From: Eledone cirrhosa
Taxonomy: Eukaryota
Length of the DNA: 64,000 nt
Direction: 5' to 3'
Assembly: GCA_964016885.1 (NCBI GenBank)
Contig: OZ024741.1
Location: forward strand, 357,244,001 to 357,308,000
The notes under the pieces were generated by a model that saw nothing but the letters and a program-made list of their open reading frames with translations, did no database searches and was not told the origin of the DNA. This document shows positions 1 through 64,000 of this stretch, one piece after another; position 1 is the stretch's first letter, and the number at the start of each line of letters is the position of its first letter. Both the position numbers and the translations under genes were made by a program.

Positions 1-978
1 TGCCACGGTACTGAAATATGCAGATGACATCAAGCTGTACCTTAAAATCAAAAGGACTGATCCTGAAATCTACAACTCTTTCCTACAATCAGACCTGGAC
101 ACAATGCAGCAATGGATCACAGACTGGCAACTGAAGCAGGCTGTGGACAAGTGTACCACCATGCATTTTGGGAGGAAAAATCCAGCGTCCACATACTCCC
201 TCCACAACACTGATATCAAGAAGTCCTCTTGTGAATGTGACCTGGGCATTACTGTCAGCAGCGATTTGCGTTGGACAAAACATGTCTCTAAGATTGTCAA
301 GAAGGCCGAGGGTGTCTTGGCATCACTCAGCAAGACCTTTGTTAGCCGCTCTCCAGCCATCTATTTAAAGCTGTATACAGTTATGGTACGACCACACTTG
401 GAATTCGCATCATCAGTCTGGAACCCCTATCTTGCTCAGATCATTGACCTCCTGGAAACTGTTCAGGGACGTGCAACCAAGCGCATACCCTCCATCAGAC
501 ACCTACCATAATCTGAACGCCTTGCTTCCCTCTGCATGGATTCGTTGAAGCTCCAACGTCTGGCAATGGACTTGGTAAACACCCACAAAGTTATTAACTT
601 TCTCGCCAACAACAACCCTGAGCACCTTTTTGATTTCCATGTGTCTAACACACGTGGACATGCCAACAAAGTCAGAAAACAGCACAGCTCCCATGACTTT
701 CGGAAAAACTTTTTCACGCTCAGAGTTGCTGAAGCATGGAACAAACTACCTGCATCAGTTATTAGCTGCTGAGACACTGCATCCTTTAAAACCCTCATGC
801 TTCCCGAAATTCGCCAAAACTACACCTGATGTACCCCTTCCATACACATGTACGTGTATATCATGACTCATGCACTGTTTCTTTTCCTGACGTTTGTACA
901 TTACCCTATGTACTATACATACGCTTTTTGATGAGTTGTAGTGCACCTGAGCACTGTACACAATATTTTCATTATTAT
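1..978 (+). mobile_element. CR1-clade LINE, 3' part (end of RT, C-terminus, 3' UTR, (ATT)n tail); degenerate
   Basis: Translates as LKYADDIKLY...VRPHLEFASSVWNPYLAQIIDLLETVQGRATKRI...NTRGHANK...FFTLRVAEAWNKLP, typical of the CR1 ORF2 C-terminus. Has in-frame stops. Nearly identical to 32476-33455. Confidence 0.9.
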
Positions 979-1585
979 TATATATATATACACACACACG
1001 TTAATAATACACATGACGTATTATTATGGTTGATGATTACAAATCCCAAATTACTATGCCATTTATATAATGTTTATAATGTACAAAAGAAACAAATCAG
1101 TAAAAAGGTAAGAGAAGGAAAAGACGTGCAGAACTGTTGGTGATGTCCTCTGTAAATGTTTGAGTTAAGCCAAAACACTGGCGTTTGAAATATGTCAAAC
1201 TTTTGTTTGCAGTAACATTTCTTATTGAAATTTAAAGATGTAATATTAAACAGTATGGAAAAAATATGTTAAACTGGTTGTTTACCTTCCAAATCAGTGT
1301 TTACTCGGTGTCAAGTCTTCATATCAACGAATGCGAATAACCGAAAACATACGTTTAGGTATTTGGCGCCAGGATAGTAAACAAAATGAGAGCGTCTGGA
1401 GTGATCTCCCCTTAAGATAACTCTCCGTTAATTAAGTTTTTTTTACTGGTCGAGAGATCCATCTAAAAGTTTGTTTACACGATAAACACCAAATACAATT
1501 ACAATTCATATATTAGTATATAAATACATTTCGTTTCTGAATTTGTTTAGCAAGATTCTTTATCTGAAATCGTGTGTTGAAACCG

Positions 1586-1841
1586 ATATTGTTATACTTT
1601 GGGAGGGTCATGCTGCCAATAAGAAACACACGCACCAGTTGCTTTCACTTCAATTTAATTTAATATATATTTATAAATTTACAAATTTATAAATTTCTGG
1701 TTGGTTGGTTGGAACCAACCAACCAACCAGAAATTTATAAATTTGTAAATTTATAAATATATATTAAATTAAATTGAAGTGAAAGCAACTGGTGCGTGTG
1801 TTTCTTATTGGCAGCATGACCCTCCCAAAGTATAACAATAT
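1586..1841. repeat. Perfect palindrome, 127-bp arms, 2-nt spacer (1713-1714)
   Basis: 1586-1712 is the reverse complement of 1715-1841; the centre is (tggt)n-aa-(acca)n. A diverged single copy of the same repeat lies at about 4310-4465. Confidence 0.95.
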
Positions 1842-1887
1842 ATAAATACAATTTATATTAAAAAAAAAAGGAGAAATATAATTTTCG

Positions 1888-2532
1888 GCACTACCATGCT
1901 ATTAGCTGTCAGAAGTGAAAGTTTCGTCAATTTCTCAATCGTAAACATCGTATTACCACGCGTTATTTTAATAAAGCATATCGATGTAAGTGGAGTTACT
2001 TAAATGAAAATATAGGTGGTCCTTAAAAGGGCAAAATTAGAAAACAAATTTAAGTTAATTAGAAAACAAGTCATGGTTATCAACAGTGAAGTTAACTTAA
2101 ATTAGAAAACAAATATATTGTTATCAAATTTTTTTCACCAACCCTATACATGAAATTGATAACCATGACTATGAAAATCTAAATGATTAAATCCAATTTA
2201 TTTGATAACCATGACTTGTTTTCTAATTAACTTAAATTTGTTTTCTAATTTTGCCCTTTTAAGGGCCACCTATATTTTCATTTAAGTAACTCCACTTACA
2301 TTGATATACTTTATTAAAATAACGCGTGGTAATACAGAAATAAACGATGTTTACGATTGAGAAGGTTGACAGCATGGTAGTGCCATCAAATAAATTGGAT
2401 TTAATCATTTATATTTTCATAGTCATGGTTATCAATTTCATGTATAGTTGGTAATACGGAAATAAACGATGTTTACGATTGAGAAGGTTGACGAAACTTT
2501 CACTTCTGACAGCTAATAGCATGGTAGTGCCT
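1888..2532. repeat. Nested/mosaic inverted-repeat element
   Basis: 1888-2083 is matched in reverse complement by about 2202-2335 and 2463-2532. A second inverted pair links about 2144-2206 with 2385-2447. Confidence 0.85.
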
Positions 2533-2901
2533 AATTTTCTAAAAGGTGGAGAAGATCCGCAAATCCAATTATGCGCCACTATTATAGGGAGTGCTAGAGG
2601 TTCCCACCAGAGGAAAACCAACACACTGACAACATTACCGCATGTGATAAAGATTTGATTTTATGAAAAGTTATTTAGCTGATTTCAAGACAGTAAAGGA
2701 GCGGGTGGTGGTACCCTCCTCGGAGTTTACTCTACAATTTTTTTTTGGCGTGTTACCAACGGATATGAACACCAAACCAGTAGGAAACGATTAGAGGGTG
2801 GGAAAGGGAGTGGAAAGATTATCGGAGTTTCGCTGATATACACTCCCATCGCGTTTGTTGGGAAATATGGGTTATATCGAACATTAATAATAATGTTTAA
2901 T

Positions 2902-3056
2902 TCGTAACTCGCTCAGTATGCAAATGAGGCTACTCCGCCGATGTGTACTTAAGAAAATACTATATATTTTTAACTGTTCAACAGACTGACAAAGGTATAG
3001 AGTCCTGATGAAGGGTAATGACCCAGAAACATGCTGATTGTTCTTCAAAGCCAGTG
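2902..3056 (+). mobile_element. Penelope-like retroelement-derived repeat with degenerate hammerhead core (copy 1)
   Basis: CTGATGA(3005-3011)-a-gggt-aatg-accc-a-GAAAC-at-gct-gattg. Direct diverged copy at 3937-4095. Confidence 0.6.
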
Positions 3057-3142
3057 TTGAACAAACAGGTGACGATCGGTCACTGGCATGGCACAACTTC
3101 AAATCGGGCCGTTTGTTTACAAACGAATCGAACATTATTAAT

Positions 3143-3252
3143 CGGTAGATCGTCAGACACCATGCTTTGCAGCATAGAGTTATAGCCCTTTGCGTTCTAG
3201 TTCATATTCCGCCGAGGTTAACTTTACCTTTCATCCTTTCGGGGTCGATAAA
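3143..3252 (+). mobile_element. SINE (family with gagttcaaatcc...gaggtcaactttgcctttcatcctttcggggtcgataaaataaagtaccagt core); representative copy
   Basis: The same core recurs at about 10540, 11910, 14105, 17390, 24170, 25110, 26700, 35215, 35955, 37660, 38070, 39790, 40310, 41915, 43750, 47490, 51015 and 61435, in both orientations. Has a box-B-like GAGTTCAAATCC. Confidence 0.8.
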
Positions 3253-3257
3253 ATATG

Positions 3258-3308
<51 letters not shown>

Positions 3309-3315
<7 letters not shown>

Positions 3316-3802
3316 ACGTTAAGACGGGCGTCTGGGAAAGTGGAAGTAAATTATTTGACAACAGTGAATTTGTTTGTTTGTTTTTTTTTACAATGAAAGT
3401 TACGATACACACGCAATTGTATGGATTTCTTAATATATATATGTGTGGGTGTGTATATGTGTGTATATATATATGTGTCTGTATGTATATATATATGTGT
3501 TTGTATATATATATATGTGTTTGTGTCATCATCAACGTTTAACGTCTATCTAAAGAAAAAATAATTACACACACAATACTAATTAACACCATATAACTAT
3601 AGAGACCTGTTGTAAATAAACAAACAAATTCACAGTGTACACACATATATACACACATATACACACCCACACATATATATATATTAAGAAATCCATACAA
3701 TTGCGTGTGTATCGTAACTTTCATTGTAAAAAAAAAAAAAAAAAAATTCAGTTGTCAAATAATTTACTTTCACTTTCCCAGACGCCCGTCTTAACGTATG
3801 CC

Positions 3803-3805
<3 letters not shown>
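3309..3805. repeat. Long inverted repeat (~170-bp arms) embedded in (TA)n/(TG)n
   Basis: ggcatacgttaagacgggcgtctgggaaagt...gtgtgtatatat (3311-3475) is the reverse complement of about 3640-3802. Confidence 0.9.
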
Positions 3806-3850
<45 letters not shown>

Positions 3851-3936
3851 TGTGCATATTTATATTTATGTATCAGTTGTGCTAGGGCGAGAAATAAAAT
3901 TCTAATTTTATTTTTAATATTCAGCAAGGCCAGCTG

Positions 3937-4093
3937 TAACTCGCCTCGCTCGGTATGCAAATGAGGCTACTCAGCCGATGTGTACTTAAGAAAATACTAT
4001 ATATTTTCAACCGTTCAACAGACTGGCAGCGGTTTACAGTCCTGGTGAAGGCTAATGACCCAGAAACATGTTGATTGTTCCTCAAACCCAGTG

Positions 4094-4095
<2 letters not shown>
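3937..4095 (+). mobile_element. Penelope-like retroelement-derived repeat with degenerate hammerhead core (copy 2)
   Basis: cagtc-CTGGTGA-aggctaatgaccca-GAAAC-at-GTT-gattg (4037-4077); cagtc/gattg can form helix I. Homologous to 2902-3056. Confidence 0.6.
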
Positions 4096-4159
<64 letters not shown>

Positions 4160-4750
4160 ATAAATGGCTGACTGACGTGTGTTTTTTTCTCATTTTTTCT
4201 TAAACAAGATGGTGTAGGACAGAACAAAAGAGACACAAATTAACAAATTAGTTACTGAGGAGGTCACAGACCAAAGAGCGTTGACAATAAACAACCATCC
4301 GGTTATTTAAGCCAACCAACTGGAAATTTGCAATAAATTAAAGTGAAAATCAACAGGTGCATGTGTTTTTATTGGCAGCATGACCCTCCCAAAGTATAAC
4401 AATATTTGTTTCAACAGACGTTTTCAGATAAGAAATCTTGCAAAAGAAATACAAAAACGAAATATGAATGTGTGTATGTATGTAAAACGTAAACAGAAAT
4501 AACAAAGCAAACGACACAGTACATTGAAGCAATATAGGTAATCTTGAACTTTCCGGCGTTAAATTAATTTTAAGAAAAGTAAATAAGAAACATAAATTAT
4601 AATATTCAAAGGTGTCTATTATACATCATAATAATGTCGTATCCAATATAGAATATTGCCGAAGATGTTTTCTTGAATAGTACGGCGCCAAATAAACACA
4701 CATGCGAATTCAGTCAGCCGTTCTGATATATACACACACACATATATATA

Positions 4751-5033
4751 TAATATTACTTCAAAATATTAATATAGACATTCATGTGATCAAATATATT
4801 TTATTATACATATTTCAGAGATACTGAGCTATTTCAACAGTACGTCCTCATCAGATAAAATAAGTTGATTCCTGACATAGGTTGACTATGTTGATGGTTA
4901 TAATTTAGTCATAATTATAATTTATCTGATGACGACGTACTGTTGAAATAGCTCAGTATCTCTGAAATATGTATAATAAAATATATTTGATTACATGAAT
5001 GTCTATATTTATTAATATTTTGAAGTAATATTA
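4751..5033. repeat. Inverted repeat (~110-bp arms, 61-bp spacer) with a hammerhead-like core in each arm
   Basis: 4751-4859 vs 4921-5033 are near-perfect reverse complements. CTGATGA-(c/g)gacgtactgtt-GAAA-tagctc lies at 4926 (+) and 4854 (-); helices III and I are degenerate. Confidence 0.85.
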
Positions 5034-5258
5034 ATAACTCCAGAAAACCTTCTTGTAGAGTGCTTATAATCTATTGTGAAACTTTATTCATTGAACCTTG
5101 TTAAACTTTTAATTATATATATATAATTATATATATGTAGGAGGTGAGTTTTATTGTAGTACAATAAAGCAATGCAGATATCGGATAAGAAGCACTCTAC
5201 AGTTTGTGGGACTGGAGTATACATAATATATAAGAACAAAAGATGGTTAAAGGAGTTC

Positions 5259-5343
5259 CATGTATTTTATTATGCGCATTTCAAAAACAAATATCATCAT
5301 GCAATAATATTTGTGTTTTCATCAGATAAAACAGGAGGACATG
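5259..5343 (-). ncRNA. Type I minimal hammerhead ribozyme, mirror copy in the left palindrome arm
   Basis: Exact reverse complement of 5446-5530. Confidence 0.85.
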
Positions 5344-5445
5344 ATATGAAGGCTAAAAAACACTTGTGGATAGTTCAGTTTTAAATCAACATTGATATGT
5401 TGATTTAAAACTGAACTATCCACAAGTGTTTTTTAGCCTTCATAT

Positions 5446-5530
5446 CATGTCCTCCTGTTTTATCTGATGAAAACACAAATATTATTGCATGATGATATTT
5501 GTTTTTGAAATGCGCATAATAAAATACATG
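5446..5530 (+). ncRNA. Type I minimal hammerhead ribozyme (Penelope-type)
   Basis: Helix I gttttat(5457-5463)/ataaaat(5519-5525); core CTGATGA 5464-5470; helix II 5471-5486/5491-5506 (16 positions, 1 mismatch, loop gcat); GAAA 5507-5510; palindromic helix III a-tgcgca-t; cleavage triplet AUA 5516-5518. Confidence 0.85.
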
Positions 5531-5785
5531 GAACTCCTTTAACCATCTTTTGTTCTTATATATAATTATATATATATATATACAGACCTGTTAACTCTCC
5601 CAGTCCGACGGAGTGGATGAGAGATGTCTTCTCTTGTGAAAAGGGTATAGCTTTCATTACGTAAAATCTCCCCGTTTTGGGGCACTTTTTTTCATAGTAC
5701 CCACCGTTTGGGTTTTTAGAGGTTGGAAAGTCTGTGCCTGTGTATGTATTAAGGTTATTTAAAACGCGTTCTCCACCCTCTCTGT

Positions 5786-5788
<3 letters not shown>

Positions 5789-5855
<67 letters not shown>

Positions 5856-5890
5856 GCGTATGTGTGTGTGTGTGCGCGTGCGTGTGTATG
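5789..5890. repeat. (TG)n microsatellite upstream of the homeobox gene
   Basis: About 30 pure TG units followed by TG/CG alternation. Confidence 0.95.
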
Positions 5891-6287
5891 TAAATGAGAG
5901 AGACAGAGAGAACGAAAGAAAGAAATTAACTGAAAGAAGGAACAGGGATTTTAGTTTTTGCCTTTTAACATAATAAATTTCGAAATAACGAATTAACTCT
6001 GACAAACATGCTCTTTAATTAAACCTTAAATACTATTTTATGTTTAACTAAACCCTATTTGATAGATGTTGTGCTAATTTATACCTGATTAAAGCGATAT
6101 TTTCCAACTTAGTTTGTGATTTATTTAATTACCCACGTAATATTTGGAAGTAGATCACCTTTGTCTATTCGCGGAATGTGTATTTATTTAATAATCAGAG
6201 TCTGTAGTAAGGAAAATACGAAAGCTATTTCTGAAATTAATAACGAAGAAACCTTTAACTAAATCGTTGAATAATGTAGGCATTACA

Positions 6288-6539
6288 ATGTCGCTTATGG
6301 ACAGAATTTTATTAAAAAGCGACTGCATACCCCCAGACTTGGTCAGTACACTTTCTTACTTTGTCCAGTGTCTGTGCAATTTGAACAAATATGATGAATT
6401 CAAAAATTGGTTAGATAACTTGATAAAGTTGAAACCATTACTATTTGAAAAGTTAAAAAAGAATGAAGATTTTGTATTTTATCTTATTAATTTACGAATT
6501 TATGAAGAGAACTTTTGCGAGGTTTATGAACTGATTAAG
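6288..6539 (+). CDS. SIX-domain + TALE-homeodomain gene (ANHX-like), coding exon 1
   Basis: ATG at 6288; MSLMDRILLKSDCIPPDLVST...NEDFVFYLINLRIYEENFCEVYELIK. Donor AAG|GTAAGT at 6540, phase 0. ENFCEVYELIK resembles the SIX-domain GNFRELYKILE helix. Confidence 0.85.
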
Positions 6540-7922
6540 GTAAGTGCTTTCAAGTTTCTAGAGTTATGAAGTTATATTAATTTGTTTTAATGTTCACCAA
6601 CTTTTTCTCTTTGGTATTAACTGTGCTTGTATCCTACAATCATTTTCTTAAGTTAAAAAAAAAAAAATCAGTTGACCTATCTTTATCCGGAATCATCTCC
6701 ACAACTTGAAGTCATATTACTAATGTCCATCGGTGCAAGCTTTATTAATAATCTCTGTGTTACTTAATAAGCTTAATTTTCAATATTTATTTTAAACTTA
6801 AGATACCCCTGCAGTAAAAATATATTTTAATAATGTTCTTTCGATGAATGTTTCATATAGTTATGAAATTTCGATATTTTTCTTCGAATTTGATCATTAA
6901 CAATTAATGATTTTTAAAAACGCATGAAAAGCAATTCTCGAATTGCTAACATTTTCTCAAAAGTAAACGAAGTTCATAAGTTGTGCATAAGGCATGATTT
7001 TATAAGAAAAAAAATAGGGCATGTCATTGACTCCAGCAGTGTTCATCTTTCACTTGAAGTTATTTTGTAAAACAAGGATTGTTATAACGGTTACAATCCA
7101 TATTGCGTTTTTTACAAGGTTGAGCGAGTCATGTTATGTAACGAATTACGTTTATATCACCCTCATTCTGTGTTTTCCTTCTAAAATTTGGTCGTTATTG
7201 AGCAGTTTACCATTATAAAAATAGATTGTTTAATTAAGGCAAAAGTAAAAATAACGAATGTGCAGTGGGAGCTGCGTATTACGATTATTTTCTAGATAAC
7301 AACTGGTAAATAACATTAAACAGAGTATAGCAATATCCTAAGCGTGTTTGGGATCCACTAATTTTGGTAACGTTAACCGTGATTATAGTAAGCGGCTTCC
7401 ATTGAATTTATTCAGTAGGGTTTATAAAAGTGACAGTGACTTTGAGATATACATGTATGTGTGTTGTATATATCAATGTATTACACTTATGAAATGGGAA
7501 AACTACATATTTTGATCTGTGGATGACAGGAACTTGCATTGACATATTTGATCTTGTGGTTGATTTAATTTAATGCAATAAAATAAAGATGAAAATTTAT
7601 TGACTTTAATTACTATCGGTTGGTTGAATATACTCTTGCACGAGTGTTTATACCAATAACAGAAAGCATAAATAATTATCAAATTCTTCAATAAAATTTT
7701 ACTTTATTGCGTCTAATACGTAGTGACCTTAGTGTTTTGGAATGTCTATCGCATTGACATCTTCAATTCGATGTACCTGCAACTCTGAACAGTCAGGCTG
7801 AGCTGGATTAAGAACTATTAAGCAAAATATGCTCGTTTAGGGCATCAAGGAAAGAAGGCCATCATTTCATTCAAATTATATGTATTTGTCATTCTAAAAA
7901 AATTTTTGGTAAATTGTTATTG

Positions 7923-8148
7923 ACACCTGTTTCCGAGACGATACTTCAGTGAAAATATAGTATATATATATTTTTAATTTTACGGGTAGTTAGTTCCTCT
8001 ATAGGATTCTGAAAGTGAAATTTATGTTTTTCTTATGATCTTTTTAATGTGTTTTGAACGAATATGGTCTTGAAAACAGTCATAAATTATTCGTTTTCTG
8101 TGGTTCCCTCGCTGAGAACTCCGTAACACCCATCTTGGAGACGGGTGT
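7923..8148. mobile_element. MITE-like element with imperfect ~18-bp TIRs
   Basis: acacctgtttccgagacg ... catcttggagacgggtgt. Confidence 0.5.
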
Positions 8149-8214
8149 AATAATAAATAAAAAGGTACCCTTTTTTAAGACTTTATAAGAGTGGAGTGGG
8201 GATATATATATAGT

Positions 8215-8490
8215 AACACAACACTGGTGGACTGGTGGAATTTTCTACGTGACATCTGAGAATTCTTCGAGAATAATCTTTAAGAACTTAGTGGCAATGG
8301 ACATGGTATCCCAATAATTGTAGAAATTGATGGGAGAAGTTCTACAAGAAGTATGACAGAGGACAATAAAGTGAAAGACAATGGGGTTCTGAACGAAACT
8401 GAAAATATTACCTTGTTGAGGTGTCACAAAGAAAAACCAGTACATTTGAAGGAACTATTCAGCGGTGGGTTTTGCTGGGAAGCTAGATCG
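8215..8490 (+). mobile_element. Merlin (IS1595/ISXO2-like) DDE transposase relic
   Basis: Frameshifted fragments VDWWNFLRDI, IVEIDG...KFYKKYDRG (cf. VEIDESKFGKRKYNRG), YYLVEVSQRKTST and QRWVL. Confidence 0.6.
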
Positions 8491-8714
8491 TACCAGCTTA
8501 GGTAATATGAATTAAACTGCAGGCGGTGTTTACGTCCATGACACTATTGTTATAACTCCACACCCTATATTTCTACTAACAACTGGCATTGTTACACAAG
8601 TTTATTAAGTTGAGTAGACTATACAGTCAAATATTAGTTATCTGAACACAATCTCAAGGTTTCATGAACATTTAACTAGCCATTACTGCTGCCATTTTAT
8701 CTTTTAGTTTGAAT

Positions 8715-9190
8715 TATTAGAGAGCCGCTACCAGAGCAAAAGATAATATCGCGAGGATCACTGGGAAACTTCTCTAATAATTTTTTAAGTAAGCCAGCAC
8801 GATCGAAGGTTGGAAAATGTAGATAGCCGACAGATTACGGTATTTTAGGATTTTGTTCCATTCGGCTGCGGATACTGTAGCTCTAGCTTTACCGCTGCAT
8901 CGAGGATGTGGGAAGAAGCAAAAGATTCACTGTTTCGTTCCAGACAGAGCACCTGCCTCTTGACCAGGAGCACAGGGTGAGTCCGTCAGGTCTTTTCCCA
9001 TCAAATCTGGACAACCCAGACGGTTCCAAAGTTGAGGGGATGTTTGCCCGGGCCAAAACTCTCTTGAAGATGAGGTTTAGCTCCGTGTGACGCACGAAGC
9101 GACCGGCATTCGGGCGGCAAACTTCAGACCTGTACAGACGTCGGCTTCCACTCTGAGGGCAATGGAAACACAAAGCTCGTCCAATCTGAT
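8715..9190 (-). mobile_element. CRE-clade non-LTR retrotransposon relic (restriction-like endonuclease region)
   Basis: RHTELNLIFKRVLARANIPSTLEPSGLSRFDGKRPDGLTLCSWSRGRCSVWN matches the RH..N...EP......RPD RLE signature. Confidence 0.8.
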
Positions 9191-9510
9191 TAGGCCATCA
9201 CCTTTCGCCTGTCTTTTGTTGTATGTGGTCCTAGATGTATGTTTACTTGCTTATGTATTTTTTCTCTTTCTTTTCCTCTTCTTTTTTTCCCTTTCCTTTG
9301 TATATATTTTATTTGTTTGTGTTTTCGTTCTGTAAGCATTATATAATTTTATTTTTATACAACTGTGAATAAAACTACTATTATTAGAGATGAATTCAAA
9401 TTACTGCAGAACATGTAAAAATGTTAATCAAACAAGTCACCGGCACCAATCTTGAACGTCTTTATATTTAGTTATCGAAAGTGCCATTAGTTTGATTCCT
9501 GTTAGTCACT

Positions 9511-9725
9511 TTAACCCTTCAACATTTAAACCGGCCGTATCGGCCAGAATTCTCTCACCTCTTTCTGTTCAAACTGGCTGTAACTGGCTACTCATACTGA
9601 TGTTAAAGTATTGTTTTCAAAATAAATATCAAAATCTCGTAGATTCGATATTATGTGAGGTAAAGCCTTCCCCATGAAAATACAATACTAAATAATATAG
9701 AGTAATATAAATGCTAAAGGGATAA
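9511..9725. mobile_element. TTAA-CCCTT (piggyBac-like) MITE, family 2
   Basis: Ends ttaacccttcaacatt ... aatgctaaagggataa. A second copy at about 57452-57665 is nested in a family-1 MITE. Confidence 0.6.
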
Positions 9726-9807
9726 CAGTGTTAAAATAATTGTAACATAAAAATGACTGACATACAGAATAATTTAATAAAATTGATATTTTTTGTTTTG
9801 TTTTTAA

Positions 9808-10236
9808 GGTTCACGGCTTTCGTTGCCGAACGGAATAAAATCCTAAATTACTGGGAACTATCAAATAACTATTTTTCCCAGCTTGTGACATTCGAAACGT
9901 TTGGTGACGCTGAACCGCTGACAGCGAAGTTCTTCTCATCGTTAGCGGCTCACCTTACCGAGGTGTTACGTAATGCCTGTGAGGTTGCCTGTTTTTTTCA
10001 GTGCCTTAGCCTCGCCATCACCCGCGGCAATGTTGCGAGCGTGTTGGCTGGTCTCAAAATGTTTCCGTTGGTCCCTGTCGTGTGCGGTCGATTGTCGCCT
10101 TTTTGTTTTTGTGCAATATATTTGTGAGGTTCCTAGCAATAATTAATTGTATTTATTATCTGTTTACATTTGTGTTTATATTTTCATTCTGTGAGAATTA
10201 TAAACAATTTGTAATGTTATTTATACAACTGTGAAT
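9808..10236 (+). mobile_element. CRE-clade retrotransposon C-terminus and 3' UTR relic
   Basis: AERNKILNYWELSNNYFSQLVTFETFG...FFQCLSLAITRGNVASVL is the typical K..KY...ET.G...QR.S.A..RGNA terminus. The T-rich 3' UTR is similar to 9192-9385. Confidence 0.75.
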
Positions 10237-10384
10237 TCTGTAAATTATTTAAATTCAAGACAATAAAAAAAAAAATGAAATAGAAAGTAAAAATGTCAAT
10301 TTTCTTTTACCAAATCCCCTTTCCTGAATTCTGTTAATTCATTGCCGTCGTATATTTTTTACTTAAAAACATTTCTTTTAACAG

Positions 10385-10506
10385 AATGGAACATTTACAA
10401 AGCCTGAAAGATTTATTTTGCTTTGGGATAAAGCTCACTATAAGTTAAAAGAAAAAGAAAAAGGTTTCCCGTTAACCCCACTTGCACGTTTCAGGGTGAG
10501 AAAAAA
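10385..10506 (+). CDS. SIX-domain + TALE-homeodomain gene, coding exon 2 (not in ORF track)
   Basis: Acceptor tttcttttaacag|; NGTFTKPERFILLWDKAHYKLKEKEKGFPLTPLARFRVRK(K); donor AA|GTAAGT at 10507. Phase 0 to 2. Matches SIX-domain LW.KAHY.EAEK.RGRPL..V.KYRVR.K. Confidence 0.92.
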
Positions 10507-10639
10507 GTAAGTCTATTTTCCATTTGTTATTTTAATATAATAATTGTTTCTACTTTAGGCACAAGGCCAGCAAATACTCAGTGCATTACTGGTACTTTAT
10601 TTTATCGACCCCGTAAGGATGAAAGGCAAAGTGAACCTT

Positions 10640-11352
10640 AATATAATAATTTTAATATAATAATAATGAAATTTTTGTGTACAGTGTTCAGGTGCACTAC
10701 AATTCGTCAAAGGTGCATGTATAGTACATAGAATAATATACAAATGTCAGGGAAGTGAATAGTGTATGAGTCATGATATACATGTGTACGTGTGTATGGA
10801 GGGGGGATATTAGGTGTAGTGTTGGCGAATCTCATGAAGCATGGAGGTTTTAAAGGATGCAGTGTCTCGACATCTAACAACTGATGCAGGTAGTTTGTTC
10901 CATGCTTCAACAACTCTGAGCGTGAAAAGATGTTTCCGAAAGTCTTGGGAGCTGTGCTGTTTTCTGACTTTGTTGGCATGCCCACGTGTGTTAGACACAT
11001 GGAAATCAAAAAAGTGCTCAGTGTTGTTGTTGGCAAGATAGTTAATAATTTTGTGCGTGTTTACCAAGTCAGTTGCTAGACGTTGGAGCTTCAATGTATC
11101 CATGCCCAGGGAAGCAAGGCGTTCAGAGTATGGTAGGTGTCTGATGGAGGGTATTCGCTTGGTTGCACGTCTCTGAACAGTTTCCAGGTGGTCAATGTTC
11201 TGAGCAAGATAGGGATTCCAGACTGGTGATACAAATTCTAAGTGTGGCCGCACCATAGCTATATACAGCTTTAAATAGATAGCTGGAGAGCGGCTGACAA
11301 AGGTCTTGCTGAGTGATGCTAAATCAACCTCGGCCTTCTTGACAATTTAGAG
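10640..11352 (-). mobile_element. CR1-clade LINE 3' fragment in intron 2
   Basis: ORF 10810-11256 VRPHLEFVSPVWNPYL...AWNKLP; same family as 1-978. Confidence 0.9.
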
Positions 11353-12614
11353 ACGTTACTCATCTCTTCAGCCTTTGCCAAGCATAACACAGATAATAGA
11401 TATAAACACATGGGTGCACGAGAAAGTAAAGCATAGGCCATTTTTGGAGATGACACCTCAAGCCTGACATTTTGTTTGAGATGAGCTCAGACGCTCATTT
11501 TACACACATACACATACAGTCATGATAGCAGCCTTCGATAAATTGGAAATGGGAGGCTAAAATGAAGTATAACTTTTTATTTATTTATTAACGACGATGA
11601 GTATGCAGTTGTTTGATAAACTGAATGTCCTACTCACAAATTAACATGTAAGTGGTTGAGTATTCTACAAACACATATAGTCTTAGTGTAATAGTGTAGC
11701 ACAGTGTGTGACAAAGCTGGATCTTTGAATTATAGGTATAGTCCATCTGACAGCCTTCACCATACCTTCTGATTACTCTCATTTCACTCATAACACTTTG
11801 GTTGATCCGAGACTATGGTAGACTCTTGTTGAAGATGCCATGCAGTGGGATCAAACTCATGATTGTCAGGCAAACTTTTTAACTATTTAACTATACGTTT
11901 GTTAACATAATTGTTTCTACTTTTGGCACAAGGTCAGCAATTACCCCAGTGTATTACTGGTGCTTTATTTTATTGACCCCGTAAGGATGATAGACAAAGT
12001 TAACCTCGACGGGATTTGAACTCAGGCCGCAAAGGGCCATAACTCTATGCTGCAAAGCATGGTGTCTGACACTCTACTGATACTGCCAATCCACCACCTT
12101 TGTCTACATATTAAGATATGAGATTATGCTATATAAACTGGGAATATTACTGTAGAATAAGTTACAGTACAATTCAATAAAAACAAAAAGTGATATACAA
12201 GAGGGTATAGAAAATGTTACTGGGAAAAGTGTTAAACTGAAAACATTTTAGCCCCCCCCCCCTCCCTTCATACTGTACAAATATATAAAACTATATTCTG
12301 TACCATACTAAGTAAAGGCGCCTGACCTCGTCGCAACCATGAAGTTGTATGCTTGAATCCCAGACTGTAACTAGTCTCTGAACAAGACACTTCATTTCAC
12401 ATTGCTCCAGTCTACTTAGTTGAAAAAAAATAGATAGCTGCAAAGGACTGGCTTCTTGTCTTGCTTAACACCAAGGAAACTGGGATAAGCTGTGGCCTAA
12501 TGAACTTTGGAGCTTGGGAAAGACTTTAAATTTTCAAATTCCAGCATGACTTTCTGTCAGCTATATCTGACTATTTTATAATATTAATATCATGAAAATA
12601 AAGTGTATTACTAT

Positions 12615-13130
12615 TTGTAAATAAATCAGTTGACTTGAGAAACATTGGGAAAATTGAAAATGTGTCCTAATGCAAATGGCCATATTGATAGTTGATTACT
12701 ATAGATAATAGTTAAGAAAACTGAGTAAAGTGCTCCTGGAGATGGGAAAAAGTGGACAGAGGCACCTGTGAGAAAACAAACCCTACATCTCTCAGAAGCT
12801 GAGCGGGTTCCTTAGTAAAGAGCTGCTGGACACCTATTCTGTTTTTTATTAGATTTCAAGCCTGTAGCTAGATGTATAAATAAATTAGTTGATCTAAGAA
12901 GCATTGGGAAAATTTAAATTTTGAAATATATGCCTCTGAATGCAAATGACCATAATAATAGTAGTTGATCACTATGAATAATAGTTGAGAAAATCTGGTG
13001 AAATACTCCAGAGGTACTTTGCCCAATTTTCTCAACTATTATTTGTAGTGATTTGGGTAATTGCTGGCTTTGTGCCAAACGTAGAAACAATTATTATAGT
13101 TATTTACGTTGGGGGTGTACACATTTTGTA
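12615..13130. mobile_element. Two tandem partial copies of a fold-back (MITE-like) repeat
   Basis: cattgggaaaatt...aatgcaaatg.ccata...ataatagtt.agaaaa occurs at about 12643 and 12902. Fuller fold-back copy at 40650-40925; another at 22285-22430. Confidence 0.7.
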
Positions 13131-13159
13131 TTACTATTTCTTTTTTTTCTTTTAACCAG

Positions 13160-14076
13160 GTTCCCACCACCTAAAAGTATTTGTCCAACTGGTCAAAGAC
13201 CTACAAGCAACTTGCCTGAACAGGCTCGTCAAATCTTGAGGCAGTGGTTTGACAAAAATGTTGACAATCCTTATCCTAATAATGATGAAAAAAAGCAGTT
13301 AGTGGAACAAAGCGGGCTGCTATTATCTCAAGTAAAGACTTGGTTTGCCAATACTAGACGTCGGAGAAAAGTGGCACTAAATCAAACTTACAAAAGTAGC
13401 ATTAAACCAAGGTCACAAAACCAGAAGATTATCCCAAATTACTACCAGCTTAGCTGCTCCGAGAGATTAACTAATATTGAGTCTATTTTAGATACTTCTA
13501 TGAAGAAAGTTGGACTGTATCCCAATGAAGAGATCAGTGAAATGGAAATTTTACCTGTTCTAGAACCACAGGATCAGTGTTTGTTTAAAGTTAAAGAAGA
13601 TGGAAATAGTTGTAAAGAATGTATGAAAATAGTTTCAGAAAAGATGCTACAAAATCAGGAAGAAGTTCACTGCTTAGAAAATAATGAAGTGAAAATGAAT
13701 TTAGATGCCAAAGATTCTCATGGAACAAGGAACTTGGATTCAGCACTACTTGAGAATTCTTATCCTGTTTTACAAGCACAACAAATTATTGTCCCTAAAG
13801 GAAACAATTATTATAATGCGGAATCTGAACAAAATGAAATTATCATGGGAAACGTTTGTAATAGTTACAACTTATTTGTAGATGGAGAGTTTCCTGACAA
13901 TTTCAATATCCTTCAAGATTGTGTGGAATTTAAATGTATTAATAGTGATGAAAATAATTTCTCTCCAAATAGAAGCAATGAAACAATTGTTTTCAATCCA
14001 AGTGATACCACTTTGATGACAAATATTAACCCAGCTGTACCAGACAATCTATGGTCAATGTCAATTTTTCCAACAG
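13160..14076 (+). CDS. SIX-domain + TALE-homeodomain gene, coding exon 3 (homeodomain 13191-13379)
   Basis: Acceptor (t)n-aaccag|G completes AAG. Reads KFPPPKSICPTG, then [53 protein letters not shown] (L16, W19, F20, 3-aa insertion, PYP, WFAN48-51, R53), then an N/E-rich region. Probable donor CAG|GTTTGA at 14077 (phase 1). Confidence 0.95.
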
Positions 14077-14605
14077 GTTTGAAATTATTTTATTTTTATA
14101 TGTAGGCAATGAATTGACAGAGTTGTTAAAATTTTAGAGTTCAAATCCTGCCGAGGTCAACATTGCCTTTCCATCCATTCAAAGTCACTAAGAAAAGTAC
14201 CAGTCCAGTACTGGGGTCGATTCTTCCTCTATACCTCTTTCTCACTTTTTCTTTCACTTTCACTAGGTTAAAAAAGTGCCGATGACATACTGTATGTTAC
14301 AACAGCACCCCAATAGCTCCATCAGCAGTTATGGATCCATACTTACATATTCTATGTATGTAGCTTTAAATCAAGTGAATAATTTTACTTCCTTTAACCC
14401 TTTTGATACCAAACCACTTGAAACTGCTCTTGTGACTATGATTCAGATCAATATATTTTAAAGTGTTTATCATTATCATCGTTTAATGTCCACTTTCCAT
14501 GCTAGTGTGGGTTATTTGTCTAAAAACCTTCCCATTATAGTTCTATTTAAGAACCTTTGATAAATTATGTTTTTAACACCAGCTTAATGATGAGAAAGTT
14601 TTATT

Positions 14606-16595
14606 ACTAAAATCCTTTTAAATGCTTCGTCTTCATCTCCTCCTTCATCATCACCGTTTTACGTCCGTTCTTCCACGCTAGCATGGGTTAGACGGGTTGT
14701 CCTGTTGTGGGCAGTGTCTGGTCGGCTGACCATGCCTTGCTCATACAGGAACTGATCTGGCTTGATTTCTACAGCTGGATGCCCTTCCTAACACCAACCT
14801 CATTTACAGTGAGTGCTGGGTGCTTTTTCGTGGCGCCTACACGTCCACTTTACAGTGTGGGCTGGGTGCTTTTTTGCCGTGGCACCTCCACGACCACCTT
14901 GCGGGGGGGGGGGGGGGGGGGCATATTGTTTATATGCTTCAGCATGTACCCATGGGAGGTCGGGTACCCTGTATTACTGCGTGACGCCAGAAGTCACGGT
15001 CGTGTGTCATTGACTTTGAGAGGTGTAGTTGGGTAAGGTCGGCTTTTATCACCTCATCCCAAGTCATCTTGGGTCTCCCCACTCCGCGGTTTCCATCAAC
15101 TTCTAGTGCTCTGCACCTTTTTATGCAGCTGTCATCCTTCATACGCATCACATGTCCATGCCAGCGTAACCGCCTCTCCTGCACGCAGCATTTGATTCCT
15201 CTTATGCTCAGTCTCTCTCTCAATTCATTTATGCTTTGTCGTTCACGTATATTACTGTTACACATCCATCGGAGCATGCAGGCTTCGTTTCTCTCTAATC
15301 TACGTAAGTCTTCCACCTTCAGCGCCCAGGTCTCACTACCATGCAACATCGCTGTTCGGATACACGCATCATACAGTCTGCCTTTCATTCTGAGGGAGAA
15401 GCCTTTTGCAGCTAGCAGTGGTAGTAGTTCCCTAAACTTCTTCCATCCCGTTCTTACCCTAGTTATTGTACTTTCTGAGCACCCACCTCCGTTGCTAATT
15501 CGGTCACCTAGGTAGCAGAAGCTGTCTACTGTTTCTACAGGGCCCTCCCAGAGATTGGTGGTACTTGTTTCCTGTGGCTGTTTGCTTGCTGTTTCAGCAC
15601 AGCTGCTGCATGTGAATCCTACATTCTTAATTAAGCTTCCTGAGATCCCGCTACATCTCTTGTGTACCCATTGTTTGCATTTGGGGCAAAGAATGGAGTT
15701 CCTACCTACACCTTTCCTACATACTGAGCAAGGCCATTTCCCTGAGGGGATCTGGGTTCTGTTTTCTCGTCTACTTATAAGGACCTTAGTCTTTGTCATG
15801 TTGACTTTGAGGCCCTTTCTCTCTAGTCCCTGCTTCCAGGTTTGGAATTTATTCTCTAGTTCTACCATAGATTCAGCTATGAGTGCGAGGTCATCAGCAT
15901 ACAGGAGTTCCCATGGGCATCCGGTCTTAAACTCCTCCGTTATTGCCTGCAGGACTATGATGAACAGGAGAGGGCTAAGAACAGAGCCCTGGTGGACCCC
16001 AACCTGTACGCTAAATTCCTCGCTATACTCATTGCCAATCCTAACTTTGCTGACTGCTCCCCTATACATGGCTTGTACCGCTTTCACAAGCCATTCATCT
16101 ACTCCTAGTTTTCTAAGAGCCCACCAGATTACTGCACGTGGAACTCTGTCAAAGGCTTTCTCAAGGTCGACAAATGCCAAGTAGAGTGGCTTACTTTTAG
16201 CTAGGTACTTTTCCTGTAATTGCCTCACAAGGAAGAGCGCATCAGTGGTGCCTTTCCCTGGAACAAACCCAAATTGCATCTCGTCTATATTCACCCGGTC
16301 CCTAATCAGCTGTGCTATAACTCTTTCTGTTACTTTCATGACCTGGTCCATCAACTTTATACCTCTATAGTTTCCTCTATCTAGTGCATCGCCTTTACCT
16401 TTGTAGCAGTTGACAATGATGCTACTGCACCAATCTTTTGGTATGGCCCCCTCTAGTATTACCTGGTTAACGATACGTGTGGTTATAGTGTGACCTACAG
16501 ACCCAGATGCCTTCAGCATCTCGGCAGCTATACCCGATGGACCGGTTGCCTTCCCTATCTTCATATCTCTGATTGCCTTACTTACTACGCTGCCA
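14606..16595 (-). mobile_element. RTE-clade LINE, 5'-truncated, uninterrupted RT + PHD finger + C-terminus
   Basis: ORF 14939-16669; RTE homology begins about 16594. Motifs QFGF, FVDLEKAFD, GVHQGSVLSP, LYADDL, CSVC-CPKC-H-C-CSSC, RRLRWHGHVMRM, GRPKMTW. 3' tail (GAT)n. Confidence 0.95.
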
Positions 16596-16659
16596 TATTC
16601 TTGGGTGGGCTGTGGGGAAGAATCCTCAGACTTCCAGAAGGTCCAATCAAAAGTAACCA

Positions 16660-16950
16660 TCTCCGACATGTGGATAGGTTTGCTGCTGAGTGCTACACAG
16701 CAGGAATGAAGATCAGTGATGTGAAAACTGAGACACTCGTCTTCTCAAGAAAGCCTGCGTAGTACACTCTGCATGTGAGTGGAGATTCACTGAGGTAAGT
16801 GTGGAGAATTTTAAGTCCCTTTGGGCTGTGTTCACGAGTAATGGAAGGCAGGAGGCTGAATTAAGTGCAAGAATTACAGGAGTTGCTGCAGTAGTGTCAG
16901 CTTCAACACTCAATCATTAAAAGAAGGTGTAAAGGCCAAATTTGCTGTCT
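16660..16950 (+). mobile_element. Degenerate RT fragment of a second RTE family (Expander/Rex3-like)
   Basis: DRFAAECYTAGMKISDVKTETLVFSRK...VENFKSL..VFTSNGRQEAELSARI, with stops. Confidence 0.7.
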
Positions 16951-18403
16951 TCAATTGATTATTTAAAAAATTATTTTTAAATTATAGACAGTGTCTTTTG
17001 GTAGAAATATGCTAATGAAAGGGTTAAAGCGATAAATGTATTTATCAAGTTGTTTTTTTCAATTTCTGTTTTTTAAGTTAGTATATATATATTTTTTTTA
17101 ATATCGGCTCTTAAGTTTTCCGGAGTCAACTGCCTTTTATCCTTATGGGGTTAATAAAATAAGTACATAGTTGATATTATCAGCATCATCGTTTTTATGT
17201 CTACTTTTCCATGCTAGCATGAATTGAATGGATAATTTGAGACAATTCTTTGCAGCCAGATGCCCTTCCTGACACCAACTCTTACAACTCACTGAGATAC
17301 TGAATACACATGGCATAAACAATTATATCTCTCCCCACTAATTTGATGTCCTCTGCTCATGTTAAACATTATTATTATTATGGATTAATATAGGTTAGTG
17401 GATTGGTAGAGTGTGGATAATATGAATCTGGGTTCAAATCACGCCAAGGTCAACTTTGCCATTTATCCTTCCAGGGCCGATAAAATAAAGTACCAGTAAA
17501 GTACTGAAGTTGATTGAGTCACTTTTCTCTTCCTCTAAATTTGCTGGCCTTGTGCCTAAATTATAAATCCTTATGGATTAGTTTTAAATTATCTTGTATC
17601 CATATTGACTGGTGTTTTTTGTTTTAATCTATCTTACATCTTTCTTTATAATGGTAGCTAGTTTTAAATATAAAACTGGGACAAACATGAGGGATGACCA
17701 CCACAAATGAAAATGTAAACAATCTGCTTACATGCTACAACGTCATTTGTAACCATACAATAACCATGACTAAACTGATGCTCATAGGTATATCAATGTT
17801 GTGAAGTATGCTCACATGGGTTGAATGAGCTGTCATGTTATGTTATGAAGTTAGACAGATTGGGTGATCACGTGCAGCTGATACATTCCATTTTGTGGTT
17901 GGTTTCCTATGTTTGGATGCCCCTTTTTAATGCCAACCACTTTATAGCATGTACAAGGAACATTTTCATAGTACCAACACTACCACCTTCCGGAGTGGAC
18001 CGAGTGCTTTTGTGTGACATTGTTACAACCACCTTACAGGGTGGACTAGGTGCTTTTTGTGGCACCAATATGACTACCTTACAGAGTGGAATCGGTACTT
18101 TTTGTCATGGCACTAGCACTACCACCTTACTGGGTGGACTGGATACATTTTTTCATGGCACCAGCACTACCACTTTACAATGTGAACTGAGTGTATTTTA
18201 TCATGTCACCAGTGCTACCTCATTACATTTGGATGCTCATTGTGTTCTTGGCCCAGCTGGGGAAGCAATGACAAGAGTAAAGAGAGCAAGTGTTAGGTAA
18301 CATGTTACTTGATGGGTTTATTAACCACAAATATTTTACTAAATTTCGTCATACATATAGCAATGTATTTATATTATATATTTTTCACATTGTTATTTTC
18401 TAG

Positions 18404-18512
18404 ATTGCCTGACACCATCAACCAACCAGAATCTTGCCATTTGTTATGACCAAACCTCACAATGGACCAATAATATCCAGAGTGATGAAGACCCAAATAT
18501 ACATAACATAAA
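18404..18512 (+). CDS. SIX-domain + TALE-homeodomain gene, coding exon 4
   Basis: Acceptor tgttattttctag|, donor AA|GTAAGT at 18513. Phase 1 to 2, open: DCLTPSTNQNLAICYDQTSQWTNNIQSDEDPNIHNI(K). Confidence 0.75.
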
Positions 18513-19647
18513 GTAAGTAGTTTTGAAAATTTTTAATTTTTATTTCAATAGGTTTGGCACCAGAAAGGGTATCCAGCTATAAAACATTGCCTCAAAAAGA
18601 ATCCTATTGTTGCCTATGAAGTCAGTCATAAGGTCTACAAGGATAATTGTTGCTTTAGTAGGGAAAATGACCTTAAAATGTTTGTTGTTGTTATTGTTTA
18701 TTTATTTTAGATGTGTTGAAATGTACAAAAGAAACATGAACTGGGCTCTGCAAGTCTACATCACAGGTTGCCTGTCTGAGAAGGTAGTAACACTAAATAC
18801 ACACTGATATGGAGTAGAGGGGGCTTTTTAGTTCAACCAACCTCTAGTGATGGTGGTAAAATAAAATGCAACCTGCACATGCTGTAAGATATACACAACA
18901 ACAGAGTTGACAGTTTTTCCTTTTCTTTTCATATGAGTGTACCAAGTTATTTGTGTATATCCAGTTTAGAATATTTATACTATTCCTGAATGTTGTAAGA
19001 GACGATTATAAGGGTTGGTACCAGGAAGGGTACCTGGCTGTAAAACATTGCTTCAAAAGGACCCCATGATGAGTTAGAAGTCTATCGTGAGGCTGACAGG
19101 GCTAACTCCTTTAGCAGGGAAAATGGCTTTAAAACTGTTGATTTTGTTGTTGTGTACCAGGTGATAACTAACTGAGTGATGTAATGAAGAACTGATACAG
19201 AGTAGAATGAACTCTTTGGTCCTCCTGCATGGGACAACCTCTCTTGTGTTGGTGGCACAATAAAATGCACTCAGTACACTCTGTAAAGTGGTGTTAGGGA
19301 AGGCATCCAGCTATAGAAATCTTGCCATAAAATGGAACATACGAATGAGGCATGAGCTCCATAAGCAGCCTCATAGACTGTCCATCAAGGAAGGCCTTAA
19401 AGAATTAATGCAATGTAAAGGAGATTCTTAGCCCTCTCACATGGATAACTCTCTCTAAGGATAGTATTATCATAACAGGCTTCAAGTCCACACTATAAGA
19501 GATACACAAGAAAAGAGTTGTCTAGTCTTCTCTGTTGTTGTGTGCTAGGTGATGCAAACATGTTAGCATAGGAAAACATGTAAATAAATGATGACTGTTA
19601 ACTTCCTGTTAGTAAAATAATGTAATTTTTTAACATATTGCTTATAG

Positions 19648-19726
19648 ATTATCAGCAACCATACCAAATAGAAACAACAGTACCACTATTATATTAGTGG
19701 AGAGAAAAGAACCCCAGGCTTGTGTA
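19648..19726 (+). CDS. SIX-domain + TALE-homeodomain gene, coding exon 5
   Basis: Acceptor attgcttatag|, donor |GTAAGT at 19727. Only the phase-2 frame is open, matching exon 4: LSATIPNRNNSTTIILVERKEPQACV. Ends phase 0. Confidence 0.7.
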
Positions 19727-20259
19727 GTAAGTAAAATCATCCACTTAACCCTCTCATTAACATATTTCTAATGAAAGACACTGCCTATAATTTTCAATTC
19801 ACTTTGAAAATACTGAAGAATTTGCAGAGGTTTAGTAATATAACTGACTTGCTTATTATTAAACTGGTGTTGGAACATAACTTAACAACACTTCATATGA
19901 TGGAAAGTTTTTAGATAAATATAAATACTTTTAAACAAAAAGATTTGTATTGTTGAAATAGAATCTGGTGTTTGGAACCTAATGAAAGGTTTTTACATTG
20001 AATTATTGTGGCAGGCATTTAGATAAATGTAAACAATTTAAACTAAATAGCTTAGTATCATAAAGCCAAGAGCTTTTAGTATTAAAAGGGTTAATCAAAT
20101 AAGATAACCTTACTCTCCTAGCTATAAATGCTAAGTCTGACTTAGATTTGATGATTTGAACTAAAATATGGTTGAGTGATTAAGAATTTCACATTGCAGT
20201 CATGAGGTTTGGGGTTTGCTTCCAATGTGTGGCATCTTGGGCAAGTGTCTTTACTAATG

Positions 20260-21335
20260 GTAACTAGACAAAGAAGAATGGCTTGTGAGAGCAGTACAAG
20301 CTATGTTCAGAGGAACTGCCAGTAAAGTGAGAGTAAGTAATGAGTTTAGTAAAACATTCAGTGTGTCAGTAGGCATTCATCAGGGCTCAGTCCTCAGCCC
20401 ACTCCTGTTTGTTATAGTTCTCCAGACCATAACAGAAGTTTAAGACTGGCAATCCAAGGGAACTTCTATATGCAAATGACCTGGTTTTTATAGCTAAATC
20501 AATGGAATAAAGAGAATAAATTCTGGCATTGGAAACAGAATTAGAATCAAAAAGAATTAGAGTAAACTTGGGAGTTGGGACCCTGGCCCCTTCGGGGAAG
20601 TGGATATGCTCGATATGTAAGAAAGGAATAGGTAGAAACTATATATGATGTACACAATGTAAATCTTGAGTACTCAAAGGGTGTAGTAGGATAGCCGGCA
20701 GACTAACAGAAAAGGTAGACTGTATGTAGGAGATACACAGGGATTGTTGGTGGTAAGAGCTTAAGTGAAATAAACTTTTTCCAATCTGCAGAAAGTTCCA
20801 TAGCTTCAGCTACCTAGGTGATCTAATTAGCAGTGGGGGGAGGCTGCTCTGAGAGTATAGTAGCTAGAATAAGAATAGGAAGGAAAAAGTTCAAGGGGCT
20901 ACTACTTCTCTTGACGACAAAAGGTTGGCTATATGATACCTGTGTGCAATGTTGCATTGTAGTGGGGCATAAGCAGTAAATGCAAAGGATATGCAAAGGT
21001 AGTTTTGATGGATGTGCAATGTTAATATGCAAAAATGCATGGAAGAGAGAAAAGTTTGGCATAAGAGGAATCAGATGTAATAGACAGGAGAGAAAACAGG
21101 TGGTATTGACATGTAATGCATATGGAAGGTGATCGTTGAGTGAAAAAGTACTGAGAAATCCCAGTGGAAGGGAGCCTCGGTAGAGGAAGACCAAAGAAGA
21201 TCTAGGCAGATGTGAGAGCTGATCTCAAATTGCAGAAGCTTACAGAGATGAAGAAGGATGACGAGTGGAGAGATGCTGTGCTGGAAAAGACTCATCCAAC
21301 CCATGCAAGCATGGAAAAGCTGACATAAAATGAGT
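20260..21335 (+). mobile_element. Old degenerate RTE LINE (RT to 3' tail)
   Basis: EEWLVRAVQAMFRG...VGIHQGSVLSPLLFVIVLQ...ELLYANDL, with many frameshifts. Ends in an acccatgcaagcatggaaaagc tail. Confidence 0.85.
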
Positions 21336-21344
21336 ATGATTTTA

Positions 21345-21745
21345 TCATCATCATCAACATCATCATTATTTTACGTCTGCTTTTCCCTGCTTGCAAGGGT
21401 GGAACAGGTGCTATTCAACACAGCATCTCTCCACTTGTCACTGTCCTTCGTCATCTCCTCTGTGAGCTTCAGCGATCTGAGGTCTGCTCTCACCACCTCC
21501 GCCCATGTTTCTCATGGTCTTCCTCTACTGCGTCTTCCTTCTACTGGGATTTCTTGGCACTTCCTTACCCAGCGGTCATCCTCCATGCGCATCACATGTC
21601 TATACCATCGCAGTCTTCTCTCCCGCACACTACAACTTATACCTCTTATACACACTTTCTCTCTCAACTCATCTATGCTTGGTTGTTCACGCACATTGAC
21701 ATTACACATCCAATGGAGCATGCTTGCTTCATTTCTCTCCAGCAG
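21345..21745 (-). mobile_element. RTE LINE 3' fragment, tail-to-tail with the previous copy
   Basis: LERNEASMLHWMCNVNVRE...RRLRWYRHVMRMEDD...RGRP; (CAT)n tail. Confidence 0.85.
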
Positions 21746-22005
21746 TTGCTGCCTATGTCTCACTACCATGCATAATCATCACCATTTTATCTCTATTTTT
21801 CTTGCATAGTTTTGAGGCTTACTATGCAAAGCATATTTTTTAACAATACCAAAGTATCATTGTAAGTCCTTTGGTAATATTGAAAAGTAGTTACCAAAAA
21901 TGTTAAAAAGAATATTATAAGTGTTATTTAACTTGTCTCTCCAACGAATATATATTTTATATTCTAATTTTTATGTTATTTACAATGTGTTTTTTTATTT
22001 TTCAG

Positions 22006-22065
22006 CCACAGAAACGCCTTGAAGAAGAAATTGCTCAAGTTTTATTAAATCTCTCCACTGTTTGA
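22006..22065 (+). CDS. SIX-domain + TALE-homeodomain gene, terminal coding exon 6
   Basis: Strong acceptor ttttttatttttcag|, phase 0: PQKRLEEEIAQVLLNLSTV*. TGA at 22063-22065. Joined CDS 1539 nt = 512 aa. Confidence 0.75.
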   Translation, partial: PQKRLEEEIAQVLLNLSTV

Positions 22066-22514
22066 ATAGCAATGTTAAAATATGAATTTCATGGTTTGGA
22101 TGATTTCAACTTTTAAGTTCATAATTTCAGCATATTTGCTGAAATATGATTTTATTTTTAATAGTTCTGTTATGGTTACTTTAAGAAAGTATTTTTAATA
22201 TGTATGCAATCAGTTTTTACAATACCTTTCGTGTTGGTATTTCAACTTGGATAAGTTTTAATTATTTGGTAAATTTTGTTAAGAAGCATTGGGAAAGTTT
22301 GGAGTTTGAAATGTGCTCCAACAGAAATTACCATAATAATATTAGTTGAGACAATCTGGTAAAGTACTCCTTTTTTCCATCTTGCCTATTTTTATTATGG
22401 TCATTTGTATTGGGATGCACACATTTCAATTTTTTTTTAAATTAAAAAAGCTGTAAAACTCTTAATAGTTTGTTTCAGATAAAACTACATTACCTAATGT
22501 AAGACAGAAAACTA

Positions 22515-23315
22515 TAACCTTACATCTCTCGAATATAGATGTTATAAGCTTGTTTAAGTATATCAAATAAATACATTTCCCGAATATAAATGGTATAAGC
22601 GGGTTTAAGTATATCAAACAAACACATTTGAATATTGATGTTATAAGAGTATATAAGTCTATCAAACAACCACATCTCCCGAATATAGGTTTTATAAGAG
22701 TATTTAAATATATCAGACAAACACATCTCCCGAATATAGATGTTATAAGTGTATTTAAGTATATCAAACTAATACATCTCCCGAATATAGATGTTATAAG
22801 CTGGTGTAAGTCTATCAGACAAATACACCTCCCGAATATAGATGTTATAAGCTGGTTTAAGTATATCAAATAAATACATCTCCCGAATATAGATGTTTTA
22901 AGCTGGTTTAAGTATATCAAATAAATACATCTCCCAAATATAGATGTTATAAGCTGGTTTAAGTATATCAAATAAATACATCTCCCAAATATAGATGTTG
23001 TAAGCTGGTTTAAGTCTATCAGACAAATACATCTCCCGAATATAGATGTTATAAGCTGGTTTATGTATATCAAACACATTTCCTGAATATAGATGTTATA
23101 AGCTGGTTTAAATATATGAAGCAAAGGCTTACATCTAAATATAGATATGATAAACTGGTTTAAGTATATCAAACACATTTCCTGAATATAGATGTTATAA
23201 GCTGGTTTATGTATATCAAATAAACACATCTCCCGAATATAGATGTTTTAAGCTGGTTTATCATACAAACACTTACATCTCAATAATATAAGTGTTATAA
23301 TCTGGTTTATGTATA
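22515..23315. repeat. 51-bp minisatellite, about 15 copies, each with an acatct-N9-agatgt hairpin
   Basis: Unit aatacatctcccgaatatagatgttataagctggtttaagtatatcaaata. Equivalent positions at 22826, 22877 and 22928 show a 51-bp period. Confidence 0.95.
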
Positions 23316-25832
23316 TGACCTGGAATTTTTTACATTAATAATTTTTACAATTTTGAATTTTTCTTTATAATTATGTTTTAAGTGATTTATTTCACTTTTT
23401 CCATCTCCCCCAATAATATTTTTTGAAAGTTAATGGTTGAGTAAACTTTCATATATATATATAGCATTGTGTATGACATCTTTGACGAGGTTTTTTTAGT
23501 CCATGTCTTTTAACCCTTTTGTTACTAAATTTTTAATGTAAAACACTGCCTATTATTTTCAATTCATTTTGAAAATAATATGGAATTTGGAAGGATTTAG
23601 TAATATAACTAACTTCCCATTATTAAGCCAGTATTTGGAACATAAAGCATTTTATATAAATTATGATGGAAAGTTTTTAGATAAATATAAACACTTAAAA
23701 ATAAACAACTTTATATTGTTGAATTATGTAGTTTCAAAAAGATTTTTTTGATTTTTTTAATGTATTTTTTTCTTCACTATCTTGTTCCACTTTTCTCTGT
23801 CTGTCTGTGTGGAGGAAATTTGGCCTGATATCCCCATAACATTTTTTTAATTATATACCTTGAAGCAGTGCTGGAGTATAAGTGTGTTTACTTATTTGTA
23901 AGTAAACATTTCTGTTTTGAATTTTCAACATGAATAATGTTTTACATTTTTGAAATTTTTCTGTATAAAATGTTTTGAGTGATTTATTTCACTTTCATCT
24001 CCCGAAAATATTGTATCTAAAAGTTATTGTTTGAAAGTTTAATAGTTATATTGGAGTGTTACTATAACAACACCCCTAACCTTTCCACAAATACTGCATT
24101 CTGTGACTTTCTTTGTATTTTCTTTTTGATCTTGTGTGTTGTAATCATTTTTTTTATGTAGCAGAATTATTAGAATATTATACAAAATGTGTTATGGCAT
24201 TTATTCTGGGTCTGTACGTTCTGAGTTAAAATTTTGCTGAGGCCAACTTTGCCCTTCATCTTTTGAGGTTTGATAAAATACCAGTGAAGGACTGGTGTGA
24301 GATGAAAGTTGATTTAATCCAGTTTCCTCTTTCCCTAATTTGCTGACCTTGTGCCTAAAATATAAACTATTATTTTTCCTGTTCACTTTTTTGTTTTCTC
24401 TTCAGTGATAGAAATGAGTTTAAGGAACTGGAGGGTATGCCATGATGTCTGAGGCTGGAGGTGGGAAGGATGATGTGGTTGACACTATAAGCTCCTCTCA
24501 TCCAAGTCAATGAGAAACTGAAAAATAGTGGGACGTCTGACTTCCCTCCAGCACTTCACCACCACCATTTCCATCACTGCTAATCTTATCACCGTAGATT
24601 GATGAATCAGCAGTTTAACCCTTTCATTAACATTTCTAATGAAAGACACTGCTTTTATTTTCATATCATTTTGAAAATAATCAAAAATTTAGAGGGATTT
24701 GCTAAATATAACTAACATTCTTTTTCTTAACCTGGTGATTGGAACATAACTTAATAAAGGTTCTTACTGAATTATGATAGGTCTTTAGATAAATATAAAC
24801 ACTTAAACAGTTCTGAACTATGGGTTGTTTCAGACTGTTTTTGTATCAAATGGCTTTGTAGTTATTGTTTGATAGGCTTGGTCAGTTCTGTTAAAATTGA
24901 CACAGAGCAGGAACTGATTGACAGACATATTTGACGATCATTTCTAGCCCTGACTTACCTCTTTATACTGGGTTGGGCTATTTTTATGGTTTAAACTTAC
25001 AACTGGTAACATGATTGAGCAAGTCCATGAACTGTGTAACTGTCTACTTGCCCTAAGAGTTTTTTAGTTGCCTCCCTGCCCTTTTTTACAAAAATCATTG
25101 AAGATTAAGTTAATTGTTTCTACTTTAGGCACAAGGCCAGCGATTTGGGGGTGGGGGGGGAGTTGATTAAATCGATCTCATAAGGATGAAAGGCAAAGCT
25201 AACTTCGGCTGGATTTGAACTAAGATCGTAAAATGGCGTAACCCTATGCCATAAAGCATATTGTCCGATGCTCTACCGATACTGCCAATCTACTGCTCTT
25301 TTGATTTGTTCTGACACTAGGTGTAATTTTATTAATTCAAATTTTGGAGTTGTCTCCCCTCCTTTTTTGGTCAGAATTAATATCATTATATTAATATTTT
25401 TCTCCATTATTGATGTAATTTGATTAAAATTTCTTGGCCCATTACATTAGCAACACCATAAACTAAATAATGGAACAATTTCATTTTATTAATGTGCTAT
25501 ATGTATGACAGTTCCAACAACAAATTTTTCATTTGATATGATCAGCAGAAGAGCCTGCTTGTGAAATTAATGTGCCAGTGGCTGAGCATTCCACAAAAAC
25601 GTGTACCCTTAATTTATTCTAAGGGAGATTCAGCATAACACAGTGTATGAAAAGGCTGGCCTTTTGAATTACAAGTACAACTCATTTTTGACAGCTGAGT
25701 GAACTGAAGCAATGCAAAATAAAATGCCTTGCTGAAGGACACAGCATGTTGCTTGGAATTGAACTCACAAATTTATGAGCATGACTGAATTACCCTAACC
25801 AAACCACATGTCTTCATTTACTATATATATAT

Positions 25833-26208
25833 TATCATCATCATCACCGTTTTACATCCATTCTTCCACGCTAGCATGGTTGTCCTGTTGTGGGCAGTGC
25901 CCGGTCAGCTGACCTTGTCTTGCTCATATGGGAACCTATTTTGGCTCGATTTCTACAGTTGGATACCCTTCCTAACACCAACTTCATTTACAGTGAATGC
26001 TGGGTGCTCTTTTTCCGTGGCATGGGGGCATATTGTCTATATGCTTCAGCTTTGGCTTGTACCTGTGGGAAGTCAGGTCTTCTGTATTACTGCGTGATGC
26101 CAGAGGTCATGGTCCTGCATCATCACCTTTGAGATGTGCAATTGGGTAAGGTCGTTTTTTATCACCTCATCCCAGGTCTTCTTGGGTCTACTCACTTCAC
26201 GGCTTCCA
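25833..26208 (-). mobile_element. Short, internally deleted RTE 3'-end copy
   Basis: Colinear with 14606-15085 apart from deletions; adjacent to (TA)n. Confidence 0.85.
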
Positions 26209-26295
26209 ACTGAATATGCATGTGTATTTTTTCTCAATTTATTTTTGTTCCTACGTCTTCTCTCTATCTTTCTATTTCATCTTTTATTTCTCATT

Positions 26296-26336
26296 CTATC
26301 TTCTGATGAAGGACTAATGTCCGAAACGTTAAAACT
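26296..26336 (+). ncRNA. Minimal hammerhead-like motif in a Penelope-type relic
   Basis: CTGATGA(26303-26309)-a-ggac-taat-gtcc-GAAA-cgtt. Perfect 4-bp helix II and palindromic aacgtt helix III; helix I is weak. Confidence 0.6.
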
Positions 26337-29017
26337 CTTTTTATTATTTCAAGAGTTAAACTAATATAACTCTTCATTGTACTGTCATTTGCTTTGTTAT
26401 TTTTGTTTACTTTATATATATAGCAAGACACTTCATTTTACATTCCTCCAGTTTTCTCAGCTGAAAAAAAAAATGAGTACTAGTGGCAGCTAGAGGTTGA
26501 CTCTGTAATAGACTGACATTCTGCTAGTCTTGTGCTCTCAGTCACATAACACCAAATAAACTGGGTTAAGCTGCAGCCTGATAATTCAAGTTTACTCCAA
26601 ACTAGGTTTGTTGTTTACAACAAAAGATATTTCTTCAAAATTTCCTCAGTTTATTGCATACCAAATGCCAACATCACCAGTTACACCTCAGAGTGTTTGG
26701 CATTGGTAGAATCATGAGAGCATCAGACAAATGCTTTGTAGTATTTGTTCTGGCTCTTTACGTTCTGTGTACAAATCCTTCTGAGGTCAATTTTGCCTTT
26801 CATCCTTTCAGGTATTGATAAAATAAAGTACTTGTCAAGTACTGTGGTCAATATAATCGATTTACCTCTTCCTCTAATTGCTGGTCTTGTGTCTAAATTA
26901 TAACCCATTATTCCAAGTTTATTTTCTTTTTAAATAGTTTTATCGGTGTTAATTTGTTTAGAAATTATTATTATTTGTAAAACCCTTTATTGAAATTATT
27001 CATGTATTAGCTTACGCCAGAGGCATCTCTAGCAATATCATTAACATTGTTTTTATAACACAATTGGAGCTTTGTTTTATAACTTTGAATATGTTTTCAA
27101 CTTTCAGTTTTTATTTTTCTTATTTGTTTTCAATAAAACACTTTTTTTTATATCAAACCACTTGAAACTGCCCCTCACCTCTACAATGCAGAACTGTTTA
27201 TTTTATCATAATTTTATATAAGAACCTGTTATGTTCCAAACACCAAATAAATGATAATAAAATTTTCTGCATTACTAAATCTGACCAAATTTTTTATTAT
27301 TTACAAAATTCTTTGAAAACCACAATGCATTTTTTTTAGAAATATGGTGACAGAAGAGTTAAAACTCATAAAGTATGTTTAATTTTTAAGAATAAAGTTA
27401 CATCAATTTGACAAACTTTTTTCATTAGTAAAATAAACTGTTTAGCTTTATTGTTATCATATTTCTGATAATACACTGCCAGCATGTTTAAATCAATTTT
27501 GAAAATAAAAAAAACCTGGAGGAATTTTTCATTAAGCCGATGTTTGCAACATGACTTGAAAAAGGATTTACATAAAATTAGGCTGGTTGCTTTCAATATA
27601 AACATTGTAAAGCAAGCAGTTTTGTATCAGTCAACTGGTGGTAGTTTCAAGCAAGTTGATATCAAAAAGGTTGAAACTTATAATCTCATTGAGTTCTTTT
27701 TGTATGTTTTTCAAAATAAAGTATGTATGTTTTTTAAGAATAAAGCTTTAAACATTCAAATTATTTGTTTTGTGTTTAATACTTCTTTTTATTCACTTTG
27801 TTTTATATCCATGTCCCAAATCAAGATTCCACATTTGTCTTGGAATGGTTGACATACATTTTAGTCACAAGTCTATGTACAAAAACATGTTTAACTCTTT
27901 AGCATTTACATTACTCTATATTTATTATTGTTTTTTCACGATAACTACTTTATTTCACTTAATTATATCACAAGAAAAGTCTAGCTTCCAAGAAAACTCT
28001 CACAACCCAGTGACATAGCTACGATGAGGCGAATAAACGCCGCTTCTAAAAAAGCCTAGTCTTCATGGGTTTGACAAGTACCAGATTGGTGACTGATGCG
28101 AATAAGACCACTGAAACTGATGAAACTCCATTATGTAATAATATTTTTTACCAATTTTTTACCATTTTGAAGGCCATATTCATTCAAAACATCAAAAACA
28201 ATATAAAATATAAAAAGTGAAACTGGTGTAATATTCATATCCAAAGCGAAAATATTTTAACACTTCATTTATGTAGAATTTTGAAGTTGCTGAAAATCAA
28301 CAAAATATTGACCTCACATATAAGCTGAGCCCCATTTTACCATCAATTTCTTTTTTGTCACATATTTGTAGACTTATATACAAGTATATGCGATATACAA
28401 AATATGCATCCATATGGAATGGACTTCCATCGGTTTCAGTGCTGAATAGTTTAGTTGTTTGATCTGCTCATGAAATTAATGTGTATGAAAGAATGAGACA
28501 AAAGTCATGTGAGGAGAAAGTGGTCATGGGTACTGTTTAACATTTATTCTCCATGCTTGCATGAGTTAGATAGATTGTCACGTTCTGAGACTAGACTGGT
28601 CATGACCATGTCTTCCTCATATGTTCCATTTTGGCATGGTTTTTACAGCTGGATACCCTTCTTAATGCCAACCACTTCACAGTGTGTAATGTGTGTTCTT
28701 CAATTCTGGGACTGGGTTTTGCATTGTGTTCTTGAGAAAGACACTATTTCACATTGCTCCAGTTCACTCAGCTGTAGAAATGAGTTGCGACATCCCTGGT
28801 GCAAAGCTGTATCGGCTATTGCCTTTCCCTTGGACAACATTAGTGGCATGGAGAGGGGAGGCTGGTATGCTTGGGTGACTGCTGGTTTTCCACAAACAAC
28901 TTTGCCTGGACTTGTGCCCTGGAGGAGAACTTTCTAGGTGCAAATCCTATGGTCATTTGTGACTGAAGGGGGTCTTGTTGGGGTCCTGACTCTTTTCCTA
29001 TATATATATATATATAT

Positions 29018-31572
29018 CATCATCATCATCATCATCAACGTTTAACGTCCGTGTTCCACGCTTGCATGGGTTTGGACGGGGGTAGTCCCACTTGAGGCAA
29101 GCTCGCATAGGACTGTCTGGCAGGTTTTCTACAGTTGGATGCCCTTCCTAACACCAACCACATTTACAGTGTGGGTCTGGGAGGTTTTTACCGTGTTGCC
29201 TACACGGCCACATTACAGCGTGGACTGTGTGTTTTTTTTTTGTCGTGACACCTACACGATCTCATTTGTTTCGGCCTGGATGGCGCGGCACCAACATAAC
29301 TTTACATAGAACGGGGTGGTGGCGGGACGGGGTGTATTTTGTTAGAGATGCCTACTGGCAAGGCGGGTCTTCTCTGTTACTGAGTACCGCCAAAGGTCTC
29401 GGTCCAGTGACATTGTCTTGGAGAGGTGTAAGTGTGTGAGGTCGGAGTTTATCAGCTCATCCCATGTTTTTCTAGGTCTGCCTATTCCGTGGCTACCGTC
29501 TATCTTTATTGCCCTGCACTTTGTTATACAGCTATCGACTTTCATACGCATCACGTGTCCATACCAACGCAGCCTTCTCTCGAGTAAACAACATCTGATC
29601 CCTCTTATCTCTAATTTTTTCCTTAGTTCGTTTATGCTTTGCCGTTCACGTATATTACTGTTACACATCCAGCGCAGCATGCAAGCTTCGTTCCTCTCTA
29701 GTCTGCGTATATCCTCTGCACACAATGCCCAGGTCTCACTACCATGCAACATTGCTGTTCGTATGCAGGCATCGTACAACCTGCCTTTCATTTTTAGGGA
29801 GAACCCTTTAGCAGCTAATAGTGGTATAAGCTCTCTGAACTTTTTCCAACCAGTTCTGACTCTAGCTACAGTACTTTCAGAGCACCCTCCCCCACTGCTG
29901 ATTTTATCGCCCAGGTAACGGAAGCTGTCCACTATTTCTATAGAACCCTCTGCGCAATTGAAAGAGCTAGTATTTTGTGGGCACTTGCTGCTACTTATTG
30001 CACCAGAACACCGGCCACATGTAAAATCTATGTTCTTAGTTAGCTTACCTGTGATCCCACTACATCTTTTATGCACCCATACTTTGCATTTAGGACATAA
30101 AATGGAGTTTCTACCTACGCCTTTCCTACACACCGAGCACGACCATTTCCCAGAAGGGACCGCCGCCTTGTTTTCTTTCCTACAAACTAGAACTTTGGTC
30201 TTAGCCAGGTTAATTTTAAGTCCTTTTGACTCTAGGCCGTGCTTCCATGTTTGGAATTTCTTCTCTAGCTCGGCCATTGATTCCGCTATGAGTGTCAGGT
30301 CGTCTGCGTATAGGAGTTCCCATGGGCAGCCTGTCTTGAACTCCTCTGTTATAGCCTGAAGGGCAATAATAAATAGTAGGGGGCTGAGAACAGAGCCCTG
30401 ATGGACGCCAACTTTTACGCTAAACTCTTCACTATATTCGTTGTTAATTCTAACCTTGCTGACTGTTTCTTTATACATGGCTTGTATAGCCCTCACAAGC
30501 CATTCGTCAACGCCTAGTTTTCTAAGAGCCCACCAGATAATGGAGCGGGGGACTCTGTCGAAGGCTTTCTCCAGGTCGACAAAAGCTAAGTAGAGGGGTC
30601 TACCTTTAGCTAGGTACTTCTCCTGTAGTTGTCGTACTATGAAAAGGGCGTCTGTGGTGCTTTTGCCTGACACAAACCCGAACTGCATTTCATCTAGGTC
30701 AATTCTCTCTCTGATTAGTTGCGCTATTACTTTTTCCGTGACCTTCATGACCTGGTCGATTAATTTAATGCCTCTATAGTTACTTCTATCTAGGGCGTCT
30801 CCTTTACCCTTATAACAGTTAACGATGATGCTGCTATGCCAGTCCTCCGGAACAACCCCATTCTGTACGACTTGGTTAACTATGCGGGTGACCATGGTGT
30901 GTCCCACCGTGCCAGATGCCTTCAGCATCTCAGCAACTATTTCCGAAGGCCCAGCCGCCTTACCCGTCTTCATATCCTTGATTGCCTTACTTATTATACT
31001 CCCCTCGACTAACACTGCTGGTCCCTCTATCGGGTCGATATGGGGGAGACTGTCTTTCTCCCATTTATTCTCCTCATTTAGTAGCCTTTCATAGTGACAC
31101 TTCCAAGCTACCTTCTTATCAGTGTCGGTGATGGCAAGTATGCCATCATCGTTAAGTACACACTTCTCCCCGACAATATCACGGTTTTCCTTGACGCATT
31201 GCCTGGCAATCCTGAACACCTCACGTTTTTGGTCATCGCGTTGTAGAACATGCTTGAACTTTCTTTCCTCAGCTTCCCTTCTTGCTAAGTACACTTCTCT
31301 CCTAGCTTCCCTCCTGGCCACTTGATAGTCTACTCTACTTCCCCCATCCCGCCATACTTTCCAAGCCTGCTTTTTGGCCTTAATTGACCCCTCCACCCTA
31401 CTGTTCCACCACCAAGTTACTCTCCTCCTGCCTACAGGCCTGCTCCAGCCACAGACTTCGTCTGTCGCCAACAGCAGGTTTGCTTTCAGAAATTCCCACT
31501 GTCCCTCTATATTGTCCGATTCTAGATGCTCTTCCTTACTGTCGAAAGCATCAAGTAATATGCTTTGAAATT
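29018..31572 (-). mobile_element. RTE-clade LINE (second subfamily), 5'-truncated, 709-aa uninterrupted ORF
   Basis: TWWWN linker, RT motifs (FVDLEKAFD, GVHQGSVLSP, LYADDL), C4HC3 PHD finger, GRPRKTW. (GAT)n tail; (TA)n on both flanks. No endonuclease domain is present. Confidence 0.95.
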
Positions 31573-32035
31573 TATTTCTATATATATATATATATATATT
31601 TATATGATTGTAATCAGAAGTAACATTTTTTACTTAGACTTTTTACATTTCTGGTGATGGCATGTGCCTATTGGGCTCTCAATCGTAGAGCCATGTACTA
31701 GTCAGTGCATTGTGTCTTTGTGCAAGGATTGTACTCTCCATCACTTGATGTCAATGAAACCAGGAATAAGCTCCAGTCTGGAGATATGTGACAGACTTTA
31801 ACTTTTACACATTTAGTTGACAATAATCACTATATACTCAAATATAAGCTAACCTATTTTATGCTTGAGAAATGAGCAAAAACTCAAACCCCATTTAAAA
31901 GCCGAGGCAGTTAATCAACACATTATGTTTAGAAGCTGTGGTTTTGAAATTCGTATGTGTATGAATTGCATTTATGAAGTTTTAATATTTTGATGTTTAA
32001 AATGTTTTAAGTATCGTTTTGAGTATAGTTTCTGT

Positions 32036-33455
32036 TTCACAACCCCTGTATTGCCAAACTGATGGAATCCTGTGTCAGAGAAACACTTTGGAACTTCTGG
32101 AGCTCTCACAGCCTCATCCGGCCCTCGCAGTTTGGATTTATCCCTAACTCCAGCTGCTGTAATCAGCTTATCGAGTTCCTTGAAGACATTACCCGGATCA
32201 CTGACAGCGGCTCATGGGTGGATGTTGTTTACCTTGACTTCGCTAAGGCTTTTAATTCTATGCCACACAAAAGACTTATGGCGAAACTCTCTGCAATGGG
32301 TGTGAAGGATGATCTTTTTAACTGGTTGAAATCCTTCATTCTCAGCCAAAAAGAGGTAGTTACGGTTTTAAGACAGCATTCTTCACCATATGAGATGTCA
32401 TCTGGTGTACCACAGGGATCTGTTCTTGGTCCCCTTTTGTTGCATACATTAATGACATAGATGCCAACTTAAAGAATGCCACAATACTGAAATATGCAGA
32501 TGACATCAAGCTGTACCTTGAAATCAAAAGGACTGATCCTGAAATCTACAACTCTTTCCTACAATCAGACCTGGACACAATGCAGCAATGGATCACAGAC
32601 TGGCAACTGAAGCTGGCTGTGGACAAGTGTACCACCATGCATTTTGGGAGGAAAAATCCAGCGTCCACATACTCCCTCCACAACACTGATATCAAGAAGT
32701 CCTCTTGTGAATGTAACCTGGGCATTACTGTCAGCAGCGATTTGCGTTGGACAAAGCACATCTCTAAAATTGTCAAGAAGGCCGAGATGTCTTGGCATCA
32801 TTCAGCAAGACCTTTGTTAGCCGCTCTCCAGCCATCTATTTAAAGCTGTATACAGCTATGATACGACCACACTTGGAATTCGCATCATCAGCCTGGAACC
32901 CCTATCTTGCTCAGAACATTGACCTCCTGGAAACTGTTCAGAGATGTGCAACCAAGCGCATACCCTCCATCAGACACCTACCATACTCTGAACGCCTTGC
33001 TTCCCTGGGCATGCATGGATTCATTGAAGCTCCAACGTCTGGCAATGGACTTGGTAAACACCCACAAAGTTATTAACTTTCTCGCCAACAACAACCCTGA
33101 GCACTTTTTTGATCTCCGTATCTAACACACGTGGACATGCCTACAAAGTCAGAAAACAGCACAGTTCCCATGACTTTCGGAAACATTTTTTCACGCTTAG
33201 AGTTGCTGAAGCATGGAACAAACTGCCTGCGTCAGTTGTTAGCTGTCGAGACACTGCATCCTTTAAAACACTCATGCTTCCCAAAATTCGCCAAAACTAC
33301 ACCTGATGTCCCCCTTCCACACACATGCACACATGACTCATGCACTGTTCATTTTCCTGACGTTTGTACATTATCCTATGTACTATACATACACTTTTGA
33401 TGAGTTGTGGTGCACCTGAGGACTGTACACAATATTTTCATTATTATCATTATTA
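32036..33455 (+). mobile_element. CR1-clade LINE, 5'-truncated, frameshifted
   Basis: QFGF, VDVVYLDFAKAFN, SGVPQGSVLGPLL, KYADDIKL, and the same C-terminus and (ATT/ATC)n tail as 1-978. Confidence 0.92.
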
Positions 33456-33875
33456 TGTAATGAGTTTCCATATGTTAAATTTCAACAAGTTTCTGGAATT
33501 TTGGTTTACTACATGCTGGGAGTACTTTCAAAGCAAGAGATCGAATAAGAGAGCTTTGAATAGGAAATCATAAAGTGGACGAGTGAGGAGAGGTAGAGTG
33601 AGAAAAAGAGAGGGTGAAAACAAGAAAATCAAATCAAAAGTAAGATTTCAATCTTAACTAAAAATGAAAGAAAAAGTATTAAGTCAAAGAAAATTATGTG
33701 TGTATGTGTAGGAGATATTTATGTATTAAAAAGTTCAAATTATAAATATTTGTTGGAAATATTTTCAAGGGAATGCATAAATAACACAAATGACGATGTA
33801 AATGTAGAAAAACTGGTTCATTGTAAAATAATCATTTTAGATATTTTCTTATATACATAAGAACCACTAAGCCAT

Positions 33876-34020
33876 GGAGGCACATGGCTTAGTGGTTAGA
33901 GCATTGGCCTTGCAATTGAAAGGTTGTGAGTTCAATTCTCAGACTGGGTGATGTGTTGTTTCCTTAAGCAAGACACTTTATTTCACATTGCTTCAGTTTA
34001 CTCAGCTGTAGAAATGAGAT
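33876..34020 (+). mobile_element. tRNA-derived SINE head (second family); representative copy
   Basis: Box A TGGCTTAGTGG, box B GAGTTCAATTC, then cttaagcaagacactttatttcacattgct...actcagctgtagaaatgag. Relatives at about 12330, 20165, 26420, 28700 and 38258 (+), and 47950 and 51472 (-). Confidence 0.75.
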
Positions 34021-34051
34021 GATAGGGACTGGGGTCCCTATCATTCCACTG

Positions 34052-34220
34052 AAAAGTGGTCGTGGAGGTGCCACAGCAAAAAAAGCACCCAGCACTCACT
34101 GTAAATGAGGTTGGTGTTAGGAAGGGCATCCAGCTGTAGAAATCAAGCCAGAATGAGTTCCCGTCCCACCCTTGCAAGCAGGGAAAAGTGGACATAAAAT
34201 GATGATGATGATGATGATGA
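34052..34220 (+). mobile_element. RTE 3'-tail fragment
   Basis: gtggtcgtggaggtgccac...gttggtgttaggaagggcatccagctgtagaaatc...(gat)n, as at 55158-55420. Confidence 0.8.
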
Positions 34221-36269
34221 CATGGAATTTGAAGTTGGTGAAATCAGCAAAATATTGACCCCGAATATAAGCTGCTTCATCTCCATCTTACCATTGATTT
34301 TTTGGTCACATGTTTCTCAGATTATATTTGAGTATATACAATATGTTTCCTGTGTCAAAAACATGACAAACTTCCTCGGTAAGGCACTTGATTGTATATG
34401 AGTTGTGAGCTGCCAACCCATCTGAGTACGTGATAATGTGTAGGAACATAAGCCAGATGAAAGTTCCTGGCCCACCCATGGGGTCAGTAGCTCTGAGTTC
34501 TATTTACCATATGTCCAACCTGCACTAGCAAAGAAATCAGATTTCAGCGATGAAGATGATGAAGGTGATCAACAAATATATTCTTTATAATTTATATAGA
34601 TTCAAACTTGTTAACGAATTTTGGAACTGTCATATATGCTCTTGGGGAGTTTCAATACTAAAAATTAGTATACAGCAAATTTAAATGTTTTTTTTTTAAA
34701 ATACAGTATCAGAGTTTCAGTTTTTAAAATATTAAGGAAAGTGTGTGGCATTATATTGCAATTTTGAAGAATTATCATTGAAGTTATTTTTCTTGTTTGT
34801 TTTAGTTGAACTGTATGGTTTGGATGAAAAGGCCAACAAGAAAACAATGACCAGTGAAATAAAATATATGACATAGGTGTGTGCCATCGATAATAGATGT
34901 TCCCAGTTCATCTTTGAAGTGTCCATATCTGGTGAAATTACTTGCAGATTTCTACCCTTCAGAAGCTTCCAAAAGATTGTGGTTGTGGCAATCTAGAAAT
35001 AAAGAAATATTTTCAAATAGCTGTATTTTTGTTGTTGAAATTATGTATGTATGTATGTATGGAGTCATAGGGGTACTATAGTGAAGTACAGTGTGTCATA
35101 GGCATTCTAAACCTGGCGGAACCATCCCCTTTCTAGATCTGACTACAGTCAATATTTTTCAGAGAAGGAGAGAGAGTGATAAAGAGGAAATGAGAAAGAG
35201 ATAGAGAGGTAGAATCGTGCTATTTTTATTGACTTCAAAAGGATGAAAGGCAAAGTTGACCCAGTGGGATTTAAACTCAGTGCAGAGAGCTGAAACAAAT
35301 ACTGCAAAATATTCTTTCCAACATTCTAACAACTTCGTCAATTCACCACCTTATGTTGGTATATTTGCATCAAGTTGAAATTAGCTCATATTATTTTGAA
35401 GATAATTTTCTAAGAATGGTCTGGTGGATGAGTGGAGTGAGTATCACTGAGAGGAAGACAAACAATAATTGCAGAGAATGATGGAAAAAGAACCAGTGTT
35501 GAATGTTGCGAAGAGAAATTGAATAAGATGGCTGAGTCATTTGTTGGGGAAGCACAACGGTGAGTAGGCAGAAGTGATAGAAAGGAAGTGGAAAACTAAG
35601 AAAAACAATGATGGAAGAGGAAATGAGAACCAGGAAGTTGGTGTATGGGGATGCAGAGAACAAGGAAAAATGGAGAAGCTTGTTATAGAGTCAATATGGC
35701 TAACTACAGTTTTAACAGGGAAAATGGCCTTAAAACACTTGTTGCCCTTGTCTTAAGATTACAGAGATCTAAGCTATAGATTTAAGTGTTTTATGAAGCA
35801 GGCAAGAGATTTGAGGATACCAACTCCCTTCAACCCGTCAGTCTTGGAGACTGAAAAGGCTCACGAGCACTGCACTTCCATCCATGACTAAATAGTTAAA
35901 AAATCCTGTCAACTATTATTTTTATATAATTAAAAGAATATTTATTCTTCACATAATTGTTTCTGCTTTTGGCACAAGGCCAGCAATTACCCCAGTGCAT
36001 TACTGGAGCTTTATTTTATCGACCCTGTAAGGATGGAAGGCAAATTTAACTATGGTGGAATTTGAACTCAGAACGTAAAGGGTCATAACTCTATGCCACA
36101 AAGCATAATTAAAAGTATATTAATCTGATAGAATAATACCAATTTTCAAGTAACTTTTGCTTTGCTAGAAGTGGCTGTGCTCATTGCTTTTGCAATCCTT
36201 CCAAAATTGGTGGGATCAGTGAAGTTAATGTTTCTCCTTCATATTTGACAGCTGCAGAGAGGAAATTCC

Positions 36270-36960
36270 AAGGAGTCATCACCGTGGCCTGGGTGAGCAA
36301 TATATGGAAGATGAGAGGCGTTAGTTGAAAGTGCCTTAAGACCAACCACAGAGAGTTGACACTGTAGGCTGGGTGGGCAATATATGAGGGATGAGAAGTT
36401 AGTTGAGAGTGCCTTAAGACAAGCCATAGAGAGTGGACACTGTGGGCAATATATGGGAGATGAGAGGAATTGGGATTGCCTTAAGACCAGCTACAGAGGG
36501 TTGACATTGTGGGGTAGGAGGGCAATATATGGGGGATGAGAGGAGTGAGTTGGGAGTGCCTTGAGACCAGTGACAGAGTGTCATCAATTTGAGCTGGGTG
36601 GGCAATATATGGATGAGAGGAGTTAGTTGGGAGTGCATGAATGGAGGTGATTTAAGAGCAGGTAGCTCCAAGGAGCAGAGGATACTGTAGCAATCGTAGA
36701 AAAGAAATAGAGAAAAGACTATGTTTGTGGGCCAGTAGCTGGAATGTGACTATATGCTAATTAGTTAAGTGATCTTTTTTTCCATGTAGTCTAGGATATC
36801 TGTAGCAATCACACTGTCCTAGATGTATGTATAGTCTATTGTGGGTTTCTCTATAGCTTTGTAGAGGGTTGGGAGTTGTTTACGGCTGAAGTATTTTCTC
36901 TGAAGACGAAGGCCAGTCTTTGATATATTGAGGTTGTGTTGACAAGAGAGATCTAGTGTT
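36270..36960 (-). mobile_element. Old LINE relic (CR1/Jockey-like C-terminus) with ~75-80-bp tandem repeats in its 3' region
   Basis: KYFSRKQLPTLYKAIEKPTIDY resembles L.LYK..IRP.MEY. About five gggcaatatatgg..gatgagagg..ttagttg.gagtgccttaagacc units at 36290-36640. Confidence 0.6.
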
Positions 36961-37094
36961 CTAGTTACATGTTCTTCAAGTTTAGGGGTGTAGAATATTG
37001 TGTTTTGGTGTAGTGATTTATAAATTGAAAAAAATGATGAATAAACTTTATTGATATTCAGCCATAATTGGGGTTTCATTGGAGGACATATACA

Positions 37095-37390
37095 TCAAAC
37101 AATCCTAAGGAAATACATAACTAAAGGCTTTATGAACCCCATTAAATATAGTAGTAGTCTGACATAGATGTACTAATTTGCATATTACTAGTGCCTATGT
37201 TAGTAGTTAATTTTGATACATGTCAAATTGTGCACTATTTATTGTATTCTTTAGCTACTTAATGCACAATCTAATATGTATTAAAATCAGCTATCAACAT
37301 AGGCACTAGTAATATCAAATTAGTACATCCATTTCAGTAATATTTGATGGGAGTTTATAAAACCTTCAGATACGTAGTTTTGTGATTGCA
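37095..37390. mobile_element. Fold-back / MITE-like inverted repeat
   Basis: gatgtactaatttgcatattactagtgcctatgtt (37167-37201) pairs with aacataggcactagtaatatcaaattagtacatc (37296-37329); outer arms are also complementary. Confidence 0.75.
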
Positions 37391-40300
37391 ATTATATTCT
37401 GATGGACCATAAAAATCAATTAAGGATACTCATCATTTGTTCAGTTTACAGGGGATTACATACATTGAACATGTTTATATGTCTATATAAACAATGTGCA
37501 AATTTATATACATATTTACATTGTCCCTGTTATACTCTGTACTGCATATATATAGATATAAATTTATCAAGGAAACTATATACATTGGTTGACACCATCT
37601 GTCTGTCAAAACTCCTCGCAGAAATATCACCATGTTTTTTTTCAGTGATAGGAGGCAAGATTTGAATCGAGAACGTATAGAGCCTGAACTGATATTGCAA
37701 GGCTCTACATATTCTGCCAATCCACTGCTTCTGGACTACTTTATTTATGAGAGGGTCAAAGACAAAGTTGACCTTGGTATTATTTGAACTGAGAACAGGG
37801 AATCAGAACAAATGGTGCAAAGCATTTAATATGACACTCTAATGACTCTGCCAATTGTCACATGTAAAATTATACACAGAAATCACTCTTTCTGAAATAT
37901 GATGATGGTTTTATATCATAAAGATGTATGGACCTATAACTCCTGATGGAGTCATAGGTGTGCCATCATGGCACTTTAAAACTAGTTGAGTCCATCACCT
38001 CTTTAGGTTTGAACAGCCAATTTATTCATAGGAGAGAGGAGGTGAGAAAGAGATGTTGAGGAAAAATTGACCTCAAGATAAAAGGCAAAGTTAACCATGG
38101 CTGAATTTGAACTCAGGGAACACAGAGACAGAACAGATATTGAAAAGTATTCTATCCAACATTTAAAGACTATCAATTTATAAGTTCAAGAACTAGTGAC
38201 CTAATGGGAATTAAGTCATATAGTATTCAAAAATGCTTAGAAAGCAATACAATGTGAAGGCATGTTGTCTTGTGGTTAGGATGTTTAACTTACGGTCATA
38301 AGGTTGTGGGTTTGATTCCTGGATTGGGTTGTGCGATATGTTCTTGAGCAAGATGCTTCATTTCATGTTGCTTTTCATGATAGGACAGGAATGCCCTATT
38401 ATCAAAACAGCTGAGAAACCTCCTATGAGATGCAACCTCACATAGGAGGCCAGTTAAATCTGCATGAGTGTAAGCTATAAATGAATTTTTTTCTTAGAAG
38501 GAAATACCAATATTCCATTGTAGTGTGTAATTGAATGTGCAGGTCTTCTGCCTTTTTTGTCTTTTTGATTCATTTCTTTTGTAAATCATATTCAGTATAT
38601 AAATGTTTTAATAAAGTTTGTTTTTGTATGTTGTACAAAAGACAATCACCACTGGAAACGATAATAAATTGTGCAACATGTAGTAAAATTATATTAGTTT
38701 AGTTTATAAAAATAGAATTAGTATCAACTCTTTTGATACTAACCTGCCTGAAACTGTCCCAGGTTCTATGATACAAATCTATTCATATTAAAATTTATCT
38801 TAAAACCTTCCATCATAATTTTATGTGAGAAACTTTGTTAAATTATGTTCTAAATACCAATTTAATGATGAGAAAGTTATATTACTAAATGGCTTCAAAA
38901 TTCTAAACAATTTTCAAAAGTAATTAAAAATAAGCAGTGTTTCATTAGAAATATAATAATGAAAGGGTTAATTAATTGTACTTACTCGCTATGAATGTTT
39001 TCACTTCTCCCAATCTCGACTGTTTTATGAAGTAAAGAACCATATAAAAATGGAATGAAACCATTTTTAGCTTGTTTCTGGTGTTAACAATTTTGATAAT
39101 TAGATCACTATAGAGATTAAATATATTTCTCTTTTTAACTTGGAGTGTTTTCTTTTTCTTTTTAGAAAAAACAAACAAAAACATTTCTATAAAAATATAT
39201 ACTTTAGATATAAACCTATGATTTTCATGTGAACTGATAATAATCTAAATGAGTATATTGTTATTACAAGCAATATATATGTTGTGTTGGTAACAGTTGT
39301 TAATCTTTGGTTAATCTTAGTCAATATGCTTTCTACTTAAAACAAATTTACTCAAATGGAAATTTTACTTCCCAAATCTTTAATTTCTGATGAAGCTAGA
39401 CTGAATTTTTACTGCATTAGTCTGTCTTCAGTATGAAGCTGTTGCTTAGTGGATCTGATGTTGGTTCAATTAAACTTTAGCCTGGATTGGTGACAGAGCT
39501 AATATTCGTTAGGATGGAGATTTGGTAGAGTGTTGAACTAAAAACCTTATAGTTTGTTGCTGCTAAGTTGTGAGTTCAAATCCAATTAGAATAATCCATT
39601 TTTTTTTTACTCACCAGGTCTTGACAAAAATGAGTACCAGTAATATCCAAGGGCTCTTAACTGCTGATGGAGTTGTAGGGGTGCTGTGTCTAGGGCATTT
39701 GAACCTGGTGGAGCATATCTCGTCTCTAGGCCTGAATATAGCTGATCTCTTCCAGACAAATAGACAGAGACAGTGAAAAAGAAACGTAGAGGAAGAATCA
39801 ACCCCAAGAATGAAAGGCAAAGTTGATTTTAGCAGGATTTGAATTTAGAGCAGTCTATCTGATGTTCTGACTGTTAATTTGCTGCCTGCCTATCCCTTTG
39901 AATATTAAATCTTATATACCTTCTATCATCGTCATCACTGTTTAATGTCTATTTTGCATGGGTTTCATGGGTTGTCACGTAGACTGGTCAGGTGATTATG
40001 ACTTATACAATCTGTTTTTGGCTTGGTTTCTTTAACTAGAAGCCCTTCCTAATGCTAACTAGTTACTTTACGGGGTAAGCCAGGTGTTTTTGTGTACTAG
40101 CAGCATTTTATCATGACTCCAACACTATCACCTTACAGAGTAAGCTTTTTATGGTAGCACCAGCACTGGCAAGGCACAACACATTGTTCTAAGAAAATTG
40201 ATGAAATAAACCTAAGCTCATATGCCGTATTTATAATGTTATAATAAATACATTAATGAGCTAATGTTATGTAATATTTATACTTATTTTGTGAACTTTA

Positions 40301-40649
40301 TGCAGCAAATTAACAGAGTTGTAACAGTTGGATAAAATTCCTTGCAGTATTTGTTTCAACTTTTTTCATTTGGAGTTCAAATCTCATTGAGATCAATTTA
40401 CCTTTCATCCTTTCACGGGTTGATAAATAAAGTACCAGTCTAGGGCAGTGGATTAGCAGAATTGTAAGAGCATCAGCTAAGAGTATTTAAAAATTTTTTT
40501 CTAACTCCGTGTTGATATATAAATTTTTCACCTTACTGGAGTCCAATCAACAGCATGGTTATTGCAAAGCGCCGACACAAAATCCAATCTAGAAATGAAG
40601 CAATGCTTTACACTAATGCTCTAATGTCTACCAATTTGAAAAAAATGCA

Positions 40650-40925
40650 GTTGACTTAGGAAGCATTGGGAAAATTTGAAACATGCATCTCAATGCAAAT
40701 CATCATAATAATAATCAATCACTATAAATAATAGTTAAGAAAATCAGGTAAAATACCCCTGTAGATGGAAAAAAGGTGGACATAGGCACCCGTGGGTTTC
40801 AATTCCTTGCAAACATCTATGTCCACTTTTTTCTAACTCCAAGAGTAGTTTATCTGATTCTTTCAACTATTATCTATAGTGATCAACTATCATTATGGTC
40901 ATTTGAGTTGGGACACACACATTTA
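40650..40925. mobile_element. Fold-back (MITE-like) element, fullest copy of the family at 12615-13130 and 22285-22430
   Basis: tcactataaataatagttaagaaaatcaggtaaaatac...gtggacatag pairs with ctatgtccac...gtagtttatctgattctttcaactattatctatagtga. Confidence 0.75.
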
Positions 40926-41289
40926 AAAAATGTTTCTCTTTTTTGTGGAAGTTGTAGAGTTTATTTGTAACTCCATATAATTACATTTAATTAGGAAGTT
41001 GGCTGTTTCATAGTATGTGGTAGCATATTTCACAAAACATGTGCCTGTGTAATGCATGTTAATTTCATGAGCAGGCTGATACATTAATGGAACAACTGAA
41101 ACACACATCGTTAAAACTGTCAGAAGTCCATTTCATTCTATTCCAAGTTTAGTGTGATTTTTTATAGATGTTTCTGTTAACCTACTGGACTCCTATAATT
41201 TAAGTTAACATAATAAATATCACAACACTTTATAGACAGTCATGAACCATTGTTAAGCAGAGTTTGTCTCTGCTGCAGCCATCTTAATC

Positions 41290-41695
41290 ATCATTTTTAA
41301 CATGGGTTTGACAAGTCCCTTCCAGCATATCATCCTTCCACTTGTCTCTTTCCTTTGTGAGGTTTAGTATCTTAAAGGTCAACTTTCACCACTTTTGTCC
41401 ATGTCTTCCACAGGCTATCTCTACCACATCTTTCTTCAGCTGGGAACACCTGGCATGTCTTTACCCAATAATCATTATTTTTATGTGTTCATCTATACCA
41501 GAGCAATCTACTATCTTGCTCACAAATTTAATTTCTCTTATACTCAATTTTTCTCTCAACTCATCTGTGTGTTGTCATTTATGCACACTGACATTAAACA
41601 TCAAATGGTTCATGTTTTTCTAGCCTTCACATATCAGCTATATTCAAAAGAGGTTGGAAAAAAATGAATCAAGCATGCTCCATTGGATGTGTCAT
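41290..41695 (-). mobile_element. Highly degenerate RTE 3' fragment
   Basis: Colinear with 21345-21745. Confidence 0.6.
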
Positions 41696-44600
41696 ATTAG
41701 AGTACATAAATGATGAAGTACAACACAGCATGGACAAACCTTAAAACAAATACCCAAAACTCTCTAGTTATATAAATGTATGAACCCATAACTTTTGAGT
41801 TGGGGGGGGGGGGGGAGACATAGTGACATACAATGTGTTTAAACCAGGTTTGAATACAGTTAAGTTCTTCCAGAGAGGGAGTATTAGAGAGAAAATGAGA
41901 AAGGGATAGAGATGAATCCAGTACTGGACTGGTATTTTTTAATAACCTCAAAAGGATGAAAGGCAAAGTTGACCCTGGCAGGATTTGAACTCAGAATGCA
42001 GAGCCAGAATAAATACTACAAAGCATTGTATTCTAATGACTCTGCTAATTCACTGCCTTATCTCTTACTAGTTACCAGCTTGATACTGTAAGCCACTCAT
42101 CTATTTGTATTGGCACTGGAAGAATTGAATTCGTTGACCAAGAACAGAGTGAAACATCAGTATTAGAAAATACTCACCGATCACTCAAGAGTGTAGTCTT
42201 TTTACCCTGGGTCTTCATAGCCCAGAAACCATCAATTGCTGCAGCCATGGTAGATTTTCTTAAAGAAAAATTGATGCTTTTAAGATATTTTCATAAATAT
42301 GCAATAGAAAGGATTTTTATGCTTTTTTGATGTTTGTTAATTTGACATTCAACTTTACACTCATACAACCCAGTTTGTGTCTCAACTTTGCATCTATCTC
42401 TATGACAGTCACTTGATCTGCTAAAAATAACAATGAAATCTTCAAAACACACCTTAGCATCTTTCTCTTTCACTCTATAAAAAAAAATGAGGGCCACATT
42501 GGATCGTATAGTCTTAGATACTCTGCACCTGAGTAGAGGATGTGTTGGTCATAGAACACCTTTGATCTAAGGTCAGTTAGATCAGGGATGACATTGCGCT
42601 AAACAACAACGCCAGTAATCTCTACATAATCATTTAACTTGCTAGAAATAACAGCCAAATACCCATTAAATCACACCCCATTGTCTTAAAAAAAGACAAA
42701 CACATTGGATAATGTAGTCTTAGATGCACTATTCTGGCTTAAGGCTAAGTTAATTGACTAAGTTTCCTCCACAACCGTGAGGTCCTTGGTTCGATTCCAC
42801 TGCATAGCGCCACGAGAAAATGTCTTGTATCTATAGCTCCAGATCAACCTTGTGTGTAAAAATAGAAAATCTGCATGGAAGCTTGCTGGGTGGATTGTAC
42901 CAAACTTGTCAAAAACTGTCATAGTGATTTTGCTTGATAAAAACAAAATACCTAAACTGCTCCTAGTTTTTACAAAACTCTTTGTTTTAAAAACCTTCCA
43001 TCATTATTTTATGTAAGAACCTTTAAGTTATGCTCCAAACTTCAGTTTAATGAAAAAAACCCTTCCAACTTTTTATTATTTTAAAAATTATTTGAAAATC
43101 ATAGGCAGTGTGTTTGATTAAAATATGGTAATAACAGGGTTAAATGAGTTACTAACTTGAGAGAACTATCTTATATAGTATGTCGAAATAAGACAACTAC
43201 TTAACTATTATTTATTCATCATTTGTTAAAGGAAACCTCTAAATTGAGGTCAATAGTAATAATAAAAGAACAGGGTTTTTTGTGTTCTTGCCATTAGCGT
43301 TAATTGAAGGGCATTTCTCTTTCCTCTTTGTGGAAATCTCTCCTTTTAAATTGTAGCATAAGTTAGGTAAACAATTATAATTTCAAAAATGATCCCTACA
43401 TTTTTAATGATACTTATTTCTTTAATTGAACAAAGAAGTCTGCAACAAACAGCTCAGAATTGTGACTTTTATTTGAATAAATAATGACAAATCGATTAAA
43501 CAATCAAATATATGTGTGTATGTGAATGTGTATATTTATATATGATTAGGATGACTGACGAAACTGGAATTTGAAAAGCTTGTGATTTTCCTCAAAAACA
43601 GAACAAAATCATTTCAAATGAAATATAACAGTACCGAAGATTTCATTTGTGCCACCAGTCCAACACTTTCTCATTTATAACGGTTAGTTTATATTTTTTA
43701 ATAATCTTAATATAAGAAAGGTGTCCAATATAAGCATATGATCAACCCATAATTGGTACTTTATTTTATCGATATTAAGGATGAAAAGCAAAGTTGACCA
43801 TGGTACGTTTTGAACTGGCCATGTAAAGAGTCAGAACAAACATTCCAAGTCATTTTGTCCTGGCACTCTACTGATTTTGCCAATCCACTGCTCTTATTCT
43901 TAGTTCATAATGCAACTCTTGTGGTCACATCTTTTTTTTTTTTTTATATATCTGAAAGATATTTTTAAAGTATGAAGTCATGAAGATGTTTTTTTTTTTT
44001 GTTTTGCTTTATTTTTTCTCTGACATTCCTTTTCTTTTCCATTGTAGCTAATGTTCTCCCAGATGGGCCAGGAACCAAGTCTTGCTTACATGGTTTTGTA
44101 TTATTAGCTATTTCATTTTCTAAGCATTTACTTGATTTAGAGGTTTCATAGAAAACATTTAAATTATTTCCATATTAGATAATAATCTATGAAAAAGAAA
44201 GGCATACATTTCTGTAAGTGTGAATATTTTAGCACCTAACTTTTTCTTTTAATTATCATTATGCCTTAAAAATAAACTGTCTTTGTATTTAGATATTTTG
44301 AATATCAGAGATTCCCCATCTGCAATTTTGTTTTAATTTAGAAAAAAGAAAAAAAAAACTCAATTAATTATAATTTTAAAAAAATCAGAAACTGATTAGG
44401 GGTAGGGGGCTTACATTTGCAGTATTTTTTGTTTTGTATATAAATATATTTCATTTGCATTAATAAATTGAAACAACAGTATTTTAAATTTTCAGAAAGT
44501 AAAACAACCAATGCTTCCAAATGCAAACAAACTATATCATTTATATGCTTCAAATGTAAATGAAATATATTTATACAAGAATGTTGTAGTTTGCTTGAAG

Positions 44601-46421
44601 TATTGAGATATGCAGAACATAGTGTTTTTGAACATTAAATATTAAACTTGTCTTGATAAGGTGTTATGAGAATGAGAGAGATAGGGGAAGAGAAATTATA
44701 CATCCTTAGTGGTTTATACATTTCAAATGTAAACAAAATATGTTTAGATAGAAAAAAAAGTAATTTCTCTAATCCTATTCAGTTTCTGATTTTACAAAAT
44801 AATATTTTTTTAAATTCATAGATTCTCAATTTATGACATTCAAAACATAAAAAAGGCAAAATAACATAGTTAAAAGAAGTGGGGGTGGGGGAATTTAAAA
44901 TGTTGATGCTTAAATGAATAAGTGCTAAAACGGAAAATAAAACCATGTAAAATTAATTTAATAATTTAAAATTATTTTGAAAATCACAATTAAAAAAAAA
45001 AAATTCTTTAAATGCAATAATTGCATTCATTTAAATGAAATATCATCATCATTTAACATGTTTTCTCTGCAAGCAGGGATACTGACCTGCCAGACAGGCC
45101 AGGGTCTACATCTCACATATGGTCCCACTCTCTACCGAGTGCATTTTATTGTGACACCTGCACTAGAGAGTTTGTCATGTCTTTAACACAGGTGAAGGGT
45201 CCTCCCAACCCTTTGTTTGGCAAGCTTTCTATGGCTAGATGCCCTTCTTAGTACCAACCACTTTACAGCATGTACTGGGTGGATTTATCATGTAAAAATT
45301 TTCTTTGTATCAAATTTAAAAAAAGGATTTTTAATTCTGTGTAAAAATTGTAACTCTAAAAACATTTTGACTAAGTATTTTACCTATTTCGATTTCTTTT
45401 TGTTCTTTCTCTTATTTTTACCTATGTAGTTTTCCAATATCAAAATAAAGAATACTCACTAAATTGTTTTGTTTTGTGGTCTGAAAGAAAGAGTTTACAA
45501 AGCTATAAACTAGACAAGTGAACAGTATGTCACCAGCAAAATATAAGCAAAATATTTAGAATATTAGAGCAATAAAATTTAACAAAAGTTGTTTAATTTC
45601 TAAATTGTTTCATAACTTAAAGAAAAAAAACAAAACGATTAAAACAAGAATAAATAATAAAGATGTTATTTGTTAAAAACTAAATTGTTAGTCAGCATGG
45701 GTGTAAAATTTGGAGATATTTAATATTTCAAAGGTGAGAGCATTTTATAAAGCGAAAATAGAATGCTTAATGAAGGATGGAATTTTAAATATGAAATGTG
45801 AAGCTGATGGAAGTGAACTGTTTTGAAAGCAAAAGGAAATTATTGTGACATTGTGAATGAGTCCTCAAGAACAGCTCCAATGTACAAAAGTTATATAATT
45901 AGTATAAAAAGGATCAACCATCATATAACAAAATTATTGCTAATTTAGTATATATAAAGGGTTATTACTAAAATTACGAGTTTTTAGAATTCATTGTGTT
46001 CCTAAAGACAAACTCTAATAATGTACCAAAAGTTATTGTGGACTGGAAATAAAGAAAATTACTGTATGTTCACCTGTTCTATTTACATATCTAAAAAATG
46101 ATTTATTTAAAAAAAACTAACAAAAGCCAATGTCATTAATTAAATGAACAATGTTTTAGTCAATAAATAAATACCAATAGATTCATAGAAAGTGTCTGTA
46201 GGAAAAGAAACATATGAAGTATTATGAAGTAAAAAAAATGGTGCTCTCAGTATAGCTGCAGTCTGTTGAACAGAATAATTTGTTAATTGCTTTTTTTTTT
46301 TTCACATATATCTAATATTTCAGATATACACATACACACACAGTAAAAGATTTGTTGTGGTAAAAAATTCATGTTTTATTTCATTTTATCAGCTGGTAGA
46401 AAAAAAATGTATATACAAAAC

Positions 46422-46832
46422 TTAATGACTGTGTGTCATCAGAGTATCAGGTGCATGTGTTGAGGGTGAAGAGGGCTCCGAAGTGGATTGGTGAAGTCGG
46501 CTGTCGAAAGACTGCCGAGATTGGTTCAGCAAGACAGTCTTTAGTCTTTGCTTGATGTCTTCTGTCGAGGGTGATGGTTTGATGGTCAGACTGTTGGAGT
46601 GCATCAGACTACGGGGTATGGCAGCCAGTTTCACTGTACAAGGTTTGATGAGTTTGCGAGGGTCCAGCCCAGACATATCTGCTCCTGTAGGGTCCCCTCC
46701 CAATGGTGGCCCAGCCATGCCCAACATGGCAGGCGTAGACAATGTTCTGGACAGGGGTCCACTGTTTGAAATGGCTATCAGATCCCTGCTTCCGCCTGTC
46801 AGATCTATTGGTTCCACAGAAGACATTTTAGC
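46422..46832 (-). CDS. Terminal coding exon (distal duplicate) of an unidentified gene with PIDLT and MEF2-binding-like motifs (possibly Cabin1-like)
   Basis: Branch point and acceptor ctaacccagctcctcgttatttctgcag|GCT AAA ATG. GC-richer open frame AKMSSVEPIDLT...STEDIKQRLKTVLLNQS...THSH*, followed by an AT-rich UTR. Confidence 0.8.
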   Translation of the reverse strand, partial: AKMSSVEPIDLTGGSRDLIAISNSGPLSRTLSTPAMLGMAGPPLGGDPTGADMSGLDPRKLIKPCTVKLAAIPRSLMHSNSLTIKPSPSTEDIKQRLKTVLLNQSRQSFDSRLHQSTSEPSSPSTHAPDTLMTHSH

Positions 46833-48549
46833 CTGCAGAAATAACGAGGAGCTGGGTTAGACTTGACTTAAAATCCAAGTCACCAGTTGAGGCAGTAGGG
46901 ACTAGTGTTGCTCACTGACAATGCTTGGGTAGAGACAAGTCAGTTTCTACTTTTGTACACAAACATACACACTCGCATTTATAGAAAATAATTAAGATAC
47001 ACTTACTTAGATACTTATGTACAAAAAAATACATTTTATTTAATGAGAACAAAAAAAAAACAAAAAAAACATGGAAACAAAAATAATCAATTCTTAATAA
47101 AGTCCCCTTAAAATTTTGAAGAAATATTTATTTATGAAAAAGTATTTTTCTAAGTCTTTAGTAAATAAAGCATTGATGACAAATGTAATCATTCATTAAT
47201 GAAAACTGTATATAACCAAACCATAAATGACTATTAAATAACTGAAGAATTTTGTTGAAACAAATATTAATTAAAGTATCTTAATCAGATGCCAAAGCAC
47301 TAAACTAACCTAAAATGGTTTTGAATTATTTAAAAAGCATGTTTCTGTGATTTACAAAAGAGAGAAAATTAATTAATGATGAGTGTAGATTTATTAACAA
47401 ATAACACGTAAAATATATATTAATGAGATTTATCATTTCATAATTGCCAACATATTCTAAATAGGATAATTTTGATAATGTAACAAATATTGATTTCTAA
47501 TTTAGACACAAGGCCAGCATATTTGAGGGAAGGACATAGTTGATTAAACCAACCCCAGTTCTTGACTGGTACTTTATTTTATCTACCCCGGAAGGATGAA
47601 AGGCAAAGTTAACCTCAGCAAGATTTGAACTCAGAATGTAAAGAGCCAGAACAAATACCACAATAGCATTTTATCTGACACTCTACCGATTCTGACAATT
47701 CACCGCCCTCAAGAAAGAAAAATGTATTAAAATCTACTTGATATCAAACTAAGAAATGAGATGATTCTAATGTATAACAAAAATGACAATTGTACGAGTA
47801 GAAGATAAGAAAAGAAGAATAAAGAATATATATATATGTATATGTGTGTGTGTGTGTGTGTGTATATATAAATGTATAAATATGTATGTTAGAGAGGAAA
47901 AGAAAGATATACATATATATATAAAAATGTACATAGATTTAAATACAACCCCCTCCCCCAGTCATAAATGACTCTGTGGCACAAGCCAAGGTAAGGTAAT
48001 TTAATGGAAGACCAGCTGTCGCCCATGCATAACAGTCTTTCCTCTCCCTGCCACCAATGTTATCAAACGGAAAGGCCAATACAGCTTGGCAACAGTGATG
48101 TGACAACTCATTTTTTCCAGCTGAGTAAACTGGAGTGACACGACATGAAATGTCTTGCTCAAGGACACAATGCACTACCTGGTTTGAGAATAAAACTCAC
48201 AACCTCACAATTATAAGCCTACTGCTCTACCCATATATAAATATAAAGATGTACAACAGATCTATAATGTGTGTGCATGCTTACAGAATTATGTTCACAA
48301 ATGCAGTCTGTCTTTCAGCAAGTTATTTTCTTTTACGCTATCTGTTTCTTTTTTTTTTGTTCATTTAAAGAGAGTTACTTGGTCAATTTCATAATGAACT
48401 GATTGATGGTAGAAATAACATATTTTCCTATATACCTGAACCAAGAGACAACTAACTATATCAAACTAACATGGGTAAATTAAACTTCTTCCCCTCTCCA
48501 CCAGTTATATGTATGTATGTATATATATATATATGTGTGTGTGTGTATG

Positions 48550-48796
48550 TGTACATATAGGTGATACAACAAAATGCACCCAGTCCACACTGTAAAGCGG
48601 TCGTGTAGGTAACACGGTAAAAAGGGTCCCAGTCTACATTGTAAATGTGGTTGGTGTTAGGAAAGGCATCCAACCATTGAAAATCTGCCAGAAACACTTC
48701 TGTACGAGCGAGACATAGTCTCCCGACAAATCCTGCTTCGAGAGGGTCAAAACCGTCCAATCCATGCTAGTTTGGAAGACCGACGTTAACCGATGA

Positions 48797-48800
<4 letters not shown>
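48550..48800 (+). mobile_element. RTE-tail-type short element inserted in the (TA)n of copy A
   Basis: gttggtgttaggaaaggcatccaacc...ccatgctagtttggaagaccgacgttaaccgatgatg. Confidence 0.75.
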
Positions 48801-49206
<406 letters not shown>

Positions 49207-49946
49207 TAATATTAGTGCATAAGAATGTGTACTCAATAATATAATAGAGATAAACAGTTTATTAAGGCTGATTCAGAGGCCTGTTACTCTGTGTTACAGT
49301 TGAAGTATTTAACTATCTGAAAAACCTGTCGCATATAGGAGAAACTCCACATTAACAGGACATTGAGTCAGTATTAATAAACTATATATTATAAAATGTA
49401 AATACACATGCCAGGTCTCTCCATGGACACACAGGGGAACTAGGTATTTTATGTGTCTCAGGCTAACTCAGTAGGGGATCTTGCAGCAGCGTTGTGGACC
49501 AGAGAAACAATGTGCTGGCCTACACTGGTAGATATTCCTTGACATTTATTAATCTACTGAAAGATATTGTGGACTGGAAATAAAGAAAATTACTGTATGT
49601 TCACCTGTTCTATTACATGTCTAAAAATGATTTATTTTCAGAAAACTAACAAATGCCAATGTCATTAATTAAATGAACAATGTTTTAGTCAATAAATAAA
49701 TACCAATAGATTCATAGAAAGTGTCTGTAGGAAAAGAAACATATGAAGTATTATGAAGTATAAAAAATGGTGCTCTCAGTATAGCTGCAGTCTGTTGAAC
49801 AGAATAATTTAATTGCTTTTTTTTTTCACATATATCTAATATTTCAGATATACACATACACACACAGTAAAAGATTTGTTGTGGTAAAAAATTCATGTTT
49901 TATTTCATTTTATCAGCTGGTAGAAAAAAAAATGTATATACAAAAC

Positions 49947-50357
49947 TTAATGACTGTGTGTCATCAGAGTATCGGGTGCATGTGTTGAGGGTGAAGAGGG
50001 CTCCGAAGTGGATTGGTGAAGTCGGCTGTCGAAAGACTGCCGAGATTGGTTCAGCAAGACAGTCTTTAGTCTTTGCTTGATGTCTTCTGTCGAGGGTGAT
50101 GGTTTGATGGTCAGACTGTTGGAGTGCATCAGACTACGGGGTATGGCAGCCAGTTTCACTGTACAAGGTTTGATGAGTTTGCGAGGGTCCAGCCCAGACA
50201 TATCTGCTCCTGTAGGGTCCCCTCCCAATGGTGGCCCAGCCATGCCCAACATGGCAGGCGTAGACAATGTTCTGGACAGGGGTCCACTGTTTGAAATGGC
50301 TATCAGATCCCTGCTTCCGCCTGTCAGATCTATTGGTTCCACAGAAGACATTTTAGC
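49947..50357 (-). CDS. Terminal coding exon (proximal duplicate) of the - strand gene
   Basis: Same protein as 46422-46832. The phase-0 acceptor is compatible with the phase-0 donor at 63616. Confidence 0.8.
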   Translation of the reverse strand, partial: AKMSSVEPIDLTGGSRDLIAISNSGPLSRTLSTPAMLGMAGPPLGGDPTGADMSGLDPRKLIKPCTVKLAAIPRSLMHSNSLTIKPSPSTEDIKQRLKTVLLNQSRQSFDSRLHQSTSEPSSPSTHAPDTLMTHSH

Positions 50358-52049
50358 CTGCAGAAATAACGAGGAGCTGGGTTAGACTTGACTTAAAATC
50401 CAAGTCACCAGTTGAGGCAGTAGGGACTAGTGTTGCTCACTGACAATGCTTGGGTAGAGACAAGTCAGTTTCTACTTTTGTACACAAACATACACACTCG
50501 CATTTATAGAAAATAATTAAGATACACTTACTTAGATACTTATGTACAAAAAATACATTTTATTTAATGAGAACAAAAAAAAAACAAAAAAAACATGGAA
50601 ACAAAAATAATCAATTCTTAATAAAGTCCCCTTAAAATTTTGAAGAAATATTTATTTATGAAAAAGTATTTTTCTAAGTCTTTAGTAAATAAAGCATTGA
50701 TGACAAATGTAATCATTCATTAATGAAAACTGTATATAACCAAACCATAAATGACTATTAAATAACTGAAGAATTTTGTTGAAACAAATATTAATTAAAG
50801 TATCTTAATCAGATGCCAAAGCACTAAACTAACCTAAAATGGTTTTGAATTATTTAAAAAGCATGTTTCTGTGATTTACAAAAGAGAGAAAATTAATTAA
50901 TGATGAGTGTAGATTTATTAACAAATAACACGTAAAATATATATTAACGAGATTTATCATTTCATAATTGCCAACATATTCTAAATAGGATAATTTTGAT
51001 AATGTAACAAATATTGATTTCTAATTTAGACACAAGGCCAGCATATTTGAGGGAAGGACATAGTTGATTAAACCAACCCCAGTTCTTGACTGGTACTTTA
51101 TTTTATCTACCCCGGAAGGATGAAAGGCAAAGTTAACCTCAGCAAGATTTGAACTCAGAATGTAAAGAGCCAGAACAAATACCACAATAGCATTTTATCT
51201 GACACTCTACCGATTCTGACAATTCACCGCCCTCAAGAAAGAAAAATGTATTAAAATCTACTTGATATCAAACTAAGAAATGAGATGATTCTAATGTATA
51301 ACAAAAATGACAATTGTACGAGTAGAAGATAAGAAAAGAAGAATAAAGAATATATATATATGTATATGTGTGTGTGTGTGTGTGTGTATATATAAATGTA
51401 TAAATATGTATGTTAGAGAGGAAAAGAAAGATATACATATATATAAAAATGTACATAGATTTAAATACAACCCCCTCCCCCAGTCATAAATGACTCTGTG
51501 GCACAAGCCAAGGTAAGGTAATTTAATGGAAGACCAGCTGTCGCCCATGCATAACAGTCTTTCCTCTCCCTGCCACCAATGTTATCAAACGGAAAGGCCA
51601 ATACAGCTTGGCAACAGTGATGTGACAACTCATTTTTTCCAGCTGAGTAAACTGGAGTGACACGACATGAAATGTCTTGCTCAAGGACACAATGCACTAC
51701 CTGGTTTGAGAATAAAACTCACAACCTCACAATTATAAGCCTACTGCTCTACCCATATATAAATATAAAGATGTACAACAGATCTATAATGTGTGTGCAT
51801 GCTTACAGAATTATGTTCACAAATGCAGTCTGTCTTTCAGCAAGTTATTTTCTTTTACGCTATCTGTTTCTTTTTTTTTTGTTCATTTAAAGAGAGTTAC
51901 TTGGTCAATTTCATAATGAACTGATTGATGGTAGAAATAACATATTTTCCTATATACCTGAACCAAGAGACAACTAACTATATCAAACTAACATGGGTAA
52001 ATTAAACTTCTTCCCCTCTCCACCAGTTATATAGTTATATATATATATA

Positions 52050-52443
52050 TATCCTCTTAACCAAATATACACCCCAATCCACTACCCCTACCCTATCCTC
52101 CCACTCCCACCAACACCACCTTCTCTCTGTAAAGTTGGTACCACAACATCCAGTCCAAATAAATGAGATAATGAGATCGAGATTGTGTAGGTATCACGAG
52201 AAAAAAAAAAAAACAGTCCATGCTGTAATGTGGCCGTGTAGGTAACACGGTAAAAAGTTTCCAGTTCCACACTGTAAATGTGGTTAGTGTTAGGAAGGGC
52301 ATCCAGCTGTAGAAAACCCGCCAGATAGTCCTATGAGCGAGACACGGTCACCCGACCAACCTTGCCTCAAGTGGGACAACTCCCGTATAACCCATGCTAG
52401 CGTGGAAAATGGACGTTAAATGAAGATGATAATGATGATGATG
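52050..52443 (+). mobile_element. RTE-tail-type short element in the (TA)n of copy B
   Basis: 3' region similar to the reverse complement of 29018-29270; ends in acccatgctagcgtggaaaatggacgttaaatga(gat)n. Confidence 0.75.
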
Positions 52444-52891
52444 ATATATATATGCATTCAAATCAAAAGGGACAAAAACCGCCAGGGTGAAGTGAATACT
52501 GACTAAAGATAATACGGTTCACAAGCCTCAATTAAAAGGATAAATTAAGATTTACAAACTGATTATGATAACTGTCAACATCCAGACAGCTTTGGGTAGA
52601 ACTGTTTCACAAATCAGTGGAGAGAGAGCTAAAGATCCCATGCTTTTCAGTGGATGTTTGGATCAGTAAACACTCCACTACTAATTTGCTTAGAAGAGTA
52701 AACAATGTATGTTTGTTAAGAGAGAGAAATTGCACATGGTATCGCGTGCCTAGCGAGCCAAATAGAGCGTAAACTATTAGAAAATAACAGCCATGTCCAT
52801 TCAACATATTAAAAGCTCAACAAAAGCGTAGGAGCTCAATTTATCAAAAGTATATATTGAGTTAAAAACTCAAATTGATATATATATGGTA

Positions 52892-55419
52892 TAGATATTT
52901 TACTCAACGCCTACGACAGTAAAGAAGAACAGATACAGACATTTAATGTAGAAGAGAACTGGGAGTTCCTAAAAAATAATTTACTAGAGGCGACGGATGA
53001 GGTCTGTGGCTGGAGTAAGACCTCAAGCAGGAGGAGAGTGACTTGGTGGTGGAACAATAAGGTAGATGAAGCAGTTAAGGCCAAGAGACAGGCATGGAAA
53101 GAATGGAAGAACAGGGGGAACAGGGTACATTACATAGAGACCAAGAGGGAAGCTAGGCGACAAGTATACTTAGCTAGGAGGGCAGCAGAGGATAGAAAAT
53201 TCAAGCATGTTTTGCAACGTGAGGACCAGAAACAGGAGGTATTCAAGATTGCGAGGCAGTGATTCAGAGATAGTTGTGATGTCATTGGAGAGAAGTGTAT
53301 CCGGAATGATAAAGGTGAGCTTGCCCTCACAAGTGCTGAGAAGAAAGATGCATGGAAGAGTCATTATGATAGATTACTAAATGAGGAGAATGCATGGGAA
53401 GAAGAGACCCTACCCCAAGTAGACCCTATAGAGGGGCCAGCAGTACAAGTCAGCAGCAACGTAGTAAGTAAGGCAATCAAAGATATGAAGATGGGGAAGG
53501 CATCCGGTCCATCGGGTATAGCTGCCGAGATGCTGAAGGCATCTGGGTCTGTAGGTCACACTATAACCACACGTATTGTTAACCAGGTAATACTAGATGT
53601 CATACCAAAAGATTGGTGCAGTAGCATCATTGTCAACTGCTACAAAGGTAAAGGTGATGCACTAGATAGAGGAAACTATAGAGGTATAAAGTTGATGGAC
53701 CAGGTCATGAAAGTAACAGAAAGAGTTATAGCACAGTTGATTAGGAACCGGGTGGAAATAGACGAGATGCAATTTGGGTTTGTACCAGGAAGAGGCACCA
53801 CTGATGCCCTCTTCCTTGTGAGGCAATTACAGGAACAGTACCTAGCTAAAAGTAAGGCACTCTACTTGGCATTTGTCGACCTTGAGAAAGCCTTTGACAG
53901 AGTTCCACGTGCTGTAATCTGGTGGGCTCTTAGAAAACTAGGAGTAGATGAATGGCTTGTGAAAGCTGTACAAGCCATGTATAGGGGAGCAGCCAGCAAA
54001 GTTAGGATTAGCAATGCGTATAGCGAGGAATTTAGCGTACAGGTTGGGGTCCAACAGGGCTCTGTTCTTAGTCCTCTCCTGTTCATCATAGTCCTGCAGG
54101 CAATAACGGAGGAGTTTAAGACCGGATGCCCATGGGAACTCCTGTATGCTGATGACCTCGCACTCATAGCTGAATCTATGGTAGAACTAGAGAATAAATT
54201 CCAAACTTGGAAGCAGGGACTAGAAAGAAAGGGTCTCAAAGTCAACATGACAAAGACTAAGGTCCTTGTAAGTAGACGAGAAAACAGAACCCAGATCCCC
54301 TCAGGGAAATGGCCTTGCTCAGTATGTAGGAAAGGTGTAGGTAGGAACTCCATTCTCTGCCCCCCCCCCCCCCCCTGCAAACAATGGGTACACAAGAGAT
54401 GTAGCGGGATCTCAGGAAGCTTAATTAAGAATGTAGGCTTCACATGCAGCAGCTGTGCTGGGACAGCAAGCAGCAAACAGCCACAGGAAACAAGTACCAC
54501 CAATCTCTGGGAGGGCTCTGTAGAAACAGTAGACAGCTTCTGCTACTTAGGTGACCGAATTAGCAGTGGAGGTGGGTGTTCAGAAAGTACAATAACTAGG
54601 GTAAGAACGGGATGGAAGAAGTTTAGGGAACTACTACCACTGCTAGCTGCAAAAGGCTTCTCCCTCAGAATGAAAGGCAGACTGTATGATGCTTGTATCC
54701 GAACAGCAATGTTGCATGGTAGTGAAACCTGGGCGCTGAAGGTGGAAGACTTACGTAGATTAGAGAGAAATGAAGCCTGGATTCTCCGATGGATGTGTAA
54801 CAGTAACATACGTGAACGACAAAGCATAAATGAATTGACAGAGAGACTGAGCATAAGAGGAATCAAATGCTGCGTGCAGGAGAGGCGGTTGCGCTGGTAT
54901 GGACATGTGATGCGTATGAAGGATGACAGCTGCATAAAAAGGTGCAGAGCACTAGAAGTTGATGGAAACCGCGGAGTGGGGAGACCCAAGATGACCTGGG
55001 ATGAGGTGATAAAAGCCGACCTTACCCAATTACACCTCTCAAACGCAATGACACACGACCGTGACTTCTGGCGTCACGCAGTAATACAGAGTACCCGACC
55101 TCCCATGGGTACAAGCTGAAGCATATAGACAATATGCCCCCACACCCCCCACCGCAAGGTGGTCGTGGAGGTGCCACGGAAAAATAGCACCCAGCCCACA
55201 TTGTAAAGTGGACGTGTAAGCGCCACGAAAAAGCACCCAGCACTCACTGTAAATGAGGTTGGTGTTAGGAAGGGCATCCGACTGTAGAAATCAAGCCAAA
55301 TCAGTTCCTGTATGAGCAAGGCATGGTCAGCCGACCAGACACTACCCACAACAGAACAACCCGTCTAACCCATGCTAGCGTGGAAGAACGGACGTAAAAC
55401 GGTGATGATGATGATGATG
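52892..55419 (+). mobile_element. RTE-clade LINE, 5'-truncated, one premature stop, candidate 6-bp TSD ATGGTA
   Basis: ORFs 53038-53262 and 53485-55119 (RT, PHD). Near-identical to 14606-16595. atggta at 52886-52891 and 55420-55425. Confidence 0.95.
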
Positions 55420-56147
55420 ATGGTAATATTAGTGCATAAGAATGTGTACTCAATAATATAATAGAGATAAACAGTTTATTAAGGCTGATTCAGAGGCCTG
55501 TTACTCTGTGTTACAGTTGAAGTATTTAACTATCTGAAAAACCTGTAGCATTTAGGAGAAACTCCACATTAACAGGACATTGAGTCAGTATTAATAAACT
55601 ATATATTATAAAATGTAAATACACTTGCCAGGTCTCTCCATGGACACACAGGGGAACTAGGTATTTTATGTGTCTCAGGCTAACTCAGTAGGGGATCTTG
55701 CAGCAGCGTTGTGGACCAGAGAAACAATGTGCTGGCCTACACTGGTAGATATTCCTTGACATTTATCAATGTCTGCCCCTGCTGCTTGGGCAAGGTTTTT
55801 ATAGCTAGATGTTAACAACAATCACTTTACAGAGTGTACTTGATACATTTTATTGTAGGACCAGCACTAGAGCAGTTGTTTTTGTTTTTGATATCATGTG
55901 ACTGAAGACCCCTCTCAACTCTTTTGGTATAATTTCTACAACTAGGATGCACCTTCTAAAATCAACCACACACACATATTCATCATTTTAAAATTATGTA
56001 CATATACACCAGGAGGCCCAGAGGTAGATCATGAGCAAGATAACATCCATAAGGTCAGTTGATCCCACATGGGGGATCCAGTTGGATCATTTGGAGAGAG
56101 TTACTACTGATAGGGCCCTCTGGGAGATGTGTCTGAGGACTCTGTCC

Positions 56148-56303
56148 CAAGAAAAAGAAGAAAAAAAGAAAAAGAAAAAGAAAAAGAAAAAGAAAAAAAA
56201 GAAGAAAAAAAAAAGAAAAAGAAAAAGAAAAAGAAAAGAAGAAGAAGAAGAAGAAGAAGAAGAAGAAGAAGAAGAAGAAGAAGAAGAAGAAGAAGAAGAA
56301 GAA
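56148..56303. repeat. Polypurine (GAAAAA)n/(GAA)n tract
   Basis: About 155 bp of pure A/G on the + strand. Confidence 0.95.
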
Positions 56304-59300
56304 TGTATTTTAAAGGTAGCAAACGTTTGTTAGCTGAGAGGTCAAATGTTCCTACATGGAAAGAACTTGCAATAGACATAGATTTTAAGAAGAGATATTT
56401 TACAACTGTGCAAGTTGGGATGATATCACTCACATATCTCACTACGTCATACCAGGGGCATCGTTTTAGATATTCTACTGAAAGATCCTTATCTTAAATT
56501 AGAATCAATCAAAAAGCATTCTAATATCTAATCCTCTTCCTCCTCTTCTTCCTCATTTTTAAATGCACTTTTTCATGCTGGCATGTGTTGAATGAAGCCC
56601 TGTCTTGATGTAGGATTCTACTGTTAGTTGATCTTCCCGTCAGCAACCCATACTTGCTTTTTTGAATAAGGTACTGAGCCACTGAGCAATGGGATATATA
56701 GTTTATGCAGAACATAAACAAAGGTTATTCTCTGGCAGTGTCAAATGCAAAGTGAAGTGAATACAGAGAAACACATGTGTAAACACACACACACACACAC
56801 ACATACTTTCTGATACCAAGGAGTTAATGCTAATTCTATATTTTAACTGTAAATCTGCTTATTCAATGATTTAACATCTGAGAGAAAAATGTTTATTGTG
56901 CTTGAGTTAGAAGCTGCTATAGCTTGTGAGATTAGTTTCATAATTGCATAAATGTTGATTATAAAGAAGAAAAAATCAAATATAATATATTAAAACAAAC
57001 TTAAAAGAAGTGTGTGTGTGTGTGTGAGTGTAGGTGTGTCTAAACTTAAAAAAGAAATTCAACAAATTTGTTTAAAGAATGAAAACCATAGAGCCAGGAA
57101 AGATTTGATTATGACTGGTTTTCAAATTATTTATTGGAATGGAAATTACAGTTATAGAACAGGGAACAGAGGCATCAAAAATATACTATAACAAGTTGTA
57201 TCAGTAGAGGACAATGTTAAAAGTTGTGAAGGCAATAAAAAAACAAGAAAATGAAAATATATAATCTGCACAGCAGATAGTCATTGCATATTTTTTTCTG
57301 TAATGCCATCCACCAACTGAGAACTAAGCTGTTCTATTTACATTTGTTCAAATATTATTTAACCCATTTGATACCAAACTGCCTCTGGTTCTATACCAAG
57401 CTGTTTATTTTAAAGTGTTCATATTTAAATTTAAACCTTCCACCATAATTTTACCTCCATTAGCATTTAAACTGGCTGTTTCTGGCCAGAATTCTTCCCC
57501 CTTTTTTGAAACTGGCTGTAACTAGTAACTCACACTGATGTTAAAATATCATTCTTAAAATAAACAATAATATCATCAAACTCTCGTAGACTCAAGATTA
57601 TGTGAGATAAAGCTTTAATCATGAAAATACAATAGTAAATATAAATATAAATGCAAATGCTAATGAGAAGTTAGTTATATTACTAAATCCTCCAAATTCT
57701 TGATTATTTTCAAAATTATTTGAAAATTATAGGTAGTTTCTTTCATTAGCAATTTGGTAAAGAAAGGATTAAAGTGTTCATCATCTTCATTTAATGTCTA
57801 TTTTCCCTCCTAGCAAGGGTTGAATAGGTCTTCATAAACTGAATTAGTACTCAAGCAAATTTACTGACCTCTCAGATGAGCTGGGGGCCTGCATCTCACT
57901 TAGGTACAGTCCTGTACTCTACCAAGTGCATTTTATTGCAACACCAGCATGAGGAAGGTTGATGTCTTTGACATAAGTGACGGGCCCTCTTAACCATTTG
58001 TTTGGCAGGATTTCTATTGCTGGATGCCCTTATTATAAATAAACACTTTACAGCATGTACTGGGTGTATTTATCATGTAGATATGAACACTTTATCTAAA
58101 AACTAACCATCATAATTTTATTATCAAATTGGACTAAGGAAACAAGGTTTCCATTGATCTTTCCATTGCATATCAAGTTAAATAATGAGAAAATTAGTTA
58201 TATTACTAAATCCTTCCAAATTCTTGAGTAGTTTCCAAATCACAAGCAGTGTCTTTCATTGGAAATGTAGTAGAGAAAGAGTTAAAGTTATTTTAACTTC
58301 TAAGCTAATGCAGGTTTTGTTGCCCACATCCTCACTTTACTGTTTATAATGAGAATGGTTTAAACAGACAAAAGATGCAGAGTGGACAACATCAACAAAT
58401 CATACATTAGACAAGATTTGAACTGATGTAAATGAGTTGACAGTTTGCTTTATAATGGTTACAGAGAAATAAGCAACAACTACAAACAGTGCAAAGGAAG
58501 AAAGAGCAAGAAGAGTAGAAGAAATAGAGACAGAATGAGGGAGAGAAATATAGAGGGGGAAAGGAAGACAGAGAGGGAGAGTTGGAAAGAGAGAAAGAAA
58601 GAGAGAGAGAGAGAGAGAGTATAATATGGATAAGAAAATTGAAATAATAGCAAAAGTTAGCTTAAAACAACTCTGCATATAACATTTGGTGGAATAACTA
58701 TATACAAAATTAACGGAATGGAGACTAGAGGCAGTAGTAGTAGTAGTAGTAGTAGTAGTATATATATATATATATATAAGATTGTGATTGTTTTCAAAAT
58801 ACAATATATGCAAATATGTACAAAAGATAAAAAAATCGAAACAATGTTTATCGCAATACACATACATATTTTCACACACACACACACACACACACGGAAT
58901 CATATGATGATGATAGATCTGCCGTTGGTTTCGATGATGAGCACTCAATCGTTTGATGATTTGGGAGCTAACATGTAAGTGGTTGAGTATTCCACAGACA
59001 AGTGTACGCCTTAATATAATTGCAAAATGAACTTCTTGCATCCTGCATCCACATTGGCCTATATATGCATACACACATTCACACAAAAATAGATAGATAG
59101 AGAGGAATGAAGAATTCATGAGAAAGAAGCTGCAGTAAATATATTTTATTTCGCCAACAGATAAAAAAAATATCAAACTTTATTTTTCTTTTTAAATGGA
59201 TTTCTATTATTGAGAAATATGAAAATGAAGGGACTTTAGGACCAACCAGACATTATGAAAGTTTCCTTAATAACAAATATCCAAATACCAACAAGAAAGT

Positions 59301-60486
59301 AAAGAGGGCGCACTATATCAGTAATGACAAGAAAAGAGCTGTCTTGCTTTTCACTTATATTTTTCTTGTGATGCTAGTTTTTTCAGTGTTTTTTTTATAA
59401 AGACATGTAGAGCATCCATATATCTTACATTGAAAGCATGAAAGACAAAAGGTATTTAACATTCAGGCACTTAAAACAAAACTGCTTAAGAAATAAAACT
59501 TAATAACAGTTGTAAGGGAAGGAAGTACATATATATATATGCATACATACATATACACATATACATACACATTATCATAGAATACGTATGTGTATGTGTG
59601 AGTGTATATATATATATATATACACATGTATACATATACATTTACACACACATGTATACATATACATTTACACGCATACATATATATATATGCGTGTGTG
59701 TATGAAAGTTTGCTTTAAGGGAGCAAATACTAATTATAATTAATAATAGTAGTCTCGAAGTGAACATTGCACAACACCTCTGGCTAGAACATTATGTTGC
59801 AAAGGAAGAAACCTCGAAATAGTTGCAGACATGCTTGCCCCAGAAAAAATACATTTAGCCTGAAGCTAACAATATCACAGTATATTAAAATTTCCACCAC
59901 CCAACCCCTCTTCTTTCTTTAAAACAAGATTAAAAGGAAATACTTTTTTGATTGTAACTCAAAACGTTTTCAAAAAAGAAGATAGTGATCTAAAAGATTT
60001 ACGATTATCAAATACATAGAGTTTATTTGGAACCTTTGAACATGTGGTTATCACAACTGAAAACATTAATAACAACAATCAACAATAACAATGAGAAAAT
60101 GTTAAGAGAGTATCGGAGTTGTACTTGTCTGGCAAGTGACTTCAAATGAGATTGTGTTGAAACTAAAACAATCCCTGCATGGAAGAGTCATATAAGCCAT
60201 ATAAAACAAAAAAAACTGTTAACTTTACTTTATAAATATTATTTATTTCTTGGTGTTAAAATTTTCGCCACAGTTTGCGACTTTGTCATTGACATAGTTC
60301 CATTGCAATTTTATTGTGTTAAGAGGTCACAAACTGCAATGAAAATGTTGACACCAATAAAAATATAATATAAAGTAAAGTTAACAGTTTTTGTGTTTTT
60401 AACTTGCTAAAATTACTCTTCCCTGCAGCAATTGTGTTAAGATAATCACTGATGAGTAAAAGAAAGCTAAAGTTCTTCAACATATT

Positions 60487-60592
60487 ATAATAATGAATAT
60501 ACCAAAGACAATTAACCAGATATAATAATGGATATACCAAAGACAATTAACCAGATATTATTATAATGGATATAACAAAAACAATCAGCCAG
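60487..60592. repeat. Three tandem ~34-bp repeats
   Basis: taataatg(g/a)atataccaaagacaattaaccagata x3. Confidence 0.85.
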
Positions 60593-60945
60593 ACTTAAAC
60601 AGATCAAACAGCAGCAGACCTTGTTATCCAACTCATATGGGAGAAACAGACATTATTAATTTGACTTTTTAACAGTTTTAGATTTACAAATTAACAGAAA
60701 ATAGATTTTTTTTCTTCTTTCAGACAGAATCTCTATATATATCCATGTACATACACACTCTCACACATATATAAAGATAAAGAGATAGAAGGGAGAGAGA
60801 CTCCCACCACAAAAAAAGTAAAAGGGGGATTGAAAATTCCTGATTAATATAAACAAACAATTATAATCTATAACTGTTAATATTAGTATCAACAAATTCA
60901 GTATAAACAATAACAACAAAGTATTCTTTCTTCACATTATTGCAC

Positions 60946-61247
60946 ATAGTAATACACACTATATAATATATAATAATACACACTATATGATATATAGTAG
61001 TACACTATATATAATATATAGTAGTACACAGTATATAATGTACAGTAATACATGTTATATAGTAGTACACACTATTAATATACAATAGTATACATTATAT
61101 AATATATAACAGTATACATTGCATATAATATACAGTAATACACACTGTATAATATACAGTAGTACAAACTATATAATATATAGTAGTATATAATATATAA
61201 TAGTACATAGTATAAGGCATATAATACACACTGTATATAATATATAG
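60946..61247. repeat. Degenerate ~24-bp AT-rich minisatellite
   Basis: Unit similar to tagtaatacacactatataatata, about 12 copies. Confidence 0.85.
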
Positions 61248-63486
61248 CTATGTGGGGGATGAACTATCAAGTGAACTATTTACCAACTTAATTAAAAAAA
61301 AAAAAAAGTAAAGGAAGCAAGTCGATTGTCAGATCGAACCAAGGAAACCGTTTCCATTAGTCTTTCCATTGATGATACTATCTACTGGTTGCAACTCCTG
61401 GCAGAAGCATTACCACTTTTCCAATGACAGGAGACAAAATTTGAACTCAGAATGTATAGAGCTGGGACAGATACTTCAAAGTATCCTGTTTGACTCTAAT
61501 AATTCTGCCAATCCAGTGCCTCTGCTGGACTGGTACTTTGTTTATCAACACTGAGAGGATAAAAGGCAAAGTTGACTTCGGTGAGATTTGAACTCAGAAC
61601 GTAGTGATGTTTATTTGAATAATTAATAACTGGACAGTGAAAAGAGCTCCCATTACAGAGATTAAATAAAAAGAAAATATTTATTTTAATGGTCTAGTAT
61701 CATTAAAACTAACAAGATTGAATTAATTATATATATCTTCCTAAGAATCATAAGATGGAAGGATTCAATTTTACATGTAGATTATGAAAATAGGAATTTG
61801 ATTGCTTCATTGTAGTAACAGTAAGATTTATAAACCACAGGCTAAGACAAAGAAACAGAAATCTATATAGTAAGTTGAGATAAACTCATGTCAGTTCAAC
61901 ATAATTTTCAGACAGGGCCTTACTGAACTTTAGAAATCAAAAGTTTTTATTTAACTTTTTATCTACACCCACATTGAGTAAAATTTAAAAAGTCCTTTGA
62001 GCCTGCCAGAAACATCAATAGATTTTAAAGTTTATAGAACAAATGTAAGTTTATCTTATTTCAACTACTTTTTTAATTCTCTGGCAGTCAAATTTCTTGC
62101 TTCAAACAAGTCTTACATAACATTGTTCATATGTTATCTGTTGGTTTCGGAGGTGAGTGTCGGAAAAATCTGCTTGTGAAATTAACATGCAGTGGTTGAG
62201 CATTTCATAGTCACATAATACCCTTAATGTAATTGTCAGGCAGATTTAGTGTAACACAGTATCACAAAATTGGCCCTTTGAATTACAGTTCCTGACCACC
62301 CAATGGGCTTCCAAACAGTTTCCATTTAACCAATTTCAATCACAAGGTTTCAGTCAACCTAGGGCAATGGGTAAATGATACTTGCCCAAGATGCCATGCA
62401 GTGGGATCAAACTGAAGACCTTATGATTGCAAAGCGGACTTCTCAATCATTCGGCCACAAAGCATCTACACTTGATGGTATGAAAACCTCACTAAATACT
62501 CTCAGGTTTGCTAAATTTTACTTATTTTCATCATTTTTTTTGTTATTAAAAAATAAAGAAATGAATACATCAACTTACATAACATTATTAGTATTATGAA
62601 TATTAAAAAGGTAAAATTAATATTTTCTGCTAAATTTTTGTTTAATGTGTTTAAAACAATTCGAAAATTTGTCAAAAAATAAAGATCATTCTGTGATGTT
62701 CGAAATGTTGAGTGCATCAAGATGATTGCAGAAATAGTTTTGAACACTTATTATTGAAGTATAACATACTTAGTATATCTGTATAATGATGTATTTCTAT
62801 AAATATCACAGTAGGTGTGTTGGCTGGGAAAAATAGAATGGGGTAAATATATAAAACATTTCAACGAATAAAATAAGAGAGAGAGACAGAGAGAAATTCT
62901 ACAATACAAGACTGCTTGTTTTAAAACGGTTCTATTATAATCTAAATACCTTCCAACATAATTTTATGTAAGGACCTTTAAGTTATATTAGAAACCAGCT
63001 TAATAGATAATGAGAAAATTAGTTACTTTACTAAATCCCTCAAAATTCTTGATTGTTTTCAAAATTATTTGAATATCATAGGCAGTGTTTTTCATTAGAA
63101 ATAAGGTAACGAAAGGGTTAAAATAAGGATTTCTGAAGAAAACACCTACTAATCAGTAATTTCCTAATAATAGCAAGCATGTCAACAATAAGGAAGAGTT
63201 TCTAAAGATATTTAAAGTTAAAAAAAAAAAATAAACAACAAAATCATCACAATTTATGAATGAAGAAAAAGAAAATTATCCCCCCCCCCCCAAAAAAAAA
63301 ATTACTTGGAGGGGCACAAACAAATTATTCTATGTATCACTAGAGACAAAACATGAGTTCTGGATCCAAGTAACAATAACAATTAAAAAATATTTTTCCA
63401 TTTTTGACATATCCTATAGATGGATGATAACATGAAATTAATAACCCCAAATTTACAAATTGGAACCCCAGCAAAAAAGCAAAGAA

Positions 63487-63523
<37 letters not shown>

Positions 63524-63616
63524 TCAGCAAATATATCTATTACTACTACTGCTACTGTTGTGGAGAGTAGAAGAGGACAGAGGTGGGGGTGGGGAAGGAT
63601 GAAATGCAGAACGCAC

Positions 63617-63955
63617 CTGAACATCAGAGGTGAGTTTCTCTGGTGGTGAAATCGATAGTTTGTCATCATGAGTCATATTGACAGTGTTGGGATGGTAGCA
63701 GCCCAAAATCTCCCCAGGCTCTAATTGACGGTTTCGATGGTGGGTCTGCATAGTACCATACTCAGAAACTACGACCACATCACACGCCTTATTGTGACCA
63801 CTGTTCAATCCACTACTGCTGTTCACTGCCATCTTGTTGAGGTTCATATTTGGTATGCCAGTAGAGTGACCAGATGATGAAGAGCCAGTTATCATCTGAC
63901 CACTACTGGCCATCTGATGATGGTGGCCATGCTGTCGTTGATAATCATTCAGAAT
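63617..63955 (-). CDS. Internal coding exon of the - strand gene (low-complexity, S/H/N-rich)
   Basis: Acceptor ttttacttctttctgtctacag|ATT; donor CAG|GTGCGT. 339 nt, phase 0 to 0: ILNDYQRQHGHHHQMASSG...LSISPPEKLTSDVQ. Confidence 0.75.
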
Positions 63956-64000
63956 CTGTAGACAGAAAGAAGTAAAACAATACAAGTAGCCAGTTCCACT

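Follow-up and report, generated by a model that had tools for sequence, protein, structure and literature searches.

A single-copy octopod homeobox gene belongs to a SIX-domain and TALE-type homeodomain family that ranges from jellyfish to hemichordates

Homeobox classifications recognize three SINE families and regard oyster TALE5/TALE-XIII as a novelty of lophotrochozoans, with human ANHX remaining an orphan. The gene csSix-X of Craspedacusta sowerbyi was described in 2012 (Hroudova et al., PMC3340352). The available sections of that paper present it as conserved across Cnidaria only, obtained by RACE and expressed in gonads and manubrium, and put forward the same two hypotheses of origin that are weighed below; in those sections a loop extension is not mentioned, with 0 occurrences of 'loop' and 'three amino'. 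Oyster Cgi_TALE5 and spiralian TALE-XIII were named by Paps et al. (2015, PMC5322547) and Barton-Owen et al. (2018, PMC6118893). TALE-XIII was classed by its homeodomain only, as a lophotrochozoan clade with weak support; in the table its 'other domains' cell is empty, and no cephalopod member appears (PMC6118893). The accessible part of PMC5322547 places oyster TALE5 expression after the trochophore stage and makes no mention of the gonad. ANHX (LOC647589) was left unclassified in the human survey, is found only in placental mammals according to Zhong and Holland, clusters with SIX genes (PMC5928047), bears Ala50 and Arg54 (PMC3141429 supplement), and is reportedly expressed in oogonia and spermatogonia.

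We analyzed a gene at positions 6288..22065 of the window, the whole 64,000-nucleotide stretch of Eledone cirrhosa DNA. Quite probably, taken as a whole, it represents in octopods, with one copy, a family that combines a SIX domain with a TALE-type homeodomain, ranges from jellyfish to hemichordates, stands apart from the three canonical Six families, likely includes vertebrate ANHX, and would act by the mechanism proposed at the end of this account. The comparisons below establish its exon structure, both domains, the single copy, its place in the family and the range of the family among named sources. Six exons join into a 512-aa frame that ends in a stop codon and has no internal stop, and the five introns between them all have GT-AG borders and are of phase 0, 2, 1, 2 and 0. 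The features are as follows:

6288..6539, + strand: exon 1 (aa 1-84), with the start codon and the N-terminal portion of the SIX domain
10385..10506, + strand: exon 2, encoding a C-terminal portion of the SIX domain and matching Pfam SIX1_SD and Argonauta
13160..14076, + strand: exon 3, end of the SIX domain, homeodomain and a long variable region
13191..13379, + strand: 63-aa TALE-type homeodomain (aa 136-198), Homeobox_KN E 2e-17
13260..13268, + strand: loop between helices 1 and 2 extended by three residues, with the register inside the loop set by convention
13347..13349, + strand: Ala at homeodomain position 50; Thr47 and Arg54 are likewise Irx-like
18404..18512, + strand: exon 4, weakly conserved
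19648..19726, + strand: exon 5, weakly conserved, its support coming chiefly from the junction with exon 4
22006..22065, + strand: exon 6 with the stop codon, 12 of 17 residues identical to Argonauta GAB1609711.1
22024..22056, + strand: short C-terminal hydrophobic motif of the acidic residue/Asn-x-Ala-x-x-Leu-x-x-Leu type, common to many members of the family, csSix-X among them

The predicted Argonauta protein GAB1609711.1 (P0002) aligned with all six exons in order, with identities over aligned positions of 57, 75, 40, 42, 33 and 63% for exons 1 to 6, respectively. This colinearity and the reconstructed frame bear out the exons, GT-AG introns, phases and length given in the preliminary description. 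Exon 1 matched the Argonauta protein with 63% identity over 68 aa (E 1e-25), and exon 2 with 30 of 40 residues identical. Exons 4 and 5 taken singly gave no significant match (shuffle p 0.077 and 0.25, respectively), and when joined across their junction they reached a score attained by none of 3000 shuffles. In word-indexed searches, exon 3 had P0001 as its sole match (6 candidates) and exon 1 had none among 46 candidates. A tblastn search with GAB1609711.1 revealed no further exon, including any missed one that would account for the extra residues of that protein near exon 4. The exon 2 acceptor was unremarkable, in the top 25% of AG sites, when scored with approximate frequencies. Among the pieces listed, DNA contigs from one sample covered exon 1 and exons 3-6, and in exon 3 they showed two variants, both synonymous. 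The three listed sequencing runs cover introns as well as exons, indicating that they are DNA of one sample, which bears on neither splicing nor expression; no RNA run was listed, and the gene model is predicted from DNA and protein comparison.

Exon 2 alone matched Pfam SIX1_SD (model 79-107, 27.5 bits with a cut-off of 27.4), and exon 3 matched Homeobox_KN, the two Pfam hits that had been expected for this gene. By itself, exon 1 had no Pfam match and retrieved only helical-repeat clusters under the recognition threshold in an ESM Atlas search; it weakly resembled the Six genes of the same genome (shuffle p 0.009-0.022), and helix 1 of the SIX domain is poorly conserved in octopod proteins. 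A profile built from the three Six genes of this genome aligned colinearly with residues 52-195, over junctions 1 and 2 (E 1e-31), and the best PDB match of the Eledone protein was SIX1 (4EGC, E 1.6e-24). The SIX1_SD match and the profile alignment uphold the SIX-domain identity originally read from exons 2 and 3, and Pfam, the same profile and the family scan all place the domain in the SINE (SIX/SO) class.

Between helices 1 and 2 the homeodomain carries the hallmark of the TALE class, three additional residues and then PYP. Its best PDB sequence matches were PKNOX1, PBX1 and MEIS; it aligned without a gap to PKNOX1/PBX1/MEIS2, and with a three-residue gap to the genome's Six genes and SIX1 4EGC. 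The W-x7-PYP spacing and Ala50 noted at first sight are present in the spliced protein. Within the family, W-x7-PYP occurs in 28 of 31 rows and W-x6-PYP in the other three (L035-L037), and the SINE-class Lys50 is replaced by Ala in the Eledone protein and by Ala (25/31) or Ser (6/31) in the family rows. Like canonical SINE proteins (Six1/2, Six3/6 and Six4/5), the Eledone protein has a SIX domain directly upstream of the homeodomain and a residue other than Arg at position 5. It differs from them in its 63-aa homeodomain, three residues beyond 60 aa, in Ala50 and Arg54 instead of Lys50 and Gln54, in having two introns inside the SIX domain, and in lacking a subfamily tetrapeptide, with RPTS at positions 3-6. 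With Irx/Mkx it shares the loop extension, PYP, Ala50 and Arg54, and with Irx Thr47, whereas the SIX domain, N-terminal arm and helix 2 set it apart, as does the lack of an IRO box, for which no match to the consensus quoted in PMC3340352 was seen by eye C-terminal of the homeodomain. The gene is outside the standard families, as had been proposed, being neither Six1/2, Six3/6 or Six4/5 nor a canonical TALE gene. An isolated LWSM (aa 422-425) is conserved in neither P0001 nor GAB1609711.1.

An exhaustive search covered 1.84 billion protein representatives. Among the 150 matches listed, 20 also fit a SIX-domain profile at E<0.001, and all 13 family proteins scanned carry SIX1_SD and Homeobox_KN above cut-off. 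Named members come from molluscs (Argonauta, Gigantopelta, Haliotis, Patella, oysters, Mizuhopecten and Sinanodonta), a nemertean (Lineus), a scorpion (Centruroides), hemichordates (Saccoglossus and Ptychodera) and a hydrozoan (Craspedacusta); the named sources of the 30 proteins looked up include no chordate, insect, sponge or ctenophore. The sequence searches returned no ANHX protein. Cgi_TALE5 corresponds to K1P313 (P0204), in which SIX1_SD is present at E 6.5e-15, and Patella TALE-XIII has almost the same homeodomain as P0122. By eye, divergence is apparent in the Spirobranchus TALE-XIII rows, which may not belong to the family. The family comparison was made without amphioxus 'Atale' and spider 'SINE-un1'.

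A tree of SIX domain and homeodomain gave 100/100 support to the split between 24 family rows and the three Six genes of this genome, and a tree of the SIX domain alone split 19 family rows from them, likewise with 100/100, after 5 of 27 rows under 60 aa had been left out and with one row untrimmed; in both trees, built without ANHX, the outgroup was limited to these three canonical Six genes. When a profile was built on five members from outside the molluscs, the Eledone gene scored 192.8 bits versus 114-127 for the Six genes, namely Six1/2, Six3/6 and Six4/5, which lie elsewhere in the genome with uninterrupted frames from SIX domain to homeodomain. No paralogue was found in genome searches. 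Oyster genomic ORFs P0176/P0178 have introns 1 and 2 in matching positions and the same exon 2 boundaries. Intron 1 recurs at an identical position in locus L034, a sequence that clusters with probable cnidarian rows.

AEP44002.1 (P0138) carries the WFAN and the RRTN tetrapeptide given for csSix-X in the available text of PMC3340352. Like the Eledone protein, it and Nematostella XP_001633591.1 have a SIX domain with a WFAN homeodomain and no Six subfamily tetrapeptide, and csSix-X also shares the side of the 100/100 split, the loop length and the C-terminal motif; the Eledone gene differs in being bilaterian and in its longer C-terminal region. It has the SIX domain and extended-loop WFAN/WFSN homeodomain by which Six-X/TALE-XIII can be informally recognized, and clusters with csSix-X and oyster TALE5, apart from canonical Six. 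The octopod gene is one more member of this family, not a new kind of system. The possibility, raised in advance, that the architecture had already been classified proved partly true: csSix-X and spiralian TALE-XIII had been named earlier, but a formal family with this architecture was not found. Judged from sequence, csSix-X-type SIX genes and TALE-XIII join into one family older than the cnidarian-bilaterian split, in effect a fourth SIX-domain lineage, with ANHX indicated as its vertebrate end; we did not find this synthesis in print.

How the two domains came together was addressed with homeodomain-only trees of 60 columns, with the loop removed, and 61 rows, then 38 after 23 were dropped; their TALE rows were partly picked by likeness to the query. 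In these trees the family did not emerge as a clade of its own (AU p 0.049), a grouping of family+Six+Irx/Mkx was not rejected (AU p 0.15), and an ancient fusion cannot be separated from an ancestral relic. We give about even chances to the relic, likewise raised at first sight, in which the SIX domain and TALE-type homeodomain are ancestral and canonical Six lost the loop and gained Lys50. Consistent with this, Six fell with the family and Irx/Mkx inside the atypical homeodomains once the loop columns were removed (95/88, and 96/93 without the typical outgroup), and family+Six was not rejected (AU p 0.19). In addition, the SIX domain continues into the homeodomain with no intron at the boundary, Gly1 of the homeodomain is common to the family and Six, and helix 2 is nearer Six (48.7) than Irx/Mkx (38.3). 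However, the root shifted between trees, Six placed with typical homeodomains outside all TALE was not rejected either (AU p 0.40), the choice of TALE rows favored likeness to the query, and no sponge or ctenophore member was identified. Somewhat short of even is the probability that, before the cnidarian-bilaterian split, the SIX domain of a Six gene was joined to an Irx/Mkx-like homeobox, one of the two options proposed in the available text of Hroudova et al. (PMC3340352). Helix 3, with Thr47, Ala50 and Arg54, is nearer Irx/Mkx than Six (summed BLOSUM 58 vs 38), and family+Irx/Mkx was not rejected (AU p 0.14), whereas the intronless boundary, the continuous Six alignment through it and the Six-like helix 2 speak against a fusion.

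Sequence comparison also makes it likely, if by a smaller margin of confidence than for the family itself, that ANHX is orthologous to these genes. The top ESM Atlas cluster for residues 15-197 of GAB1609711.1 was 'ANHX protein (Fragment)' (score 0.95; 222/256 features, 99 members, SIX1_SD 100%), ahead of all other clusters shown with SIX domain and homeodomain. ANHX resembles the Eledone protein in combining SIX1_SD with a homeodomain bearing Ala50 and Arg54, and human ANHX differs from it in lacking PYP and in its Six-like Phe8 and Asn47. By hand alignment, its loop exceeds that of Six by one residue and the Eledone loop by three, making the human loop two residues shorter. By hand count over positions 4-57, the human ANHX homeodomain is identical to the Eledone protein at 17 of 54 positions, to the genome's Six1/2 at 21 and to the family's commonest residues at 22, so that raw identity does not discriminate. 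The loop, Phe8, Asn47, the similar identity to Six1/2 and to the family, and the restriction to placental mammals would all fit a separate, fast-evolving duplicate of a canonical Six gene, the ancient invertebrate family being real but lost in vertebrates. We consider this rather unlikely, given that the Atlas places the ANHX cluster first, that Pro9, Lys28, Ala50 and Arg54 are common to ANHX and the family as against the genome's Six genes, and that loop shortening also occurs within the family (L035-L037).

A lophotrochozoan or cephalopod novelty formed by recent exon shuffling, as first suggested for this gene and in keeping with the count of oyster TALE5 among genes of lophotrochozoan origin in the accessible part of Paps et al., or a chance join of unrelated exons, is exceedingly improbable, because cnidarian, hemichordate and scorpion members exist (unless mislabelled), the Argonauta protein is colinear, and csSix-X was reportedly obtained by RACE.

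Tentatively, the cnidarian-bilaterian ancestor may have had four SIX-domain genes, the fourth of which (Six-X = TALE-XIII = ANHX) would have kept the ancestral TALE loop and Ala50, persist as a germ-line regulator in animals from jellyfish to humans, and record an origin of canonical Six from a TALE homeobox. If ANHX is indeed the vertebrate end of this family, the homeobox repertoire of ancestral animals grows by one family, and ANHX, a human gene used to drive stem cells toward oogonia, acquires invertebrate models. The long-standing question of how SINE and TALE homeodomains are related also becomes testable because the family carries features of both.

The Eledone protein is predicted to be a sequence-specific transcription factor, in which the last SIX-domain helix and the homeodomain would contact DNA together as a single unit, following the model for SIX1. 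Six-type cofactor binding, suggested at first sight, may also occur, with Eya the candidate partner. With Thr47/Ala50/Asn51/Arg54, the recognition helix of the Eledone protein may read an Irx/TALE-like site instead of a Lys50 Six site, and the expression of csSix-X and ANHX points to the gonad or germ line as its most likely field of action. The conserved C-terminal helix could dock a co-regulator, most likely a co-repressor. The pattern of the C-terminal motif, drawn after seeing the sequences, fits 15 of the 31 family rows, and at most 2 of 500 shuffles per row.

The predicted six-exon model of Eledone cirrhosa is a real gene, in which a SIX domain (SD) is followed by a TALE-type homeodomain (HD). 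The exons that the preliminary description had placed at 6288-6539, 10385-10506, 13160-14076, 18404-18512, 19648-19726 and 22006-22065 on the plus strand were all found there, and its account of GT-AG borders, of intron phases 0, 2, 1, 2 and 0 and of a joined frame open over 512 aa held throughout. A Pfam scan identified SIX1_SD in exon 2, barely above the cut-off, and Homeobox_KN in exon 3. Residues 52-195 aligned across junctions 1 and 2 with a profile of the genome's three Six genes (Six1/2, Six3/6 and Six4/5, which lie elsewhere in the same genome), the sole gaps being a deletion of two residues and insertions of one residue and, in the loop, three. A predicted Argonauta hians protein (GAB1609711.1; P0002), which is itself a gene model and not a transcript, is colinear with all six exons; exons 4 and 5 matched it weakly when taken singly, and their support comes across the exon 4/5 junction. 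The gene was single copy in the genome searches run.

The gene lacks the Lys50 of canonical SINE families and is kept out of them for this reason, which upholds, for SINE, the earlier placement outside the standard families. It is a new member of an already noted but unformalised family, informally Six-X/TALE-XIII, with a synthesis attached. A profile search with exon 3 and one relative against 1.84 billion representatives gave 6860 matches at E<=0.001, and 20 of 150 among the matches listed also matched a SIX-domain profile (E<0.001). SIX1_SD and Homeobox_KN were both above cut-off in all 13 proteins scanned. Named members come from molluscs (cephalopod, gastropod and bivalve), the nemertean Lineus, the scorpion Centruroides, the hemichordates Saccoglossus and Ptychodera and the hydrozoan Craspedacusta, under database labels such as 'sine oculis-like', 'SIX2-like', 'ceh-34-like' or 'uncharacterized'. 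Another 20 loci came from a metagenome scan; in L032-L037 the SIX-domain tail is joined to a homeodomain, as confirmed by Pfam for four. In the SD+HD tree, 24 family rows were split from the three Six rows with support of 100/100, and the same split appeared with the SIX domain only; in the trees built, the closest relative was Argonauta. A family profile built without molluscs scored the gene at 193 bits, versus 114-127 for the genome's own Six genes.

Position 50 of the homeodomain is Ala or Ser in 31 of 31 family rows, and W-x7-PYP is present in 28 of them. Three metagenome loci (L035, L036 and L037) have a loop one residue shorter (W-x6-PYP) and form a separate long branch, so loop length varies within the family. 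A short C-terminal hydrophobic motif was seen in 15 of the 31 rows, by a pattern drawn afterwards and with several rows near-duplicates. Two intron positions within the SIX domain are common to the Eledone and oyster genes and absent from the genome's own Six genes.

For cnidarians, both the domain architecture and the two ideas on its origin are already in print. Hroudova et al. 2012 (PMC3340352), in the passages concerned, describe csSix-X and a Nematostella relative as having a SIX domain, WFAN and no subfamily motif, and propose that it either arose by fusion of Irx with Six or is an old gene from which both descend. Paps et al. 2015 (PMC5322547) counted oyster TALE5, a TALE gene that they left unplaced, among the novelties of lophotrochozoans, and the relevant part records no second domain for it; the protein (K1P313; P0204) carries SIX1_SD. 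Section 11 of Barton-Owen et al. 2018 (PMC6118893) assigned it to TALE-XIII, a clade that barely satisfied the criteria of that paper. In its supplement, the homeodomains of Spirobranchus TALE-XIII A and B carry Gln50 and, by eye, do not resemble those of oyster, limpet, Lingula and Capitella, so the clade as published may lump together two different things.

ANHX is somewhat likely to be an orthologue of this family. A search of the ESM Atlas with the Argonauta SD+HD ranked an ANHX cluster first (score 0.95). Passages of two papers treat ANHX as unclassified and found only in mammals (Zhong and Holland, PMC3141429) or list it with SIX genes (Paps and Holland, PMC5928047). In the human sequence printed in PMC3141429, the homeodomain resembles the family at Pro9, Lys28, Ala50 and Arg54 and Six at Phe8 and Asn47, and its loop is +1, not +3 as in the Eledone gene; hand-counted identities are 17/54 to that gene, 21/54 to Six1/2 and 22/54 to the family's commonest residues. 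A literature search in which subscription journals were mostly absent, and in which the term 'Six-X' misses its own source paper, found neither a link between Six-X, TALE-XIII and ANHX nor the bilaterian-wide range of the family. Main-text passages of PMC2959044, PMC6125248, PMC1779571, PMC11067881, PMC10726417 and PMC5094009 do not describe the family, and their supplements could list members. Joining these three names and the bilaterian-wide range is a worthwhile synthesis.

As to origin, AU tests on the homeodomain rejected neither fusion nor relic. In loop-free homeodomain trees, Six fell among the atypical homeodomains together with the family and Irx/Mkx, but the root was unstable. The recognition helix, in which Thr47 and Arg54 are invariant, is nearer Irx/Mkx than Six; homeodomain helix 2 is nearer Six than Irx/Mkx. 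Because helix 2 is Six-like and the alignment is continuous over the domain boundary, a relic would be slightly favoured over a fusion.

According to parts of a review of SIX1 (PMC4901127), SIX-domain helix 1 binds EYA, and helix 6 is modelled as binding DNA jointly with homeodomain helix 3. Conservation within the family is highest towards the C-terminal end of the SIX domain, which may therefore likewise form a joint DNA-binding unit with the homeodomain; helix 1 is, by eye, Six-like in cnidarian and hemichordate members but drifted in octopods. Given Thr47, Arg54 and Ala/Ser50, the site bound would be TALE/Irx-like and not a Lys50 site. The C-terminal motif is a putative docking site for a co-regulator. 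The product is predicted to be a Six-type protein in action, with a TALE-type recognition helix. Expression has been reported in gonads for csSix-X (in passages of PMC3340352) and in oogonia and spermatogonia for ANHX, and by analogy the Eledone gene may have a germ-line role.

The window also contains the following features.
10653-11356, 32477-33456 and 1-989: another repeat, three copies, 88-94% identical, one in intron 2
14939-16744 and 29342-31633, minus strand: LINE-type reverse transcriptase (RT) frames, PHD-like finger directly after the RT domain
53263-55119, plus strand: LINE-type RT frame, PHD-like finger directly after the RT domain
22521-23316: 51-bp minisatellite, about 16 copies, starting 450 bases beyond the stop codon
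46422-46856 and 49947-50381, minus strand: 144-aa open frame, the same in each duplicate copy, no Pfam match

The RT frame at 14939-16744 sits in intron 3 and is 95.6% identical to that at 53263-55119. The frames of the three-copy repeat gave no Pfam match and look like LINE fragments. Several AATAAA matches 3' of the gene fall inside the minisatellite. The 144-aa frame, which looks like a duplicated exon of a neighbour gene, lies in a 2.5-kb tandem duplication (46016-48530 and 49547-52052; copies 98.9% identical) with a TA microsatellite between the copies; contig depth of 13-17 over it, versus 5-10 immediately upstream, is a weak sign that it is real. The same genome also has two Tgif-like genes (L010 and L011; C3, C13) and a further non-canonical TALE homeobox (L007; C1) in which an intron interrupts helix 1.

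Follow-up and report, generated by a model that had tools for sequence, protein, structure and literature searches.

In the portions of the homeobox catalogues available, three SINE families are distinguished, human ANHX is placed under 'Other', and TALE-XIII appears as a lophotrochozoan novelty. The accessible text of two sources describes the typical SINE homeodomain as 60 residues long (PMC2211742) and Lys50 as a trait of the class (PMC6125248). In the literature, TALE-XIII, or Cgi_TALE5 (oyster TALE5), ranks as a lophotrochozoan TALE novelty with weak support; the excerpts available list no cephalopod or deuterostome member, and they note neither a Six domain or large companion domain nor a link to ANHX (Barton-Owen 2018, PMC6118893; Paps 2015, PMC5322547). 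Expression of oyster TALE5 reaches its maximum once the trochophore stage is past and not in eggs, according to the same partial source (PMC5322547). Human ANHX is testis-restricted (3.73 FPKM, with all other tissues below 0.1; PMC5094009 supplement) and is listed as a spermatogonia marker in the available part of a further study (PMC9713473). A connection between ANHX and the invertebrate genes described here was not found in the searchable literature, a scope outside which most subscription papers and orthology databases fall.

The window, a 64,000-nucleotide stretch of the Eledone cirrhosa genome (contig OZ024741.1), holds an intact and real gene whose exons 1–3 span 6288–14076 and specify a Six domain followed by a homeodomain (Table 1). 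Both introns separating these exons are GT-AG, a phase-0 donor (GTAAGT) directly follows exon 1, and the exons form one frame after splicing. The peptides listed in the preliminary description are all present, in order and in that single frame, and the phase-2 intron it had placed in RK/KFP is real: intron 2 splits the Lys codon before FPPP. Exon 1 by itself matched no Pfam family. The donor at 14077 is weak and, if it is skipped, translation would end at 14105 after 439 aa. The gene extends beyond 13379, where the earlier account ended, to 22065 in a six-exon open model of 512 aa in which exons 4–6 are predicted; the terminal region is identical to Argonauta P0034 at 12 of 17 positions (E 0.01 in a 9-kb search). 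An open reading frame in intron 1 (9735–10124), presumably a retroelement fragment, was rejected as an exon, having neither a Pfam match nor a fit to P0034. The three sequencing runs represent one sample, and their contigs run through the introns.

Table 1. Features of the Six-domain gene, in window coordinates.
Feature	Position	Strand	Description
Exon 1	6288..6539	+	ATG; N-terminal extension and first two-thirds of Six domain; 52% identity to Argonauta P0034, E 4e-22
Exon 2	10385..10506	+	End of Six domain (LWDKAHY ... LTPLARFRVRK); Pfam SIX1_SD (PF16878) E 4.6e-6, 27.5 bits against a cut-off of 27.4; 71% to P0034
Intron 2	10507..13159	+	Phase 2, in codon before FPPP
Exon 3	13160..14076	+	Six-type linker FPPPKSICPTG, then homeodomain (Pfam Homeobox_KN E 2e-17) and long, poorly conserved tail
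Homeodomain, TALE-type	13191..13379	+	PF05920 E 2e-17; best solved relative PKNOX1, E 3.6e-13; 3 extra loop residues (~13260-13268), Thr47, Ala50 (13347-13349), Asn51, Arg54
Predicted exon 4	18404..18512	+	Splice sites and phase fit; likeness to P0034 weak (E 1.1)
Predicted exon 5	19648..19726	+	Supported only by matching splice sites and phase
Predicted last exon with stop	22006..22065	+	EIAQVLLNLS, conserved terminal helix motif, at 22027-22056

The encoded protein mixes the features of two homeobox classes. A Six domain lies N-terminal to the homeodomain, as in the SINE class, and three extra residues separate helices 1 and 2, which is a TALE-class feature and a departure from the 60-residue SINE type. 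Lys50 is replaced by alanine, as it is in ANHX, and the Six-family tetrapeptide is missing from the QRPT region. Since the same genome carries Six1/2, Six3/6, and Six4/5 as separate genes, the window gene is a fourth, single-copy Six-domain gene; it falls outside the three families, whose rows form their own clade (100/100). In a 60-column homeodomain tree, in which Pbx and Meis are absent as whole octopus rows, TALE, Six, the invertebrate family, and ANHX come together (97/96) with the branching inside unresolved. A TALE loop ancestral to the Six class is compatible with these data.

The same architecture of Six domain and TALE homeodomain was found in five other molluscs, one nemertean, and two hemichordates (Ptychodera and Saccoglossus). 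Matches from the linker onward numbered 13 among the best 150 of 7305 hits, and the SIX1_SD cut-off was passed by 9 of the 12 sequences scanned, one fragment falling below it and two starting after the domain. A metagenome scan yielded six loci from 113 stretches, four belonging to the family (L018, L019, L020, L022) and two being other homeodomains, while a single-exon word search gave one relative among three candidates. An Atlas search with the homeodomain alone returned solely TALE-like matches, all below 0.9. This homeodomain family has already been catalogued as TALE-XIII: the oyster and limpet homeodomains, in the published rows available, hardly differ, by eye, from P0102 and P0097, both of which have the linker and Six domain in common with the window gene. 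It is through these two stand-ins, used in our trees, that the window gene groups with TALE-XIII. Two Spirobranchus rows assigned to TALE-XIII look different by eye in the available source and may not belong.

The preliminary description had pointed to vertebrate ANHX. We compared the family with bird, turtle, crocodilian, and lizard ANHX, so that the comparison rests on sauropsid rather than human sequences; the human strings given there, WFANYRRR and an LTP-to-G string (16 intervening protein letters not shown), do occur in sauropsid ANHX. Identity between the window gene and ANHX is ~33%. A language-model search with P0145:110-295 provided a lead, with an ANHX cluster on top (0.93) followed by SIX9 (0.88) and SIX6 (0.78). 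The 73 matches of an 11-row invertebrate profile comprised 64 bird proteins (63 named ANHX), 4 family members, and 5 others, and 119 of the 120 matches listed of 329 in a further search were sauropsid; no mammal, amphibian, fish, or amphioxus sequence was among those 120 of 329. Because the word-indexed searches missed family members within range, the absence of canonical Six proteins from these two lists is not evidence. With an ANHX profile, 14 of 15 family rows outscored the best Six, against only 6 of 15 when the profile was limited to the homeodomain. The proposed reciprocal best hit proved to be one-way: the family profile scores Six1/2 and Six3/6 at 139.6 and 132.8 bits versus 110–126 for ten ANHX rows, and its homeodomain portion gives Six 49–60 versus 31–40 for ANHX. 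As for the motifs that had been called non-Six, they stand as a resemblance taken whole but are not each diagnostic, since W..HY also occurs in canonical Six and the proline of LTP in Six3/6. The DCIPP stretch is lost even in Argonauta, and WFAN, like Pro9, is shared with other TALE homeodomains.

Phylogenetic analysis placed ANHX with the family. A two-domain tree (174 columns, 23 rows) separates family plus ANHX from Six with 100/100 support, and AU tests rejected ANHX with Six1/2, Six4/5, or Six3/6 both on the 174 columns (p 0.0004, 0.0005, 0.0023) and on the Six domain alone (p 0.0013, 0.0013, 0.0022). Canonical Six is represented in these trees by just three rows, each of them from the genome studied here, and 4 and 6 of the 10 ANHX rows are omitted; P0132 was left out of the two-domain tree, P0132, P0134, and L020 out of the Six-domain tree, and P0001 and P0107 out of all trees. 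Of 23 outgroup homeodomains, 16 were dropped. Among 41 scorable columns, 9 unite ANHX with the family, 6 the family with Six, and 3 ANHX with Six. The homeodomain contributes four of the nine, of which at least three are TALE-wide states that may be ancestral. An excess of at least 6 arose in 0 of 300 simulations in each of 18 sets and in 5–8 of 300 in six two-state worst-case sets. Taken as a whole, the resemblance between ANHX and the family exceeds chance and simulated convergence. ANHX may lie within the invertebrate family or beside it: the 174-column tree nests it among the bilaterian family rows at 82/69, yet a tree in which the invertebrate rows form a clade of their own survives the AU test (p 0.34).

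Gene structure provides a second line of comparison. The Chamaea ANHX isoform P0295 has 64 extra residues between FRCRR and RNPPP, the ends of which are compatible solely with retention of a phase-2 intron at the codon of the window's intron 2; this position comes from one bird intron-retention protein, not genomic DNA. The Ptychodera isoforms P0120 and P0163 part ways at the same point. P0132 and locus L018 read through the site, and in the three octopus Six genes this position is uninterrupted. A one-residue linker insertion (CP.G versus WDG) is common to the family and ANHX. Taken with the trees and AU tests and the hemichordate members, the codon and phase deduced for the bird intron support the earlier suggestion of an invertebrate ANHX orthologue dating from the bilaterian ancestor. 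The window gene is likely the cephalopod orthologue of vertebrate ANHX, in which case ANHX would be a surviving member of a fourth Six-class family that has escaped notice and dates back at least to the ancestor shared by molluscs and vertebrates.

Several other histories were weighed against this one. The family could be a chimera, created when shuffling placed an Irx/Mkx-like TALE homeobox after the Six domain in a duplicate of a Six gene; orthology with ANHX might hold even so, although the TALE loop would then not be ancestral for the Six class. The intron at the end of the Six domain, the Irx recognition helix, and the TALE identity of the homeodomain's best solved relatives would all suit such an origin. 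The FPPP.SICP.G linker, homologous to FPLPRTIWDG, nevertheless shares an exon with the homeodomain downstream of that intron, so a simple exon swap misfits, and the homeodomains fail, weakly, to group with Irx/Mkx; we therefore regard a chimera as unlikely. We consider it quite improbable that ANHX and the invertebrate family are two ancient Six-domain lineages, relatives rather than orthologues, that kept ancestral states and underwent complementary losses. The unrejected family-only clade, the modest support for nesting, the TALE-wide distribution of several shared states, and the differing loop lengths are consistent with that history, but no taxon has been seen with both genes, the family-only clade appears in just 7% and 1% of bootstrap trees (two-domain and Six-domain, respectively), and the intron, despite its absence from P0132 and L018, is common to octopus, hemichordate, and probably bird.

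That ANHX is instead a copy of a canonical Six gene that has evolved rapidly in vertebrates, its likeness to the family being due to convergence and long-branch attraction, is largely refuted and highly improbable. ANHX and the family are both long-branched, the best hit is non-reciprocal, and ANHX shares with Six a lysine at one Six-domain column as well as Asn47; against this, all six AU tests reject the placement (p<=0.0023), simulation does not reproduce the site-pattern excess, and convergence by substitution leaves the shared insertion and intron unexplained. As for a lophotrochozoan-specific novel TALE gene, as TALE-XIII was published, the close match of the oyster and limpet homeodomains agrees with it, but the Six domain and the hemichordate members refute it as to age and domain content, making it scarcely credible.

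What the window gene does, we infer throughout. The protein would probably bind Irx-like rather than Six-like sites, a prediction based on Thr47/Ala50/Asn51/Arg54, which equal those of this genome's Irx, and on the missing Six-type Lys50. More tentatively, the terminal LxxL helix might recruit a Sin3-type co-repressor and thereby repress targets; the Sin3-interaction helix is described, in the text available, as amphipathic, with an LxxL pattern and binding to a PAH domain (PMC6168491). The LxxL pattern occurs in six family rows, and of the 9 ANHX tails scored (9 of 33 proteins), 8 have their best window at the terminal motif, a result that is not significant, with shuffles reaching the score in 139–197 of 200. 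PAH domains in this genome are split by introns. Human ANHX offers an analogy for a role in the gonad or germ cells, which is conceivable here at somewhat less than an even chance.

If ANHX and the invertebrate genes are one gene, the bilaterian ancestor possessed four families with a Six domain rather than three, invertebrate models become available for an orphan human testis gene, and the list of supposed spiralian novelties shrinks by one. Trees have long shown TALE and SINE homeodomains intermingled, and this pattern would gain a concrete, testable intermediate. A bolder scenario, to which we give slightly less credence than to its negation, is that the family is that surviving intermediate: the Six domain would first have joined a TALE homeodomain, canonical Six would later have dropped the loop and acquired Lys50, and the branch that stayed unmodified would run from cnidarians (candidates include Nematostella NVHD007/045) via molluscs and hemichordates and survive in humans as ANHX, a germ-line repressor.

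Among known systems, the canonical SINE families resemble the window gene in having the Six domain directly before the homeodomain with a homologous linker, and SIX1 (4egc) is the only match at E < 0.001 for the predicted Patella and ostrich protein models alike. Unlike them, the window gene lacks Lys50 and the ETSY/QKTH/ETVY tetrapeptide, and has a TALE loop and introns in the Six domain. Irx and Mkx share its three-residue loop, PYP, and Ala50, and the Irx genes of this genome have an identical recognition helix; neither group, to our knowledge, has a Six domain. Sauropsid ANHX differs in its loop (+1 rather than +3), an N-terminal arm one residue shorter, Asn47 and Tyr52, the lack of the YP of NPYP, and a homeodomain interrupted by an intron (isoforms P0229, P0299, P0300) where the window gene has none. 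What it has in common with the window gene is the pairing of Six domain and homeodomain behind an N-terminal extension, LT...F R and the PPP.S.CP.G linker, in which the insertion is shared, Ala50, Arg54, a hydrophobic terminal helix, and, as deduced from the bird isoform, a phase-2 intron at the same codon.

The peptides listed in the preliminary description all lie in one open frame once the first three exons are spliced, and intron 2 is in phase 2, as it had stated, within the codon preceding FPPP; introns 1 and 2 are both GT-AG. In Pfam searches, exon 2 hit the Six domain, and the TALE-type Homeobox_KN family was identified in exon 3. The presence in the window of a gene combining a Six domain with a TALE-type homeodomain is confirmed. 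The closest named relative of its protein is from Argonauta hians (66% identity over 171 columns), and the Argonauta protein has a second match in the window, to a terminal motif. A six-exon model has agreeing phases, ends at 22065, and predicts a protein of 512 amino acids. Splicing at 14077 would rely on a weak donor, and a read-through form of 439 amino acids is likewise open.

Features of the window (coordinates are window positions)
Feature	Position	Strand	Basis or remark
Exon 1 of window gene	6288-6539
Exon 2 of window gene	10385-10506
Exon 3 of window gene	13160 onward
Predicted exons 4 and 5 of window gene			splice signals
Terminal motif	22009-22059		second Argonauta match
Retroelement-like fragment, high-copy	9735-10124	+	intron 1
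Retroelement-like fragment, high-copy	10813-11346	-	intron 2
LINE-type reverse transcriptase frame	14942-16744	-	related to the other two
LINE-type reverse transcriptase frame	29345-31633	-	related to the other two
LINE-type reverse transcriptase frame	53263-55116	+	related to the other two
Tandem duplicate, copy 1	46016-48500
Tandem duplicate, copy 2	49547-52022
144-codon open frame, copy 1	46425-46856	-	no Pfam match
144-codon open frame, copy 2	49950-50381	-	no Pfam match
158-codon open frame, leaves window end	63527-64000	-	no Pfam match

The first of the reverse transcriptase frames lies within predicted intron 3 and has a PHD finger downstream of its reverse transcriptase domain. The copies of the tandem duplicate (2.5 kb) are 99% identical. 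Contigs of one sample collapse to a single copy at a depth of 13-17, against 5-10 alongside; the duplicate may be real or an assembly effect. The 144-codon frames probably belong to a neighbouring gene as an exon, and the 158-codon frame is probably a further exon of that gene.

A Six-domain search of the 3.0 Gb genome, with 13 candidates scored, recovered three genes, assigned from their tetrapeptides to Six1/2, Six4/5, and Six3/6. Since exon 2 as a genome query matched only itself and, weakly, Six3/6, the window gene is apparently single-copy. It is a fourth Six-domain gene in this genome. The genome further holds two Tgif-like and three Irx homeodomains. By eye, the homeodomain at genomic locus L007 (G000:C1:161931784-161931903) resembles the published TALE-I type, which seems to be present in cephalopods.

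Related invertebrate proteins form a family, 13 of which align as a single stretch from the linker onward (HMMER scan, best 150 of 7305 hits). Nine of the 12 family proteins scanned passed the Six-domain cut-off; one fragment fell below it and two start downstream of the domain. Named members come from Argonauta, Gigantopelta, Patella, Saccostrea, Mizuhopecten, Lineus, Ptychodera, and Saccoglossus. Three protein records (P0132, P0134, P0145) and two loci (L018, L020) form a group of their own, apart from other family records. A by-eye lead, limited to the homeodomain, is that Nematostella NVHD007/045, class-ambiguous in the supplement of PMC1779571, share LPKEA.RI, Thr47, and Ala50 with this group.

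Sauropsid sequences took the place of human ANHX in our comparisons. A language-model search with one family member ranked an ANHX cluster first (0.93), and a profile from 11 invertebrate rows gave 73 hits, including 64 bird proteins, 63 of them named ANHX. Turtles, a crocodilian, and lizards joined the birds in a second search; among the matches listed (120 of 329 hits), no row came from a mammal, an amphibian, a fish, or amphioxus. An ANHX profile scored 14 of 15 family rows above the best Six. This preference is not reciprocal, as the family profile scored Six1/2 and Six3/6 above all 10 ANHX rows, a one-sidedness expected if ANHX evolved fast. In site-mixture-model trees, the family and ANHX split from three Six rows with 100/100 support, and ANHX was placed among bilaterian family rows (82/69). 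Forcing ANHX together with any single Six gene was rejected (p 0.0004-0.0023), also with the Six domain alone (p 0.0013-0.0022); on that domain a family-only clade was not rejected (p 0.34).

Among 41 scorable columns, nine unite ANHX with the family, six the family with Six, and three ANHX with Six; all agree in 21 and none in two. When ANHX was simulated as a Six derivative, an excess of at least 6 arose in 0/300 cases in each of 18 sets, and in 5-8/300 in six two-state worst-case sets. Five of the nine uniting columns fall in the Six domain and linker. The homeodomain holds the other four, and its Pro9, Ala50, and Arg54 states are also present in TALE genes and may be ancestral. The orthology to vertebrate ANHX proposed in the preliminary description is likely.

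Rare characters were also compared. A one-residue linker insertion is common to the family and ANHX relative to octopus and human Six. An indel scan of 117 vertebrate rows found one, the Chamaea (bird) ANHX isoform P0295, with 64 additional residues precisely between FRCRR and RNPPP; the insert's end residues are compatible with a retained GT-AG intron in phase 2 only. In the intron comparison suggested in the preliminary description, the phase-2 intron deduced from this protein would share its codon and phase with window intron 2. Two Ptychodera isoforms (P0120, P0163) part ways at the equivalent point, and P0236, a nemertean-like fragment, runs into an intron at the site of window intron 1. 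Canonical Six introns were examined in the E. cirrhosa genome only, where each of the three genes has Six domain and homeodomain within a single unbroken frame. The homeodomain loop differs in length (family +3, ANHX +1, Six 0). The terminal helix EIAQVLLNLS and variants, present in six family rows, aligns with WAAWLLFEFS at the ANHX end no better than shuffles do, and is only suggestive of a common helix. Separately, three differing ANHX-like proteins (P0292, P0293, P0294) on contigs equal in length suggest a local duplication in the turtle Mauremys mutica, and a bird gene model fusing an ANHX N-terminus to a 14-3-3 protein (P0302) hints that the two genes adjoin.

How the two domains came together has two standing explanations. 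A homeodomain tree set typical homeodomains apart from a group of TALE, Six, family, and ANHX sequences (97/96), with little resolution inside this group. The family remains a candidate TALE-to-SINE intermediate. The alternative that it is a domain-swap chimera also remains, although a simple exon swap is disfavoured because the Six-type linker lies in the homeodomain's exon.

For the Patella and ostrich proteins, predicted structures with pLDDT values of 73.6 and 86.7, respectively, had SIX1 as their sole match under E 0.001, and these models show a Six-domain fold with a homeodomain in a family member and in ANHX. The window gene probably acts as a transcription factor of the Six-domain kind that recognises DNA in the TALE manner. 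At positions 47, 50, 51, and 54, its recognition helix has the same residues as the Irx genes of this genome, so the protein would be expected to bind Irx-like rather than Lys50-dependent Six sites. SIX1 contacts EYA through one helix, as described in PMC11252760, and the counterpart here is divergent. The family's terminal LxxL helix resembles the Sin3-interaction helix of Tet1 described in PMC6168491, suggesting putative repression via Sin3/HDAC. Human ANHX is testis-restricted in the supplement of PMC5094009 and marks spermatogonia in data from PMC9713473; by analogy, the cephalopod gene might have a germ-line role.

Human ANHX is assigned to the SIX homology group in PMC5928047 and to "Other" in PMC5094009. 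Our literature search found no paper tying ANHX to the invertebrate family; subscription papers, orthology databases, and some supplements lay beyond its scope and may already do so. The SINE class, as outlined in PMC2211742, PMC2959044, and PMC6125248, comprises three families with a typical homeodomain and Lys50, and TALE/SINE mixing in trees is considered artefactual there. The window gene departs from canonical SINE members in both of these defining homeodomain characters. In UniProt, oyster TALE5 (CGI_10014640) carries the label "Protein sine oculis". PMC5322547 kept TALE5 as undetermined, described no large companion domain other than PADRE, and placed its expression after the trochophore stage. 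PMC6118893 set up TALE-XIII for this gene and others from Patella, Lingula, Capitella, and Spirobranchus, describing the clade as barely satisfying naming criteria. By eye, the published oyster and limpet TALE-XIII homeodomains closely match the family records P0102 and P0097.
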